Shown: piece after piece, positions 1 to 32,000 of the stretch
How positions within the stretch are numbered: the stretch's first letter is position 1
How the letters are laid out: each line of letters begins with the position of its first letter
DNA from: Nitrospirota bacterium
GTDB taxonomy: Bacteria > Nitrospirota > Thermodesulfovibrionia > Thermodesulfovibrionales > UBA6898
DNA: 32,000 bases
Direction of reading: 5' to 3'
NCBI GenBank assembly: GCA_021825365.1
Contig: JAKAHR010000002.1
Location: forward strand, 121,639 to 153,638
The notes under the pieces: generated by a model
Seen by the model: the letters and a program-made list of their open reading frames with translations, nothing else
Database searches by the model: none
What the model was told of the DNA's origin: nothing
Program-made: the position numbers and the translations under genes

Positions 1-335
1 TCTCGACCTCCTCCTTGAGGGAGTCGAGGTCCTGCCGGAGCTCCCTGAAGAAGAGATCCCCGCCCTCCTCTTCGAGTATGCCGACTGAATCCTCTATGTA
101 GGAAACCCGGGAATCGAGCGCCTCAAAGGGGGTGACGATCCCCTCGAGACGGGACTTCTCCTTCATCAGCTCCCGGGTCTTTTCCTGGGACGACCAGATC
201 TCTTCTCTGGTAAGATCGGCTGTTATCCTGGCTATCGCGTCTTTCTTGCTGAGGACATCAAAGATAACCTCGTAATGCCTCGGTCTTTGCCCTCAACGCT
301 GCCAGTTCTTCCTTAAGCTCCGACTGTTCAACCAT
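1..335 (-). CDS. prfB: Peptide chain release factor 2, N-terminal part (gene runs off the left edge), with programmed +1 frameshift
   Basis: Absent from the ORF track because it is split and truncated. Reverse complement from ATG 335-333 reads MVEQSELKEELAALRAKTEALRGYL, then in-frame TGA (260-258). Shifting +1 continues DVLSKKDAIARITADLTREEIWSSQEKTRELMKEKSRLEGIV...DSLKEEVE to position 1. This is collinear with the RF2 N-terminus (..LRGYL/D..). A GGAGG SD lies in the last codons of lnt. Confidence 0.9.
258..263 (-). promoter_or_regulatory. prfB: prfB autoregulatory +1 frameshift site (CUU UGA)
   Basis: The minus-strand sequence CGAGGU UAU CUU UGA U mirrors the E. coli site AGGGGG UAU CUU UGA C, with an SD-like GAGG at the same distance. 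The protein only continues in the +1 frame. Confidence 0.85.
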
Positions 336-339
336 TTCA

Positions 340-1887
340 TTACCTCCAGAGTCTGATGTTAATCAATAACAGTATCGATATCACGATGCAGAAATACGAG
401 AACAGGTCCCCGTACTTCGTGTAAAAGGTCAGGGTCTTGTCGGTCTTTATCGTATCCGTCAGCACCTGTCTCGTGAAAAGCGGGGTGGTCGACAATATCC
501 TGCCGTTGCTGTCGATGAAACCCGACACCCCCGTATTGGCGGACCGGATAACCGGCTTTCTGTTTTCAACCGCCCTGAAGACAGCCATGCTGAAATGCTG
601 GTACGGCCCCGCCGTCCTTCCGAACCAGGCATCGTTCGTAATCGTCACCATGAAATCCCCGCCCTTTGTATAGAACTTCCGCACCATGCCCGGAAAGATG
701 ATCTCATAGCAGACCAGGGTCCCGAAGCTGCCGAAATCGGTCCCTGCCCGCAGGTACGACTCCCCTGCAACATAATCACCGATGCCCGCAGCGATCTTGT
801 CTACGAAAAAGAGGACACTCCTGAGGGGGACGTACTCGCCAAAGGGTACCAGATGTATTTTATCATAGATATAAATGGATTTTCCTGAGGGGTCGAGGAG
901 TATCGCGCTGTTGGTCAGAAGGGTCTTCTCCTTTGTGCGCTCCTGCACCCGGACGCTTCCGAAGAGGAGGTAGGCCCCGAGCCCTTTCTGGAACTGGATA
1001 AGCTCCTCGCTGAGCATGCCGTCGTACCCAAACATGAAAGGGACGGACGTCTCCGGCCAGACGATGAACTGGGGAGTCTGAAGGGCAGCCTCCTTCGAGA
1101 GGCCGAAGTAGGTACTGAGCACCTCGTTCTGAAAGGCCGGTTCCCACTTCTTGTCCTGTTCGATATTGCCCTGGACGACGCTCGCCCTGACCGGCGCTCC
1201 CGGCCTGTTCTGCCCGAGCCGCAGGGCTCCGTATCCGAGGCTGATGAGCAGGGCCGCCGCAACAACGGCTATGCCTGCTATGGAATACGACGCCGGAAAC
1301 AGGGGCATCACCTTCGTGCGTTTCTTCAGGAGAAAGACATCGACTATCGCGCTGTTGAAGGCGATGACAAGAAAGGATATGCCGTAGATCCCGGTGATGT
1401 CCGCGACCTGTATCATCGGCAGGAACCGGTATTGGGTATATCCGATGCTCGCCCAGGGAAAGCCGGTAAAGGCATACGAACGAAGATATTCCAGCACCAC
1501 CCAGAATACAGGGGCAATGAGAGAGGCGGGGAGCTTCGTCCTGTTGATGAGGACCGTAACCAGGTACGAAAATATCGCCGGATAGATGCTGAGGTATCCG
1601 CACAGAAGAAACACGAGGGCGATGCTCGAAAGAAAAGAGACGCCGCCGAAATGGTTGATGGAATGGTATATCCAGTACAGGGTGCCGAAGAAATAGACCA
1701 TCCCGAAGGCATACCCGGTGACAAAGGCCCTGTCAGGCTTCTTGTCCCAGAAGGAGAGGAGCAGCGGCACGAAGCCGACCCATGCCAGGGATGAGACATC
1801 CGGCTTGGGAAAGGCGAGCACGACCAGGATCCCGGAGAGGATCGCCGGATAGAATTCGCTCAGCTTTTTCATGAATGAATCACTCAT
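340..1887 (-). CDS. lnt: Apolipoprotein N-acyltransferase
   Basis: 515-aa ORF. The N-terminus is multi-pass hydrophobic, followed by a CN-hydrolase domain with VWPETS (Glu), YDKIHLVPFGEY (Lys) and LVCYEIIFP (Cys) catalytic-triad contexts. Its stop lies 4 nt before the prfB ATG. Confidence 0.9.
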   Translation of the reverse strand: MSDSFMKKLSEFYPAILSGILVVLAFPKPDVSSLAWVGFVPLLLSFWDKKPDRAFVTGYAFGMVYFFGTLYWIYHSINHFGGVSFLSSIALVFLLCGYLSIYPAIFSYLVTVLINRTKLPASLIAPVFWVVLEYLRSYAFTGFPWASIGYTQYRFLPMIQVADITGIYGISFLVIAFNSAIVDVFLLKKRTKVMPLFPASYSIAGIAVVAAALLISLGYGALRLGQNRPGAPVRASVVQGNIEQDKKWEPAFQNEVLSTYFGLSKEAALQTPQFIVWPETSVPFMFGYDGMLSEELIQFQKGLGAYLLFGSVRVQERTKEKTLLTNSAILLDPSGKSIYIYDKIHLVPFGEYVPLRSVLFFVDKIAAGIGDYVAGESYLRAGTDFGSFGTLVCYEIIFPGMVRKFYTKGGDFMVTITNDAWFGRTAGPYQHFSMAVFRAVENRKPVIRSANTGVSGFIDSNGRILSTTPLFTRQVLTDTIKTDKTLTFYTKYGDLFSYFCIVISILLLINIRLWR

Positions 1888-1992
1888 CGGATAATCCTGA
1901 TGTCAGGGGGCGTGGCGCTGCGGAGCCGCTCAGGATATGAATCTTTTTATGCACGTCCGCCCTCCCTTCATCATATGTATGCGCCTGTCAGG

Positions 1993-2022
1993 TTGACATT
2001 CAAAAAAGCTAATAGGTATATT
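1993..2022 (+). promoter_or_regulatory. Sigma-70-type promoter for tRNA-Phe
   Basis: TTGACA (1993-1998), 18-nt spacer, TATATT (2017-2022). It ends about 20 nt upstream of the mature tRNA 5' end. Confidence 0.5.
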
Positions 2023-2042
2023 TAGTAACCGCACACACACAT

Positions 2043-2118
2043 GGGCAGTTAGCTCAGTCGGTAGAGCAGAGGCCTGAAAAGCCTCGTGTCCGCAGTTCGA
2101 TTCTGCGACTGCCCACCA
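2043..2118 (+). tRNA. tRNA-Phe (anticodon GAA), CCA encoded
   Basis: 76-nt cloverleaf folded by hand. Acceptor GGGCAGT/ACTGCCC; D arm GCTC-AGTCGGTA-GAGC; anticodon stem GAGGC/GCCTC with loop CTGAAAA; T arm CGCAG-TTCGATT-CTGCG; 3' ACCA. Confidence 0.95.
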
Positions 2119-2146
2119 TGATTTTATTCGCCAGCCTGATTTTGAG

Positions 2147-3172
2147 TCAAGGGAAAACAGTGATTTTACCGGGTTTTTCCTTGTCTCCGTCGATCGAATA
2201 CCGGGTCTTGAGAAACTGACCGATGACCCGGAGGTTCGTCAGAAGGTGATCGGTAATGCAGGAGGTGGTGAATACGGACGACCCCTCAGCCAGACAGAGG
2301 TACAGGACGATCTGGTCTGCAAGGTGCTGGTCAAGACAGGCGTTTGACTGATAATAACCCAGCAGGGCCCGTGCAGCCTCCTCTCCCACCGCCTCTGCCC
2401 TCTTGCCCCGCTCGCCGAGGGCTGAAAAACCGGCGACGCACTGCGGGGTCTCTGCCTTGAGAAAGACAAAGGTCCCCTGGCAGCATGAGGGGACCCCGGC
2501 CGTCTTTATCGCCTTTGAAACAGGTAATTGGCTGAGAACAGCTTCAGCAGCCGCTTTTTGACGGTCAGCGACAGACAGGGGTAGATTGGCTACCGCCGAT
2601 ATGCCTGAAACCGCGATGCCTTCACCCCGGTCAATCAGGTTTAGGCCCCTGATCCCCTTAGGGGGATGGATCAGGACGCTGATCTCCCCGCCCCCCCTCG
2701 GATAGAATCCGTGTTGCCCGATCGTCACGTCGATTTGGATGCCGATCGACCGGAGCAAGGGGATAAAGACCTCCTTGATGAAATGATACGGCGGACTGAA
2801 CGGAACGTGGGTCCCTCCCTTGAGGGAGATACGTGAGGGTTCGTTTGCAAAGACGAGTGCAGGGAGTATCGCCTGGAGAAGCAGGGTGGTCGAGCCGGCT
2901 GTCCCGATATCAAAGGAATAATCCCCCGGCCTCGTCCCTTTCGGCTCAAAGACGAGCTCGGTCGATCCGGCGCTGTCGCCCTGCACTATCGCATCGGATA
3001 TCCGCATCAGTGCATGGACGCTGGCGAGGTGTTGCGGCATGAGCCCCGGCTTCCTGCGGCCTTTCCGGATGTTGAACATCCTGAAGGGCATCTGGAGAAG
3101 ACAGGAGAGGCTGAGGGCTGTTCGCAGTATCTGCCCCCCGCCTTCACCATAGCTGCCGTCGATCTCTGGCAT
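2147..3172 (-). CDS. rtcA: RNA 3'-terminal phosphate cyclase
   Basis: 341-aa ORF starting MPEIDGSYGEGGGQILRTALSLS, the RtcA signature N-terminus. The C-terminal LDQHLADQ motif contains the adenylylated His context. Confidence 0.85.
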   Translation of the reverse strand: MPEIDGSYGEGGGQILRTALSLSCLLQMPFRMFNIRKGRRKPGLMPQHLASVHALMRISDAIVQGDSAGSTELVFEPKGTRPGDYSFDIGTAGSTTLLLQAILPALVFANEPSRISLKGGTHVPFSPPYHFIKEVFIPLLRSIGIQIDVTIGQHGFYPRGGGEISVLIHPPKGIRGLNLIDRGEGIAVSGISAVANLPLSVADRQKAAAEAVLSQLPVSKAIKTAGVPSCCQGTFVFLKAETPQCVAGFSALGERGKRAEAVGEEAARALLGYYQSNACLDQHLADQIVLYLCLAEGSSVFTTSCITDHLLTNLRVIGQFLKTRYSIDGDKEKPGKITVFP

Positions 3173-3311
3173 AGTACCATTATAGCGGCAACGACGCTGT
3201 GTGGCAGCCGGGAACCACAGGGTCAGCCTTCGGGTTTTTTTTGGCGCGGGTACTGGCTACCTGTGATGGATCAGATAATCTATCCTGCCTGCGCTCGTGT
3301 GATAGTGGAGC

Positions 3312-4052
3312 CTATTTCTTCCCGCAGACAGGGCAGGCAGGGTCCTTGAACCCCTTGAAGGTCTTGAAGCTCATGTCATGGCCTGACCATACGAGAAGCT
3401 TTCCCTTCAGGAGGGTCCCGATGCCGGTGAGGAACTTGAGCGCCTCCATCGCCTGGAGGGTCCCGATGACACCCGGCGTTGCGCCCAGGACGGGAAAGAC
3501 CTCCTTGGGCGGGGATTCAGGGAAATAACAGCTCAGGCAGGGCGTCTCGGGAGATTTGATAAAGGTAAGCCTTCCGTCAAGCCCCCAGATGCTGCCGTGG
3601 ACCATCGGGATATTCTTCCTGATCGCGCATTCGTTGAGGAGATATCGGGTCGGGAAGTTATCCATGCAATCGAGGATGAGCACAGCATCGCCGACCAGCG
3701 CGTCGACGTTTTCAGCGACGATCTTATCGGTGAATGCGGTTACGGAGATGTGAGGGTTGAGTTCCTCAAGGGTCTGCTTTGCGGAGATGGCCTTGTTGAT
3801 CCCGATCCTTCCGTGGTTATGGAGTATCTGGCGGTTGAGGTTCGACCAGTCGGGAGAATCGAAATCGCATATCCGGATATTGCCGACCCCGGCGACCGCA
3901 AGGTAGATCGAGACCGGTGAACCGAGACCGCCTGCGCCTGCGATGAAGACCGTGGACTGCTTCAGTCTTGCCTGGGTCTCTTCACCCCAGCCCTCCATCA
4001 TCATCTGCCGGTTATACCGCTTGAGTTCTTCCTCAGTGAATTTCATGGACAC
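3312..4052 (-). CDS. ThiF/MoeB/HesA-family E1-like adenylyltransferase (MoeB-like)
   Basis: 246 aa. Features: RYNRQ motif, nucleotide-binding GAGGLGS loop, DxD..NLNRQ, and two CxxC pairs (CLSC, CPVC) typical of the zinc site of MoeB/ThiF. It lies beside a Mo-enzyme cluster, so MoeB is the more likely role. Confidence 0.75.
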   Translation of the reverse strand: MSMKFTEEELKRYNRQMMMEGWGEETQARLKQSTVFIAGAGGLGSPVSIYLAVAGVGNIRICDFDSPDWSNLNRQILHNHGRIGINKAISAKQTLEELNPHISVTAFTDKIVAENVDALVGDAVLILDCMDNFPTRYLLNECAIRKNIPMVHGSIWGLDGRLTFIKSPETPCLSCYFPESPPKEVFPVLGATPGVIGTLQAMEALKFLTGIGTLLKGKLLVWSGHDMSFKTFKGFKDPACPVCGKK

Positions 4053-4216
4053 CTCGCGTTAAGACGTAACCCAGTATATCAAAAGGGCCTCTTGTCCTTC
4101 AAGAACAGCCCATGCCGTGATTGACAGGGAGACATATCCATAGTAGCCTTTTTTTACGGGGGCTTTCGCAGGAGCAAACAGCACAACAGGTTCATCTTCC
4201 CGCAGCAAAGGAGGCA

Positions 4217-4693
4217 ATGATGATTCATATCGAAGTCAACGGAAAGAGACATGATCTCGATGTCAGCCCTGATATGCCGCTCCTCTGGGTGATCAGGGAT
4301 TATCTGAAACTCTCCGGCACCAAGTTCGGCTGCGGCATGGCACAGTGCGGGGCCTGTACGGTCCATGTCGACGGCGAGCCGACCCGCTCGTGTGTTACGC
4401 CGGTGTCGTCCGTTTCCGGCAAGAAGATAACAACGATCGAAGGCCTCGATGCGTCAGGGGCCGGACGCGCCGTGCAGGAGGCCTGGACAGCGGAGGATGT
4501 GCCCCAATGCGGCTATTGCCAGTCAGGACAGGTCATGCAGGCCGCAGCCCTTCTGGCTCAGAATCCACAGCCGACGGATGCTGATATCGACGCATCCCTG
4601 TCGGGAAACCTCTGCCGCTGCGGGACGTATCAGCGCATTCGAAAGGCGGTCCATCGCGCAGCCGGGATGATGGCGAAAGGGGGTAAGCGATGA
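4217..4693 (+). CDS. (2Fe-2S)-binding small subunit of a molybdenum hydroxylase (IorA/aldehyde oxidoreductase small-subunit type)
   Basis: Start chosen at ATG 4217, preceded by AAGGAGG (4208-4214). [10 protein letters not shown]..., [11 protein letters not shown] and CGYCQSG...CRCGTY are the two 2Fe-2S cluster motifs. An ATGA overlap links it to the next gene. Confidence 0.85.
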
Positions 4694-6849
4694 AGGGGAT
4701 TATAAACATAAGCCGCCGTGATTTTCTCAAGACCGGCGCAGCGATCAGCGGGGGACTGATCCTCGGCCTTCACCTGAATCTGCCGGAATCCCTCGCTGCC
4801 GGGCAGCAGGCAGCCGCTCTTGTTCCAAACGCCTTTGTCCGCATCGGCACTGACGACATGGTGACGATTATCGTAAATCATTCCGAGATGGGGCAGGGAG
4901 TCTACACGTCGCTCCCCATGCTCGTTGCCGAGGAACTCGAGGCTGACTGGAAGAAGATAAGGGTCGAGGCCGCCCCTGTTGATCCTGTATACAACCACAC
5001 CGCCTTTGGCATGCAGATGACCGGCGGCAGCACGAGTGTCTGGAGCGAGTACGATCGGTTGCGCAAGGTCGGCGCAGCCGCCCGCGAGATGCTGATCGCA
5101 GCTGCAGCAGAGACATGGAAGGTGAACCGGAAAGGCTGCAGGGCTGAAAAAGGGGTCGTCATTCATAAGAGCGGCAAGAGGCTTCGGTACGGCCAACTCG
5201 CAGAAAAGGCAGCGGCGATGCCGGTCCCGTCAGATATTAAACTCAAGGACCCGCAGAAATACAGGATCGTCGGCAGGCCGACCCTCCGAATCGATTCCCG
5301 CGAAAAGGTGAACGGGAAGGCGATCTTCGGGCTGGACGCATCAGTCTCCGGAATGCTGACTGCGGTCGTTGCGCATCCTCCGGTATTCGGCGGGAAGGTC
5401 AAAAGCCTTCATGCTGAAAAGGCGAGGGCAGTCGCCGGGGTCAAGGATATTGTCCAGGTGCCCTCAGGCGTTGCGGTACTCGCAACAGGCTTCTGGCCTG
5501 CGCTGACTGGTCGTGATGCCCTCGAGATCGTCTGGGATGAAGGTCCGAATGCGAAGCTGTCAACCTCCGGTTTGCGCGAGCAATACGCAGCCCTGGCCAT
5601 GACACCGGGCGCGGTCGCCAGAAAGGAGGGCTCCGTTGATACGGCCCTTGCAAAGGCGGCGAAACGACTCCGTGTTGAGTACGAAGTCCCCTACCTTGCG
5701 CATGCGACCATGGAGCCCCTGAACTGCACCGTTGACCTGAGGCCTGACTCCTGCGAAATCTGGGTTGGAACGCAGTTTCAGACCGTTGACCGCAATGCAG
5801 CCGCGGCGATCTCGGGACTCAAACCTGAGCAGGTCAGGATACACACCCTGTTCCTGGGCGGGGGGTTCGGCAGGCGCGCCAATCCTGCCTCTGATTTTGT
5901 AAGCGAGGCGGTGCACGTCGCCAAGGCGGCGAAGGCCCCGGTGAAGGTGATCTGGACGCGGGAGAATGATATGAGAGGAGGCTACTACAGGCCTCTATGG
6001 TACGACCGCATCGAGGCCGGCCTGGATGAGAAGGGCGGACCCGTTGTCTGGAAACACACCATTGTCGGTCAGTCGATCGTCGCCGGAACGCCGTTTGAAA
6101 AGGCCCTTGCGAAAAACGGCATTGACAACACATCCGTAGAGGGCGCGGCCGACCTGCCGTATGCGATACCGAATATCCTTGTGGACCTGCATAGTCCTTC
6201 TGTCGGCGTCCCGGTATTATGGTGGCGGTCTGTCGGCCACTCGCATACGGCGTTTGTCGTCGAGAGCCTTATCGACGAGCTCGCCCACGAGGCCAAAAAG
6301 GACCCGTACGAGTTTCGCCGTGGCCTCCTGGCCAAACATTCTCGCCATCTCGGCGTGCTAAAGCTCGCAGCCGGGAAGGCGGGCTGGGGTACCCCGATGC
6401 CTGAGGGACGGGCCAGGGGCATCGCGGTGCATGAGTCCTTCGGCAGCTACGTCGCGGAGGTTGCCGAGGTATCGGTCAGCCCTGCAGGGGAGGTGCGAGT
6501 CCACAGGGTTGTGTGCGCCGTTGACTGCGGAGAGTTTGTCAACCCTGCTACGATAAGGGCGCAGATGGAATCCGCTGTCTCCTTCGGCCTTTCCGCTGTG
6601 CTGCACAGTGAGATCACCCTCGAAGGCGGACGGGTACGGCAGAGCAACTTTCATGACTATAAAGTTCTTCGGCTAAACGAGATGCCGGAGGTGGAAGTCC
6701 ACATCGTGCATAACAGTGAGAAACCGGGTGGCATCGGCGAGCCGGGCGTGCCGCCCATCGCTCCGGCTGTCTGCAATGCGATCTTCCTGCTGACCGGCAA
6801 ACGGGTCCGCAGGCTGCCTGTCAGGCCTGAAGACCTGAGGCATGCATAA
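4690..6849 (+). CDS. Molybdopterin-binding large subunit of an IorB/xanthine-dehydrogenase-family oxidoreductase, Tat signal
   Basis: 719 aa. The twin-arginine motif [15 protein letters not shown] sits at the N-terminus. Further motifs are [10 protein letters not shown] and GGGFGRR, typical of the aldehyde oxidase/XDH Mo-binding domain. There is no separate FAD subunit (two-subunit IorAB architecture). Confidence 0.85.
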
Positions 6850-6880
6850 CAGCGTCTGTTAAGGAGGAAGACGGGGAGGC

Positions 6881-7726
6881 ATGGAACTGTTTGAAGAGCT
6901 GGTGAGACTCAGGAAAGACGGCAGGGCATCCTGCCTCGCGACGATCGTCCAATGCATCGGATCATCTCCTCAGAAAGAGGGGGCAAAGATGCTCGTCCGG
7001 GACGACGGTTCTGTCATCGGATCCCTGGGCGGAGGCTGTCTCGAGGCGGAGGTGATCCAGCATGCGCTCATGTCGATGAAGAACGGCACCCCCCTTACCG
7101 TGCCCTTTGAACTGACAGAGAGGCATGGCGGCCTCGTCTGCGGCGGTAAGGTACTCGTGTATATAGAGCCGGTCATACCAGAGCCCCATCTGGTGATTCT
7201 CGGAGCAGGACATGTGGGCAAGGCTCTCGCCTTTGTCGCCCATTTCTCCGGGTTCAGGGTAACGGTGGTGGACGACAGGGAAGAGTATGCGAACAAAGAG
7301 AACATCCCGGATGCGGATCAGGTCATTGTCCATGATTTCGGGTCCGTCTTTGAGAGGGTGCCGGCTGATCAGACATCCTACATTGTTATCGCAACCCGCG
7401 GACACAACCACGACCTGGACGCGCTGAGGGCTGCGCTTCGCACCAGGGCGCGGTACCTCGGGCTGCTGGGCAGCAGGAGAAAACGCGCGCTCCTTTTCAA
7501 GACCCTCGCCGAGGAGGGTTTTTCAGAGGAGGACATCCAGCGGATCATTATCCCGGTCGGCCTCGCGATCGGTTCCGTGACGCCCGATGAGATAGCGGTC
7601 AGCATCATGGCCCAAATAATTCAGAAGAGGAGGGAAAATGCCGCATCAGGTATCAGCCGTTCTTCTTGCAGCAGGATCGGCAAGGAGGATGGGACGGCTG
7701 AAGCAGCTTCTCCCCCTCGCTGCTAA
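6881..7726 (+). CDS. xdhC: XdhC/CoxI-family molybdenum cofactor insertion chaperone
   Basis: 281 aa. The N-terminal XdhC_CoxI-like region (ATIV...[15 protein letters not shown]...GSLGGGCLE) is followed by a Rossmann part ([14 protein letters not shown]). The last 89 nt overlap the next gene. Confidence 0.8.
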
Positions 7727-8225
7727 ACCGGCGATCGTTCTCTGTCTCGACGCGATCACCGAGGCGGGAATCACGGATATTGTTGTCGTCCTCGGTCAGC
7801 AGGCGGGCCTGATAAGGGATATCATCAATACCTCGGTCAAGACCGCACTGAACGAAGACCCCCACAGTGAGATGGCCGAGTCCGTAAGGATCGGCCTGCG
7901 CGCCATTAACGCGGACGCGGATGCTGTCGTCGTCTGCCTCGCCGACCATCCGCTGGTCTCTCCGGACACGCTGAAAGCGATGATAGCAGCGCACGCTCGG
8001 GAGCCGGGAAGGCTCATTATCCCGCGGTTCGAGGGGAAGAAGGGGCATCCCTGCCTCTTTCCCGTCGACATTCTGCGGGACATTTATACACAGGCAACCC
8101 TTCGGCAGATAGTCGAGTCGCATCCTGAGGCCCTTTTCTTTCTCGATGTCTCTGATGACGGTGTCGTCCTGGATATGGACACGGAGGCGGATTACGAAAT
8201 GATGAAGAGGAGACTCGGTGCGTGA
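7638..8225 (+). CDS. mocA: MobA-like nucleotidyltransferase, probable molybdenum cofactor cytidylyltransferase
   Basis: 195 aa. The N-terminal [21 protein letters not shown] is the MobA/MocA NTP-transferase signature. Context is XdhC plus a Mo hydroxylase. Confidence 0.75.
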   Translation: MPHQVSAVLLAAGSARRMGRLKQLLPLAAKPAIVLCLDAITEAGITDIVVVLGQQAGLIRDIINTSVKTALNEDPHSEMAESVRIGLRAINADADAVVVCLADHPLVSPDTLKAMIAAHAREPGRLIIPRFEGKKGHPCLFPVDILRDIYTQATLRQIVESHPEALFFLDVSDDGVVLDMDTEADYEMMKRRLGA

Positions 8226-8251
8226 AGCATGATGAGGATCAGGCGCAGCTG

Positions 8252-8280
8252 TTGAGAAGATTCCTTTCTTGCACTAATAT
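8252..8280 (+). promoter_or_regulatory. Sigma-70-type promoter for the 8322 ORF
   Basis: TTGAGA (8252-8257), 17-nt spacer, TAATAT (8275-8280). SD GAAAGGAG at 8305-8312 precedes ATG 8322. Confidence 0.45.
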
Positions 8281-8321
8281 AGTACGGACGCATTATGAAG
8301 CACTGAAAGGAGCTGACAGGC

Positions 8322-8909
8322 ATGAGCAGGGTGAAGAGCGCCTTGGAGAAGGCGATGGAGAAGATGGAGTCCATCGGGAGTCTCTCGACTGAGGAAAGGG
8401 AGGCGATCAGGGACAGCGATAATCTTAGGATTTTGCTCGCCTCGTTTTACAAGGGCGAGCTTTCGAAGGATGCCTTATGGGAGAAGATGAAAGATTTCAG
8501 GCCCACGCTTCTGAAGGAGGCACAGATGGGCATGGTCAACTCCCTGAGACTCGCCAGCCTGCCGGAGGAATTTCACCTGCGCTGCGACGGAATCCTTGCG
8601 ATAGAATCCCTGAAGAAGACCCCTCGTATCTCCGCCCTCGAGAATGTTTTGGCCTCAATCGGGAAGGTGCAGAAGGAATACCAGGAAATCAAAGAAGGGG
8701 CGATCGCGGAGCTTCGGCAGGCGATTGAGACGAACCCGCAGATGCGCATGCGCCATATGAAGGCAGCGGACGGCAGGACATACCCCATGGCGATGACGGT
8801 GGAGGAGGCGATCCAGACGAGGATGGCCGAATTCCTGCCTGAACATGAAAAGAGATATGAGACACTGTTTACGAGGACTCTCGAGAAGCTCCTTGCAGAG
8901 CTTCGGTAA
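8322..8909 (+). CDS. Hypothetical protein, predicted all-helical, no recognisable family
   Basis: 195-aa ORF with its own promoter-like element and a good SD. Charged, helix-rich composition (E/K/L/A). No motif I can assign. Confidence 0.6.
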   Translation: MSRVKSALEKAMEKMESIGSLSTEEREAIRDSDNLRILLASFYKGELSKDALWEKMKDFRPTLLKEAQMGMVNSLRLASLPEEFHLRCDGILAIESLKKTPRISALENVLASIGKVQKEYQEIKEGAIAELRQAIETNPQMRMRHMKAADGRTYPMAMTVEEAIQTRMAEFLPEHEKRYETLFTRTLEKLLAELR

Positions 8910-8966
8910 CGGAAGACCCGACCGCCCCTGCTGCACGGCGGCGGGGGATCAGGAATAAGCCGCTTT

Positions 8967-9740
8967 CTAAGCCGACTGTTTCCCCTTTTTCTGTTCGTAC
9001 ATCAGCCTGTCTCCCTCCGCCAGAAGTTCATCGATAGGGCGGGGACTCAACGGGTTGTACGAGACGATGCCGAAGCTGGCGTCGATGCTGCATATACGGT
9101 CTTTTTCTGCATTGTGGATCTCGAGGTTCCTGTTAAAGCGGGAGGTGATTACTTCTATGGTATCACCTTCCGTGCCGACGGGGATCGCGACGAACTCATC
9201 TCCCCCGATCCTGGCTATGATGTCCGATTCCCGGAAGGTCTCGTTCAGCACGGCAGCCATTTCCATCAGGGCAGCGTCTCCCTCCTGATGGCCGTAGGTG
9301 TCATTGATCGTCTTGAGATTGTCCAGGTCAGCATAGAACATAAAGATCCTCTTATGGGACCTGTTGGCCAGCTTGAATTGTTGATCAGCAAGTGTAAAGA
9401 AACCGCGGCGGTTATGGAGACCGGTCAGCTCGTCCCGCAGGGATAGCACGTGAAGCCGCTCCTCTATCCTCTTCCTCTCGTCAATTTCGTTGAGCAGGGC
9501 CGCCTCAGTACGTTTCTGTCTGGCAAAGCTTCTTGACATGATCATGCCGGTGACAAGAAAGCAAAGAGACGCAAGGAGGCGAAATGACACTTCTCTCTTA
9601 TTGAAGAGAAGGATTGTCAGGAACGGTTCGTCATAGTGGGCGAGGTAATCGACGGTCGCATCAAGCACCCAAAAACAAAGAGCTGCGACAAGGGAAAGCA
9701 GCACTACGTTCCGCGGCTTATTGATCATGGCTCCATGCAC
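8967..9740 (-). CDS. Membrane-anchored diguanylate cyclase (GGDEF domain)
   Basis: 257 aa with two N-terminal hydrophobic helices and a coiled linker. RIGGDEFV active site with an RESD I-site five residues upstream; LTGLHNRRGF motif. Confidence 0.9.
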   Translation of the reverse strand: MHGAMINKPRNVVLLSLVAALCFWVLDATVDYLAHYDEPFLTILLFNKREVSFRLLASLCFLVTGMIMSRSFARQKRTEAALLNEIDERKRIEERLHVLSLRDELTGLHNRRGFFTLADQQFKLANRSHKRIFMFYADLDNLKTINDTYGHQEGDAALMEMAAVLNETFRESDIIARIGGDEFVAIPVGTEGDTIEVITSRFNRNLEIHNAEKDRICSIDASFGIVSYNPLSPRPIDELLAEGDRLMYEQKKGKQSA

Positions 9741-9865
9741 ATGAAGTTATCTGCAGCCGAAGTCTGCGCGCCCGGCAGCCCCGGCGGCTGCGGTATTAAA
9801 TCACAATCCGCCTGTTCTTGGCAATACATTTCTAAGAAAGGAAATCTCTGGTGAGATTGCAGATC

Positions 9866-11410
9866 TTACGACAACAGCAGCTGATTCGACCTTGACCGGG
9901 ACTCCCCGACACTGCTGACATAGATGGCCGGTCTTCCGACGACCGGACACTTCGTCTCGCAGATACCGCAGCCGATACAGAGCCTGGTATCTACCCGCGG
10001 CTGCGCAACAGCCACCTCATTTCCATCCCTGTCCCTGACGCGCGCCTGCTCAAACCATATCGCCTTTTTCGGCGTCGGGCAGACCTCTTCGCACATGATG
10101 CACGGGGTGGCATGCGCCCACGGCAGGCACCTTCCCTTGTCGATCATCGCCAGCCCGATCTTCATCTTGTTCTTCTCCTCGAGATTCAGCCTTTTGATCG
10201 CGCCAGTAGGACATACCTGGCCGCATAGAGTGCAGCGGTACTCGCAGTATCCGATTCGCGGAACGAGCATCGGGGACCATATGCCCTCAATGCCCGCCTC
10301 CAGGAGCGCGGGCTGAAGCCCGTTGGTAATACAGACCTTCATGCATTCACCGCACTTCACGCACCTCCTGAGGAACTCCCCTTCCTCGAGGGAGCCGGGC
10401 GGCCGGATCAGGCTGGGGTCGGAATATCCTGTCTTCGAGAGGGGAGTCGTTCTGATCAGGGGGACGGATATCGCTCCCAAAAGCATCGAGTTGATCACCC
10501 TTCTCCTGCCGAGGTCCATGCCGGCAGTCGCCTTCTTTCCTGAAAACCCGAAACTCACCGCATTGTGGGGACAGATGTCATCGCAATTCCAGCAGTAGAG
10601 GCATTCCGAGTCTTTCCATCCCTCCTGCTTGTCAGGGTCGGCATTCCCCTGGCAGGCGGAAGCGCATGCGCCGCATGATGTGCATCCCTCTGACACGGAC
10701 CTCCTGAGGATCGAAGACCGTGACAGGAGTCCCAGGAGGGCTCCCAGGGGACAGAGGTAGCGGCACCAGAAACGGGTCTCCTTGAAATTGAGCCCGAGGA
10801 TGAGCAGGAATAGTCCGCCGACAAAGGCTGACTGAAGATAGAAAGGCTGCTGAAAAGAGAGGATGCTCTTCTTCAGGAAAGAGTAGATCAGCTCGGATGC
10901 GGTCACCAGGTAAGGGGGATTAAGATTATAGATCGCATCGAAGAGACTTCTGACGCCGTAATTCACGGTAGGGAAAAGACTTAGGGAAAAAGACCTGATC
11001 AGGAGGGAGAGGGGGTCCATGACCCCTGCCAGCTGCATGCCGAACAGGGAAGAGGCCAGGAGGCAGATGAGAATGTAGTACTTCAGCCTATACCACGGTA
11101 GTTGTTCCGGCCTGCCTCTCTTCCTCCTGAGAGCACCCACCATATTGTTGATGGTACCCAGGGGACACACCCACCCGCAAAAGACCCTGCCGAAGATGAC
11201 GGTCATCAGGATGACCGCGATAGACAGCAGGAAGGTCTTTGCTACCGAGTGGGCCGAAAAAAGTGTTGTCAGGAAGATCAGGGGATCGAAGTCCAGAAAT
11301 ACCTTGACCGGATAACCCAGTTCATCGACGCCTTTTGATTCTGTCTGTATGAAGAGGAATAGAAAGAGGACAAGAAAAAGTCCCTGGGTAATTCTCCGGA
11401 AATTCTGCAT
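9866..11410 (-). CDS. Integral-membrane polyferredoxin (NapH/MauN/NosR-like, 4Fe-4S binding)
   Basis: 514 aa with several TM helices. CGWVCPLG and CRYLCPLG motifs are typical of the NapH family. Six further Cys clusters follow (CTSCGACASAC, CLYCWNCDDICP, CVKCGECMKVC, CTLCGQVCP, CIMCEEVCP, CIGCGICETKCP). Confidence 0.85.
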   Translation of the reverse strand: MQNFRRITQGLFLVLFLFLFIQTESKGVDELGYPVKVFLDFDPLIFLTTLFSAHSVAKTFLLSIAVILMTVIFGRVFCGWVCPLGTINNMVGALRRKRGRPEQLPWYRLKYYILICLLASSLFGMQLAGVMDPLSLLIRSFSLSLFPTVNYGVRSLFDAIYNLNPPYLVTASELIYSFLKKSILSFQQPFYLQSAFVGGLFLLILGLNFKETRFWCRYLCPLGALLGLLSRSSILRRSVSEGCTSCGACASACQGNADPDKQEGWKDSECLYCWNCDDICPHNAVSFGFSGKKATAGMDLGRRRVINSMLLGAISVPLIRTTPLSKTGYSDPSLIRPPGSLEEGEFLRRCVKCGECMKVCITNGLQPALLEAGIEGIWSPMLVPRIGYCEYRCTLCGQVCPTGAIKRLNLEEKNKMKIGLAMIDKGRCLPWAHATPCIMCEEVCPTPKKAIWFEQARVRDRDGNEVAVAQPRVDTRLCIGCGICETKCPVVGRPAIYVSSVGESRSRSNQLLLS

Positions 11411-11416
11411 AACCGA

Positions 11417-12325
11417 TCAGATCTTGATCTTCCTGATCCTCACCTGCGAGAGGTCCATCCTGCCGATGCCCATATGATCAGCAGCCCTGACATAGCCCAG
11501 GTCACTCCCTTTCATACCGAAGAGGGTTGCTCCGAAGGAGTCGATCGCCACCTGGTCGATTCCGGCGACCACGGTATCGAGCTTCCTGACATCAGCCAGG
11601 TTGCCGCCCTGCGGCCCATTGGCCACCAGAACGCGCACAGCATCCAGAATGGTAAGGGTCGGCTTGATGACCAGGCAAAGGTCAGCCAGACTCTCGTCGA
11701 TCTTCTGGTGGATCTGGTTCCTCGAACCGCCCATAACACCCATCCAGTTCTTCATCGACATGGTGAGTTTCGCGAGGCCATGGTGCTTTGCGATAGGGAC
11801 ATTGATTACCTTGTCAGCCTCGAAGACTTCAGTATAGAGAGGCCACGACTTCAGGGCATTCCCCTTGATCTGTTTTTCCTTGAATTTTCTGTCGTCCATG
11901 TAAAAAAGATCCGCTCCGAGCGGGCTGACGGCCTTGGGGATCCCGCTCTGAACATAGCATCTGCGCGGATCATTCACCGACCGGTCAAATACCTTCACCT
12001 TCTTTGCTCCAGCCTCTAGGCAGAGGCGTACCACCGTCGCAACTACCTCAGGGTTGGTATTCGCTGCCTGCTCGGGGAGACGGTCCCACGCCATGTTCGG
12101 CTTCACAACGACTATGTCGCCCCTCGAGACAAAACTCTTGATCCCGCCCAGCGCATCGATCGCCGCCTTTGTTATGGCTGCGGGGGATGCACCGGTCGCA
12201 ACGACGATATCAGGCCGCTCTGCAGCATCGGCGAGGTTGGTAAGCCGGAGAAGGTCCTTCGGTACCATAAGACCCGCTCCGGCCAAAGCAGATAGATGAA
12301 GAAAGGCTCTTCGATTCACCTTCAC
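11417..12325 (-). CDS. DUF362-domain protein with twin-arginine signal
   Basis: 302 aa, GTG start. MKVNRRAFLHLSALAGAGL is a Tat-type signal. GDIVVVKPNMAW and neighbouring motifs are typical of DUF362. It ends 6 nt before the polyferredoxin gene. Confidence 0.75.
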   Translation of the reverse strand: MKVNRRAFLHLSALAGAGLMVPKDLLRLTNLADAAERPDIVVATGASPAAITKAAIDALGGIKSFVSRGDIVVVKPNMAWDRLPEQAANTNPEVVATVVRLCLEAGAKKVKVFDRSVNDPRRCYVQSGIPKAVSPLGADLFYMDDRKFKEKQIKGNALKSWPLYTEVFEADKVINVPIAKHHGLAKLTMSMKNWMGVMGGSRNQIHQKIDESLADLCLVIKPTLTILDAVRVLVANGPQGGNLADVRKLDTVVAGIDQVAIDSFGATLFGMKGSDLGYVRAADHMGIGRMDLSQVRIRKIKI

Positions 12326-12473
12326 ACCACGTATTAAAATGTTATTTCATTTAATCGGACACTGTCAATGCGCCCTGTCTCCTTGGGACGTCTTCGATGT
12401 CAGCCCAGAGGGGTGATAATGCTGCGTCGCGGAGCATTACTTCAGGGCCGGGCTGTGATACACTTTTCATACT

Positions 12474-13235
12474 ATGAACTTGCTGAAGGAGTGGAAAGAA
12501 GTAAGGGCTTTCATCATTTCCCTGGTGCCGGTCATCGGCGCACTGCTCGCCCTGCTGGCGGTAGTAGGGGCGGTGATGGCCGGCTTGGGGACACGATGGG
12601 AAGTCTGGCATTTTCGCGTGGGCCTCGGCCTGCTCAAATGGTCGGCATATGCCGGCATATGCTCTCTTATTTTGTCGGCAGGCGGTATAGCTGCAGGCCT
12701 TATTTCGACTGGCCGCAGGGCCCTGGCACTTTCCATCGCCGGCTGTATTATCAGTGGTCTTGTCGTCGGCATACCCGCTTACTGGGCAAGGCAGGCCCGG
12801 CAATTGCCGGCGATTCACGATATTACGACTGATACGGTTAATCCGCCTCAGTTTGTGGCGATTCTCCCCCTGCGCATGAACGCCTCCAACCCCCCGGGGT
12901 ATGGGGGTCCTCAGATAGCCGAGCAACAGGAGGTTGCATATCCTCAGGTCCGCCCTTTGATCTATCCGGATTCCTTTGATATGACGTACGATAAGGTCTT
13001 TGTCCTTGCCAGAAGGCTTGGATGGAAGATCGTTGACGCAAGCAGGAAGGACGGTCGCATAGAGGCGGTCGATTCAACCCTCTGGTTTGGCTTCAAGGAC
13101 GACATCGTAATCCGCATCCGTCCTCTTTCCTCGGGAACACGCATAGACATCCGTTCCGTTTCCCGCGTGGGCGTCAGCGATATCGGAACCAATGCCAGAA
13201 GAATAACAAGATTCCTGCAGGCGATGGGTAAATAG
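12474..13235 (+). CDS. DUF1499-family membrane protein
   Basis: 253 aa. About four N-terminal TM helices, then a C-terminal region (..WFGFKDDIVIRIRP...IDIRSVSRVGVSDIGTNARRITRFL) characteristic of DUF1499. Confidence 0.7.
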   Translation: MNLLKEWKEVRAFIISLVPVIGALLALLAVVGAVMAGLGTRWEVWHFRVGLGLLKWSAYAGICSLILSAGGIAAGLISTGRRALALSIAGCIISGLVVGIPAYWARQARQLPAIHDITTDTVNPPQFVAILPLRMNASNPPGYGGPQIAEQQEVAYPQVRPLIYPDSFDMTYDKVFVLARRLGWKIVDASRKDGRIEAVDSTLWFGFKDDIVIRIRPLSSGTRIDIRSVSRVGVSDIGTNARRITRFLQAMGK

Positions 13236-13379
13236 CGAGCCGGCATAGTCTCGGGGATACGGGGGAAAGGCGTCTGCATCTCACCTTCTGAGACTATAAC
13301 TAATTGATATTACACAATTAATTGCCAATTCCCTTCCTGGATGATTAGCCGCGCCGAGGGTCCGCTTCGATCCGTCGAG

Positions 13380-13395
13380 TGTTCCACGTGGAACA
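13380..13395. other. parS: parS centromere-like site
   Basis: TGTTCCACGTGGAACA is a perfect 16-bp palindrome. It differs at one position from the Bacillus consensus TGTTCCACGTGAAACA. It ends 57 nt upstream of the parA ATG and is the only copy I found in the window. Confidence 0.85.
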
Positions 13396-13436
13396 ATAAT
13401 TCTCAATATTTACTCTTATTTTCTGCTGCCGGGTGG

Positions 13437-13445
13437 TGTTATAAT
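13437..13445 (+). promoter_or_regulatory. Extended -10 promoter element (TGnTATAAT) for parA
   Basis: TGTTATAAT at 13437-13445. The parA ATG (13453) starts 8 nt after the last T, with no SD in between, so the mRNA may be leaderless. Confidence 0.45.
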
Positions 13446-13452
13446 AGTCCGC

Positions 13453-14232
13453 ATGCGCAAGACCATGGCGATAGTAAACCAAAAAGGGGGAGTGGGGAAG
13501 ACCACGACCGCGATCAATCTGGCCGCATCCATCGCCCTTGCCGGAGAAAAGATCCTCCTCGTCGATATAGACCCGCAGGGCAATTCGACCTCAGGCCTCG
13601 GCATCTCCCGGGAGTCTCTCGCCAGGACACTCTATGACATCCTCTCCGGTGAATGCCCTGTGCGGGATGCGATACTTCCTACCGGGGTAGAGAATCTCTT
13701 CATCATCCCCTCTGATATCGACCTGCTGGGGACTGAAGTAGAACTCGCCGGCAAGGAGGGGAGGGAGCGGATACTGGCTGACGCCCTTGCGGATGTGTCT
13801 GATGAATTCAGGTTTATCTTTATCGATTGTCCCCCTTCTCTCGGCATCTTGACCGTGAATGCGCTCGTTGCAGCCGGGTCTGTCATCGTGCCGGTGCAAT
13901 GTGAGTATTATGCCCTTGAGGGTCTCGGGCTTCTGACAAGGACCCTTCGCCTCATCAGGAATTCCTTTAATCCCCTGATCGACATCGAGGGGATACTTCT
14001 CACGATGTTCGACTCAAGAAACAGCCTTTCCCACCAGGTCGCGGCTGAAATACAGAAACATTTCGGTAACAAGGTATATAAGACGATCATCCCGCGGAAC
14101 GTTGCACTGTCTGAGGCCCCCAGCCACGGCAAGCCCGTGCTTCTTTATGACGTGCGGTCCAGGGGGGCCCAGAGTTATCTCGCATTGGCAAAGGAGATGC
14201 TGAATGAAACCAGCGTTGGGCAAGGGGCTTAA
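13453..14232 (+). CDS. parA: Chromosome partitioning ATPase ParA/Soj
   Basis: 259 aa with a deviant Walker A ([16 protein letters not shown]) and DIDPQGN and IDCPPSLG motifs. Confidence 0.95.
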
Positions 14233-15022
14233 TGCCCTCATCCCTGAGAAGGGTGAAGAGGTTCTTTTTCTGGACATCGACCGGATACTCCCGGGCCGGC
14301 AGCAGCCTAGAAAGGTCTTTCATGAGGAGGCACTAAAGGAACTTTCAGCCTCAATCAGGGAAAGAGGGGTGCTCCAGCCTATCATCGTGTCGAGGACCGG
14401 CGATGGCTCTTTCAACCTCATTGCAGGTGAGCGCAGATGGAGGGCTGCCACAATGGCCGGCCTCAAGAAGATCCCTGCGCTTATCAAGAACGTGGCATCC
14501 AAAGACTCTCTCGAGATAGCCCTGATCGAAAACATACAGCGTGAGGATCTCAACCCTGTCGAAACAGCAGAGGCATTCAACCGCCTCATAAAGGATTTCA
14601 GCCTTACCCAGGATGAGCTCTCGGACAAGGTCGGAAAAGACCGGGCGACTGTCGCAAACTATCTCCGGCTCCTCAAACTTCCTGACGAGATAAAGACCCT
14701 CCTTTACAACGGCACGCTGAGCATGGGACATGCCCGCGCGATCCTGGCGATAGAAGGACGGACAAGACAGGTGGAGGCCGCCCGGAAGATTATCAAGGGC
14801 GGACTCAGCGTCCGTGAGGCTGAAAAACTGGCAAAGGCGACATCATCGCCTGCGAAAGCTGCTGGCGCAAAAGACGCCCAAATCGCTGCCCTGGAGGAAA
14901 GGCTGATCAAACACCTCGGCACCAAGGTCAGGATAAATCATAAAGGAAAGCGTGGCAGGATAGAGATAGACTATTATTCGCTCGAAGAACTCGACCGTCT
15001 CCTGGAGATCCTGCAGGGATGA
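14204..15022 (+). CDS. parB: Chromosome partitioning protein ParB/Spo0J
   Basis: 272 aa. N-terminal GKGLNALIP, ParB box GERRWRAA, an HTH region ([26 protein letters not shown]) and a C-terminal dimerisation segment. It overlaps parA by 29 nt. Confidence 0.95.
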
Positions 15023-15543
15023 AAAATATATTGATAACCGGACAACCCGGCACAGGCAAGACCCTTCTCCTTAAGAGACTTGCGGACATCTTCAAGGAGT
15101 TTAATCCCCAGGGATTTCTGACCTTAGAGCTCAAGGAAGAAGGGGTAGTCACCGGCTTTGGCGTCATCAGCCTTTCCGGAGAGAGCAAGATCATCTCTCA
15201 CCCGGGTCTTAAGTCTAAACATACTGTCGGCAAATTCAAGATCGATTTGAAGGGTTTCGAGACCTTCCTGGCCAGTGCGATCACCATGGACAGGAAGACC
15301 GGACTCTTCTTTATCGATGAGATCGGGAAGGTGGAATGTCAGTCAAAGAAGTTCTGCAAACTGGTTATCGAACTTTTCAATTCGGATCATCCGGTCGTCG
15401 CCTCGATGGCTGACAAGGGGTCTGCCTTTATTCAGGAGATCAAGAAGCGGGATGACATCCGGCTGGTTGAGCTGACGCCCGAAAACCGGGATCTGCTCCT
15501 GAAGGAGCTGACCATGGAGATCAGGGACCTCCTCCTTGAATAG
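15019..15543 (+). CDS. THEP1-like nucleoside-triphosphatase (NTPase_1 family P-loop protein)
   Basis: 174 aa. Walker A ITGQPGTGKT, Walker B LFFIDEIGKVE. Size and layout match the small THEP1/NTPase family. The start overlaps the parB stop (ATGA). Confidence 0.7.
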   Translation: MKNILITGQPGTGKTLLLKRLADIFKEFNPQGFLTLELKEEGVVTGFGVISLSGESKIISHPGLKSKHTVGKFKIDLKGFETFLASAITMDRKTGLFFIDEIGKVECQSKKFCKLVIELFNSDHPVVASMADKGSAFIQEIKKRDDIRLVELTPENRDLLLKELTMEIRDLLLE

Positions 15544-16725
15544 ATGCCGCCACCCGTAAGCATCGGCCTCGATCTTATCGGCAGGAAGTGGCCTCGCCGA
15601 CTCTCCGGAGCAAGGGCCGGCTTAGTAGTCCATCCCGCTTCTGTCAACAGGAGCCTCGTTCATGCCTCGTCTCTGCTCCTGAAGTCAACGCGCCTGCGTC
15701 TCACCGCCCTTTTCGGCCCACAGCACGGTATTTGGGGAGAAACTCAGGACAATATGATTGAGTGGGAGGGATTCAGGGATAAGATGACCGGCCTTCCCGT
15801 ATACAGCCTGTACGGCCGCCATCGAAAGCCCTCCGGCGAGATGCTCCGAGACATCGATGTCATGGTAATAGACCTTCAGGATGTGGGGGCCAGGTATTAC
15901 ACCTTTATCTGGACGATGGCCCTGATCATGGAGGCCTGTTCAGAGGCCGGCAAGTCAGTCGTTGTTCTCGACAGACCAAACCCGATCAGTGGCCGGCATG
16001 TGGAGGGGCCTCTTCTGGAGACCGCCTACCGTTCCTTTGTCGGCCTCCACAGCCTTCCGGTCCGTCATGGGATGACGATCGGAGAAATCGCCCTTTACGT
16101 CAGGGATCGGCACTATCAGACCCTCGATCTGCATGTAATCCCGATGCAGGGATGGAAGAGAGGCATGTGGCATGACATGACCGGGCTGAAATGGGTCCTC
16201 CCTTCTCCAAATATCCCTACACTGGATTCAGCAACCGCTTACCCTGGTATGTGCCTCCTTGAGGGAACCGGCCTGAGTGAAGGCCGGGGAACCACGCGGC
16301 CCTTCGAGATCTTCGGAGCACCTTTCATAGACCCCCAAGACCTTGCCGGAAGAATGAAAGACTATCGGCTTCCCGGCGTCATCTTCAGGCCTCTCTATTT
16401 CCAGCCAACCTTCCAGAAACATGCGGGAAAGTTATGTGGGGGATGCCAGATACACGTTACCGACAGAGAGGTTCTCCGGCCATTTCAGCTGGCGGCTGCG
16501 ATACTGAGGGCTGTTCGAGAGCTCTATCCGGGGAGCTTTACTTGGAAGAGCCCGCCTTACGAATATGAAGATCGGCTCATGCCCATTGACATACTCTCCG
16601 GCTCAGATAGTCTCAGAAAAGACATTGAAGCCGGAATTTCCCTGGATAAGATGTCCAATAGGTGGCTCGCTGATAGTAGCCGATTCGATAAGGAGATTCG
16701 AAGGTCATATCTTCTCTACCGATGA
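15544..16725 (+). CDS. namZ: DUF1343 protein, probable exo-beta-N-acetylmuramidase (NamZ family)
   Basis: 393 aa with the motifs GLD.L, LFGPQHG and VIDLQDVGARYYTF, typical of DUF1343. Its ATG immediately follows the NTPase stop. Confidence 0.75.
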   Translation: MPPPVSIGLDLIGRKWPRRLSGARAGLVVHPASVNRSLVHASSLLLKSTRLRLTALFGPQHGIWGETQDNMIEWEGFRDKMTGLPVYSLYGRHRKPSGEMLRDIDVMVIDLQDVGARYYTFIWTMALIMEACSEAGKSVVVLDRPNPISGRHVEGPLLETAYRSFVGLHSLPVRHGMTIGEIALYVRDRHYQTLDLHVIPMQGWKRGMWHDMTGLKWVLPSPNIPTLDSATAYPGMCLLEGTGLSEGRGTTRPFEIFGAPFIDPQDLAGRMKDYRLPGVIFRPLYFQPTFQKHAGKLCGGCQIHVTDREVLRPFQLAAAILRAVRELYPGSFTWKSPPYEYEDRLMPIDILSGSDSLRKDIEAGISLDKMSNRWLADSSRFDKEIRRSYLLYR

Positions 16726-18662
16726 AAAATGTAAACGCATTCATCCTTGCTTCCGGACGCGGAGAACGTCTCAGACCGATAACCGATCATTTGCCAAAAC
16801 CATTACTTCCCGTGCTGGGCAAGCCGGTCATCCAGAAAGTCCTAGAGAAACTCTCTGCCCTCGAAATTGCGTCAATAGGTGTAAATATCTGTTATCAAAG
16901 GGATTTTATGCAGAAATGGCTGACCTCTTCAGACTTCGCAGGAAAGATTATAATCTTTCCTGAGCCCGAAATCCTCGGCACAGGGGGGGCACTCAAGAAC
17001 GCCGAGACATTCTTGGGGCAGAACCATTTCATTACGCATAATGCAGATATCCTTTCAGACATCGACGTTCAGCTTCTGCTTGAGAGGCACCTGCATTCAG
17101 GCGATCTTGTCACCCTCGCTGTGCACCGTAAAGATGAATTTAACAATGTATGGGTTGATAAGAAGGGACGGCTTCTTCACATAGGAAAGGAGCCCCCCGG
17201 GAACAACAATGGTCACCGGTGTGTCGCCTTCACCGGCATAGCAGCCTATTCTCCTGAGTTCCTGAAGCTGATTCCCGCGGGCATATCGCATGTTCCGGAG
17301 ACTTGGATGAAGGCGGCATTCTCCCGGAGGGTCGGCACGATGGACTTTTCAGGCTGCAGTTGGAGGGATATCGGTACCCCCGCAGCATATGCCGAGGCGG
17401 TCTTTGAGGCTCTCTCGACAGATGGCGAGTCAGTCTATGTCCATCCGACCGCCCATTGCGGGGCAGCTATCCTTGGGGCAAAGACTGTGCTTGAGGAGAA
17501 GGTCGTCCTGACAGGCAACTGCTCACTGAGAAACAGCATTCTATTTGCAGGCGCCCTGATAGCTCCTGGCGCACACCTCGAAAATGCGATTATCGGCCCG
17601 GACTATGTATTGCCCCTTCAGGAGCGTCTCGCCCTCCCCCCGTCGCTGGCATCATCCGTTGTTTCTGACTTTATATCAGACGAAACCGCTACAACCAAAA
17701 TGACGCTGATCGGCTCTGGAGGGTCTGACCGAAAATACTTCAGAATTTCAGACGGCAGCAAGACAGCGGTGCTGATGCAGTGCCCGCCCTCTGACCCGGA
17801 CTATCAGAGACATATCATCTACACCCGCTTTTTCCGGAATAACTCGGTGCCGGTGCCCGAACTCCTCGCAGCAGAGGGCGACAGGGGGCTGAATCCGGCC
17901 TTTTCAAGCAGAGGACACTCGTATGCGCTATTCGAATACCTCGGAGATCTTTCCCTCTATTCCTGGCTGCAGTGCCGCAGAAAGACGGAGTTGGTGGAGA
18001 AGATGTACCAAAGGGTCCTCGATATCCTCGTCAGGATTCATACGGATGTCACAAGAAGCGTCGCTGATTGCCTGCTCCTGAAATCCAGGCTTTTTGATTA
18101 CGACCATCTCCGCTGGGAGACGGATTACTTCATCGACCGTTTTGTCCACGGCTTGAAGGGAATGACGCTAACGAACAGGAAGGCCCTTGTCCACGAATTT
18201 CATGAACTGGCCCTCCGGGTAGACTACTTCCCCAAGACAGTAATCCACAGGGACTTCCAGTCTCAAAATATCATGATCGCCGAGGGCGACACTCCCCGTA
18301 TCATCGACTACCAGGGCGCGCGCATGGGCCCGCCCGCCTATGATCTCGCCTCCCTCTTATGGGACCCCTATGTCGAGCTCGGCGGTCCCCTGCGCGAACG
18401 TCTTCTCGCCTACTATATCGACAAATTCGTGGCTTCCTCCCAGGCACTCGCAAGAGAGGACTTTCTGCGGACACTGCTGCCCTGCCGGCTCCAGAGACAT
18501 ATGCAGGCCCTCGGTGCCTACGGCTATCTATCCAGGGAAAAACAAAAGACATATTTTCTCAAGTATATCCCCCGCTGCCTCTCCTATCTGCGCAGCGAAA
18601 CGGACATGGTCAGCGGCGAATTTCCCGCGCTTCACAACCTCGTACAGGGCATCGGTGGATAA
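16722..18662 (+). CDS. Fusion protein: sugar-1-phosphate nucleotidyltransferase (MurU-like), hexapeptide-repeat segment and AmgK-like anomeric sugar kinase (APH fold)
   Basis: 646 aa. N-terminus: AFILASGRGERLRPITDHLPKPLLPV (NTP-transferase signature). Middle: left-handed beta-helix-like repeats. C-terminus: HRDFQSQNIMI (Brenner motif) and IIDYQGARMGPPAYDLASLL, close to the AmgK pattern. ATGA overlap with namZ. Confidence 0.75.
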   Translation: MKNVNAFILASGRGERLRPITDHLPKPLLPVLGKPVIQKVLEKLSALEIASIGVNICYQRDFMQKWLTSSDFAGKIIIFPEPEILGTGGALKNAETFLGQNHFITHNADILSDIDVQLLLERHLHSGDLVTLAVHRKDEFNNVWVDKKGRLLHIGKEPPGNNNGHRCVAFTGIAAYSPEFLKLIPAGISHVPETWMKAAFSRRVGTMDFSGCSWRDIGTPAAYAEAVFEALSTDGESVYVHPTAHCGAAILGAKTVLEEKVVLTGNCSLRNSILFAGALIAPGAHLENAIIGPDYVLPLQERLALPPSLASSVVSDFISDETATTKMTLIGSGGSDRKYFRISDGSKTAVLMQCPPSDPDYQRHIIYTRFFRNNSVPVPELLAAEGDRGLNPAFSSRGHSYALFEYLGDLSLYSWLQCRRKTELVEKMYQRVLDILVRIHTDVTRSVADCLLLKSRLFDYDHLRWETDYFIDRFVHGLKGMTLTNRKALVHEFHELALRVDYFPKTVIHRDFQSQNIMIAEGDTPRIIDYQGARMGPPAYDLASLLWDPYVELGGPLRERLLAYYIDKFVASSQALAREDFLRTLLPCRLQRHMQALGAYGYLSREKQKTYFLKYIPRCLSYLRSETDMVSGEFPALHNLVQGIGG

Positions 18663-19188
18663 GCATACAATCGATTTTGACGAGATTCAAAAGGCGATGG
18701 AAGACACCGGTAGAGATGCCTTTGACTACTTCCTCGATACCTCCACCGGTGACGTTGTCATCCTCTCCGAGGATATTATCAGCAGGGCAAGGGAACTGCT
18801 ATCCCACCATCTTGACGACGACACTGACAACTACGAGGAGGTGGAGTTCGACGAGGAGACTGACCTTCCCGAATGGATGGAAGATGAAATAGACCTGGCG
18901 CTTGATATCTTCCTGTACGAAAAAGACCGGTATGCGAGAATCCCCGAGCGGGACCCTCGGGACTGCTACACAGCTATGACGGAATTCTCCGCACAGGTGG
19001 CCAACCCTTCCTTACGCAGCCGCCTCCTTTCAGTCCTGGACGGACAGGGTGCCTTCAGGAAATTCAAAGACGCCCTGGCGCCTTTCCCTTCAGAAAGAAA
19101 ACAATGGTACAGTTTTAACGCAAAAAGCATGCGGAATGAGATAGCCGGCTGGCTCTCCGGTGTACTGAAGACTGAAGGGGGATCCTAG
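18655..19188 (+). CDS. UPF0158-family protein
   Basis: The track ORF starts at 18340, inside the previous gene. I place the start at GTG 18655 (alternative ATG 18697). Acidic middle region; C-terminal GAFRKFKDAL....W..F motif typical of UPF0158. Confidence 0.6.
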   Translation: MDKHTIDFDEIQKAMEDTGRDAFDYFLDTSTGDVVILSEDIISRARELLSHHLDDDTDNYEEVEFDEETDLPEWMEDEIDLALDIFLYEKDRYARIPERDPRDCYTAMTEFSAQVANPSLRSRLLSVLDGQGAFRKFKDALAPFPSERKQWYSFNAKSMRNEIAGWLSGVLKTEGGS

Positions 19189-19901
19189 GACCGCTGCGGG
19201 GTGTTTCCAGAAATGAAATTCATCAGGCTATTGATGTCTTCCTCGGGGATATCCAGAAATTTTACACCGTAGAGTGAACTGCCGGAGGCGAGTTTCGGCT
19301 GTCTCCGGATAATCTCCGCGTCAAGCATTAACCGCTTCCTGCTCTTTGGATCAACAAAGGATATCCCCACCTTCTGCTTCATCAGAAATTCGGCGCTGCA
19401 CTCGAAGGCCATACCCGTCTTGCTGAAATCCAGAGACTTTCCGGTATATTTGATGTTGCTGCCGTCCGGCCGGATATTTACCAGTATCTCAAAGACCCTT
19501 CGCAACGATCTCCGCTGAAGACTCATCACCTTTGCAACAAAAGCGCCTCTGTCAACCGGGGTGCGGAAAACAATTTCCCCATCCGCACCATCCCCTCGTG
19601 CAGGAAGCTCCGGAACCTCAGGCGGCAGAATCGATATGAGGGGCACTTTAGAAAAAGAGGGGCTGATCTTCAGGGAAGAAAGGTCGTTTGCGTAGTGTCT
19701 CCCATTTGCATACAAGACAATCACATCCGGCTCATCCTTCGCCTTCAGGGCATCGGCTACCGAGCCGAAAGTGACGCACTGAGAGCCCTTGTCCATTAGA
19801 TATGCCCTGATCGTCTTCAGTCCGCCGGGGAATGTTTCCACAAGAAATACTTTTTCCACAAGCGCTATTCTACCATAAAGAACCGCACCACAAGGAAACA
19901 A
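19185..19901 (-). CDS. PilZ-domain protein with degenerate receiver-like N-terminal domain
   Basis: 238 aa. The PilZ c-di-GMP motifs are RRSLRR, then about 25 residues later DFSKTGMAF. The N-terminal half has a CheY-like beta-alpha pattern but lacks the acidic pocket and phospho-acceptor Asp. Start uncertain: TTG 19901 or GTG 19859. Confidence 0.65.
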   Translation of the reverse strand: MFPCGAVLYGRIALVEKVFLVETFPGGLKTIRAYLMDKGSQCVTFGSVADALKAKDEPDVIVLYANGRHYANDLSSLKISPSFSKVPLISILPPEVPELPARGDGADGEIVFRTPVDRGAFVAKVMSLQRRSLRRVFEILVNIRPDGSNIKYTGKSLDFSKTGMAFECSAEFLMKQKVGISFVDPKSRKRLMLDAEIIRRQPKLASGSSLYGVKFLDIPEEDINSLMNFISGNTPQRS

Positions 19902-19982
19902 AAAATCGGCAGCAACATGCTGGTTTTCTTATTATTTCGAAATATCAGACAGAAGAAATAACACTCAGCAGGCCATACGGGG

Positions 19983-20528
19983 CTAGAGCTCTGACACCTC
20001 GCGAAGCACCTGAGGGTTTCGCGTGAGGACCCGCCTGCACGCCTTACAAAACTCCTTTGACTTGTGGTCCGTGTCGCTGAGGTTGTATGAGAAGAACATG
20101 ACACACTGCCGCTGGCTGCAGTGCGAGAGCCCAAGAAGGTGTCCGACCTCATGGACCGCAGTCTTGACAGCCCTTCCGATAACCCCTCTGCCGGCCGGCT
20201 TTCTCTCATCACCCTGGCCGAAGCGGGCTATGGAGATAATGGCAGCCGGATATTCACGATCAGCAAGACCGAATACATAATTCAGTCCTGGATACGAGAG
20301 ATCGACATCTGTAATCGCAACTGTCAGCCCCGGCCCTTTCGCCAACGAGCGGAGACATTTCAGCAGATGCGCCGCAAAGTATTGCCTGCCCGGAGACTCT
20401 TTCGCGAATCCCTCAATAGAGGCGGTCGGCGCCACGGTAACAGGGAAACCCAAGAGCGAACCCGTCTCCTCCGCAACCGTTGAAACAATATCGATATCGA
20501 TGTTCCCAAGAGGCACTACCCGTATCAT
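19983..20528 (-). CDS. amzA: Archaemetzincin-like zinc metallopeptidase (peptidase M54)
   Basis: HEVGHLLGLSHCSQRQCVM....CKAC fits the archaemetzincin signature HExxHxxGxxxCxxxxCxM...CxxC. Start set at ATG 20528 (MIRVVPLGN, GGAG just upstream) rather than track position 20627. Confidence 0.75.
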   Translation of the reverse strand: MIRVVPLGNIDIDIVSTVAEETGSLLGFPVTVAPTASIEGFAKESPGRQYFAAHLLKCLRSLAKGPGLTVAITDVDLSYPGLNYVFGLADREYPAAIISIARFGQGDERKPAGRGVIGRAVKTAVHEVGHLLGLSHCSQRQCVMFFSYNLSDTDHKSKEFCKACRRVLTRNPQVLREVSEL

Positions 20529-20644
20529 CGTCTCCGGGACGTCTCGCCTCATCATCGCCGTACCTGTGCTCACGAAATATGGAGAGGCAAATCCCGTGCC
20601 TGCCAAAAGGGGCCTTCCTCCCCCCATAGCCGCCTGACGTTATT

Positions 20645-20671
20645 TCATATTGAAATGCCATTTCAATATGA
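20645..20671. promoter_or_regulatory. 27-bp perfect palindrome, candidate operator for the NtrC-type regulator
   Basis: TCATATTGAAATG-C-CATTTCAATATGA has 13-bp arms. The half-site CATTTCAAWATGA is the same as in the inverted repeat at 24784-24820. It lies in the intergenic region about 100 nt upstream of yeeE. Confidence 0.55.
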
Positions 20672-20750
20672 GAGAATTCATAAGCATATCCACCGGGGAA
20701 ATTCACTCGAAACAAAACGCCGGAGTTGGCTTTATCGCCTTCTAAAACCG

Positions 20751-20756
20751 TATAAT
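20751..20756 (+). promoter_or_regulatory. Possible -10 element (TATAAT) of the yeeE-tusA-kinase-regulator operon
   Basis: A perfect TATAAT ends 16 nt before the yeeE ATG. The only -35-like hexamer (TTGGCT, 20726-20731) sits at a suboptimal 19-nt spacing. Confidence 0.3.
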
Positions 20757-20772
20757 AATTTCGAGGCGCTTC

Positions 20773-21897
20773 ATGTATCCGGAGATTGTTCTTACCCATC
20801 TTCTGTTTGGCATCGGACTCGGCGTTGTCATGCATCGGTCGGATTTCTGCATGGCCGGGGCATTCCGCGATATCTTCATCACCCGCGATTTTTTCCGGAT
20901 GAGGGCTGTCATCCTCCTGGTTTCCGTGACCTCCGTACTGCTATACCTGGCCCGCACTGCCGGCCTCGTGGACTCTTACCCGCCATCCTTCTATTCCTCC
21001 CCCTCGCTCGCCCATCTTGCGGGAGGCGTCATCTTCGGCATCGGCATGGTCCTTGCTGGCGGTTGTGTTATGGGAACCCTCTATAAAGCGGGAGCTGGAA
21101 ACCTTGTCAGTCTGTGCGCCTTTTCAGGACTCCTTCTCGGCAGCCTGCTCTTCGCCTGGGCATATCCGCTGCACCGCTCCTTTGTCGAGGCGACTACCCT
21201 GCCCGGCGGATTTACCGCCATGGAACACCTGACCGGAGCCCCGGGGCTGTCCGCATTACTTATCGTCTCGATATCCATCCTGTACCTCTTCAGGGGAAAA
21301 GAGCGTCCTGCCTGGACGAGTAATGCCTTTGCCAGGGGTTATCTCGACCCCTGGAAGGCGGCGCTTATCGTCTGCGCGATCATCATCCTATCCTTTACCC
21401 TGACCGGCCGCCCTCTCGCGCTTACGTCAGGGTACTCAAGACTTGCCTCGTGTCTTGCAGAAAGGTTGCTGCCCGAAGCCGTCACCCTTCCCTCCGCCAG
21501 AAGCGACTCTGTTCGTCTCCTCTATGGGATGGCCATGGACCCGGAGAGCCTGTCAGGGACTGACCCTGTGGTGCTCACGCAGGTACCCCTGATCTTCGGA
21601 ATTGTCATCGGCGCCTTTCTTTCCGCCCTGAGGCTGGGGGAGATCACCGCCCGCCCGGCGCCTCCCCGAAGGCAGCTCCTTTCCGGTTTCGCTGGCGGCA
21701 TCCTCCTCGCATGCGGTTCTCTGATGGCAGGCGGCTGCAATGTCTGGCATATCATGGGAGGACTGCCGCTTTTCGTATTTCAGAGCGTCCTCTTCGTCTG
21801 CGGCATGGGGTTCGGCGCATATGTCGGAAGCCGCCTGCTGCTCACAACGGTCCTTCAAGTTGAGAGGTGTGCCCCACATGGAAACCATAGCTATTGA
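20773..21897 (+). CDS. yeeE: YeeE/YedE-family sulfur-compound transporter
   Basis: 374 aa, polytopic. The Cys-containing motifs of the sulphur-transport domain are HRSDFCMAGAFRDIF, GMVLAGGCVMGTLYKAG and GSLMAGGCNVWHIMGG. Confidence 0.85.
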   Translation: MYPEIVLTHLLFGIGLGVVMHRSDFCMAGAFRDIFITRDFFRMRAVILLVSVTSVLLYLARTAGLVDSYPPSFYSSPSLAHLAGGVIFGIGMVLAGGCVMGTLYKAGAGNLVSLCAFSGLLLGSLLFAWAYPLHRSFVEATTLPGGFTAMEHLTGAPGLSALLIVSISILYLFRGKERPAWTSNAFARGYLDPWKAALIVCAIIILSFTLTGRPLALTSGYSRLASCLAERLLPEAVTLPSARSDSVRLLYGMAMDPESLSGTDPVVLTQVPLIFGIVIGAFLSALRLGEITARPAPPRRQLLSGFAGGILLACGSLMAGGCNVWHIMGGLPLFVFQSVLFVCGMGFGAYVGSRLLLTTVLQVERCAPHGNHSY

Positions 21898-22117
21898 TAT
21901 CAGGGGGCAGATCTGCCCCGCCTGTCTGCTGATTACTCTACGGGAAATCAACACCCACAAGACGGTCCTGAGGGACGGCAAGGCGCGCCTCGTCATAAAA
22001 ACCGATCACCGCGACGCCACAAGGACAATACCCTCCACGGTCTGCGCCATGGGGTACGATATCAATGTTACAGGCCGGAAGGGTTACTACGAGATCACGA
22101 TCGGGTACCGGAAATGA
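21878..22117 (+). CDS. tusA: TusA/SirA-family sulfur carrier (variant CPAC motif)
   Basis: 79 aa from ATG 21878 (METIAIDIRGQICPACLL...). This is the D.RG..CP motif of the TusA fold. It overlaps the yeeE end by 20 nt and the kinase start by ATGA. Confidence 0.75.
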   Translation: METIAIDIRGQICPACLLITLREINTHKTVLRDGKARLVIKTDHRDATRTIPSTVCAMGYDINVTGRKGYYEITIGYRK

Positions 22118-23403
22118 GAAAGATCGCTCCCCTCCGTATCAACAATATCGATGAACTCCAGAAGAGCAATGAGACGCTGAAGCGTTACATCCGGGAAAAG
22201 GTGAACCAGTTGCTCTCGATGATGGGCACGAGGCCGCTTGATCCCGCCGAGCTTGACGACAGTACGCTGCTTGACATCGATCCGATCGGCATCATAGCCG
22301 ACGCCTTCGGCCAGGTCCTCGAACACCTCGAGGAGACTAACAGGAAATTGATCAACACCAAGGATCAGTTGCAGGCCGTCTTCGAGACCGCAGGGGTCTG
22401 CATCTCGATCGTCGACCCTGACCTCAGGATCATCAGCTGCAATGAGAAGCAGCGGGAATTGCTCGTCTCCGATCTCAACGAGAAGGAATTTGTCGGCCGC
22501 TATTGCTACGAGGTCTATTGCGGTAACGATTCTCCGGCCCTCTACTGTCCGGCGATCGAGACGATCGAGACAGGGAAACCGGTCTTCATCAGGGAAATCA
22601 AGAAGAAAGGCAGGTATTTCCAGATCGTCACCTCCCCCCTGAAAAACCGCGACGGCACCCTCAAAGGCGTCGTCGAGGTCTCGATCGACGTGACGGAAAA
22701 GAAGAGGGCTGAAGAGGGCATGCGGCAGGCCGAAAAATTGTCAGCCATCGGCCTGCTCGGAGCCGGCGTTGCCCATGAGATCAATACACCCCTTGGTAAT
22801 ATCCTCGGCTATGCCAAAATGCTGCTAAAGGAGCAGGACCTCAGCGACCACCATAAGGAAAAATTGCAGGTCATCGTCGAACAGGCGAAAAAGGGCAGCG
22901 AGATCATCAGGGGACTTCTCAATTTTTCCCGTCAGTCAAAGCCTTCCCTTGCCACCATTTCGATGAACGATATGGTCAACAAAGTGCTCCTGGAGCTTTC
23001 GACCCAAATCGAGCGACAGGGGATAACCACCAGAAAAAACCTCCGGCCGATACCCCTCGTCGAGGCTGACCCCCTGCAGATAGAGCAGGTGCTCAGCAAT
23101 CTGGTGCTGAATGCGCTCCACGCCCTTGCCCGGACCCCGGAGGGGACCATCATCGTTGAGACACAGCGTACCGGCGCCTTTGTGGAGACGCGGATTGTCG
23201 ATAACGGCCCCGGCATATCCGACACCCTGCTCCCCCTGATATTCGATCCCTTCTTCACGACCAAGCCCGTGGGCGAAGGAGTCGGCCTCGGCCTTTCCAT
23301 CTGCTCGGGAATCATCAGGGACCATGGCGGCACCATACAGGCGGAGTCCGACCCCCGGGGAAAGACGGTCTTTTCTTTCCTCCTGCCCGTCAGATCCCCA
23401 TGA
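22114..23403 (+). CDS. Soluble PAS-domain sensor histidine kinase (NtrB/AtoS type)
   Basis: 429 aa with no hydrophobic TM segment. Coiled N-terminus and a PAS-like region carrying five Cys (including RYCYEVYCGNDSPALYCP). H box AHEINTPLGNILGY; ATPase G boxes DNGPGI and GVGLGLSI. Confidence 0.9.
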   Translation: MRKIAPLRINNIDELQKSNETLKRYIREKVNQLLSMMGTRPLDPAELDDSTLLDIDPIGIIADAFGQVLEHLEETNRKLINTKDQLQAVFETAGVCISIVDPDLRIISCNEKQRELLVSDLNEKEFVGRYCYEVYCGNDSPALYCPAIETIETGKPVFIREIKKKGRYFQIVTSPLKNRDGTLKGVVEVSIDVTEKKRAEEGMRQAEKLSAIGLLGAGVAHEINTPLGNILGYAKMLLKEQDLSDHHKEKLQVIVEQAKKGSEIIRGLLNFSRQSKPSLATISMNDMVNKVLLELSTQIERQGITTRKNLRPIPLVEADPLQIEQVLSNLVLNALHALARTPEGTIIVETQRTGAFVETRIVDNGPGISDTLLPLIFDPFFTTKPVGEGVGLGLSICSGIIRDHGGTIQAESDPRGKTVFSFLLPVRSP

Positions 23404-24779
23404 CAAAAATTGATCTTTCTCCTGAGGCGACTCCGCTGGCCCATCTGCTTATCGTCGAAGACGACTACCGCATGAGACTTCTCATGAAGCAGCTTCTCGA
23501 AAAAGAGGGGTATGCCACAACGGTCACGGAAGACGGCCGGGATGCCGTATCCCTGATCAAGGAGCGCTTCTTTGATATCGTCCTCACTGACCTCAAGATG
23601 CCCCATCTTGACGGCATGGAGGTACTCAGCGTCTCCCGGGAAGTCAATCCGGACACCCCCGTAATCGTCACGACCGGATATGCAACCGTGGACTCGGCGG
23701 TTGAGGCGATGAAGAAGGGCGCCTATGATTACGTGCAGAAGCCGTTCGATCCCGACGAACTCCTCCTCGTCGTGAAGCGCGCCCTCGACTACCGAAGGCT
23801 GATCGACGAGAATATCCGGCTGTCGGTAGCCCTTGAGAGTTGCTCTGGAGAAGAATTCGTGGGAATGAGCAACGGGGCTGTCAAGACGCGAAAATTCGCG
23901 GAGAGAGTCGCGCCGTTTGATTCAACGGTATTGATCCAGGGCGAGACCGGCTCGGGCAAGGAACTTGTCGCACGGCTGATCCATCGGCTCAGCAGAAGGG
24001 CGTCTCATAAATTTCTCGCGGTAAACTGTGCCGCCCTGACAGAATCCCTCCTGGAGGCTGAACTCTTTGGCTATGAGAAGGGCGCCTTTACCGGTGCGAC
24101 CCAGATGAAACGGGGGCTTTTTGAGGCCTCGGACGGCGGCACGCTGTTCCTCGACGAGATCAACAACTCCTCGGCATCGATGCAGATGAAACTCCTCCGA
24201 GTACTGCAGGACGGCCGGATCATCCGGGTGGGAGGGGTCGAACCGATAGACATCAATGTCCGTGTCATCGCAGCCTCGAATGCTGACCTGAAGTCCGAGA
24301 GCGAAGAAGGACGATTCAGGAAGGACCTCTTCTACCGCATCAATGTGGTCATGATCGATATCCCCCCCCTGAGAGGCCGCCGCGACGATATCCCTCTCCT
24401 GGCGACTCATTTCCTGGACAAGTACTCCCGCAAGTTCGCGAAGGAAATTAAGGGCTTCAGTCCGGAGGTGATGAAGATCCTCGCTGACTATCCCTGGCCC
24501 GGCAATGTCCGCGAACTCGAGAATGCGATCGAGCACGCGGTCATCATGGCGAAATCGCAAAAAAGCATATCAGCCGAATCTCTCCCTGAAGAGGTCAGAA
24601 AGAAGAAGCAGGGTGCTCTACCCCCTCCTTTCGCGGCCGTTCGTCTCGATGAGGTCGAAAAATCACTCATAGAGCAGGCGATGCTCACCTTCAACGGCCA
24701 GAAGGCGAAGGCTGCAGAGGCCCTCGGCATCAGCTCTTCGACCCTCTGGAGGAAACTGAAAAAATACCGGCTTGAATGA
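23400..24779 (+). CDS. Sigma-54-dependent response regulator (NtrC family bEBP)
   Basis: 459 aa. Receiver domain (LLIVEDD...VLTDLKMP). AAA+ domain with GETGSGKE, the GAFTGA sigma-54 contact loop and DEIN Walker B. C-terminal Fis-type HTH (AAEALGISSSTLWRKLKKY). Confidence 0.95.
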   Translation: MTKIDLSPEATPLAHLLIVEDDYRMRLLMKQLLEKEGYATTVTEDGRDAVSLIKERFFDIVLTDLKMPHLDGMEVLSVSREVNPDTPVIVTTGYATVDSAVEAMKKGAYDYVQKPFDPDELLLVVKRALDYRRLIDENIRLSVALESCSGEEFVGMSNGAVKTRKFAERVAPFDSTVLIQGETGSGKELVARLIHRLSRRASHKFLAVNCAALTESLLEAELFGYEKGAFTGATQMKRGLFEASDGGTLFLDEINNSSASMQMKLLRVLQDGRIIRVGGVEPIDINVRVIAASNADLKSESEEGRFRKDLFYRINVVMIDIPPLRGRRDDIPLLATHFLDKYSRKFAKEIKGFSPEVMKILADYPWPGNVRELENAIEHAVIMAKSQKSISAESLPEEVRKKKQGALPPPFAAVRLDEVEKSLIEQAMLTFNGQKAKAAEALGISSSTLWRKLKKYRLE

Positions 24780-24783
24780 TCGT

Positions 24784-24820
24784 GCATTTCAAAATGACAA
24801 ACCAACTCATTTTGAAATGC
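24784..24820. promoter_or_regulatory. Upstream activator sequence candidate: 14-bp perfect inverted repeat
   Basis: GCATTTCAAAATGA-N9-TCATTTTGAAATGC starts 5 nt after the regulator stop. It lies about 165-200 nt upstream of the sigma-54 promoter, the usual bEBP enhancer distance. It is AT-rich and has no trailing T-tract, so it is unlikely to be a terminator. Confidence 0.6.
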
Positions 24821-24984
24821 GCAACCGCCGGTGCTGACTCCGGACTGACCGCGCAACACTTCACCGCCTCAACAACCCCGAAAACCAGTCTCCGCGCCAT
24901 TCCATAAGCCATTACGCTGATTTCCCAGGCAGCCGCCTCTGTAGTTATGTGCGCATTCCATCCCGCCGCGACCATTGCGCTCAC

Positions 24985-25000
24985 TGGCACCCATCTTGCT
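24985..25000 (+). promoter_or_regulatory. Sigma-54 (-24/-12) promoter
   Basis: TGGCAC-CCATC-TTGCT is an exact match to TGGCAC-N5-TTGCW. It lies 75 nt upstream of the first ATG of the downstream operon and directly downstream of a sigma-54 activator gene. Confidence 0.85.
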
Positions 25001-25074
25001 CAATTACGAAAAGAACCATGCCCATCGCCTCCCTCAGGCGGCGATGGGCGAACTACCAAAGAAAGGAGAAGACA

Positions 25075-25254
25075 ATGTCGATAGAAGGAAAAGGCGGACT
25101 TACCTTGCCCTGGCTCTGGGTGGCTGTCGTGATCGCCTATCTCGCCTTTGGCTTCATGCTGCCCCCCTTCGATAGCCACCTGAAGGAGCTGGCAAAGGCC
25201 AAAGCTGCACCCGCGGCCGATCAGAGCGGGAAGGGCGACGAAATTGTCTTTTGA
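25075..25254 (+). CDS. Small single-pass membrane protein (59 aa), unknown family
   Basis: ATG 25075 is preceded by AAAGGAG (25061-25067). MSIEGKGGLTLPWLWVAVVIAYLAFGFMLPPF is one TM helix, followed by a charged and Ala-rich tail. First gene after the sigma-54 promoter. Confidence 0.6.
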   Translation: MSIEGKGGLTLPWLWVAVVIAYLAFGFMLPPFDSHLKELAKAKAAPAADQSGKGDEIVF

Positions 25255-25258
25255 CCGC

Positions 25259-25780
25259 ATGGTCGAGCCCCCCGCAAGAAGGCCCAGCCCCAGGGAAAAA
25301 CATCACGGGACTGCCCGGGTTTCCCCGGCGATACACCTTGTGCTCGCAGCTTTCCTCATCTTCCTGTGTGAAGGAAACCCCTGCGGAGAGGCGTCGGAAA
25401 AGAAAGGGAGCATATCCCCCGGGGGCGAGGTGCGGGAAATCCGGTGGACCCCCACGAGCGAGGGATTATCGGTAGAACGCATTGTAGCGCGGAAGAAGGT
25501 GGTGGTCCCTATCGAGGTCTCGCTCAACGGAAACATCGCAGAAGTAATCTTTATCATTCCTTCAAAATTCAAGGCCTTCGGCATCTCCATGGAACCACAG
25601 GTGGCCGAAGTGAAGAACGGCAAGGCACAAGCAGGGGTTGCGTTTTATATCCTGGAGGGGATGCCGCTCGGCAGGCACAATCTCATCATCGAAATCCTCG
25701 ATGGCCTGACCCGGACCAGGATAGGAAGCGCCACCATCCCCTTTATCCTCCTGCCGTCTGATCTCGAATGTCTTTGCTGA
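25259..25780 (+). CDS. Secreted protein of unknown family, paralogue A, ends in ..LLPSDLECLC
   Basis: ATG 25259 lies 4 nt after the previous stop (the track uses TTG 25244). Basic N-region, then a hydrophobic helix AIHLVLAAFLIFL (signal or anchor). The C-terminal 67 aa align without gaps to the next gene product (23 identities counted by eye). Confidence 0.7.
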   Translation: MVEPPARRPSPREKHHGTARVSPAIHLVLAAFLIFLCEGNPCGEASEKKGSISPGGEVREIRWTPTSEGLSVERIVARKKVVVPIEVSLNGNIAEVIFIIPSKFKAFGISMEPQVAEVKNGKAQAGVAFYILEGMPLGRHNLIIEILDGLTRTRIGSATIPFILLPSDLECLC

Positions 25781-25824
25781 TTGGATCTGCTCTATAAAAA
25801 GGAGAAAGGAAGGTATATACAACC

Positions 25825-26304
25825 GTGAAGAAAATAGGAACTCTTATGGGAGCCGCTATCCTGGCTTCCTTTCTGCTCGCCGGCGTACCATTGATTACTA
25901 CTCATAACAGCAGCGACGGTGCGGTGAAGACCGCCGAGGCGGCTGAGGCACCCTCCACAGACTTCGCGTGGCACCCCAACAGACCGGGGATCAAGCGGGC
26001 GCAGATAGCCCTCGGCAGGGCCTCTACACTTCGCTTCGAGTTCTCCCTCAAGGGAAAAAACGGCACACAGGTGAAATTCGGCTTGCCGAAAAAATATGTG
26101 ACCATGGGCATCAGGATCGACCCCCATGAAGTCCCGGTCAGCGAGGGAAAGGCATCGTCCAAGGCGGTGCTCACCGTGCCACCCGGAATGCCCCTCGGAA
26201 AGTTCGATATCCCCGTGATCGCGGTAGACGCGAAAACAGGAACAGAGCTCGGCAGGGGCGAGATCCCGATCATGCTGCTGCCTGCCGGAGTGGGCGGGTG
26301 TTAA
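25825..26304 (+). CDS. Secreted protein of unknown family, paralogue B, ends in ..LLPAGVGGC (SoxY-like C-terminal Cys tail)
   Basis: GTG 25825 follows an AAAAGGAGAAAGGAAGG SD region. Sec-type signal MKKIGTLMGAAILASFLLAGVPL. It shares the motifs LPKKY, GI.I.P, GKA, GMPLG and IP.(I/M)LLP with paralogue A. Confidence 0.75.
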   Translation: MKKIGTLMGAAILASFLLAGVPLITTHNSSDGAVKTAEAAEAPSTDFAWHPNRPGIKRAQIALGRASTLRFEFSLKGKNGTQVKFGLPKKYVTMGIRIDPHEVPVSEGKASSKAVLTVPPGMPLGKFDIPVIAVDAKTGTELGRGEIPIMLLPAGVGGC

Positions 26305-26331
26305 CCGTGCAATCCAAGGAGGAAGAGCCGT

Positions 26332-27732
26332 ATGGATGACTACGGAGTGCGAGGCTGGTGGGATGCGTGGTACAGGAAATTCTTCAAAGAAAAATGGCCG
26401 CTCTCAATGGCGGCGGTATTCATGGCACTTTCCGGGATAATTGCCTACGGCGTCGCGGTATGGTCCCTGGCCAGGACGGTGGCGGGAAGTAACCCGTACG
26501 ATCAGGCCAAACCGCTCGGCACCTTCCTCGGATTGAAGGAACTCGGCGGTATCATCAACGGCCTTCTGGGCAAGATCGGGCTCCCTCATTACCCCTTTGC
26601 CGGATATACGTGGCCTGATGGCGTGACGATCAACTTCTTCCAGCAATATCCAAATCCCTTGCTCGAACCGACGGCCGGCACGATGCTCGGCATACTCTTC
26701 GGAGGCCTTATCGCCGCCCTCCTGGCGAAGGAGTTCGCCCTGAAGGTACCCTTCGACAGGACCGAGTACAGCCTGGCGGTCGTCGGAGGCATCCTGATGG
26801 GGGTAGGCGCGGTCTTTCAGTTCGGCTGCCCCGTGGTGAGCACCACCAACCTGGGGGCCATGGGCGTACAGGCGATCATCATGGTCATCGGCATGACGAT
26901 CGGCTCCTATTTCGGAGCAAAAATCATCGTCTGGCTCGAAAAAAGAAGGGTTGCGGCGATCGCCTGCGCAGCGGACGGGGCCGGCTACCGGCCGCTGATG
27001 CTTTTTGAAAAGACAAAGACAGTCTGGCCCCGCCTGCCTGACCGGGCCGACGGCGGCGAACCGGCCGGCCTCAGGTATCAGCCGTATCTGGCCGCCTTGC
27101 TTCTGGGGGCGATGGTGCTCATCCTCCTCCGTTTTGCGGGCCTGGGCTACCCTGCTCTTTCGCTCTCCTTTGCCGCAGCCACCCTCACCGGCTTTGCGAT
27201 GCAAAGGGGAGGGATCTGTTTCGCCTACGCATACCGCGAACCGTTTCTCTCGGGATTTTCAGATATGTCGCGGGCGATGGCATTGCTCTACATCCTGCTG
27301 GTGCTCGGCTTCCTGCCGATGAAGCTGCTGGCGACTGCGAATCCTGATCTTGCGTATGCGGAGATTTTCGCGATTAGCCCCGCCGGCATCGGCGTCCTGC
27401 TCGGTTCAATTCTCTTCGGCATCGGCATGGCGCTCAACGGAGCGTGTGTCAGTGACAGCCTCTGGAGGACTGCAGAAGGACAGGTAAAGATCTGGGTGGG
27501 GCTGCTCACCCTCATCTGCGTGTCGTCCTGGATCTTTCCGATGCGCGAGGAGGCATGGTTCAAGAGTATCTTCGCGCCCTATGGCTCGCAGAACATCCGC
27601 GACGTATACCTGCCGGAGATCCTGGGCGGATATCCTGCAGCAGTCGCCTTTGTCATCGGCGTGGTAATTTGCTGGGCCCTGCTGATGACATGGTTCAGCG
27701 GCAGGACTTTCAGAAAATACATGGAGGAATAG
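26332..27732 (+). CDS. Divergent, enlarged YeeE/YedE-like membrane protein
   Basis: 466 aa, polytopic. YeeE-type Cys motifs are recognisable but diverged: GVGAVFQFGCPVVSTTNLG, QRGGICFAYAYREPF, GIGMALNGACVSDSLWRTAEG. It has an extra N-terminal segment and a long hydrophilic loop between the two halves. Confidence 0.7.
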   Translation: MDDYGVRGWWDAWYRKFFKEKWPLSMAAVFMALSGIIAYGVAVWSLARTVAGSNPYDQAKPLGTFLGLKELGGIINGLLGKIGLPHYPFAGYTWPDGVTINFFQQYPNPLLEPTAGTMLGILFGGLIAALLAKEFALKVPFDRTEYSLAVVGGILMGVGAVFQFGCPVVSTTNLGAMGVQAIIMVIGMTIGSYFGAKIIVWLEKRRVAAIACAADGAGYRPLMLFEKTKTVWPRLPDRADGGEPAGLRYQPYLAALLLGAMVLILLRFAGLGYPALSLSFAAATLTGFAMQRGGICFAYAYREPFLSGFSDMSRAMALLYILLVLGFLPMKLLATANPDLAYAEIFAISPAGIGVLLGSILFGIGMALNGACVSDSLWRTAEGQVKIWVGLLTLICVSSWIFPMREEAWFKSIFAPYGSQNIRDVYLPEILGGYPAAVAFVIGVVICWALLMTWFSGRTFRKYMEE

Positions 27733-27816
27733 ACGGGACGCGGGCTGTTCAATCCGATGTCCCCTCACCGTAACGACCGCCGGGTTCCCGGGTCCGGCTA
27801 AACGAAAGGAGGAATA

Positions 27817-28053
27817 ATGGCAACGGAAAGCCATATCGACAGGGAGCTGGATGTGAAGGGGCTCGTCTGTCCAAGGCCAATGGTGATGAGCATGAGTGCG
27901 CTGAAAGCGATGTCACCGGGGCAGGTGTTGAAGATCACGGCGAATGACAGCAGCACGAAACATTCCATTCCGGCCTTGTGCGAACGGGCAGGGTACAAAC
28001 TCGTCGAGCAGACGGAGGAGATGGGAGCTTTCATCTTCATCATCCAGAAATAA
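27817..28053 (+). CDS. tusA: TusA/SirA-family sulfur carrier (canonical CPxP motif)
   Basis: 78 aa. LDVKGLVCPRPMVMSMSALK is the TusA active-site motif. SD AAAGGAGG upstream (27803-27810). Confidence 0.85.
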   Translation: MATESHIDRELDVKGLVCPRPMVMSMSALKAMSPGQVLKITANDSSTKHSIPALCERAGYKLVEQTEEMGAFIFIIQK

Positions 28054-28106
28054 CCCGAAAGCCTGCGGACTGCAGGCCACATTTCACAGACAGGCGGAGG
28101 TAATAT

Positions 28107-29411
28107 ATGCGAAAGAGGCTATTGGAAACAAATAGGGCAAGCCTGGTACTGCTGGCGATCGCCCTGTCACTGATCTCTTTTTCCCTGATTCTCCACGGAT
28201 GTGGAGGAGGCGGCTACGATGCCCCTGCCACAACCCAGACCGTGTCGGCCCTGGTCTCGCCCGAGACCCTCAAGGGCTGGATCGACAACGGGAGCGTAAA
28301 CGGCACGGGATACGACAAGGTCGTCATCCTCGACGTCAATTCCCAGGCAAACTACTCAGCCGGGCATATACCCGGCGCCCAGTTTCTCGATAGCGCGGAC
28401 ATTTATCAGACGAGAAACGAAGGCATCGCCGCTGACGTCAACATGGTCCTTGACGGCAGTCACATGGACGCATTGATCCACAAATACGGCATAGATCGCA
28501 ATACAACGATCGTTTTTACAAGCGGCAACAATGATCCCAAGACAACGCCGTCGTCCATGCTCTCTGCCACCAGGGCCTATTGGACCTTCCGGTACTGGGG
28601 CTTTCCCAAGGAGAGACTCAAGGTAGCCGACGGCATCAACCCCGCATGGTCCGCCGTGTTCGGACTGACTACCGCCCCCTCGCCGGCGATCATCCCCTCC
28701 ACGTACAGCGTAAAGAGCAACGGGCTTCTGCGGAGCGAAGTAAGGGCATCTCTGGCCGAGATGATCAGCCTCGTTGACAGCGGAACTCCCAACGCGCTGA
28801 TCATAGACGGCAGGGGATCAGGCGGCTCGTTTGCAGGCACCCCAGGGTCGACCGCAGGCGTCTTCCCCCCGACCGGAGATTTTGTCGCCTTTGAAGGAAG
28901 GATCAAAGGGGCAAAGGCATTGGGATATACAACGCTCTTTGATTCCGGCAACGGCAACCGCTTCCTCCCGCCGGACCAGCTCGCCGCGAAATTTGCCGCG
29001 ATCGGGCTCGACAGCTCCAAGACCGCCTATGTCCACTGCCGCACCGGCGTCATCGCCTCTGCCCTGTATTTTGCACTCGATGGAATCCTCAACTGGCCAG
29101 CGTCCAACTATGATGCATCCTGGAGCCAGTGGGGGCAGCTTGCAGGAGACCCAACTGACGGCAAACAGATTGACCCGAATTCCCCCTGGAGAACCGACAT
29201 CCCCTCCCGGTCGGAGCTCGTCGTCTACAATGGGGCAAACGGCAAGACCGTCGAGAAGCTCTGTCTGGACGGTTCCGCCGCCACCTGCGCCACGCCGGCG
29301 TCGTTCGATACGGATGCGAACAAGATCGAGGAAGAAGACGCCGCGTATATGAACAGCGGCGGCTCAGCCGGCGGTTCCGGAGGCGGAGGAGGAGGCAAGA
29401 CAGGATGCTAG
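28107..29411 (+). CDS. Tandem-rhodanese (thiosulfate/polysulfide sulfurtransferase-like) lipoprotein with Gly-rich C-terminal tail ending in Cys
   Basis: 434 aa. Signal peptide with lipobox LHG-C (Cys32). The first rhodanese domain lacks the catalytic Cys (VFTSGNND). The second has the active-site loop YVHCRTGVIAS (Cys311, nt 29037-29039). The tail is SGGSAGGSGGGGGGKTGC-stop. Confidence 0.8.
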   Translation: MRKRLLETNRASLVLLAIALSLISFSLILHGCGGGGYDAPATTQTVSALVSPETLKGWIDNGSVNGTGYDKVVILDVNSQANYSAGHIPGAQFLDSADIYQTRNEGIAADVNMVLDGSHMDALIHKYGIDRNTTIVFTSGNNDPKTTPSSMLSATRAYWTFRYWGFPKERLKVADGINPAWSAVFGLTTAPSPAIIPSTYSVKSNGLLRSEVRASLAEMISLVDSGTPNALIIDGRGSGGSFAGTPGSTAGVFPPTGDFVAFEGRIKGAKALGYTTLFDSGNGNRFLPPDQLAAKFAAIGLDSSKTAYVHCRTGVIASALYFALDGILNWPASNYDASWSQWGQLAGDPTDGKQIDPNSPWRTDIPSRSELVVYNGANGKTVEKLCLDGSAATCATPASFDTDANKIEEEDAAYMNSGGSAGGSGGGGGGKTGC

Positions 29412-29467
29412 GGAGCAATGATGCGGAAAGAGCAGAGAACCATTCCATCGTCAAGGAGGAGAATAGC

Positions 29468-30664
29468 ATGATGAGAATTCTAAAATGGGCGTTGCTCCTG
29501 ATGCTTCCGGTTGCCGTCTTCTGCATGGGAGAGCGGGACGCCCTCGCCTTTCAGCCTATCGTGTTTGGTGAAGAAGGGGCCTTTTTGAAAATCGATTATC
29601 AGGGCCAGCTTTACGGCGTGGTGCGTGACACAGGGTCCGGTCCGGACAAGACAGCGGATACGACTGACCTGTTCTTCAGAAGGAACCGTCTGACCTTCTG
29701 GGGACACGGCACCGACAAATACGGGTTTATCGTCCAGCTTGAATATACCGGGGAGAGGAGAGTCGACTCGCTCATCGTCAACGATCAGCCCGGCAAGGAC
29801 TTCAACGTCCTTGACGCCTATTTCATGGCGGACTTTTCGAACAGTTTCCGGGTCTATGCGGGAAAGCAGAAGATACAGCTGACGAGGGAAAACCTCGAAG
29901 ATTGTTTCGAGCCCCTCAGCGTCGACCGTTCCCTCTTCATCTATACGCCGTTCAAGCACAGCAGGGACACCGGACTGGTCGTCTGGGGAAACATCCCCGA
30001 GTTGCTGATGCAATACCGGCTGGCGGTCTCGAAAGGGAAAGATAATGGCGATGAGCCCAAGAGCTCCCTCATGTACACCGGCCGCGTACACGTCTCCCTC
30101 CTGGATCCGGAATACGCATACGGGTACAAGGGGACATATCTCGGGACCAAAAAGACGCTGACCGTGGGCGCAGGCGTTCAGTACGAGCCGGACGCGGTAT
30201 TCAGCGATATCGTCAACAAGACCGGGGGCAAGAACTACTCCGCCTGGACCGTTGATGCCTTTTTCGAATATCCGTTCAAGAATGCCGGTGCCATCACCCT
30301 GTCGGGGGCTTATCTGCAAACGAAATTCGACGAGGCCTTCAAGGGGAACAACCCTGATCCGGAGAGTCTCGGCATCGACGGAGACAAGAAAGGCTGGTAT
30401 CTGAAGGCAGGCTACCTCCTGCCCATGAAGATCGGGTGGGGGCAGGTCCAGCCCTTTGTCCGTTACGAGGACTGGAGTTTCGCCCAGCTGAACAATGTCT
30501 TTGACCAGAAGGTGAAGTGGTTCGGGGCAGGGCTCAACTATCTGATCAACGGACAGAGCCTCAGGATTACCCTCGAATACGCGAAGACGAATTTCGACAA
30601 GGAGCCGAATCCGCAGTCAAAGGATTTCAGCACGGTCACCGCGATGCTGCAGTATCGGTTCTGA
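29468..30664 (+). CDS. Outer-membrane beta-barrel porin, OprO/OprP-like (anion-selective porin family)
   Basis: Start at ATG 29468 (AAGGAGGAG SD). Signal MMRILKWALLLMLPVAVFC..ALA-F. FFRRNRLTFWG motif as in phosphate-selective porins. Alternating beta-strand pattern, with C-terminal ..MLQYRF (terminal Phe). Confidence 0.7.
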   Translation: MMRILKWALLLMLPVAVFCMGERDALAFQPIVFGEEGAFLKIDYQGQLYGVVRDTGSGPDKTADTTDLFFRRNRLTFWGHGTDKYGFIVQLEYTGERRVDSLIVNDQPGKDFNVLDAYFMADFSNSFRVYAGKQKIQLTRENLEDCFEPLSVDRSLFIYTPFKHSRDTGLVVWGNIPELLMQYRLAVSKGKDNGDEPKSSLMYTGRVHVSLLDPEYAYGYKGTYLGTKKTLTVGAGVQYEPDAVFSDIVNKTGGKNYSAWTVDAFFEYPFKNAGAITLSGAYLQTKFDEAFKGNNPDPESLGIDGDKKGWYLKAGYLLPMKIGWGQVQPFVRYEDWSFAQLNNVFDQKVKWFGAGLNYLINGQSLRITLEYAKTNFDKEPNPQSKDFSTVTAMLQYRF

Positions 30665-30695
30665 TGTACTAAGGAATACAGAGTGCTAACCCTCC

Positions 30696-30741
30696 GGTCA
30701 TATGGAGGTAATCATCACCTCCATATGACCCTCTTTTTTTG
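30696..30741 (+). terminator. Rho-independent terminator of the sigma-54 operon
   Basis: GGTCATATGGAGGT-AATCATC-ACCTCCATATGACC is a perfect 14-bp stem followed by CTCTTTTTTTG. It starts 32 nt after the porin stop. Confidence 0.9.
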
Positions 30742-30768
30742 CCTTCCCGTATATGGAGGGGCATTCTA

Positions 30769-30798
30769 TTGCGTATTGGCTGACCTGATACCTATAAT
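30769..30798 (+). promoter_or_regulatory. Sigma-70-type promoter of the Rieske/cytochrome b operon
   Basis: TTGCGT (30769-30774), 18-nt spacer, perfect TATAAT (30793-30798). Confidence 0.5.
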
Positions 30799-30876
30799 AA
30801 AAACAGGGGAGTATTCCGACAACGAGGCTCCATCAATCGGAAACATCTCCGCCATTTCGCCTAACGGAGCGCTGTT

Positions 30877-31266
30877 ATGGGAAACCATAGAGATGAAAGG
30901 GACAAGTCGTTTTATCCGGATTATCTGAGTGAAATCCTTGCAGCGATATTTCTAACGATCTTCACCGTTTTTATCCTCGCCATGGTATATGCGCCATCCA
31001 TTGACAGAGAGATCAACTATGTGTCTGCCTACCACCCGAAACCGGAATGGTACTTTCTCTGGATCTATCAGCTCATCAGGTATTTCCCGGGGGGTTGGGC
31101 CTTCGTCGGGACCGTGCTGATTCCGATTGTTGCAGCAGCTCTTTTCATCGGCATACCCTTTGTCGACCGCGGGACCGTGCGTTCCGGAAGGGCCGCCTCC
31201 TTTTTGTTTGCCCTGCTCTCCGTGTTCTTTCTCGTCCTGACCGTGGTGCCGCTTCTGTGGCCCTGA
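30877..31266 (+). CDS. Cytochrome b C-terminal-domain protein (b6f subunit IV / PetD-like)
   Basis: 129 aa with three TM helices and the KPEWYFLWIYQLIRYFPG motif (the PEWYFL signature of the cytochrome b C-terminal domain). Confidence 0.75.
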   Translation: MGNHRDERDKSFYPDYLSEILAAIFLTIFTVFILAMVYAPSIDREINYVSAYHPKPEWYFLWIYQLIRYFPGGWAFVGTVLIPIVAAALFIGIPFVDRGTVRSGRAASFLFALLSVFFLVLTVVPLLWP

Positions 31267-31283
31267 CAGACGACGTCTTTCCC

Positions 31284-31733
31284 ATGGACAGCAGAAGAGA
31301 TTTCCTGAGGCGTTTCGTGAAATCCGGCTTCGGACTGCTCGCCTTCCTCTTCGGAGCGACATTGCTCAGATTCCTCTATCCGTCACAGGTCCGTACGCGT
31401 CAGCTGCTCTACCATCCCCTGCTCAAGGAAGATGATATCCCGAGGCAGGGTGTCAGAAGGGTCCACCTGACATACGACAAAGGGGAGAAGACAATCACGA
31501 TGCGCCTTTTTCTCGTACATGCAGGGGCCGACATATTCGCGCTTTCCTCCTCCTGCACGCACCTCGGATGTCTGGTGGACTGGTCCCGCCACAAGGAACA
31601 GTTCGTCTGCCCCTGCCATGGCGGGAAATATGATATGCAGGGCAACGTCATGGCCGGTCCGCCTCCTCTCGCCCTTGCGCGGATGCCGTTGAAGATCGAA
31701 AACGGGGTAGTCTACATAGGGATTAAGGAGTAG
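31284..31733 (+). CDS. Rieske [2Fe-2S] subunit with Tat signal
   Basis: Start at ATG 31284 (MDSRRDFLRRFVKSGFGLLAF; the track ORF begins upstream at 31047). Cluster boxes CTHLGC and CPCHGG. Confidence 0.9.
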   Translation: MDSRRDFLRRFVKSGFGLLAFLFGATLLRFLYPSQVRTRQLLYHPLLKEDDIPRQGVRRVHLTYDKGEKTITMRLFLVHAGADIFALSSSCTHLGCLVDWSRHKEQFVCPCHGGKYDMQGNVMAGPPPLALARMPLKIENGVVYIGIKE

Positions 31734-31746
31734 ATTCATGGGAAGA

Positions 31747-32000
31747 CTATTCGACTGGGTCGACAGGCGTTTCAGCCTCAGCACGCCTCACAAGAACTTT
31801 CTGCAGAGGGGCATCCCCGCCCGACTGAGTTATCTCTATTGTCTCGGAGGCATAGCCTTCACCCTGGTTATTTTGCTTGTGCTCACCGGGATGATGCTGA
31901 GCATATACTATGTGCCCTCGGAGGCCGAGGCATTTCAGAGCGTGCTCAGGATAACCCGTGAAGTAAGGCTCGGCGCGCTCATCCGCGGGTTGCACAAGTG
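31747..32000 (+). CDS. Cytochrome b / b6 N-terminal domain protein (partial, runs off the right edge)
   Basis: Absent from the track because no stop lies in the window. ATG 31747 follows AAGGAG. MGRLFDWVDRRFSL...LSYLYCLGGIAFTLVILLVLTGMMLSIYYVPS....RGLHK is a typical cytochrome b N-terminus. Confidence 0.85.

Follow-up and report, generated by a model that had tools for sequence, protein, structure and literature searches.

A 27-bp palindrome upstream of a yeeE-tusA two-component operon is a probable enhancer of a divergent sigma-54 promoter in a Nitrospirota bacterium

Sequence and spacing conservation across orthologous loci, together with the arrangement of promoter elements and neighboring genes, suggest that the perfect 27-bp palindrome at 20645-20671 of the window (the whole 32,000-nucleotide stretch of DNA analyzed here) is likely to be the enhancer, or upstream activator sequence, of a minus-strand sigma-54 promoter (20601 to 20586) driving the divergent gene for an M54 metallopeptidase. 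Because the site is locked at 38-41 bp from this promoter, it is likely not the means by which the regulator encoded in the opposite direction controls its own operon. The original prediction envisaged a regulon of two operons under the NtrC-type regulator, one of them its own. At least two targets that share a motif are indeed present, but the wiring needs correction: in place of the regulator's own operon, the second target is probably the gene for the M54 metallopeptidase. The mechanism itself is that of a standard bacterial enhancer.

The palindrome and its 14-bp unit

As originally described, the sequence TCATATTGAAATG-C-CATTTCAATATGA at 20645-20671 is fully self-complementary, with a single C as the spacer, and its 13-nt arm is one base off the arms of the inverted repeat GCATTTCAAAATGA-N9-TCATTTTGAAATGC at 24784-24820. 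When arms of 13 nt or more and spacers no longer than 10 nt are required, the window contains four perfect inverted repeats, three of them distinct, compared with a mean of 0.01 in first-order Markov simulations; the palindrome is real and not a chance occurrence. The sequence CATTTCAAWATGA has four zero-mismatch matches in the 32-kb window, every one inside 20645-20671 or 24784-24820. The earlier reading, which found no other copies of such pairs in the window, missed a third, overlapping copy of the unit at 20640-20653. Beyond the two regulon sites, no copy of the palindrome or of the unit described below was detected in the window or, across the 1.34 Mb of loci retrieved for comparison, at any position that is not orthologous, and no paired units were detected elsewhere in these loci, which include 78 loci of paralogous NtrC-type regulators.

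The arms had been regarded as half-sites, whereas the comparison of 42 oriented copies shows that the 13-nt arm belongs to a complete 14-bp unit, nCATTTCAAAATGA, with the consensus TCATTTCAAAATGA, in which positions 4-8 (TTTCA) and 12-13 (TG) are invariant. The arm is itself near-palindromic (CATTT-CA-AAATG) and the unit is nearly self-complementary (TCATTT/AAATGA). It follows that the difference between a "direct" and an "inverted" order of the arms is in part a matter of reading frame, and that a tandem pair of units 18 bp apart can also be read as an imperfect palindrome. A single unit is probably the whole putative binding unit, for one dimer, and its register could be either TCATTT/AAATGA or TTTCA-N3-TGAAA with the 7-N3-7 geometry of NtrC sites.

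Three units are discernible at the site. Unit A (TTATTTCATATTGA, 20640-20653, plus strand, three mismatches to TCATTTCAAAATGA) is the promoter-proximal one, centered near -72 of the minus-strand promoter, and aligns with TCATTTCATATTGA, TCATTTCAAAATGA and similar copies in the orthologous loci L115/L116, L117, L120 and L081. Unit C (CCATTTCAATATGA, 20658-20671, plus strand, two mismatches) is distal, lying 18 bp from unit A with its center near -90. Units A and C reproduce the tandem 18-bp arrangement of the orthologues. The third, unit B (20645-20658, minus strand; the plus strand reads TCATATTGAAATGC), overlaps the other two in the opposite orientation; it constitutes the left arm of the palindrome, and only in this lineage is it a good match.

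Arm complementarity at the position of the palindrome drops away from the window, from 13/13 to 11/13 in L115/L116, whose regulator is 95% identical, 9/13 in L117, 8/13 in L120, 10/13 in L081, 7/13 in L123 and 4/13 in L124, so that the perfect dyad is lineage-specific and it is the tandem units that are conserved. The 27-bp dyad is therefore not the conserved feature; it arises because the unit is near-palindromic and has acquired a few lineage-specific substitutions. The opposite arrangement of the arms noted originally is likewise a trait of this lineage, the conserved layout being a tandem pair 18 bp apart. Selection on the dyad itself was considered in view of an apparent compensatory change between the window (GAAATG-C-CATTTC) and L081 (GAAAAG-C-CTTTTC), and was dropped because other loci lose the dyad (9/13, 8/13 and 4/13).

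It is conceivable that the site has nothing to do with the regulator, being the operator of some other protein, a repeat that is REP-like or forms a cruciform, or a palindrome that arose by chance. As single-stranded DNA, the sequence folds at -9 kcal/mol (z = -4.95) and could form a 12-bp hairpin, which would favor this reading. However, only about 0.01 such palindromes are expected per window in simulation; the unit is confined to the two regulon sites in the window and to orthologous positions in the 1.34 Mb of loci; the units are conserved whereas the perfect dyad is not; and the site, which lies between divergent genes and lacks a T run, is untranscribed given that it is upstream of both inferred transcription starts. 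Taken together, these observations make an unrelated site very improbable. Two other candidate roles were rejected. An RNA element is ruled out by the position of the site upstream of both inferred starts and by the lack of an Rfam match there, the only Rfam match in the window being a tRNA at 2043-2115 (plus strand). An intrinsic terminator is ruled out by the AT-rich stem, the missing T run and the location between the 5' ends of divergent genes.

A sigma-54 promoter directed at the M54 peptidase gene

The original prediction held that no correctly spaced -24/-12 element follows the palindrome. This is true of the plus strand, where no sigma-54 promoter was found between the units and yeeE in any locus scanned; the lone plus-strand -24/-12 match, in L115/L116, is a mirror image of the minus-strand element and was discarded. 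The element that had been missed is on the minus strand: AGGCAC-GGGAT-TTGCC (AGGCACGGGATTTGCC) at 20586-20601 has the GG-N10-GC spacing, with the -24 GG at 20600/20599 and the -12 GC at 20588/20587, and the start of transcription would fall near 20575. It is one of five matches that score at least 9 of a maximum of 11 against the consensus TGGCAC-N5-TTGCW on both strands of the window (64 kb). The promoter lies 38 bp from the units and is directed at the divergent M54 peptidase gene. In an alignment of six loci, the promoter GG and GC are invariant, GCAA and CC being the invariant columns, and conservation is concentrated in three blocks, namely the -12/-24 bases, the units and the promoter of yeeE.

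The features by which a sigma-54 enhancer can be recognized from sequence are all found here: a -24/-12 element within about 200 bp that points away from the site, at least two copies of the motif, a cognate regulator with GAFTGA and helix-turn-helix signatures, a second regulator-linked sigma-54 promoter that carries the same motif conserved in orthologues, and a fixed distance to the promoter. Several observations count against the enhancer reading. The -24 hexamer, AGGCAC, departs from the consensus TGGCAC, and the -12 element reads TTGCC. A gap of 38 bp leaves little room for DNA looping, and no IHF-like site was seen within it. Two orthologous loci also fit poorly: L121 differs in that its units are inverted and stand 95 bp away from a -24/-12 candidate of lower quality, and L123 keeps tandem units upstream of yeeE, where neither a sigma-54 promoter nor a called divergent gene was found.

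The inferred target gene (19983-20555, minus strand) encodes an archaemetzincin-like metallopeptidase of the M54 family (Pfam PF07998, E = 1.1e-19). Its true start is probably the ATG at 20555, about 20 nt past the inferred transcription start, as judged from an alignment of the proteins and from L115, where the gene was called at 190 aa. The longest open reading frame (19983-20627, minus strand) extends 72 nt beyond this ATG and engulfs its own sigma-54 promoter, and the peptidase gene calls of 207 aa in L116 and L117 show the same over-extension. The next gene on the minus strand, 81 nt past the peptidase gene, encodes a PilZ-domain protein (19185-19901) and could be part of the same sigma-54 transcript; L115 lacks this gene at that position.

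The second site and the main sigma-54 operon

The other occurrence of the motif, at 24784-24820, begins 5 nt past the stop codon of the regulator gene and consists of two inverted units (GCATTTCAAAATGA-N9-TCATTTTGAAATGC) whose centers are 23 bp apart. This upstream activator sequence is followed by a sigma-54 promoter with the maximum score of 11/11, TGGCAC-CCATC-TTGCT (TGGCACCCATCTTGCT; 24985-25000, plus strand), and by an operon at 25075-30664 (plus strand) that encodes three small proteins, a 466-aa YeeE-like protein, TusA, a rhodanese-like protein and an O/P-type porin. The gene order of this operon is repeated in L115-L121. The sharing of the motif by the two sites indicates that the NtrC-type regulator (23400-24779) very probably binds both of them, the motif being assigned to this protein by association. 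The first three proteins of the operon (25075-26304, plus strand; 59, 178 and 159 aa) have no Pfam match, and we note that they keep their order across L115-L126, being conserved constituents of a sulfur-trafficking operon. The operon probably ends with an intrinsic terminator at 30696-30741 (plus strand), a GC-containing hairpin followed by a T run; its strong palindrome, GGTCATATGGAGGTAAT / ATCACCTCCATATGACC and then CTCTTTTTTT, comes directly past the porin gene.

Conservation in orthologous loci

Orthologous loci were gathered by searching genomes with the regulator and metagenomes with YeeE, and through a graded series of regulator homologues (95-63% identity); all were scanned by one script for units and -24/-12 elements. 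The closest named relatives come from metagenome-assembled genomes of Nitrospirota/Thermodesulfovibrionales, the nearest being Candidatus Sulfobium, with 64% identity in the regulator; an identical regulator is present in the ENA metagenome assembly ERZ27237538.

What these loci show directly is the sequence of the units, how they are spaced and conserved, and that they occur together with the promoter. The tandem units, a 38-41 bp gap and the -24/-12 element are found together in seven loci beyond the window (L115, L116, L117, L120, L081, L124 and L087). In the first five of these, the units are 18 bp apart, the minus-strand -24/-12 element follows at 38-39 bp, and the divergent gene encodes an M54 peptidase. 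L124 has the same layout with a 19-bp period and a 41-bp gap, and its divergent gene encodes a Metallophos/5_nucleotid_C protein, not a peptidase. The distant locus L087 (YeeE 40% identical) carries the tandem layout with a 40-bp gap on the 3' side of the regulator gene, in an operon to which the peptidase gene belongs. The unit-to-promoter gap is accordingly 38-41 bp in eight loci including the window; in L002, it is 43 bp with a 17-bp period. Several of the supporting loci are close to the window (regulator 89-95% identical), so that the support amounts to about six independent lineages and not nine. As a side observation, the divergent gene of L124 (442-2007, minus strand; 521 aa; units and promoter region at 2160-2249) combines the Metallophos and 5_nucleotid_C domains, a pair that is also found in SoxB-type thiosulfohydrolases.

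The motif downstream of the regulator gene is conserved in at least 15 orthologous loci, with a sigma-54 promoter 74-278 bp further on. The inverted pair with centers 23 bp apart is present 3' of the regulator in L001, L082, L112, L115-L120, L122, L123, L125 and L126; L121 and L124 keep the 23-bp pair and add an overlapping 18-bp copy. In three more distant loci (L125, L126 and L087), the peptidase gene is inside the sigma-54 operon downstream of the regulator, as its first gene in L125 and L126. These associations suggest that the peptidase probably belongs to the regulon. One and the same motif thus appears in two enhancer layouts, a tandem one (units repeated every 17-19 bp, with 38-43 bp to the -24/-12 element) and an inverted one (23 bp between centers, 74-278 bp from the promoter), and the shortness of the former points to stereospecific, short-range activation without an obvious IHF site.

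The upstream region of yeeE presents a different picture. No units were found upstream of yeeE in L001, L082, L122, L125 and L126, which have orthologous operons without the tandem arrangement, and among the loci that do have the units, their distance from the yeeE TATAAT varies from 37 to 80 bp. Among the orthologues, therefore, the site does not travel with the regulator's operon at a constant promoter distance; judging from these alignments, it is tied to the minus-strand sigma-54 promoter and not to yeeE. L123 has tandem units upstream of yeeE (2183-2214), with neither a sigma-54 promoter nor a called divergent gene detected there; an ABC transporter gene on the same strand ends upstream, and the region about 47 bp to the left of the units, read by eye, offers only TTGCC, with TT at the position of the -24 GG. 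This TTGCC could be a decayed promoter or a chance match, and the persisting units might be vestigial or might point to a function at the promoter of yeeE. In L125, a good sigma-54 promoter (TGGCATATATCTTGCA; 1587-1602, minus strand) is located upstream of small genes divergent from yeeE, and since no units accompany it, a different activator may act there.

The yeeE promoter and the question of autoregulation

The operon on the other side of the intergenic region comprises, on the plus strand and by Pfam assignment, yeeE (20773-21897, Sulf_transp), tusA (21878-22117, start checked), a PAS histidine kinase gene (22114-23403) and the gene for the NtrC-type response regulator (23400-24779; Response_reg, Sigma54_activat and HTH_8). 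The regulator thus has receiver, AAA+ and HTH_8 domains, with GAFTGA at residue 228; no obvious membrane segment was found in the histidine kinase. The TATAAT noted previously is present at 20751-20756, and forms part of a sigma-70-like promoter candidate, TTGGCT-N19-TATAAT (20726-20756, plus strand), whose TATAAT is invariant in the six aligned loci. With about 16 nt between the -10 element and the start codon, the leader would be very short. Loci without upstream units have comparable promoters, TTGACT/TTGACA-N18/19-TATAAT in L001, L082 and L122 and TTGACA-N18-TAGAAT in L126. The 18-19 nt spacer between TTGGCT or TTGACT and TATAAT, seen in the window, L001, L082, L122, L123 and L124, is unusually long.

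The original prediction was that the regulator autoregulates this operon through the palindrome. Between the end of the units at 20671 and the start of the -35 candidate at 20726 there are 54 bp, such that the units cannot occlude the yeeE promoter, and no operator-type overlap of 20645-20671 with the -35, -10 or start of the regulator's own operon was found. As the units neither overlap nor track the yeeE promoter, lying at a variable 37-80 bp from its TATAAT, and are missing in five orthologous operons, the autoregulation model is not supported as stated, although an additional autoregulatory effect on the yeeE operon is conceivable. In its strict form, which has the palindrome serving solely as an operator through which the yeeE operon is autoregulated at a sigma-70 promoter, with no sigma-54 promoter involved, the model could draw on the motif shared with the upstream activator sequence at 24784-24820, on the TATAAT at 20751 and on a weak sigma-70-like match, TTGAAA-16-GAGAAT, that overlaps the palindrome. 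This last candidate promoter was rejected upon comparison of the loci, its second hexamer being lost in L120, L081 and L124 (L081 reads ATGAAA/ACGACA and the second hexamer of L120 is AAGACA). The conserved minus-strand -24/-12 element at a fixed 38-41 bp from the units and the five orthologous yeeE operons that lack the site further render a pure operator very improbable.

A less restrictive alternative is that the site has a dual function, with the bound regulator activating the divergent sigma-54 promoter and also tuning its own sigma-70-like yeeE promoter, either directly or indirectly, via negative supercoiling that divergent transcription would exert on a promoter with a 19-bp spacer. 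Such a function would resemble that of PspF in the pspF-pspA intergenic region or of NtrC at glnAp1/glnLp. The location of the site in a shared intergenic region of 217 bp, 54 bp upstream of the yeeE -35 candidate, would be compatible with it, and so would the tandem units upstream of yeeE that L123 keeps without a detectable sigma-54 promoter. Moreover, the spacer of the yeeE promoter is conserved but suboptimal at 19 bp, and the -35 elements of loci with a divergent peptidase gene (TTGGCT, TTGTCT, TTTCTT) are weaker than those of L001, L082 and L122 (TTGACT/TTGACA). Nevertheless, the site is clear of the yeeE -35, -10 and start, the units stand anywhere between 37 and 80 bp away from TATAAT, and five orthologues lack units upstream of yeeE; furthermore, we know of no GAFTGA regulator that acts as an activator of the sigma-70 holoenzyme. 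On balance, we regard a dual function as unlikely, although it is a good deal less remote than a pure operator. The more specific proposal that one bound complex serves both directions, activating the sigma-54 peptidase promoter and feeding back on its own operon either directly or through supercoiling, appears somewhat more doubtful still. If true, it would constitute a positive-feedback design not described for enhancer-binding proteins, and it would place an archaemetzincin-type peptidase in the sulfur-import regulon of uncultured, sulfur-cycling Nitrospirota.

A model of the regulon and comparison with known systems

Returning to the enhancer reading, the following sequence of events can be proposed. 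YeeE and TusA, made with the kinase and the regulator from the sigma-70-like promoter, would probably supply the cytoplasmic PAS kinase with a sulfur signal. Once phosphorylated, the NtrC-type regulator, whose gene lies 2.7 kb downstream of the palindrome, would bind the two tandem units at about -72 and -90, oligomerize, and spend ATP to open the sigma-54 closed complex at the peptidase promoter. Acting on the inverted units at 24784-24820, about 200-220 bp upstream of the start, the same regulator would activate the 25075-30664 operon. Binding, the transcription start and the dependence on the regulator and on RpoN, whose gene lies outside the window, are what we infer in this scheme.

Among the closest known parallels is enteric NtrC at glnAp2, where a receiver/AAA+/Fis-type HTH regulator occupies two adjacent dimer sites upstream of a sigma-54 promoter. 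The present system is similar in having paired sites upstream of a sigma-54 promoter and the same set of regulator domains, and the unit in the register CATTTCA-N3-TGAAATG shares the 7-N3-7 geometry of TGCACCA-N3-TGGTGCA. In contrast, the motif here is unrelated and AT-rich, the centers are at about -72 and -90 rather than at -108 and -140, with no more than 38 bp between the units and the -24 element, and the signal and targets would pertain to sulfur trafficking rather than to nitrogen. With respect to the divergent arrangement, PspF (pspF-pspABCDE) and ZraR (zraP-zraSR) of E. coli bind between divergent units one of which encodes the regulator, and likewise the putative enhancer-binding site described here is in a divergent intergenic region, one flank of which is the regulator's operon. 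However, the PspF sites overlap and repress its own sigma-70 promoter, whereas the units here end 54 bp upstream of the yeeE -35 element; and both promoters of zraP-zraSR are sigma-54 dependent, whereas the regulator's operon here has a sigma-70-like promoter.

Beyond its mechanism, the regulon offers a functional lead, in that gene context ties an archaemetzincin-like peptidase gene to a YeeE/TusA/rhodanese/porin sulfur-trafficking operon; to our knowledge, the substrates of prokaryotic archaemetzincin-like peptidases are unknown. A full-text literature search found no paper on this regulon or on a link between archaemetzincin-like peptidases and YeeE/TusA systems, and the system appears to be undescribed. 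The motif model nCATTTCAAAATGA, together with the two layouts, is usable for regulon prediction in Thermodesulfovibrionales and Sulfobium-like genomes.

As for sulfur-related counterparts, TspS/TspR of Acidithiobacillus caldus is a sigma-54-dependent two-component system with the palindromic site TGTCCCAAATGGGACA that targets sox genes, in which TspS has been proposed as a thiosulfate sensor in the context of periplasmic thiosulfate metabolism (PMC6335251). The two systems are alike in that a two-component system adjoins sulfur-metabolism genes and a palindromic upstream activator sequence is involved, orthology not being implied by this likeness; they differ in that the kinase here is apparently cytoplasmic and is co-encoded with YeeE and TusA. 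In Hyphomicrobium denitrificans, the YeeE-like SoxT1B is a signal-import unit for the repressor SoxR (PMC11582611), and the two systems have in common that the gene for a YeeE-family transporter is paired with one for a protein that regulates the transcription of sulfur genes. By analogy, this suggests that imported sulfur might be the signal here as well, the parallel being by inference only, since the regulator there is an ArsR-type repressor rather than a kinase together with an enhancer-binding protein. Finally, the PAS region of the histidine kinase is cysteine-rich, which, along with the lack of an obvious transmembrane segment, fits cytoplasmic sensing of imported sulfur species.

Follow-up and report, generated by a model that had tools for sequence, protein, structure and literature searches.

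How can a kinase that has no membrane segment be informed of the sulfur present outside the cell? This question is raised by a four-gene operon (yeeE1, tusA1, a kinase gene and a regulator gene) found in the window, i.e., the whole 32,000-nt stretch of Nitrospirota DNA that we analysed. The first-pass annotation had proposed that YeeE1/TusA1 form the sensory input of the kinase by delivering sulfur to its five PAS cysteines, and that a second pair, YeeE2/TusA2, would be the high-flux route induced in response. From sequence comparisons, we propose with moderate confidence that the module is a transporter-fed cytoplasmic sulfur sensor, composed of a soluble histidine kinase together with a channel of the YeeE/TsuA type and its dedicated TusA/YeeD-like partner, which has a single Cys. 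The initial proposal thus stands for gene co-occurrence, for a conserved cysteine triad and for the induced route, but neither for the complete set of five cysteines nor for the second pair as a part of the core.

Coordinates of the features discussed (positions in the window)
Feature	Position	Strand	Remarks
Archaemetzincin (peptidase M54)	19983-20555	-	Pfam M54; NCBIfam archaemetzincin, 146 bits vs cut-off 145
Candidate sigma-54 promoter AGGCAC-GGGAT-TTGCC	20586-20601	-	GG/GC core intact, 2 mismatches; faces M54 gene
Two adjacent palindromic sites CATATTGAAATG, CATTTCAATATG	20646-20670	.	Divergent M54/yeeE1 intergenic region
Sigma-70-like promoter candidate of the yeeE1-tusA1-kinase-regulator operon	20650-20677	+	TTGAAA-16-GAGAAT, with TG
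YeeE1	20773-21897	+	374 aa; Pfam Sulf_transp, 163 bits
TusA1	21878-22117	+	79 aa; Pfam TusA, 40.5 bits; divergent TusA/YeeD-like, single domain
Soluble sensor histidine kinase	22114-23403	+	429 aa; Pfam PAS + HisKA + HATPase_c
Kinase N-terminal conserved region (~60 aa)	22171-22353	+	Residues 20-80
Kinase PAS domain	22366-22710	+	Residues 85-199; model pLDDT 89
PAS-pocket cysteine cluster	22438-22548	+	C109 at 22438-22440; C131/C136/C145 at 22504-22548
Kinase H-box His221	22774-22776	+	
NtrC/AtoC-type sigma-54 activator	23400-24779	+	459 aa; Pfam REC + Sigma54_activat + HTH_8
Upstream activator sites CATTTCAAAATG; CATTTTGAAATG	24785-24796; 24808-24819	.	Centres 23 nt apart
Sigma-54 promoter TGGCACCCATCTTGCT	24985-25000	+	75 nt 5' of first target-operon gene
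59-aa single-TM protein	25075-25254	+	First target-operon gene; conserved in related loci
CHP1	25259-25780	+	Secreted Ig-like; C-terminus LLPSDLECLC
CHP2	25825-26304	+	Secreted Ig-like; C-terminus LLPAGVGGC
YeeE2	26332-27732	+	YedE/FdhT-type Sulf_transp protein
TusA2	27817-28053	+	Canonical TusA with CPRP; 75 bits
ExtH-like rhodanese lipoprotein	28107-29411	+	NCBIfam NF040901, 317 bits vs cut-off 200
Outer-membrane porin (Porin_O_P family)	29405-30664	+	Overlaps rhodanese gene by 7 nt

The sensor operon and its conservation

The overlapping gene boundaries reported at first are borne out by the coordinates: successive genes overlap by 20, 4 and 4 nt, both 4-nt overlaps being ATGA, and tusA1 starts 20 nt within yeeE1. 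YeeE1 is a full-length YeeE/TsuA-type channel, in which three cysteines (C26, C98, C322) correspond in alignment to those essential for transport in Spirochaeta thermophila YeeE (C22, C91, C293; 6leo/8j4c, E 5e-19). Its NCBIfam TsuA scores are far under the equivalog cut-off; indeed, every YeeE/TusA match in NCBIfam is under its own. YeeD/TusA-like proteins dock on YeeE and accept sulfur on their Cys (PMC11073785). In TusA1, the reactive Cys13 lies within GQICPACLL, where CPAC replaces the canonical CPxP; the family motif is CP[AS]C in its own clade and CP[AS][S/T/A] in distant loci, and never CPxP. The sigma-54 activator carries Asp64 in its REC domain, a Walker A motif at 181 in its AAA+ domain, and GAFTGA at 228. 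With the three transport Cys of YeeE1, the reactive Cys of TusA1 and the Cys triad of the kinase all kept, the components look functional.

The co-occurrence of YeeE-TusA with the PAS kinase, which follows from the proposed sensory link, was recovered in each of our searches. Using the PAS domain alone, YeeE, TusA, kinase and regulator were found in this order at 30/30 genome loci, carried by Nitrospirota, Desulfobulbales, Desulfoarculaceae, Pelobacter and Geobacter. Using TusA1 alone, and counting only metagenome loci with enough flanking sequence, the kinase is the next gene downstream at 46/46 loci and YeeE is present at 47/48. Eight distant kinase representatives (33-41% identity) were chosen blind to gene context, and in seven of them YeeE-TusA lies directly 5' of the kinase gene. 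As to output, these loci are not alike (hybrid HK-REC, plain HK, no NtrC); since YeeE-TusA is kept while the outputs differ, the core consists of YeeE, TusA and the kinase input domain. Altogether, the trio is present in ~84/86 sampled loci, a phylogenetically clustered sample that includes redundant contigs, and outputs and target genes change around it. One distant representative, the orphan kinase L081, has the same input domain without YeeE/TusA, and YeeE is lost at locus L072; hence, the kinase can exist without these genes nearby. The module is also present in the cultured Dissulfurispira thermophila. In the Dissulfurispira clade, a SufBD-like gene abuts yeeE.

Among the operon junctions of 75 loci compared, the tusA-kinase junction is the tightest: the two genes overlap in 52 of them, most commonly by 4 nt (33 loci). 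Judged from these sequences, the recurring gene order and the recurring overlap mean that the arrangement is not due to chance, and they support YeeE-TusA and the kinase as a functional unit. The linkage by itself fits a sensory input and constant co-expression alike, and cannot tell one from the other.

The cysteines of the kinase input domain

As first noted, the kinase lacks a transmembrane segment (its highest 19-residue Kyte-Doolittle mean is 1.21). All five PAS cysteines announced by the first-pass annotation are present (C96, C109, C131, C136 and C145), next to C397 in the ATPase domain, and C131-x4-C136-x8-C145 lies exactly where it had been placed. Their conservation is unequal. Among 121 close homologues, C109, C131, C136 and C145 are invariant, but conservation does not extend to C96 (Cys in 55, Gly in 66). 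The triad C131/C136/C145 is family-wide, being kept in 37/43 sequences (42 distant cluster representatives and the query), while C109 is specific to the clade. Sequences without C136 have C129 or H144 in addition, and those without C109 often have a His at 133. The pocket keeps at least three Cys (three to four) throughout the sequences compared. Alignment and model place the triad in the PAS ligand pocket, C131 aligning with the photoactive Cys of LOV domains. In the predicted topology, C109 closes strand B, C131 opens helix E, C136 falls within the E-F loop, and C145 directly precedes helix F.

The PAS domain is accompanied in all members by an unannotated and highly conserved N-terminal region (YIRDKVNQLL-VMGT-PL-EELDD-L-DPIGIIA-SF-Q-LEH). 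PAS domains of this type, rich in Cys/His, are also found in paralogous kinases away from YeeE (L015, L020), so the PAS cysteines are not unique to the module.

Promoters and target genes

The sigma-54 promoter at 24985-25000 is the sole zero-mismatch match to TGGCAC-N5-TTGCT in the window. Such a promoter, with at most one mismatch, occurs within 400 nt 3' of the regulator gene at 39/52 distinct loci, compared with 1.8% of control windows. Also 3' of the regulator gene, the exact motif CATTT-N2-AAATG is found at 19 of the 52 loci, in both phyla, compared with 0/962 control windows. The relaxed motif CAT[AT]T-N2-A[AT]ATG has just four occurrences in the 32 kb, all in the two regulatory regions, and the palindromes upstream of yeeE1 are probable regulator binding sites. 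The candidate sigma-54 promoter that faces the M54 gene is 56 nt from these palindromes (site-promoter spacing is 53-73 nt in related loci). This second, weaker promoter probably drives the archaemetzincin gene, a probable divergent sigma-54 target, which is the first gene 3' of the regulator in many related loci. Its open reading frame as listed extends to 20627; the true start is probably at 20555 or 20528. As to the sensor operon, the sigma-70-like candidate is weak (9/12 consensus matches) and overlaps the palindromes; in the loci compared, no sigma-54 promoter was found 5' of yeeE1, except for one match with one mismatch (L015).

In the target operon, CHP1 and CHP2 are paralogous (31% identity, E 2e-17), have no match in Pfam or NCBIfam, and belong to a family of only 64 clusters. 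Their tails with a C-terminal Cys are conserved and are modelled as floppy extensions of a beta-sandwich. Both proteins are candidate periplasmic sulfur carriers. The Gly-rich C-terminal arm of the ExtH-like rhodanese ends in GC, and this tail is conserved. YeeE2 retains the three channel Cys (C296, C372, C166), its halves being in swapped order relative to YeeE1, with an identity of only 26-31% over half-domains. Together, the products would form an outside-to-cytoplasm sulfur acquisition line. The sigma-54 promoter and the conserved sites between regulator and operon support YeeE2/TusA2 as the induced high-flux route. This second pair does lie 3' of the promoter, but it is a clade feature outside the core, because in many relatives the regulon has a secreted two-domain rhodanese alone as proximal target and lacks YeeE2/TusA2.

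How could the kinase be informed?

The PAS pocket could also belong to an autonomous cytoplasmic sulfide/redox sensor, whose Cys-bound Fe-S or metal centre would do the sensing, with YeeE1/TusA1 as basal uptake genes that share the operon and pass nothing on; we consider this unlikely. The precedent is the soluble PAS kinase NreB, in which sulfide is sensed by a three-Cys [2Fe-2S] cluster (PMC13478379). The kinase PAS cysteines occupy the position of this site within the NreB PAS: C131 and C136 lie 14 and 9 residues before C145 in the model, and in NreB, C63 and C66 lie 15 and 12 residues before C78, which itself precedes helix alpha-2. Pocket cysteines that are always kept or replaced by Cys/His are typical of a metal-ligand set, and, given their NreB-like position, direct persulfidation appears no more plausible than a Fe-S or metal site. 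The orphan kinase and the SufBD-like neighbour of yeeE also speak for autonomy. On the other hand, C-x4-C-x8-C differs from the C-x2-C-x11-C of NreB, no similarity of the kinase PAS to any solved Fe-S PAS was detected by sequence, the tusA-kinase junction is the tightest of the operon, and a trio that persists while outputs and targets change is hard to explain for unrelated cargo. Moreover, autonomy is partly compatible with the transporter-fed sensor, as a Fe-S site could receive imported sulfur; the observations fit a cluster as in NreB and a transfer of persulfide by TusA1 alike.

It is distinctly improbable, in our view, that no sulfur is transferred to the kinase and that the N-terminal region of the kinase reads by contact the transport state of YeeE1-TusA1 (TusA1 free versus docked or loaded), the PAS Cys holding a structural metal. 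Co-sensing is nonetheless established, other kinases co-sensing via PstSCAB-PhoU, DctA/DcuB or BceAB. The conservation of the N-terminal region would fit such a role, the tusA-kinase gene overlap suggests co-production of both proteins, and YeeD binds to and releases YeeE depending on its own sulfur load (PMC11073785). However, the pocket Cys rank with the best-conserved positions of the input domain, which argues for a chemical role and against contact, and no membrane anchor keeps the kinase close to the transporter. That selenium (or tellurium) species are sensed or imported instead of sulfur seems very improbable. For both YeeE1 and YeeE2, NCBIfam gives YedE/FdhT, a protein of selenium metabolism, as the best match, TusA2 has a match to YedF as well, the rhodanese scores above the cut-off of ExtH, which belongs to a Geobacter selenite/tellurite reduction operon, and Geobacter and Pelobacter are among the carriers. 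Yet the YedE/FdhT scores (109 and 92 bits) are far under the cut-off of 350, the secreted rhodanese is the sole proximal target in many loci, and by far the most carriers are Thermodesulfovibrionales and Desulfobulbales of the sulfur cycle, sulfur disproportionators included, in which YedE-TusA clusters are induced during sulfur or thiosulfate disproportionation (PMC12998232).

The transporter-fed sensor that we favor would work as follows. A non-sigma-54 promoter would keep YeeE1 at a basal level, and the channel would admit a little external reduced sulfur (thiosulfate or polysulfide), which Cys13 of TusA1 would take. This sulfur, or the sulfide released, would alter the PAS cysteine site, either by forming a persulfide or polysulfide bridge or by changing a Fe-S or metal centre bound by the cysteines, and raise autophosphorylation at His221. 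The NtrC-type activator would then act from the CATTT-N2-AAATG sites on the sigma-54 promoter of the sulfur acquisition operon; in relatives, the same input trio is coupled to other outputs. We found no prior description of such a YeeE-TusA-kinase module in the literature. The SoxT precedent named at first does hold: in Hyphomicrobium, SoxT1B is a signalling YeeE, SoxT1A the induced bulk importer, and TusA the proposed acceptor (PMC11582611). The logic of the module parallels this SoxT1B/SoxT1A-TusA-SoxR system, but its output is two-component and sigma-54-dependent. In anaerobic sulfur-cycling bacteria, the genes for channel, sulfur carrier and Cys-rich kinase stand side by side in nearly all of the sampled loci. 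The cells probably take in a sample of the outside sulfur to sense it, and then switch on sigma-54-dependent bulk sulfur uptake.

A channel, a TusA and a kinase kept together

The first-pass annotation had described four overlapping genes encoding the channel YeeE1, its TusA-like partner TusA1, a PAS histidine kinase and a sigma-54 activator, and this arrangement is borne out by the coordinates, the Pfam domains and the succession of a 20-nt overlap and two ATGA overlaps. The window matches a contig of a Nitrospirota MAG (GCA_027426035.1), and the closest named homologues carry the source labels Thermodesulfovibrionales and Nitrospirota/Nitrospirae. The linkage was tested from three independent starting points, i.e., an alignment of the PAS domain, an alignment of TusA1, and residues 1-215 of the kinase. 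When one genome per species was scanned with the PAS-only alignment, YeeE, TusA and kinase, with or without the regulator, followed one another in order in 30/30 loci, hosted by Nitrospirota, Desulfurivibrio/Desulfobulbaceae, Desulfoarculaceae, Pelobacter and Geobacter. The TusA1-only alignment gave 48 loci in a metagenome scan: a kinase lies 3' of tusA wherever there is room for one (46/46 loci), and YeeE lies 5' of it in 47/48, the sole locus without YeeE (L072) having a different permease on the opposite strand. Kinase residues 1-215, used in an exhaustive search without a profile, recovered 42 cluster representatives with the conserved N-terminal region. Eight of these, 33-41% identical and picked blind to gene context, were looked up, and in seven of the eight Sulf_transp-TusA stands immediately 5' of the kinase, often overlapping its start; the kinases of these seven distant loci are hybrid HK-REC or plain proteins, and no NtrC gene adjoins them. 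The co-occurrence of YeeE-TusA with the kinase, proposed beforehand as a check, thus holds from each starting point. The tusA and kinase genes overlap in 52 of 75 loci, most commonly by 4 nt (33 loci). The sampled loci behind all these counts are phylogenetically clustered, include some contigs twice via two collections and have inferred start codons.

Judged from gene order, the invariant unit is the channel plus TusA plus the kinase input domain, because this trio is kept while the outputs and the target genes differ. The YeeE-TusA-kinase module is backed by strong synteny.

Features of the module, its target operon and the associated sites (window positions)
Feature	Position	Remarks
Candidate sigma-54 promoter	20601-20586	minus strand; AGGCAC-N5-TTGCC; 56 nt from the second site pair
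Second site pair	20646-20670	between the divergent yeeE1 and archaemetzincin genes
YeeE1	20773-21897	Sulf_transp
TusA1	21878-22117	TusA; 20-nt overlap with yeeE1
Kinase, 429 aa	22114-23403	PAS-HisKA-HATPase_c; ATGA overlap with tusA1
Regulator, sigma-54 activator, 459 aa	23400-24779	REC-AAA+-HTH_8; ATGA overlap with the kinase gene
Upstream sites CATTTCAAAATG and CATTTTGAAATG		directly 3' of the regulator stop codon, 5' of the 24985-25000 promoter
Sigma-54 promoter	24985-25000	sole perfect TGGCAC-N5-TTGCW in the window; 75 nt 5' of the 59-aa protein gene
59-aa single-TM protein	25075-25254	first gene of the target operon; conserved in relatives
CHP1	25259-25780	secreted, Ig-like, paralogous to CHP2 (31% identity); ends ...ECLC
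CHP2	25825-26304	secreted, Ig-like; ends ...GVGGC
YeeE2	26332-27732	YedE/FdhT-type importer; halves swapped; three channel Cys kept
TusA2	27817-28053	canonical TusA
ExtH-family rhodanese lipoprotein	28107-29411	conserved Gly-rich arm, terminal ...GC; 7-nt overlap with the porin gene
Porin		Porin_O_P; 3' of the rhodanese gene, last of the operon's listed genes

The PAS cysteines of the kinase

The kinase has no hydrophobic segment (its 19-residue hydropathy mean peaks at 1.21). It combines HisKA, with the H-box histidine H221 in AHEINTPL, and HATPase_c, and the regulator gene adjoins through the ATGA overlap. Its N-terminal region of ~60 residues, strongly conserved and unannotated, is a candidate docking surface. 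Five cysteines (C96, C109, C131, C136 and C145) fall in the PAS region and one (C397) in the ATPase domain. The first reading had counted all five PAS cysteines; three of them hold across the family. Unlike C96, the residues C109, C131, C136 and C145 never vary among 121 close homologues, and 60 kinases across all loci possess these four. Of the 43 sequences formed by the 42 distant cluster representatives and the query, 37 retain C131/C136/C145 and only 8 have C109, so that the C-x4-C-x8-C motif pointed out in the first reading is the true family signature and a four-cysteine site is ruled out as one. In the Geobacter/Pelobacter clade C136 is replaced by Gly, with C129 or H144 gained, and several kinases have Y, W or F in place of C109, in many cases together with a His at position 133.

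In the PAS model (pLDDT 89), C109 ends strand B, C131 starts helix E, C136 falls within the E-F loop, and C145 immediately precedes helix F; in HMM alignments C131 is matched with the LOV photoactive Cys. Because of this modelled topology and of the alignment with the LOV cysteine, the predicted cysteine site lines the classical PAS cofactor pocket. By Foldseek the nearest folds are those of LOV and further cofactor-binding PAS domains; Foldseek and the PDB searches by profile and by sequence returned generic or LOV-type PAS domains only, and no solved Cys-cluster relative. A few kb 5' of the module, two of the related loci fetched for comparison encode paralogous multi-PAS kinases (L015 2009-4201, L020 2283-4829) with a related Cys/His-rich motif (GRCCYEVSHRIDKPC...C), which suggests that Cys-rich PAS pockets form a wider class in these bacteria.

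YeeE1 and TusA1

YeeE1 matches Sulf_transp (PF04143) with 163.1 bits (cut-off 27) over residues 22-350 and profile positions 1-309 of 310. Its alignment to the solved S. thermophila YeeE spans the length of YeeE1, and C26, C98 and C322 align with the essential C22, C91 and C293 (phmmer, 6leo). The TsuA equivalog cut-offs of NCBIfam are not reached (NF052577, 100.5 vs 400; NF041049, 87.4 vs 645). By these scores YeeE1 is a member of the YeeE/YedE family and not a TsuA equivalog.

TusA1 scores 40.5 bits against PF01206 (cut-off 28.6), matches solved TusA-like proteins weakly (E 0.07 to 0.4), and finds no match in any NCBIfam TusA, YeeD or YedF model. Its reactive N-terminal Cys13 is invariant across alignments. 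In the window the motif reads CPAC; 29 aligned loci have CP[AS]C and 7 distant loci CP[AS][S/T/A], and none of these 29 and 7 loci has the canonical CPxP, which caps helix 1. By its motif and scores TusA1 is a divergent TusA. A thioredoxin-like CxxC switch can be discarded as a general mechanism, because CPAC gives way to CP[AS][S/T/A] outside the clade, i.e., the second cysteine is S, T or A in the 7 distant loci. TusA1 residue 16 (21923-21925) and kinase residue 109 (22438-22440) co-vary in loci L003-L090, with 64 C/C pairs, 12 non-C/non-C and 4 mixed; this count is confounded by phylogeny, and the pairing could reflect a direct Cys-Cys contact or mere shared ancestry. YeeD-type partners dock on YeeE, load sulfur on their reactive Cys and then dissociate (PMC11073785), which by analogy would be the behaviour required of a signal carrier.

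The target operon and its promoters

The regulator has the REC aspartate D64, a Walker A motif at 181, GAFTGA at 228 and an HTH (Pfam and motifs), with the -24/-12 promoter of the target operon in reach. It belongs to an unnamed NtrC-type subfamily, since the AtoC/NtrC equivalog cut-offs of NCBIfam are not reached. A promoter with at most 1 mismatch lies 3' of the regulator in 39 of 52 distinct related loci vs 1.8% of control windows, and the exact palindrome in 19 of these 52 vs 0/962 control windows; loci from Desulfobacterota are included. A 43-aa gene of the public record (24776-24907) covers the upstream activator sites and is probably a spurious call.

Between yeeE1 and the divergent archaemetzincin gene, the second site pair and the minus-strand promoter are read as a second target promoter, that of archaemetzincin, because of their 56-nt spacing and because archaemetzincin heads the sigma-54 operon in many relatives. 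The same palindromes might be taken for a simple autoregulation of yeeE1; service to the divergent archaemetzincin promoter is the better reading. They may nevertheless affect yeeE1, since they overlap a weak sigma-70-like promoter. This weak match alone precedes yeeE1 in the window, and no sigma-54 promoter lies 5' of yeeE1 in any locus except for one 1-mismatch match (L015). Basal expression of the sensor operon would fit this pattern. The annotated archaemetzincin (M54) ORF, 19983-20627 on the minus strand, probably starts at 20555 or 20528 and not at 20627; the candidate promoter and the palindromes lie inside or before its annotated 5' end. With it a Zn-protease gene would belong to the predicted sulfur regulon.

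From its gene content, the target operon reads as an outside-to-cytoplasm sulfur acquisition line. The halves of YeeE2 stand in the opposite order to those of YeeE1 and of the solved YeeE, collinear with YedE/FdhT, with C296, C372 and C166 retained. The rhodanese scores 317.2 bits (cut-off 200) against ExtH, the rhodanese of a Geobacter selenite/tellurite reduction operon (NCBIfam NF040901); selenium rather than sulfur as the sensed species is a possible but weak alternative. CHP1 and CHP2 belong to no Pfam or NCBIfam family, and the CHP2 family comprises 64 clusters among 5.8 billion proteins. The CHP model is a beta-sandwich (pLDDT >90 for residues 50-150) with a floppy C-terminal tail. Of the 20 distinct CHP2 tails listed for the loci, 18 end in ...GVGGC, a terminus that is invariant in a 37-sequence alignment, and in relatives the CHP1 tail ends in EC[L/M]C. 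The two thus combine, as modelled, the Ig-like fold and C-terminal GGC(G) swinging arm that define SoxY/SoxZ. SoxY/Z are not among the top 50 Foldseek matches of the model, and no Pfam or NCBIfam link was found. CHP1 and CHP2 may work like SoxY rather than belong to SoxY/SoxZ, and may represent a new periplasmic sulfur-carrier pair.

The second YeeE/TusA pair noted at the outset is indeed part of the target operon in the window; it does not generalize. In Dissulfurispira and Desulfurivibrio a secreted two-domain rhodanese is the only proximal target, which makes the second pair a clade feature. Cytochrome b (split N and C parts), Rieske and multihaem cytochrome genes (Pfam) follow the porin gene on the same strand at 30877-32000, and may belong to the same sigma-54 operon.

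Chemistry of the cysteine site

Two chemistries fit the alignments and are each compatible with transporter-fed sensing. The PAS cysteines could be bridged by persulfide or polysulfide with sulfur delivered by TusA1; regulators of the SoxR, sHdrR and CstR type operate in this way (PMC11582611). They could equally ligate an Fe-S or metal centre. [quoted passage not shown] The upkeep of at least three ligands by compensating Cys/His replacements favours, as far as the alignments go, a metal site, and the predicted topology resembles that of NreB. On the other side, the NreB-type motif C-x2-C-x11-C(-x2-C) is absent, the kinase having C-x4-C-x8-C, and PDB sequence and fold searches gave no NreB-like match for its PAS domain (the fold library runs to April 2026 and may omit NreB).

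In Dissulfurispira thermophila (L091, AP022873.1) a SufB/SufD-core gene (PF01458, 3709-4656) lies 4 nt 5' of yeeE. SufBD-like genes are also found 5' of yeeE on the same strand in loci L063 and L069, and ~3.3 kb 5' on the opposite strand in L023. As they occur among the fetched loci only in these four, they were rejected as general evidence for an Fe-S site; such a neighbour may hint at an Fe-S link.

Relation to known systems

The nearest parallel is the SoxT system of Hyphomicrobium denitrificans, where SoxT1B, encoded next to tusA and the regulator, shows hardly any regulation and works as the signal unit, and SoxT1A is induced and serves mass import (PMC11582611). The same split of two YeeE paralogues between signal and bulk import is suggested here, YeeE1 standing beside tusA1 and the regulator, and the separate paralogue YeeE2, presumably induced, behind the sigma-54 promoter. 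In both systems TusA is the proposed cytoplasmic acceptor, the Cys-tailed CHPs have a counterpart in the periplasmic Cys-tailed SoxYZ proposed to pass sulfur to the channel, and the 59-aa protein has one in a ~56-aa single-TM protein of unassigned function beside soxT1A (PMC11582611). The receiver differs: the ArsR-type two-Cys repressor SoxR (or sHdrR) is absent, and a Cys-PAS kinase with a sigma-54 activator stands in its place. Unlike Hyphomicrobium, the hosts, Nitrospirota and Desulfobacterota, are anaerobes that lack Sox; the bulk importer belongs to the YedE/FdhT type with swapped halves, and TusA1 has no CPxP. The SoxT paper does not mention kinases, sigma-54 or Nitrospirota/Desulfobacterota (PMC11582611).

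NreB-NreC resembles the window in having a soluble PAS kinase that reports reduced sulfur, with three conserved cysteines of its PAS domain placed between strand B and helix F, and a cluster with TusA-, DsrE- and rhodanese-like genes (PMC9918477, PMC13478379). On the contrary, its C-x2-C-x11-C spacing differs, a sequence relationship is undetectable, and it has a NarL-type regulator, no sigma-54, no YeeE channel and no overlapping tusA. NreB sensing requires O2, whereas the hosts of our module are anaerobes.

YeeE(TsuA)-YeeD(TsuB) is reportedly a thiosulfate uptake pair (Tanaka, 2020). It too joins an adjacent channel and TusA-like partner, with three channel cysteines and a reactive partner Cys in common with YeeE1-TusA1; it serves assimilation, has no attached regulator, and its partner has CPxP (PMC11073785), while YeeE1 reaches 100 bits against the 400-bit TsuA cut-off. 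FisR of Cupriavidus and Acinetobacter likewise drives sigma-54-dependent induction of sulfur-handling genes, its cue being sulfide/persulfide, but it is a one-component regulator, sensing in Cupriavidus via its own cysteines, with no kinase, REC or dedicated channel (PMC7315123). Sulfur disproportionators and cable bacteria carry the YTD cluster, yedE-tusA-dsrE-chp (now dsrEFH type II; PMC12998232, PMC13293266), which combines, like the target operon and in the same phyla, a YedE-like gene, tusA and conserved hypotheticals; the window operon lacks a DsrE-like gene, and its hypotheticals are secreted Ig-like proteins with a C-terminal Cys. No mention of a kinase or sigma-54 was found in the YTD papers (PMC12998232, PMC13293266). 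A full-text literature search covering few subscription-journal papers, and the sulfur-transport and disproportionation papers that we opened, yielded no described YeeE-TusA-kinase module.

Significance

Bacterial perception of extracellular inorganic sulfur has been called poorly understood (PMC11582611), and it has been worked out in one case only, that of an aerobic alphaproteobacterium in which a YeeE-like protein feeds an ArsR repressor. The module follows the same SoxT logic, with anaerobic hosts and with a Cys-PAS kinase and its sigma-54 output as the receiver. We put forward only tentatively, and hold to be rather unlikely in full, that a TusA-type carrier hands YeeE-derived persulfide to the PAS triad or to an Fe-S site, a sulfur relay thereby feeding a phosphorelay. 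If true, this relay would add a class of two-component input that has not been described before, and anaerobic sulfur disproportionators, sulfate reducers and Geobacter relatives would have in it the long-sought means of perceiving external sulfur. The input trio appears portable, because YeeE, TusA and the input domain are joined to different outputs.

Sulfur biosensors would gain a defined promoter and operator, and NreB would be joined by a new Cys-triad PAS family. For the first steps of elemental-sulfur or thiosulfate uptake there would be a testable regulon, made up of a porin, a rhodanese of the ExtH kind, the two periplasmic proteins with Cys tails, a YedE-like importer and TusA. The module is present, at about 1.966-1.971 Mb of AP022873.1, in the cultured, fully sequenced Dissulfurispira thermophila T55J, which makes direct testing feasible. 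The module would carry channel-fed sensing into the two-component and sigma-54 signalling of Thermodesulfovibrionales, Desulfobulbales and Geobacterales, the anaerobes behind sulfur disproportionation, sulfate reduction and cryptic sulfur cycling.

Follow-up and report, generated by a model that had tools for sequence, protein, structure and literature searches.

Two abutting 15-bp dyads, located between the gene for an NtrC-type response regulator and a seven-gene sulfur operon, probably constitute the upstream activating sequence through which a dedicated two-component system switches on transcription by sigma-54 RNA polymerase. They were found in the window, which is the whole stretch of 32,000 nucleotides analyzed here and originates from a Nitrospirota bacterium (contig JAKAHR010000002.1, positions 121,639 to 153,638). 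At positions 24784–24820 of the window lies a perfect 14-bp inverted repeat, whose arms, GCATTTCAAAATGA (24784–24797) and TCATTTTGAAATGC (24807–24820), are 100% complementary and separated by a spacer of 9 nt. The repeat starts 5 nt past the stop codon of the regulator gene. Downstream of it, TGGCACCCATCTTGCT at 24985–25000 on the + strand is the sole exact match to TGGCAC-N5-TTGCT in the window. A preliminary description of this DNA, made from the letters alone, had claimed such a repeat and such a promoter at a distance of about 165–200 nt. The repeat is exactly as described there, the promoter is present, and the distance to the promoter is 165 nt from the end of the repeat and 201 nt from its start.

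The repeat and the promoter are confirmed as real features that exceed chance expectation by far. Only 1 of 300 Markov-1 simulated windows contained a perfect 14-bp inverted repeat whose spacer was 60 nt or shorter, while the real window has two, the other being the terminator of the sulfur operon. Exact matches to TGGCAC-N5-TTGCW are expected 0.02 times per window. The predicted sigma-54 promoter (−24 element TGGCAC, −12 element TTGCT) shows the exact GG/GC spacing, is on the same strand as the gene that follows and ends 75 nt before the ATG of this gene at position 25075, which is within the distance of ~100 nt from a start codon that was allowed for such promoters. The transcription start predicted from it is at ~25010–25012. 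No match to the IHF consensus WATCAA-N4-TTR was found within one mismatch in the 165-bp spacer between the repeat and the promoter (24821–24984). An IHF site between enhancer and promoter is common but not obligatory.

The recurrent unit of the putative enhancer is a 15-bp dyad, ATTTCA-N3-TGAAAT, which carries ~17 bits and whose CA and TG were invariant among the 18 sites first collected. Two dyads always abut, with their centers 18 bp apart, or 17 bp apart in the two most distant loci (L002 and L085). In the window, D1 (ATTTCAAAATGACAA, 24786–24800, 19.9 bits with the PWM) has a strong left half-site and D2 (AACTCATTTTGAAAT, 24804–24818, 17.4 bits) has a strong right half-site. Because of this mirror arrangement, the two dyads together form the perfect 14-bp inverted repeat. 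The position of D1 and the 18-bp spacing between the centers of D1 and D2 are conserved among the orthologous loci. The units of L002 and L085 are arranged as direct rather than inverted repeats. At the second site of both the window and L083, each unit is a near-complete palindrome. Two other definitions of the unit were rejected. A single long repeat with 14-bp arms, which the preliminary description had taken as the unit, fits some of the loci only, whereas two 15-bp dyads 17–18 bp apart fit all 14 pairs. Likewise, a 12-bp palindrome, CATTT-N2-AAATG, does not agree with the conserved positions, which are ATTTCA...TG(A) with invariant CA/TG. In addition, a perfect 12-bp palindrome, TATTTCGAAATA, is found at positions 19933–19944 of the window, in the short gap that separates an archaemetzincin gene from a PilZ-domain gene. 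Its half-sites are similar to those of the dyads but are spaced differently.

Relative to the predicted transcription start, the dyads of the window are centered at about −218 and −200, and those of the orthologous loci range from −79/−96 to −314/−332. No helical phasing of the dyads relative to the −24 element was found across the orthologs. The center-to-center distance of 18 bp puts the two dimers on different faces of the DNA. This distance is unlike that of glnAp2, where the spacing between sites is three helical turns.

Orthologous loci were identified with the regulator protein as query and, at a later stage, with CysB, one of the exported proteins encoded by the sulfur operon. Eleven independent loci with the same gene order were obtained: L081 (identical to L082 in this region), L083, L084, L001, L002, L085, and L162 to L166. 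The identities between their regulators and that of the window ranged from 54 to 80%, and the closest relatives of the window were Candidatus Sulfobium and Thermodesulfovibrionales MAGs. Similar to the window, all 11 loci possess the dyad pair between the regulator gene and the next gene. A GG-N10-GC promoter on the same strand and downstream of the dyads was also found in the window and in 10 of the 11 loci, where 8 to 11 of the 11 consensus positions matched and GG and GC were always kept. The exception is L163, in which no convincing promoter follows the first dyad pair. The dyad pair is 5–36 nt past the regulator stop codon in most orthologs, 339 nt past it in L162 and 159 nt past it in L166. 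The distance between dyads and promoter varied from 54 to 289 bp across the loci and the sequence in between was diverged; distances in this range are permitted for an enhancer that is reached via DNA looping. When the three closest intergenic regions were aligned, only the dyads, the −24/−12 elements and the RBS were conserved.

The dyad pair is also specific to the loci with orthologous regulators. Around 153 paralogous regulators (1.37 Mb in total), no pair of dyads 15–22 bp apart was found, despite 177 single PWM hits (0.13 per kb of this control DNA), and a search of the paralog loci with a simpler regular expression likewise revealed no pair. Phylogenetic footprinting therefore strengthens the connection between the enhancer-promoter module and the regulator that the preliminary description had drawn. 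Two parts of that description are revised: the unit is a pair of dyads instead of one long repeat, and the predicted regulon is larger than the seven genes to which it had been confined.

The regulator gene (23400–24779, + strand) is the last gene of a predicted sensor operon on the + strand. The first gene of this operon, YeeE1 (20773–21897), encodes a YeeE/YedE-type sulfur transporter (Pfam Sulf_transp, E 1.5e-47) and is syntenic in all orthologous loci that extend that far. It is followed by the gene for a TusA-like sulfurtransferase (Pfam TusA), TusA1 (21878–22117), and by the gene for a soluble PAS histidine kinase (22114–23403), in which PAS_9/PAS_4, HisKA and HATPase_c domains were identified. 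The YeeE and TusA genes always precede the kinase gene. The PAS region of the kinase (about residues 105–150) contains four cysteines in the arrangement C-N-E-K-Q ... Y-C-Y-E-V-Y-C-G-x-x-S-P-x-L-x-C-P, which are invariant in all orthologs down to 58% identity. These cysteines could be ligands of an Fe-S cluster or serve to sense persulfide.

The domains that had been read from the translation of the regulator gene, which were a receiver, an AAA+ domain with GAFTGA and a Fis-type HTH, were all recovered by Pfam. The regulator possesses Response_reg (E 7.6e-31, residues 17–125), Sigma54_activat (E 1.3e-65), AAA_lid_14 and the C-terminal HTH_8 (E 4e-15, residues 416–456), and its translation contains EKGAFTGATQ. 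No named ortholog group was found for it among the NCBIfam equivalogs, as every score, including those for AtoC (447 vs. a cutoff of 714), NtrC (414 vs. 559), ZraR (401 vs. 760), NtrX, GlrR and others, was under the respective cutoff. Its best relatives of solved structure were the NtrC-family chains 4l4u and 1ny5 of Aquifex, followed by ZraR. The HTH of the regulator and its orthologs carries the signature GQKAK...GIS-x-x-[TS]LWRK(L/I)KK and lacks the Arg with which the recognition helix of most paralogs begins.

A sigma-70-type promoter, TTGGCT-N19-TATAAT, is predicted upstream of YeeE1 (20726–20756, + strand). Similar elements, TTGACx-N17-19-TATAaT, precede YeeE1 in L083, L001, L084, L162, L164, L165, and L166, and no dyads were found upstream of YeeE1 in L001, L084, L162, L165, and L166. 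Given this type of promoter and the lack of dyads in these five loci, the sensor genes appear to be expressed independently of sigma-54. As an exception, L164 has a second dyad pair, at 2036–2068, on the upstream side of the sigma-70-type promoter that precedes its sensor operon. An archaemetzincin gene is missing from this locus, no −24/−12 element was found near the pair, and the only open reading frame there is a doubtful one of 44 amino acid residues on the minus strand. The second pair of L164 may mean that the sensor operon is autoregulated. In L165, a consensus sigma-54 promoter, TGGCACATAATTTGCA, is found on the minus strand at 1254–1239, where it is directed away from YeeE1 and toward three small genes on the same strand as the promoter. 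There is no dyad pair in its vicinity.

In the window, a second dyad pair is located at 20642–20674, between YeeE1 and a divergent gene for an archaemetzincin (peptidase M54). It consists of ATTTCATATTGAAAT (20642–20656, 25.9 bits) and ATTTCAATATGAGAG (20660–20674, 19.6 bits), whose centers are also 18 bp apart. L083 has the same arrangement at 1265–1297. The archaemetzincin gene is on the minus strand at 19983–20528, its start being taken at an ATG preceded by GGAG, and its product scored 146.5 bits with NCBIfam archmetzin, for which the cutoff is 145. Its weaker, sigma-54-like promoter, AGGCACGGGATTTGCC (20586–20601, minus strand), matches 9 of the 11 consensus positions with GG and GC kept, and the dyads are at about −73 and −91 relative to its predicted start. 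The counterpart in L083, CGGCATGCGGCGTGCT, is a weaker match. The divergent archaemetzincin genes of the window and L083 have their own dyad pair and their own GG-N10-GC promoter, and these minus-strand promoters are regarded as probable. L001, L084, L162, L163, L165, and L166 instead have the archaemetzincin gene as the nearest gene downstream of the dyads and promoter that follow the regulator gene. Given that it directly follows the regulator's promoter in these six loci, the archaemetzincin gene is most likely a member of the regulon. L163 has two identical copies of the dyad pair, one ahead of the archaemetzincin gene (4635–4667) and one ahead of the gene for the small membrane protein (5768–5800), and the two pairs are separated by the archaemetzincin gene and a non-coding stretch of ~940 bp.

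Seven co-directional genes on the + strand, at 25075–30664, follow the sigma-54 promoter, and they are closed by a canonical intrinsic terminator at 30696–30740 (a 14-bp G+C-containing stem, which is the second perfect 14-bp repeat of the window, a 7-nt loop and a run of seven T). A seven-gene operon had also been proposed at the outset, and this proposal holds. The first gene (25075–25254), which is preceded by the RBS AAAGGAGA and is called as a gene on the source contig, encodes a membrane protein of 59 amino acid residues that is 52–76% identical in the orthologs. It is followed by the gene for CysA (25259–25780), an exported protein of unknown family that ends in cysteine and for which no Pfam or NCBIfam hit was obtained, and by that for its paralog CysB (25825–26304), an exported protein with an Ig-like beta-sandwich. 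The remaining genes encode YeeE2 (26332–27732), a second YeeE/YedE-type transporter (Pfam Sulf_transp); TusA2 (27817–28053), a second TusA (Pfam TusA, E 3e-21); a lipoprotein with a rhodanese domain (28107–29411; Pfam Rhodanese) and a Gly-rich tail that ends in cysteine; and, in the last position, an outer-membrane protein of the Porin O/P family (29405–30664; Pfam Porin_O_P). Past the operon, at 30877–31733 of the window, are open reading frames for a cytochrome b C-terminal domain and a Rieske domain. In L163, Rieske and cytochrome b genes are likewise located past the porin gene, there on the opposite strand.

CysB, CysA and the rhodanese lipoprotein, all three of them exported products of the operon, each have a flexible tail with cysteine as its last residue. 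CysB ends with LLPAGVGGC, which was invariant across 38 homologs; all of them were annotated as hypothetical, and all were from Nitrospirota or Thermodesulfovibrionales MAGs. CysA ends with LECLC and the rhodanese lipoprotein with GGSGGGGGGKTGC. The predicted fold of CysB is an Ig-like beta-sandwich (pLDDT 82). The tails with terminal cysteine recall the carrier arm of SoxY. The identification of CysB as a SoxY was not supported, however, as Foldseek yielded generic Ig/PapD-like folds only.

The predicted 5′ leader of the operon contains a stable hairpin at 25020–25049 (+ strand), which is 10–40 nt past the predicted start and has a G+C-rich stem of 10–13 bp (−25.5 kcal/mol, z −5.1). The leader of L083 contains an equally strong but unrelated hairpin (z −4.2), and those of L081, L001, and L165 lack one of this strength, so that a conserved leader hairpin was rejected as part of the module. 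No Rfam family was found in the leader or in the repeat; the sole Rfam match in the window was a tRNA gene at 2043–2115.

From this arrangement, the following mechanism is proposed. The sensor operon, YeeE1-TusA1-PAS kinase-regulator, would be transcribed from its sigma-70-type promoter. In response to a signal, which we infer to be a sulfur compound, the kinase would phosphorylate the NtrC-family regulator. Dimers of the regulator would then bind to the two abutting 15-bp dyads (24786–24818) and assemble into the active AAA+ oligomer, which DNA looping would bring to the sigma-54 RNA polymerase held in the closed complex at 24985–25000. Hydrolysis of ATP would open the promoter, and transcription would proceed from near position 25011 through the seven genes to the terminator at 30696–30740. 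The dyad pair at 20642–20674 would act likewise on the weaker sigma-54-like promoter of the archaemetzincin gene. Against this mechanism are the lack of an IHF consensus in the spacer, the lack of helical phasing, the position of the two dimers on different faces of the DNA, the pair of L164 without a sigma-54 promoter and the unconvincing promoter of L163.

Three other explanations for the repeat, or for the repeat together with the promoter, were considered. The two could be chance features of the intergenic region, in favor of which 0.66 matches to the promoter consensus are expected per window when one mismatch is permitted, and single PWM hits occur at the density given above for control DNA. 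Against chance are the low number of exact promoter matches expected, the rarity of a perfect repeat in simulated windows, and the recurrence of both features in the same order in the orthologous loci with a dyad spacing that is fixed at 17–18 bp. The comparative data effectively refute this explanation, whose probability we regard as negligible. A role of the repeat as an RNA hairpin, by which the transcript of the sensor operon would be terminated or stabilized, is also highly improbable. The repeat does begin directly behind the regulator stop codon in the window and closely behind it in most orthologs, its RNA is predicted to fold (−21.1 kcal/mol, z −4.3), and no other terminator was found between the regulator gene and the sigma-54 promoter. 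However, its stem is A+U-rich and followed by GCGCAACCGCC instead of a U-tract, and a scan for terminators did not report it, whereas the downstream operon ends in a canonical terminator with a G+C stem and a run of seven T. Moreover, the substitutions among the orthologs are not compensatory (covariation of 0.071 vs. 0.090 in shuffles), the direct repeats of L002 and L085 form no hairpin, the pairs of L162 and L166 are far past the stop codon, and the pair is also found in a divergent intergenic region where no transcript ends. Given the lack of a U-tract and of covariation, and given that other copies are not hairpins, the repeat was rejected as a terminator.

The dyads could also be the sites of a different factor, be it an enhancer-binding protein other than the adjacent regulator, a repressor or a nucleoid protein with specificity for A+T-rich dyads; the adjacent regulator would then act elsewhere or on another sequence. 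The gene order is conserved, and the mere proximity of the dyads to the regulator gene is therefore no proof of which protein binds to them. In addition, the motif is A+T-rich in a genome of ~56% G+C, and the additional pair of L164 lies upstream of a sigma-70-type promoter without a −24/−12 element. Nevertheless, the regulator gene is the only transcription-factor gene that is conserved in the cluster, and the pair was confined to loci with orthologs of the regulator, being absent around all 153 paralogs. Where the archaemetzincin gene is relocated, moreover, it is accompanied by the pair and by a sigma-54-like promoter of its own. The intergenic region also contains no other conserved block that could serve as the enhancer that a sigma-54 promoter needs. 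A different factor is considered unlikely.

YeeE1, TusA1, the PAS kinase with its four cysteines and the regulator might constitute a transport-coupled sulfur sensor that switches on a sulfur relay from the outer membrane to the cytoplasm, although we consider this rather doubtful. In such a sensor, YeeE1 would import the sulfur, TusA1 would carry it as a persulfide, and the soluble PAS kinase would detect it with its invariant cysteines. The relay would comprise the porin, the rhodanese lipoprotein, the two Ig-like carriers with C-terminal cysteine arms, YeeE2 and TusA2, plus the archaemetzincin. If this were true, a complete and undescribed sulfur relay would be under the control of the regulator's abutting dyads. 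The sensor/relay system appears to be specific to Thermodesulfovibrionales-like Nitrospirota.

The mechanism itself, in which an NtrC-type activator acts from an enhancer on a sigma-54 promoter, is textbook knowledge and would not surprise a specialist. The value of the analysis is that it predicts a precise binding motif with its architecture, as well as a regulon of two promoters, for an uncharacterized regulator, which is conserved in uncultured Sulfobium-like and Thermodesulfovibrionales bacteria that are implicated in sulfate reduction and sulfur disproportionation. Unannotated genes, which are those for the exported proteins with terminal cysteine, the 59-residue membrane protein and the archaemetzincin, are tied by it into one putatively co-regulated unit of sulfur acquisition. 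With short DNA probes and point mutations, the regulator and the inducing sulfur compound become testable in a heterologous host, without culturing the organism. No description of the regulator, the motif or the regulation of the cluster was found in the literature.

Among known systems, NtrC (NR-I)/glnAp2, DctD, ZraR, AtoC and NtrC1/NtrC4 of Aquifex have the same order of REC, AAA+ domain with GAFTGA and Fis-type HTH as the regulator of this study. Similar to NtrC systems, the kinase gene adjoins the regulator gene, and two dyad-symmetric sites are located upstream of a −24/−12 promoter at a variable distance that fits looping. Different from NtrC systems, the kinase is a soluble PAS protein with four cysteines, and the predicted targets are sulfur-trafficking genes. 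NtrC sites, moreover, are TGCACC-N5-GGTGCA and ~32 bp apart, whereas the motif found here is ATTTCA-N3-TGAAAT and its dyads abut at 18 bp. The genes are also comparable to the YTD (YedE-TusA-DsrE) clusters, which were proposed as markers of sulfur disproportionation and which bring together YedE/YeeE and TusA genes in Nitrospirota and Desulfobacterota (PMC12998232). That study mentions no regulator, two-component system or sigma factor (PMC12998232). Similar to YTD clusters, YedE/YeeE and TusA genes are clustered in the window. Different from them, no DsrE-like gene was seen here, and the Ig-like proteins with terminal cysteine, the rhodanese lipoprotein and the porin are outside the definition of YTD.

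In terms of function, the closest analogue is TspS/TspR of Acidithiobacillus caldus, a two-component system that depends on sigma-54 and is encoded directly upstream of the sox cluster, which it activates via an upstream activating sequence (PMC6335251). The site of TspR is TGTCCCAAATGGGACA, its targets are Sox proteins, and periplasmic thiosulfate is the proposed signal (PMC6335251). Similar to TspS/TspR, the two-component system of the window is encoded directly upstream of an operon for sulfur metabolism, and its dependence on sigma-54 is predicted. Different from TspS/TspR, however, the kinase is without a membrane segment, the motif is not TGTCCCAAATGGGACA, the phylum is Nitrospirota, and the predicted targets are YeeE, TusA, rhodanese, porin and Cys-terminated proteins instead of sox.

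Follow-up and report, generated by a model that had tools for sequence, protein, structure and literature searches.

Why should genes for an outer-membrane porin and a rhodanese lipoprotein of the ExtI and ExtH families stand in one operon with genes for a YeeE-type inner-membrane transporter and a cytoplasmic TusA? Two new small exported proteins ending in cysteine, encoded in the same operon, link ExtI/ExtH to YeeE/TusA and suggest a sulfur route over the envelope. Here, we analyze the operon within a 32-kb window – the whole stretch of DNA under study, from an uncultured Nitrospirota bacterium – and compare it with related loci. We give about an even chance to the explanation that it encodes an inducible, envelope-spanning covalent relay in which sulfane (zero-valent) sulfur would travel as cysteine persulfides from the cell exterior to TusA in the cytoplasm.

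Operon architecture and control

The operon (25075-30664) comprises seven + strand ORFs, g1 to g7, with intergenic gaps of 84 nt or less. It is preceded by a sigma-54 -24/-12 promoter (TGGCACccatcTTGC; 24985-24999, + strand), the sole match in the window to TGGCAC-N5-TTGC (0.08 expected by chance), and followed by an intrinsic terminator (30696-30741, + strand) with a 14-bp stem including 7 G-C pairs (30696-30730) and then a T-run. The original prediction of seven closely spaced same-strand genes with a single upstream sigma-54 promoter and a strong closing terminator is thus borne out, and profile searches confirm the families it named for the products (Sulf_transp, TusA, Rhodanese and Porin_O_P). 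The 5′ leader carries a hairpin with a 13-bp stem (25020-25049, + strand) that matches no Rfam family. A perfect 14-nt palindrome, GCATTTCAAAATGA-N9-TCATTTTGAAATGC (24784-24820, no strand assigned), is a probable enhancer (UAS); seven other loci have the identical palindrome, 70-170 nt before the -24/-12 element, and two more have a degenerate version, and the promoter is kept in 10 related loci.

The order YeeE-TusA-HK-RR / g1-g2-g3-YeeE-TusA-ExtH-ExtI is kept in approximately 14 loci from Nitrospirota and 'Deltaproteobacteria', with protein identities of 46-80%; the related loci all derive from MAGs and metagenomes and are not phylogenetically independent of each other. The expectation that g2 and g3 homologues travel with YeeE, TusA and rhodanese holds, synteny being kept in approximately 17 loci, including a minimal module (Rhodanese-g3like-YeeE-TusA) in an unrelated genome. 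Modules without the porin occur (L027 and L029), and in two loci (L004 and L010) the operon's YeeE-TusA pair is absent and g2, g3 and ExtHI are retained.

Upstream lies a regulatory unit on the + strand. Its first gene encodes a second YeeE-family membrane protein of 374 aa (20773-21897; Sulf_transp, E 1.5e-47), with its place ahead of the kinase conserved in 12 loci. It is followed by a TusA-like gene with a CPAC motif (21878-22117; TusA, E 1e-9), which overlaps the kinase gene start, is gene-called in L016 and L017, and is conserved in 12 loci. The kinase (22114-23403) is a soluble histidine kinase with PAS, HisKA and HATPase_c domains, in which a search for hydrophobic segments found none, and C96, C109, C131, C136 and C145 of its PAS domain are invariant among 13 orthologues. 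An NtrC-type sigma-54 enhancer-binding response regulator completes the unit (23400-24779; Response_reg, Sigma54_activat (E 1e-65) and HTH_8). This YeeE-TusA pair fused to a two-component system had been overlooked in the first reading. The cysteine-rich kinase and NtrC-type activator would turn the operon on via the conserved palindrome and the sigma-54 promoter, and the kinase probably receives its input via the second YeeE-TusA pair, with which it would be co-transcribed.

Two further neighbors deserve mention. An archaemetzincin-type Zn peptidase (19983-20627, - strand; Peptidase_M54, Pfam PF07998, E 1e-19; 145.7 bits to NCBIfam NF033823, cutoff 145) regularly accompanies the locus: homologues occur in 13 related loci, mostly sited between the sigma-54 promoter and g1. 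Downstream, also overlooked initially, is a bc-type module (30877-32000, + strand) encoding a subunit-IV-like protein, a Rieske protein and, truncated at the edge of the window, a cytochrome b whose best NCBIfam match is ExtP (239.8 bits, below the cutoff of 290). Past that edge lies the gene for a 655-aa multihaem cytochrome. Such a module or multihaem cytochrome is found near the locus in seven other loci, in L002 directly after TusA.

Envelope proteins encoded by the operon

The first gene, g1 (25075-25254, + strand), encodes a 59-aa membrane protein with a single pass (residues 7-34 form its one hydrophobic segment) and a conserved ...[DE][IL]VF end. It is conserved in 11 loci, plus L029, and matches no family in Pfam or NCBIfam profile searches.

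The products of g2 (25259-25780, + strand) and g3 (25825-26304, + strand) are paralogous Ig-like proteins (31% identity, E 2e-17) ending in ...LLPSDLECLC and ...MLLPAGVGGC. The ATG at 25259 agrees with the public gene call for g2, the mechanical ORF opening at TTG 25244. Localization is predicted from signal peptides judged by eye. Profile searches place neither g2 nor g3 in any Pfam or NCBIfam family, in agreement with the first reading of them as paralogues outside any characterized family; they form part of a family of Ig-like exported proteins that is rare and has no name. The wider family has 57 cluster representatives among 1.84 billion proteins searched, approximately 40 of them small and nearly all of these Cys-ended. 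The likeness to SoxY drawn at first is an analogy only: neither sequence nor fold searches support homology, and an identity with SoxY was rejected. Identity with ExtJ, which is non-homologous, and with the 'conserved hypotheticals' of the YTD cluster, which are DsrF/H type II, was rejected too.

Three exported products (g2, g3 and g6) end in cysteine, just as originally described; among the window's 26 other genes, only one encodes a product that does so. That these cysteines would be conserved is true of g3, whose sole cysteine is its C-terminal residue on a tail invariant in 64 homologues, and nearly universally of the wider family. The EC[LM]C motif of g2 is conserved as well, but in six orthologous loci it is internal, with approximately 20 further residues after it. 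An AF2 model of g3 has a beta-sandwich domain (pLDDT >90) and a flexible tail. The two paralogues differ in the company they keep: g3 adjoins a YeeE gene in every locus examined, and g2 accompanies ExtHI in 12 of 13 loci and is missing from all four loci that lack ExtHI. We propose, from these associations, that g2 may be a carrier on the ExtHI side and g3 one on the YeeE side. Distant fold relatives ending in ...CSC occur in non-sulfur contexts, so that a terminal cysteine in an Ig-like fold does not, on its own, prove that sulfur is carried.

The inner-membrane protein g4 (26332-27732, + strand) is a long (466 aa) member of the YeeE/YedE family of sulfur transporters (Sulf_transp, E 4e-34) that retains all three relay cysteines (C296, C372 and C166) when aligned to S. 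thermophila YeeE (6leo). The product of g5 (27817-28053, + strand) is a TusA-family sulfur carrier (TusA, E 3e-21) with Cys18 in CPRP; neither a signal peptide nor a hydrophobic segment was found in it, and it is predicted to be cytoplasmic. As candidates for TsuA and TsuB the two were rejected, with 77 bits for g4 (cutoff 400) and 22.7 bits for g5 (cutoff 147.5).

The porin and rhodanese families were rightly recognized at the outset, but as generic OprO/P and rhodanese proteins; NCBIfam models identify them as ExtI and ExtH, curated families with links to selenite uptake and to the Geobacter cluster for S0 respiration. The g6 product (28107-29411, + strand) is a tandem-rhodanese lipoprotein (Rhodanese x2, lipobox ILHGC) scoring 317 bits to ExtH (NF040901, cutoff 200). 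Its active-site C311 lies within CRTG, and the protein ends in a disordered 19-residue Gly/Ser arm (AF2 pLDDT ~31) with Cys434 at its tip; C32, C311 and C434 are conserved, and 84 of 120 ExtH homologues have a Gly-rich arm and C-terminal cysteine. In L004, L008, L025 and L026 the C311 codon is TGA, probably encoding selenocysteine, such that Cys and Sec appear to alternate at the rhodanese active site across homologues. The porin, g7 (29468 (or 29405)-30664, + strand; Porin_O_P, E 5e-16), scores 483 bits to ExtI (NF040900, cutoff 150) and ends ...LQYRF with a terminal Phe; 29468 is the likely start, having a good RBS and opening the signal peptide MMRILKW. In Geobacter, outer-membrane localization of ExtH is described as requiring ExtI (Jahan 2019, as cited in PMC8981825).

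A proposed sulfur relay and its alternatives

We infer the relay's substrate, direction of flow, persulfide carriage, order of transfer and mode of sensing from the sequences. The ExtI porin and ExtH lipoprotein would together take sulfur from polysulfide, S0 or thiosulfate onto Cys311 of ExtH, or onto selenocysteine in some relatives, from which it would move on to the cysteine that tips ExtH's own flexible Gly-rich arm. The arm could then load the small periplasmic carriers, g3 handing sulfur to the long YeeE with its channel of three cysteines, and YeeE to TusA, which in related genomes would feed DsrEFH type II and DsrC. Counted against the relay are the lack of dsrEFH, dsrC, psr and mccSep in the window, the non-terminal cysteines of g2 in six orthologues, the ...CSC-ended fold relatives outside sulfur loci, and the published ExtI/ExtH phenotypes, which to our knowledge concern selenite and tellurite only.

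The neighboring bc-type module brings up a rather unlikely alternative, that carrier-bound sulfur is the substrate of that complex and the multihaem cytochrome, which would reduce or oxidize polysulfide (in the way that ExtJ may serve MccSep), or is exported to the cell surface, with YeeE/TusA a side branch or sensor. The recurrence of these redox genes beside the operon, the position of Geobacter extHIJ before a periplasmic polysulfide reductase gene, and the two loci that have g2, g3 and ExtHI yet no YeeE-TusA pair would all fit. However, the operon and the bc module are divided by a strong terminator, genes resembling g3 keep company with YeeE-TusA also where cytochromes or porin are absent nearby (L020 and L029), and an MccSep homologue was seen in none of the loci examined except the Geobacteraceae locus L030.

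Acquisition or processing of selenium is improbable, in our estimate. Selenite would enter via ExtI, bind to ExtH and the Cys-tipped carriers as perselenide or selenotrisulfide, and cross a YedE-like channel to reach a protein of YedF/TusA type, either for making selenoproteins or for detoxification. NCBIfam titles ExtH and ExtI as 'selenite/tellurite reduction operon' proteins, and loss of ExtI in Geobacter impairs uptake and reduction of selenite (PMC5877670; PMC8981825), but the physiological role that the cluster is now given is in S0 respiration, and selenite reduction is regarded as a side activity (PMC13510729). Related organisms use selenocysteine, probably even within ExtH, yet the window contains none of selD, selA, selB and ybbB. 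The best NCBIfam match of g4 is YedE/FdhT and the second-best of g5 is YedF, both far below cutoff (91.6 versus 350 bits; 47.5 versus 79), and the DsrEFH-type-II-like transferases and bc-type/multihaem module near related loci suit energy metabolism better than the supply of a trace element. We are equally doubtful of ordinary anion import, e.g. of thiosulfate through porin and YeeE as in TsuAB, with the terminal cysteines confined to structural or regulatory tasks such as tethering g2/g3 to ExtH through disulfides, gating by redox state or binding metals. YeeE/YeeD (TsuAB) need no periplasmic carriers to take up thiosulfate (PDB 6leo, 8j4c), rhodanese can use free thiosulfate, and the CSC-ended relatives stand outside sulfur loci; against this, g4 and g5 miss the TsuA and TsuB cutoffs widely, a lone invariant cysteine on a flexible tail in ExtH, ExtJ and g3 is hard to explain as structural, and the probable Sec-for-Cys swap at the rhodanese site points to demanding chalcogen chemistry.

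Comparison with known systems

In Geobacter, ExtH and ExtI genes adjoin the polysulfide reductase MccSep, extHIJ preceding extKL, which encode this enzyme, essential for S0 respiration (PMC13510729). The outer-membrane route of polysulfide in Geobacter is called unknown (PMC13510729). Each of 23 Geobacter-type ExtJ sequences ends in GC, and ExtJ is not homologous to g2 or g3. A single invariant cysteine tips a flexible tail in three unrelated families of these systems, ExtH, ExtJ and g3. In Desulfurivibrio dismutans, a porin, a lipoprotein sulfurtransferase and YeeE are co-localized and proposed for polysulfide import (PMC12142623). Transfer from TusA to DsrEFH II and on to DsrC has been demonstrated in vitro (PMC13293266), and would extend the covalent relay that we favor. 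The claim that the locus differs from the YTD cluster in lacking DsrE is true of this window, but at least 10 related loci have DsrEFH-type-II-like genes within the operon or next to it, and the system is therefore best seen as an elaboration of the YTD cluster, not as separate from it.

Operon organization, regulation and conserved neighbourhood

The operon comprises seven plus-strand open reading frames (g1–g7) encoding, in order, a small membrane protein (g1), two exported Ig-like proteins (g2 and g3), a YeeE-type transporter (g4), a TusA protein (g5), ExtH (g6) and ExtI (g7). The promoter, gene layout and terminator of the original prediction all stand: the sigma-54 consensus TGGCAC-N5-TTGC has a single match in the window, at 24985-24999 (chance expectation 0.08), the ORF map places all seven genes downstream of it with intergenic gaps of no more than 84 nt, and a 14-bp G+C-rich hairpin with a T-run lies 3′ of them at 30696-30741. 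The g2 start is most likely the ATG at 25259, five bases past the g1 stop and in agreement with the public gene call, and that of g7 is most likely 29468, where there is a good ribosome binding site and a typical signal peptide. g1 (25075-25254) encodes a 59-aa single-pass membrane protein of no known family, whose …[DE][IL]VF end is kept in the 11 syntenic loci where g1 was found (with a Q after the F in one) and is missing from a g1-like protein in locus L029; g1 is always upstream of g2/g3. A 13-bp hairpin (GCCCATCGCCTCC/GGCGGCGATGGGC) is present at 25020-25049 in the 5′ leader between the promoter and g1, and an Rfam scan matched no family within the operon, this hairpin included. The dataset is computational throughout, with sequences from metagenome-assembled genomes and metagenomes, and the localisation of the products was read from sequence by eye.

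All of the hallmarks of a sigma-54 regulon are present, namely a GG-N10-GC promoter, an adjacent enhancer-binding protein gene, and an upstream palindrome. The palindrome (GCATTTCAAAATGA-N9-TCATTTTGAAATGC, at 24784-24820) is perfect. Seven other loci have it at 70-170 nt upstream of the -24/-12 element and two others have a degenerate version, with the spacers around it otherwise diverged; the adjacent NtrC-type activator is likely to bind there. The accompanying PAS histidine kinase (22114-23403) is soluble, and 13 orthologues all keep its PAS cysteines C96, C109, C131, C136 and C145. A TusA-like gene, itself downstream of a second YeeE gene, overlaps the kinase gene. The kinase is a candidate sulfane-sulfur or redox sensor, and it is plausible, as a prediction, that its input comes by way of imported sulfur and cysteine modification.

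Relatives of g3 were found at 15 loci in a scan of one genome per species, and the order YeeE, TusA, PAS kinase, sigma-54 activator, promoter, g1, g2, g3, YeeE, TusA, ExtH, ExtI is kept in about 13 of these (46-80% identity by tblastn with all window proteins) as well as in the metagenome contig L025, although the compared loci are phylogenetically related and such counts overstate their independence. Nitrospirae/Thermodesulfovibrionales is the label of the nearest relatives, some of which are Candidatus Sulfobium. The paralogues of unknown family had been expected to co-occur with sulfur-trafficking genes, and g3 relatives do keep company with YeeE and TusA, both in the syntenic loci and, for more distant g3-like genes, in three other arrangements: rhodanese, g3-like, YeeE and TusA in L020; kinase, activator, rhodanese, peptidase, three small genes, g1-like, g3-like, YeeE and TusA in L029; and in L027 a big sulfur-trafficking locus from which the porin is absent. 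These arrangements tie g3 to YeeE/TusA. Of 13 ExtHI-bearing loci, 12 have g2, as do none of four ExtHI-less loci (Fisher p ~0.002, for loci that are mutually related). The co-occurrence of g2 with ExtHI and the tie of g3 to YeeE suggest a role at the ExtHI end for g2 and at the YeeE end for g3.

Directly 3′ of the terminator is a bc-type module (30877-32000, continuing in L017:15619-19101). It encodes a subunit-IV-like protein, a Rieske protein and a cytochrome b; among NCBIfam models the cytochrome b scores highest with ExtP, at 239.8 bits where the cutoff is 290. Next comes a 655-aa multihaem cytochrome with about 10 haems and a weak ExtN match (17.5 bits). Genes of this module are also found close to the locus in L002, L007, L009, L010, L011, L013 and L027, and in L002 they lie directly after TusA. 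Triplets of small genes (~100, 90 and 57 aa) adjoin YeeE/TusA within the operon in L002, L008 (11497-12262) and L029 (4464-5239), lie just upstream in six loci (L005, L007, L009, L011, L013 and L015), and are also present in L027 (1203-1998 and 9190-9969). These have no Pfam or NCBIfam match, and their gene size, order and sequence pattern fit putative DsrEFH type II proteins. The earlier statement that DsrE is lacking thus holds for the 32-kb window, in which tblastn finds no dsrEFH II homologue, but not for the orthologous loci, which carry DsrEFH-type-II-like genes. No homologues of ExtJ, a small protein of the Geobacter ext cluster, or of ExtKL (MccSep) are present in the window or within 10 kb on either side of it, and the Geobacteraceae control locus L030 has both.

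An archaemetzincin-type zinc peptidase (Peptidase_M54) is encoded on the minus strand at 19983-20627 and has homologues in 13 related loci (e.g. L008:8781-9377), where it is usually the first gene past the sigma-54 promoter; in the window it is on the opposite strand. It may trim a C-terminal extension of g2 present in some loci, an idea that is speculative at this stage. Elsewhere in the window, a TAT-exported molybdenum hydroxylase cluster at 4121-8225 (2Fe-2S subunit, MoCo-binding subunit, XdhC and a MobA-like transferase) is apparently unrelated, and ThiF, RtcA, tRNA-Phe, ParAB and NamZ genes look like ordinary housekeeping context.

ExtHI and the cysteine-ended secreted proteins

The two distal genes had been read as a rhodanese lipoprotein and an OprO/P-like porin. 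Both assignments are sound, but the proteins are not generic, as each passes a curated model for a component of the Geobacter ext cluster. g6 matches the ExtH model (NCBIfam NF040901) over residues 13-414 at 317.2 bits, against a curated cutoff of 200, and is a lipoprotein tandem rhodanese with the lipobox ILHG-C32 and two rhodanese stretches. g7, directly downstream, matches the ExtI model (NF040900) at 483.1 bits (curated cutoff 150) and Porin_O_P (PF07396) with an E value of 4.7e-16, and has both a signal peptide and a terminal Phe. In Geobacter sulfurreducens, extH-extI-extJ stand at the head of the extHIJKLMNOPQS cluster (PMC5877670). Loss of ExtI is described as impairing selenite and tellurite reduction and displacing ExtH from the outer membrane, such that the outer-membrane localisation of ExtH in Geobacter is ExtI-dependent (Jahan 2019, as cited in PMC8981825).

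A Gly/Ser-rich stretch and a terminal Cys form the end of 84 of 120 ExtH homologues, and in the window ExtH the last 15 residues are disordered in a structure model. By simple arithmetic, an arm of ~19 residues would span ~60 Å if extended, which exceeds the height of a porin barrel. Both ExtH copies of the Geobacteraceae ext cluster (L030) end in GGGC, and the ExtJ of this cluster, confirmed by an NCBIfam model, ends in …QGC. Published accounts describe ExtJ as a small protein and assign it no function. Its metagenomic relatives (L031-L051) have the [Q/A]GC end in all 21 cases, and with the two L030 copies (L030:11710-12027 and L030:18258-18575) it is kept in 23 of 23 sequences, which carry a signal peptide.

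In four loci (L004, L008, L025 and L026) the active-site Cys codon of ExtH, which lies in YVH-C-RTG in the window protein, is replaced by an in-frame TGA, at L004:11448, L008:14922, L025:10934 (codon 312 of the gene at 10001) and L026:1953 (codon 312 of the gene at 1020). The reading frame is open past the TGA in all four, continuing in L004, L008 and L025 for ~120-140 more residues to a Gly-rich …GC end, and in L026 running off the contig. Moreover, exactly this position is where 16 of 120 public ExtH gene calls break off. The TGA/Cys exchange, the open downstream frame and the truncated calls together form a classical Sec/Cys signature, and the UGA-type orthologues, as distinct from the window copy, are probably selenocysteine rhodaneses. 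Folding-energy searches for a SECIS downstream of the UGA gave small hairpins no better than shuffled sequence (z of +0.5 and -0.5).

g2 and g3 are paralogous, with 31% identity (E 2e-17), and each has an N-terminal hydrophobic signal-like segment. The g3 end, …MLLPAGVGGC, is kept in 64 of 64 homologues, and its terminal Cys is the sole cysteine of the window protein; among the other window genes only 1 of 26 encodes a Cys-ended product. The EC[LM]C motif of g2 is followed by ~20 extra residues in six loci, and is not terminal there. AF2 models g3 confidently as a beta-sandwich (domain pLDDT >90) and its tail as flexible. The family is small: when 1.84 billion cluster representatives were searched exhaustively with a profile, only 57 relatives came up; about 40 of these are small secreted proteins, nearly all Cys-ended (GVGGC, EC[LM]C, xAVGC, GAGGC or CSC), and the rest are Big_1-type Ig repeats inside giant surface proteins. 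Distant relatives of the fold (P0092-P0123, e.g. L018:880-1341 and L023:2269-2721) end in …[KNRG]CSC. No sulfur-trafficking genes are present among the neighbours of relatives ending in …CSC, …DITHC or …PAVGC, and the sulfur link is therefore limited to the GVGGC, xAVGC, GAGGC and ECxC branches rather than extending to the whole fold family; the Cys-ended fold may have other uses besides sulfur.

Several possible affiliations of g2/g3 were considered and rejected. The earlier likening of these proteins to SoxY does not extend to family membership: neither g2 nor g3 matches a Pfam (E <= 0.1) or NCBIfam family, a family profile finds no SoxY or SoxZ PDB chain at E <= 10, and SoxY and SoxZ are absent from the Foldseek PDB top 50 of g3, which consists of generic Ig/PapD-like domains. 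They are not the 'conserved hypothetical proteins' of the YTD cluster (the yedE-tusA-dsrEFH type II cluster proposed for sulfur disproportionation), because those are the DsrF and DsrH of DsrEFH type II (PMC13293266, PMC13490349), and the corresponding small genes are separate ORFs in L008, L029 and L027. Nor are they homologues of ExtJ, as hmmsearch scores are ~0. Since the tails of ExtH, ExtJ and g3 are all Cys-ended, an extreme C-terminal cysteine is, as judged from the sequences, common to three unrelated families of ExtHI-type systems.

The inner-membrane and cytoplasmic components agree with the YeeE-type protein and the CPRP-containing TusA originally proposed. g4 matches Sulf_transp (YeeE/YedE; PF04143) with an E value of 4e-34, and aligns weakly with the crystallised Spirochaeta thermophila YeeE (6leo) with all three relay cysteines in place, C296, C372 and C166 corresponding to C22, C91 and C293. 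g5 matches TusA (PF01206) at 75.3 bits (cutoff 28.6), with Cys18 in CPRP, and is below the equivalog cutoff of E. coli TusA (60.9 versus 78). Orthology to the TsuAB thiosulfate-uptake system was rejected because scores are far under the curated cutoffs, with g4 at 77.3 bits against 400 and 54.7 against 645 for the TsuA equivalogs. By these profile scores, g4 and g5 are members of the YeeE and TusA families and lie outside TsuAB.

A proposed sulfur relay and its alternatives

It is a recognised gap in knowledge how insoluble elemental sulfur or polysulfide passes over the outer membrane to enzymes of the periplasm or cytoplasm, and the gap bears on sulfur respiration, oxidation and disproportionation; the polysulfide path over the outer membrane is called unknown in the 2026 MccSep paper (PMC13510729). 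The reading that we favour, at about even confidence, is that the operon encodes a covalent relay of sulfane sulfur from the cell exterior to the interior, whose substrate, direction and order of transfer we infer. What is observed of such a relay is the gene identities, their co-occurrence, the invariant cysteines, and the promoter and enhancer elements. Sulfur would be captured at the outer membrane by ExtH together with ExtI, and the persulfide formed on ExtH Cys311 (or Sec) would be passed to the cysteine at the tip of ExtH's own arm. From the arm it would move to g2 and then g3, next through the three-cysteine YeeE channel, and would end at TusA, followed by DsrEFH II and DsrC where these exist. 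The locus offers concrete candidates for each step: the Cys-tipped ExtH arm, two new Cys-ended periplasmic proteins, a long YeeE, and TusA.

Other readings assign the same genes to different ends. The phenotypes of Geobacter ExtI and ExtH concern selenite, and the names of the ExtH and ExtI families are likewise in keeping with a selenium route, but we judge this very unlikely given that there are no sel genes in the window and that the context is one of DsrEFH and cytochromes. Sulfur could alternatively be delivered to periplasmic redox enzymes or exported outward, with YeeE/TusA as a side branch, which we regard as unlikely. That the system is a plain anion importer in which the cysteines have a structural or regulatory role seems to us very unlikely.

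A broader form of the covalent relay reading, which we put forward tentatively and with well under even confidence, is that ExtHI and small secreted Cys-ended proteins constitute a previously unrecognised class of covalent 'bucket-brigade' transporter, with g2/g3 as the carriers here and the unrelated ExtJ in Geobacter. The ~20-residue Gly-rich, Cys-tipped arm of a surface lipoprotein would pass through or alongside the porin and give sulfane sulfur from insoluble S0 or polysulfide to the periplasmic carriers. The carriers would in turn supply either MccSep in respiration or YeeE/TusA where the sulfur is to be oxidised or disproportionated in the cytoplasm. If true, this would explain the passage of elemental sulfur through the Gram-negative envelope. 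Because a small GC-ended secreted protein also lies beside ExtHI in the genetically tractable Geobacter, the hypothesis is testable now. The locus provides further leads in a probable selenocysteine rhodanese and in a two-component/sigma-54 circuit that has a defined DNA site and is a candidate sulfur sensor, as well as a functional lead for ExtJ and for the unnamed protein family of g2/g3.

Comparison with known systems

The closest parallel to g6-g7 is in the extHIJKLMNOPQS cluster of G. sulfurreducens, in which ExtH and ExtI are adjacent and in the same order. In both the Geobacter and window lineages, ExtH is a tandem-rhodanese lipoprotein whose tail is Gly-rich and Cys-ended, ExtHI is accompanied by a small secreted …GC-ended protein, and a bc module is nearby, with a cytochrome b that in the window is ExtP-like but under the ExtP cutoff. 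However, the window operon is without ExtM/N, ExtS and ExtKL, the last being MccSep, a pentahaem polysulfide reductase that contains selenocysteine and that S0 respiration requires (PMC13510729). Its carriers g2/g3 are non-homologous to ExtJ, and it is under two-component and sigma-54 control rather than that of a LysR regulator. It also couples ExtHI to YeeE-TusA, which points toward import into the cytoplasm.

With the YTD cluster the operon shares a long YeeE beside TusA and a host phylum, and its orthologous loci hold three small DsrEFH-type-II-like genes within or beside the operon. Type II DsrEFH takes sulfur from TusA and gives it to DsrC in vitro, and YeeE has been proposed as a sulfane sulfur translocator (PMC13293266). 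According to the 2026 DsrEFH-type-II paper, it is in the uptake system that substrate specificity must reside. The window itself differs in being without dsrEFH, in that g2/g3 are distinct from the YTD 'conserved hypotheticals' (DsrF and DsrH; PMC13293266), and in having in addition g1, g2, g3, ExtH, ExtI, archaemetzincin and a dedicated regulator. The TsuA/TsuB (YeeE/YeeD) system has a transporter of the same family with the three relay cysteines kept and a TusA-like partner adjacent, whereas g4 is ~120 residues longer and scores far under the TsuA/TsuB equivalog cutoffs, and the window system has periplasmic Cys-tipped carriers and an outer-membrane module.

Like SoxY, g2/g3 appear to be small exported beta-sandwiches with a cysteine carried on a C-terminal peptide that is Gly-rich and flexible, and the paralogous g2 beside g3 recalls the SoxY/SoxZ pair. 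SoxY binds pathway intermediates covalently on its C-terminal cysteine (PMC5336275). The tail in the window is GVGGC-COOH and not GGCGG, and there are no soxAXB genes, SoxZ partner or other sox genes in the window. By analogy, g2/g3 may work like SoxY in concept while not being members of its family.

In Desulfurivibrio dismutans, genes RS05145-RS05170 co-localise a porin, a lipoprotein sulfurtransferase and YeeE as in the window, and polysulfide import through both membranes has been suggested for this group from genomics (PMC12142623). The general idea of import by porin, sulfurtransferase and YeeE is thus already floated. Compared by description, the D. dismutans group is presented without naming small Cys-terminal carriers, a terminal-Cys arm on the sulfurtransferase, a Sec variant or a regulator. 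What appears to be new is the g2/g3 family together with g1, recognition of the shared cysteine end of ExtH, ExtJ and g3, the Sec form of ExtH, and the regulatory circuit, including its DNA site. The most fitting description of the operon is a YTD-type import module that new carriers join to an ExtHI module.

What the first reader, a model, noticed from the sequence alone, without database searches (positions are those of the whole stretch)
25259..26304. Tandem paralogous secreted proteins of unrecognised family with a conserved IP-x-x-LLP strand followed by a short tail ending in Cys (SoxY-like GGC)
Seen: the C-terminal 67 residues of the two products align without gaps, IPSKFKAFGISMEPQ...GMPLGRHNL...IPFILLP against LPKKYVTMGIRIDPH...GMPLGKFDI...IPIMLLP, with 23 identities by my count. 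Both then end 6-7 residues later in Cys (SDLECLC and AGVGGC). Both have N-terminal export signals, and their alternating hydrophobic pattern suggests a small beta-sandwich. Established: SoxY is a small Ig-like beta-sandwich whose C-terminal GGCGG peptide carries sulfur on its Cys. Inference: these are functional analogues, or very remote homologues, of SoxY acting as periplasmic sulfur carriers. The duplication recalls the SoxY/SoxZ heterodimer. I cannot place them in any family by eye.
Basis: partly seen in the sequence, partly recalled or inferred. Interest (0 to 1): 0.82.

Follow-up and report, generated by a model that had tools for sequence, protein, structure and literature searches.

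The report
Cysteine-tailed periplasmic sulfur carriers, new family
Two neighbouring genes encode small exported beta-sandwich proteins of an unnamed family whose only invariant residue is a cysteine at the tip of the C-terminal tail, and their operon (porin, rhodanese, YeeE channel, TusA) suggests they pass sulfur across the periplasm, as SoxY does in sulfur oxidisers.

Summary
They end in ...LLPSDLECLC and ...LLPAGVGGC.

B's tail MLLPAGVGGC is invariant in 39 homologues, and that Cys is B's only cysteine. Across 43 superfamily members (24% mean identity) the single invariant column is this Cys. AlphaFold models (pLDDT 82 and 85) give an Ig-like sandwich with a low-confidence tail. No Pfam, NCBIfam or PDB sequence match was found, and SoxY/SoxZ were not detected by sequence or fold. 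The relation to SoxY is therefore analogy, not demonstrable homology.

Context is the main evidence. A sigma-54 promoter (24985) drives small TM protein, A, B, a Cys-lined YeeE channel, TusA, an ExtH rhodanese lipoprotein (Gly-rich tail ending in Cys) and an ExtI porin, up to a strong terminator (30696). The order is conserved in about 12 Nitrospirota MAG loci. Distant B-type proteins recur in rhodanese-B-YeeE-TusA modules.

Best reading (about 0.55): periplasmic Cys-persulfide carriers in a sulfane-sulfur import relay. The SoxYZ-like heterodimer idea is weak, because A is often absent. The family is uncharacterised and unannotated.

The parts
19983..20627 (-). M54 (archaemetzincin-like) metallopeptidase gene, divergent from the regulatory module. 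In most related loci the same gene sits between the response regulator and the small TM gene.
   Evidence: Pfam PF07998, E 1e-19; sequence; M54 genes in L001, L007, L009, L011-L014, L016, L024 and L025.
20773..21897 (+). First YeeE/YedE-type sulfur transporter (374 aa), encoded with the regulators. It may import the signal.
   Evidence: Pfam Sulf_transp, E 1.5e-47; syntenic in 11 loci.
21881..22117 (+). First TusA-like sulfurtransferase (about 78 aa). The longer 125-aa ORF that starts at 21740 overlaps the transporter gene.
   Evidence: Pfam TusA, E 2.4e-10; conserved.
22114..23403 (+). PAS histidine kinase with no hydrophobic segment visible, so probably cytoplasmic. The PAS region is Cys-rich.
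   Evidence: Pfam PAS, HisKA and HATPase_c; sequence.
23400..24779 (+). NtrC-type sigma-54-dependent response regulator.
   Evidence: Pfam Response_reg, Sigma54_activat and HTH_8.
24784..24820 (+). Perfect 14-bp palindrome GCATTTCAAAATGA-N9-TCATTTTGAAATGC. It is probably the enhancer (UAS) bound by the response regulator.
   Evidence: Unique in the window, with 0 matches in 100 shuffles. The half-site recurs just after the regulator gene in L005, L006, L007, L011, L014 and L025. Its function is inferred.
24985..25000 (+). Sigma-54 promoter TGGCAC-N5-TTGCT (-24/-12).
   Evidence: The only zero-mismatch match in the window. Equivalent sites lie upstream of the operon in L006, L007, L009, L011, L012 and L014.
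25020..25049 (+). Stem-loop in the 5' UTR: GCCCATCGCC, a 10-nt loop, then GGCGATGGGC.
   Evidence: Read directly from the sequence. Function unknown; no Rfam match.
25075..25254 (+). Conserved 59-aa protein with a single transmembrane helix (GLTLPWLWVAV.IAYLA.GFMLPP...(I/L)VF). It may be an accessory subunit of the YeeE channel.
   Evidence: Orthologues of 54-62 aa sit immediately upstream of A/B in all loci that carry the second YeeE gene. The gene is absent in L006, which also lacks that YeeE. No Pfam hit.
25259..25780 (+). Paralogue A (173 aa): exported Ig-like sandwich ending ...IPFILLPSDLECLC (CxC type).
25825..26304 (+). Paralogue B (159 aa): exported Ig-like sandwich whose only cysteine is the C-terminal residue (...IPIMLLPAGVGGC).
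26332..27732 (+). Second YeeE-type channel (466 aa). Its two halves are swapped relative to the crystallised Spirochaeta thermophila YeeE, and it has an N-terminal extension. The three channel cysteines are retained (C166, C296, C372).
   Evidence: Pfam Sulf_transp, E 4.4e-34. It scores below the NCBIfam TsuA and YedE cut-offs. Alignment to 6leo; Cys positions.
27817..28053 (+). TusA sulfurtransferase with a CPxP motif (VCPRP).
   Evidence: Pfam TusA, E 3.4e-21; sequence.
28107..29411 (+). ExtH-type tandem rhodanese and probable lipoprotein (..LHGC-GGGG). The catalytic loop is CRTGVIA. The C-terminal Gly/Ser-rich tail ends ...GGGGGGKTGC.
   Evidence: NCBIfam NF040901 ExtH, 317 bits against a cut-off of 200. 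The tail ending in Cys is conserved in all syntenic loci and in 84 of the 120 best ExtH homologues.
29405..30664 (+). ExtI-type outer-membrane porin (OprO/P-like).
   Evidence: NCBIfam NF040900 ExtI, 483 bits against a cut-off of 150; Pfam Porin_O_P.
30696..30740 (+). Intrinsic terminator with a 14-bp stem and a T-run; it marks the end of the operon.

Best explanation
A and B are periplasmic cysteine-based carriers of sulfane sulfur. They belong to a new, small family that works like SoxY without detectable relationship to it.

Proposed mechanism, with the status of each step:
1. Polysulfide or thiosulfate enters through the ExtI-type anion porin. This is inferred from family membership.
2. 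The ExtH-type rhodanese lipoprotein takes sulfane sulfur onto its catalytic Cys (loop CRTGVIA; the residue is Sec in some orthologues) and possibly onto its own flexible Gly-rich tail Cys. This is inferred.
3. The sulfur passes as a persulfide or polysulfide to the terminal thiol of B. That thiol sits on a 6-7-residue arm (PAGVGGC-COOH) leaving the last strand of an Ig-like sandwich. The anatomy is shown; the chemistry is inferred.
4. B presents the sulfur to the periplasmic mouth of the adjacent YeeE-type channel, which keeps the three channel cysteines. This is inferred. It matches the SoxY to SoxT1A idea proposed for Hyphomicrobium.
5. Cytoplasmic TusA accepts the sulfur and hands it on. 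In some loci a possible DsrEFH-like trio follows. This is inferred.

A, with its vicinal CxC, is an optional helper. It may be a second carrier holding a bridging sulfur, or a thiol that resolves or releases sulfur from B.

The operon is switched on from a sigma-54 promoter by the adjacent PAS kinase and NtrC-type regulator. These are encoded together with a second YeeE-TusA pair that may import the inducing signal.
For: 1. Conservation points at the tail thiol.
- MLLPAGVGGC is invariant in 39 B homologues that are 50-92% identical to the window protein.
- B has a single Cys, and it is the last residue.
- In a 43-sequence superfamily alignment with 24% mean identity, the only invariant column is this Cys.
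- 36 of 45 small representatives end in Cys. Four more carry CxC plus an extension. Four of the remaining five look like fragments or frameshifts, and the fifth (P0071) ends VPAGGD without a Cys.

2. Anatomy. AlphaFold2 gives confident Ig-like sandwiches (pLDDT 81.6 and 85.3) whose last strand runs into a lower-confidence tail.

3. Operon.
- A unique sigma-54 promoter and a strong terminator bracket the small TM gene, A, B, YeeE, TusA, ExtH and ExtI.
- The same order is found in about 12 species-level loci.

4. Independent architectures link distant GC-type members to the same partners.
- Secreted rhodanese-B-YeeE(-TusA) in L018 and L022.
- Rhodanese-TusA-B-YeeE in L024.
- Kinase, regulator, rhodanese, M54 peptidase, three small genes, a 54-aa gene, B, YeeE, TusA in L025.
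- B followed by a periplasmic rhodanese in L001 and L004.
- A-B-ExtH-ExtI in L006.

5. The partner proteins look competent.
- The rhodanese loop is CRTGVIA, and a third terminal 'GC' arm sits on ExtH in every syntenic locus.
- The YeeE retains the counterparts of C22, C91 and C293 of the crystallised Spirochaeta thermophila YeeE.
- TusA has a CPxP motif.

6. Literature.
- Li et al. [quoted passage not shown] They propose that this is the SoxYZ-bound sulfane sulfur, with TusA as the likely acceptor, and consider passage from the SoxY Cys along the channel cysteines conceivable. A second SoxT serves signalling (PMC11582611).
- The Geobacter ext cluster, which contains extH and extI, encodes the polysulfide reductase MccSep, which is essential for S0 respiration. 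That paper states that the route of polysulfide into the periplasm and the possible sulfur-transfer components remain unknown (PMC13510729).
Against: - There is no biochemical evidence for any member of the family.
- No homology to SoxY or any other known carrier was detected.
- The more distant CxC subgroup ending -CSC, and two GC-type members (L020, L026), are stand-alone genes with no sulfur context. The terminal Cys may therefore serve a more general chemistry.
- In one clade A's CxC is not terminal.
- It is not resolved whether B is released into the periplasm or stays anchored by its N-terminal helix.
- The NCBIfam names for ExtH and ExtI, and the top-scoring but sub-threshold YedE model for the YeeE protein, point to selenium.
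- Crystallised YeeE transports thiosulfate as a free ion, so a protein donor is not required.
Confidence: 0.55

Rival explanations
1. The proteins traffic selenium rather than sulfur. The same relay would take up selenite, and A/B would carry selenium as a selenotrisulfide (A's CxC) or perselenide. This would supply selenoprotein synthesis or detoxify selenite and tellurite.
For: - NCBIfam equivalogues name the two downstream genes as the 'selenite/tellurite reduction operon' proteins ExtH and ExtI, and both score above cut-off.
- The best NCBIfam hit for the YeeE protein is the selenium-linked YedE/FdhT model, though it scores far below cut-off.
- The Geobacter ExtI mutant is impaired in selenite and tellurite reduction (PMC5877670).
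- These lineages use Sec, even in ExtH itself.
Against: - The 'selenite' names come from one Geobacter phenotype. The cluster's cytochrome ExtKL is now shown to be a polysulfide reductase essential for S0 respiration (PMC13510729).
- Related loci carry extra rhodaneses, several YeeE-TusA pairs and possible DsrEFH-like trios, which fits dissimilatory sulfur flux rather than a trace element.
- A Sec in a catalytic loop indicates catalysis, not selenium transport.
Confidence: 0.12
2. The proteins are thiol-redox helpers or metal(loid) chaperones. The terminal Cys or CxC would reduce or isomerise (poly)sulfide bonds on other proteins, as a CxC disulfide-isomerase mimic does. Alternatively it would bind a soft metal such as Cu, Hg or As, or FeS precursors in sulfidic periplasm.
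For: - A and the -CSC subgroup carry a vicinal CxC.
- One -CSC gene follows a FUR-family regulator.
- Many distant members have no sulfur-gene context.
- Li et al. 2024 propose that thiol-disulfide oxidoreductases (SoxS, DsbA) release sulfur from SoxY (PMC11582611).
Against: - B, the universally present paralogue, has only one Cys. It cannot cycle through an intramolecular disulfide or chelate a metal alone.
- The operon contains no metal transporter or metal-sensing regulator.
Confidence: 0.1
3. The Cys is a covalent tether. The C-terminal Cys would form a disulfide or other covalent link that fixes the sandwich domain to a partner, such as the ExtH tail Cys, the porin or the envelope. A and B would then be structural or scaffolding subunits of a porin-rhodanese complex rather than carriers.
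For: - Three proteins in the operon end in Cys, and two of them end in 'GC'.
- ExtH localisation in Geobacter depends on ExtI, according to the title of Jahan et al. 2019 as cited in PMC13510729.
- The Ig-like fold is typical of scaffolding domains.
Against: - Minimal modules have B with a small secreted rhodanese and YeeE but no ExtH or ExtI.
- These organisms live in reducing, sulfidic conditions that disfavour stable structural disulfides. This point is an inference.
Confidence: 0.08

Closest known systems
SoxY of the SoxYZ carrier (Sox thiosulfate-oxidising system; Pfam PF13501)
   Same: Both are small exported Ig-like beta-sandwiches. Both carry a conserved Cys on a Gly-rich C-terminal arm that leaves the last strand. 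Both are encoded next to a YeeE-type transporter and TusA; in Hyphomicrobium the equivalent transporter is SoxT1A.
   Different: - No sequence or fold-level relationship was detected.
- In B the Cys is the very last residue (GVGGC-COOH), whereas SoxY ends GGCGG.
- There is no SoxZ-type partner without a Cys; the paralogue A has its own CxC and is often absent.
- No SoxAX or SoxB is present. The likely loader is a rhodanese, and the hosts are anaerobic Nitrospirota.
DsrC / TusE (cytoplasmic carriers with a C-terminal arm)
   Same: A flexible C-terminal arm carries the reactive cysteines. The two-Cys arrangement of DsrC can hold a bridging sulfur as a trisulfide, which is a possible model for A's CxC.
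   Different: DsrC and TusE have a different, helical fold and are cytoplasmic. Their Cys spacing is CX10C, and the last Cys is penultimate rather than terminal.
Sud, the periplasmic polysulfide-sulfur transferase of Wolinella succinogenes (recalled from my own knowledge, not checked here)
   Same: It is a periplasmic protein that binds polysulfide sulfur on a Cys and delivers it to a membrane partner in an anaerobe.
   Different: Sud is itself a rhodanese-fold protein and serves polysulfide reductase. It is not a sandwich carrier serving a YeeE channel.
ExtH-ExtI of Geobacter sulfurreducens (rhodanese lipoprotein plus porin of the ext/MccSep cluster)
   Same: The two downstream genes of the operon pass the NCBIfam equivalogue cut-offs for ExtH and ExtI. 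The Gly-rich tail ending in Cys is widespread in the ExtH family, including in a Geobacteraceae MAG.
   Different: In the published Geobacter cluster extHI are followed by extJ and then cytochrome genes (PMC5877670). No Geobacter member of the A/B family was identified in the searches, and no ExtJ model was seen to match A or B. Here ExtH and ExtI are fused into an uptake operon with YeeE and TusA.
TsuA/TsuB (YeeE/YeeD) thiosulfate uptake system
   Same: It pairs a Cys-lined Sulf_transp channel with a TusA-like cytoplasmic acceptor.
   Different: The window's channel has swapped halves and an N-terminal extension, and it scores below the TsuA and YedE equivalogue cut-offs. It is also accompanied by periplasmic Cys-tailed proteins and a 59-aa transmembrane protein.

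Membership tests
SoxY (PF13501) / SoxZ (PF08770) | Significant match to the family HMM or to solved SoxY/SoxZ sequences | tested here: not met
   No Pfam hit for A or B at E<=0.1. None for any of 23 family members at E<=10. The profile search against all PDB sequences gave nothing better than E 0.12, and those hits were unrelated proteins.
SoxY (PF13501) / SoxZ (PF08770) | Ig-like beta-sandwich fold specifically superposable on SoxY/SoxZ | tested here: inconclusive
SoxY (PF13501) / SoxZ (PF08770) | Invariant carrier Cys on a Gly-rich C-terminal arm (GGCGG) | tested here: met
   B ends in GVGGC-COOH, invariant in 39 of 39 homologues. The Cys is the only invariant column of the superfamily. The motif differs in detail: the Cys is the terminal residue.
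SoxY (PF13501) / SoxZ (PF08770) | Obligate heterodimer with a partner that lacks a Cys (SoxZ) | tested here: not met
   A carries its own CxC. A is absent from L004, L007/L008, L018, L022, L024 and L025. Physical dimerisation could not be modelled, because no multimer prediction was available.
SoxY (PF13501) / SoxZ (PF08770) | Encoded with SoxAX and SoxB, the loading and hydrolysing enzymes | tested here: not met
   The operon content is fully accounted for between promoter and terminator and contains neither. The same holds for the syntenic loci.
SoxY (PF13501) / SoxZ (PF08770) | Covalent binding of sulfur species on the Cys | not testable with these tools
   This needs mass spectrometry of purified protein.
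ExtH (NCBIfam NF040901) for the gene at 28107-29411 | Score above the curated equivalogue cut-off | tested here: met
   317.2 bits against a cut-off of 200, covering model positions 5-430 of 430. The catalytic loop is CRTGVIA.
ExtI (NCBIfam NF040900) for the gene at 29405-30664 | Score above the curated equivalogue cut-off | tested here: met
   483.1 bits against a cut-off of 150.
YeeE/TsuA or YedE transporter equivalogues for the gene at 26332-27732 | Score above the NCBIfam cut-offs; Sulf_transp domain; three channel cysteines | tested here: inconclusive
   The Pfam Sulf_transp domain is clearly present (E 4.4e-34) and the three Cys are retained. All NCBIfam equivalogue scores are far below cut-off, for example 91.6 against 350. 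It is a family member but a distinct subfamily with swapped halves.
YTD-cluster 'conserved hypothetical proteins' / DsrEFH type II | Small cytoplasmic DsrE-fold proteins encoded after yeeE-tusA | tested here: not met
   A and B have export signals and an all-beta Ig-like fold. A separate trio of 100, 88 and 56-aa ORFs in L001, L024 and L025 may be DsrEFH-like, but the only support is a weak DsrE hit at E 0.088.
CARDB / NEW3 (NPCBM_assoc) domains | Match to the Pfam models | tested here: not met
   None at E<=10 for 23 members. Weak profile hits to giant Ig-repeat proteins (Big_1, GEVED, NPCBM_assoc) show only a generic Ig-like resemblance.

The most novel reading that the evidence does not exclude
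The operon may encode a complete, Sox-independent thiol relay across the whole cell envelope. Up to three flexible terminal-Cys arms would be involved: the ExtH Gly-rich tail (possibly reaching into or through the ExtI porin), B, and A. They would hand zero-valent sulfur from outside the cell or the outer membrane to a Cys-lined YeeE channel and then to TusA. This would be the missing first step by which anaerobic sulfur disproportionators, reducers and oxidisers in Nitrospirota, and by extension Desulfobacterota with ExtHI, acquire insoluble S0 or polysulfide. A second YeeE-TusA pair would feed the signal to a Cys-rich PAS kinase.
Probability: 0.3. Interest if true: 0.88.

Novelty: new variant of a known kind. 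Interest (0 to 1): 0.76.

Why it matters
How sulfur species cross the envelope of anaerobic sulfur-cycling bacteria is an acknowledged gap.
- The MccSep paper states that the route of polysulfide into the periplasm, and any periplasmic sulfur-transfer components, are unknown (PMC13510729).
- Proteomic work on disproportionators says the outer-membrane sulfurtransferases or porins are still to be identified (PMC13490349).
- The SoxT paper could only propose how carrier-bound sulfur reaches YeeE-type channels (PMC11582611).

This family provides a concrete, testable candidate. It is small (about 120 residues when mature), has a single Cys, is easy to express, and is encoded directly beside its presumed loader (a rhodanese) and its presumed receiver (YeeE).

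If confirmed, it would show that the SoxY solution, a beta-sandwich with a thiol on a swinging arm, arose independently in anaerobes. It would also give annotators a marker for a sulfur-uptake module that is currently labelled 'hypothetical protein'.

Tried and rejected
- **Homology to SoxY/SoxZ, CARDB or NEW3.** Tested by Pfam, a PDB sequence profile and Foldseek. None was found.
- **ExtJ.** I asked whether A or B is the small protein of the Geobacter ext cluster. NCBIfam gave no hit for A and only a sub-threshold Phr_nterm match (E 0.061) for B. No Geobacter member was identified in the exhaustive profile search, whose hits carry no organism names. Rejected.
- **The 'conserved hypothetical proteins' of the YTD cluster.** These are now identified as DsrEFH type II (PMC13293266), which are cytoplasmic DsrE-fold proteins. 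A and B are exported all-beta proteins. Rejected.
- **Lipoprotein status of A.** Only some homologues have a lipobox-like LxGC and the window protein has LIFLC, so this is not consistent.
- **The downstream petD-like, Rieske and cytochrome b genes as part of the unit.** Rejected, because a strong terminator separates them and they are not syntenic in L009.
- **Context of the -CSC subgroup.** Five look-ups found nothing consistent.
- **Literature.** Searches for any description of the family found nothing.
Full report
**1.
Two + strand ORFs sit at 25259-25780 (A, 173 aa) and 25825-26304 (B, 159 aa). BLASTP extends the match to 109 residues at 31% identity, E 2e-17.

Both proteins start with a hydrophobic helix followed by a disordered linker. 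AlphaFold2 models built from family alignments are confident: mean pLDDT 81.6 for B and 85.3 for A, with core values above 90. Both show the same 8-9-strand Ig-like sandwich. The last strand (IPxxLLP) runs into a tail of lower confidence. B homologues keep an A-x-A motif at about residues 39-41. This fits signal-peptidase cleavage, but I could not test cleavage against membrane anchoring.

**2. An unrecognised, small family defined by its tail cysteine.**
- Pfam gave no hit for A or B. NCBIfam gave none for A and only a sub-threshold Phr_nterm match (E 0.061) for B. No Pfam family recurs across 23 members even at E<=10, and SoxY, SoxZ, CARDB and NEW3 are all absent. A family profile finds no relative among PDB sequences.
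- Foldseek returns only generic Ig-like domains in its top 50, with TM below 0.5 and no SoxY or SoxZ.
- An exhaustive HMMER search of 1.84 billion cluster representatives finds only 54 proteins at E<=1e-3.
- Every source name seen is 'hypothetical protein', and I found no paper on the family.
- In 39 B-type homologues that are 50-92% identical to the window protein, the ten C-terminal residues MLLPAGVGGC are invariant. That Cys is B's only cysteine.
- A-type proteins end in [ED]C[LM]C. A third, more distant subgroup ends in xCSC.
- In a 43-sequence alignment of all subgroups, with 24% mean identity, the only invariant column is this cysteine.
- Of 45 small representatives, 36 end in Cys and 4 have CxC plus an extension. 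Of the other 5, four look like fragments or frameshifts, and P0071 ends VPAGGD without a Cys.

**3. The transcription unit.**
A perfect sigma-54 promoter, TGGCACCCATCTTGCT, lies at 24985-25000. It is the only zero-mismatch site in the window. About 190 bp upstream is a unique 14-bp palindrome at 24784-24820. Its half-site recurs just after the regulator gene in six other loci, so it is probably the activator's enhancer.

The unit ends at a 14-bp-stem terminator at 30696-30740. Between promoter and terminator lie seven genes:
- a conserved 59-aa single-TM protein (25075-25254);
- A and B;
- a 466-aa Sulf_transp (YeeE-type) channel;
- TusA, with a CPxP motif;
- an ExtH-type tandem rhodanese lipoprotein (NCBIfam, 317 bits against a cut-off of 200);
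- an ExtI-type porin (483 bits against a cut-off of 150).

Upstream are a second YeeE, a second TusA, a soluble PAS histidine kinase and an NtrC-type sigma-54 activator.

The channel aligns to the crystallised Spirochaeta thermophila YeeE with its two halves swapped. It keeps the counterparts of all three channel cysteines (C296 matches C22, C372 matches C91, C166 matches C293).

The rhodanese has the loop CRTGVIA. Like B, it ends in a flexible Gly-rich tail terminating in 'GC' (GGGGGGKTGC). This holds in every syntenic locus and in 84 of the 120 closest ExtH homologues, including one from a Geobacteraceae MAG.

**4. Conservation of context.**
A scan of GTDB species genomes gave 14 loci, almost all Nitrospirota MAGs, including Candidatus Sulfobium. 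tblastn shows the order YeeE-TusA-kinase-regulator-[M54 peptidase]-small TM-(A)-B-YeeE-TusA-ExtH-ExtI in about 11 of them.

More telling are the independent architectures around distant GC-type members, which are 24-30% identical to the window proteins:
- secreted single-domain rhodanese, B, YeeE, TusA in L018 and L022;
- rhodanese, TusA, B, YeeE, three small ORFs in L024;
- kinase, regulator, rhodanese, M54, three small ORFs, a 54-aa ORF, B, YeeE, TusA in L025;
- an extra periplasmic rhodanese directly after B in L001 and L004;
- A-B-ExtH-ExtI without the second YeeE in L006, where the small TM gene is also missing.

B therefore travels with a rhodanese on one side and a YeeE channel on the other.

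The exceptions are two GC-type genes (L020, L026) and all five -CSC genes examined. These stand alone.

**5. Mechanism.**
The best-supported reading is a periplasmic Cys-persulfide carrier. Sulfane sulfur from polysulfide or thiosulfate would enter through the porin and be taken up by the rhodanese. It would be transferred to B's terminal thiol, presented to the Cys-lined YeeE channel, and accepted by TusA in the cytoplasm.

What is shown:
- the anatomy;
- the conservation of the thiol;
- the operon boundaries;
- the recurrent gene neighbourhood;
- the presence of catalytic and relay cysteines in the partners.

What is inferred: every chemical step.

The model mirrors two published situations.
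- In Hyphomicrobium, SoxT1A (YeeE-like) was shown to deliver sulfur to the cytoplasm for oxidation. [quoted passage not shown] A second SoxT serves signalling (PMC11582611). The window's two YeeE-TusA pairs, one encoded with the regulators, fit that pattern.
- In Geobacter, the ext cluster that contains extH and extI encodes MccSep, a polysulfide reductase essential for S0 respiration. Its family is concentrated in Desulfobacterota and Thermodesulfovibrionia. That paper explicitly leaves open the entry route of polysulfide and possible periplasmic sulfur-transfer components (PMC13510729).

**6.
Remote homology to SoxY is not detectable. The SoxY/SoxZ-pair analogy is also weak:
- A is absent from several otherwise identical operons and from all minimal modules;
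- A has its own CxC;
- in the Sulfobium-like clade A's CxC is followed by 20-27 further residues.

I read A as an optional second carrier or resolving thiol.

**7. Rivals.**
- Selenium trafficking, suggested by the ExtH, ExtI and YedE names and the Geobacter selenite phenotype.
- A thiol-redox or metal-chaperone role, suggested by the CxC, one FUR neighbour and the stand-alone distant members.
- A covalent-tether or scaffold role for the Cys.

None is excluded. Each is less consistent than the carrier model with a single-Cys B placed between a rhodanese and a YeeE gene in several independent architectures.

**8. Verdict.**
This is a real, conserved and unannotated family. It is most likely a convergent functional analogue of SoxY, working inside a previously undescribed sigma-54-controlled sulfur-uptake operon of Nitrospirota. 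The kind of mechanism, a protein thiol on a swinging arm, is known. The family and the system architecture are new. No experiment has tested the function.

Noticed in passing
L006:11448-11450 (orthologue of window 28107-29411); also L001:13968-14948: In L006 the catalytic Cys codon of the ExtH-type rhodanese is TGA (..AYVY-TGA-RTGVIAS..). The frame stays open to the Gly-rich ...HVGC end, and a stem-loop starts 4 nt after the TGA, so this is probably a selenocysteine active site. About 16 of the 120 closest ExtH gene calls stop exactly before this position (..AYVH / ..HVY). The window's own gene has TGC.
   Followed up: partly
window 29340-29411 and ExtH homologues P0122-P0241: A Gly/Ser-rich C-terminal tail ending in 'GC' is a general feature of the ExtH family: 84 of the 120 best homologues have it, including one from a Geobacteraceae MAG. 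A minority end in ...PGY or lack the tail. I did not see this described in the ExtH passages I read, and it may matter for the Geobacter S0-respiration system.
   Followed up: partly
window 25075-25254: A 59-aa single-TM protein (GLTLPWLWVAV.IAYLA.GFMLPP..., ending (I/L)VF) is conserved immediately upstream of A/B in all loci that carry the second YeeE gene. It is absent where that YeeE is absent (L006). A 56-aa TM protein of unknown function is also reported in the Hyphomicrobium soxT/sHdr gene region (PMC11582611).
   Followed up: partly
window 26332-27732: The YeeE-type channel has its two homologous halves in the opposite order to the crystallised Spirochaeta thermophila YeeE (residues 284-393 match 10-112, and 77-194 match 200-322). 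It also has an extra N-terminal TM segment and loop. It scores far below all NCBIfam TsuA and YedE cut-offs, so it is a distinct subfamily.
   Followed up: partly
window 24784-24820, 24985-25000, 25020-25049: A perfect palindrome (probable enhancer), a perfect sigma-54 promoter, and a 10-bp-stem hairpin in the 5' UTR precede the operon. The palindrome half-site is conserved in six other loci.
   Followed up: partly
window 19983-20627 (-) and L001, L007, L009, L011-L014, L016, L024, L025: An M54 (archaemetzincin-like) metallopeptidase gene is persistently linked to this cluster. It usually sits between the regulator and the small TM gene; in the window it is divergent from the first YeeE gene. 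Its role is unknown. It has no obvious signal peptide.
   Followed up: no
L001:11521-12286; L024:1203-1998 and 9190-9969; L025:4464-5239: Trios of small ORFs (about 100, 90 and 56 aa) lie next to YeeE/TusA in related loci. The first gives a weak full-length DsrE/DsrF hit (E 0.088). They may be DsrEFH type II, which would link the imported sulfur to DsrC. The window itself has no such trio in the operon.
   Followed up: partly
window 30877-32000: After the terminator come a PetD-like subunit IV gene (30877-31266), a Tat-signal Rieske protein (about 31281-31733) and the start of a cytochrome b (31735 onwards). These recall ExtO and ExtP of the Geobacter ext cluster. They are not conserved next to the operon in L009, but L024 has a Rieske, cytochrome b and multihaem set nearby.
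   Followed up: partly
window 22114-23403: The PAS domain of the apparently soluble histidine kinase is unusually Cys-rich (..CYEVYCGNDSPALYCP..). It could sense sulfane sulfur delivered by the co-encoded YeeE-TusA pair.
   Followed up: no
L017, L019, L021, L027, L028 (proteins P0091-P0117): A distant subgroup of the family ends in [KNGR]CSC-COOH. Its genes stand alone in unrelated contexts; one follows a FUR-family regulator. Its function may differ from that of the GC-type proteins.
   Followed up: partly
L005, L009, L011, L012, L014, L016 (A orthologues): In the Candidatus Sulfobium-like clade the A-type protein continues for 20-27 residues after the ECMC/ACMC motif, so the CxC is not terminal there. 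Whether the extension is removed is unknown.
   Followed up: no
window 2043-2115: A tRNA gene, the only Rfam match in the window (69.5 bits).
   Followed up: no
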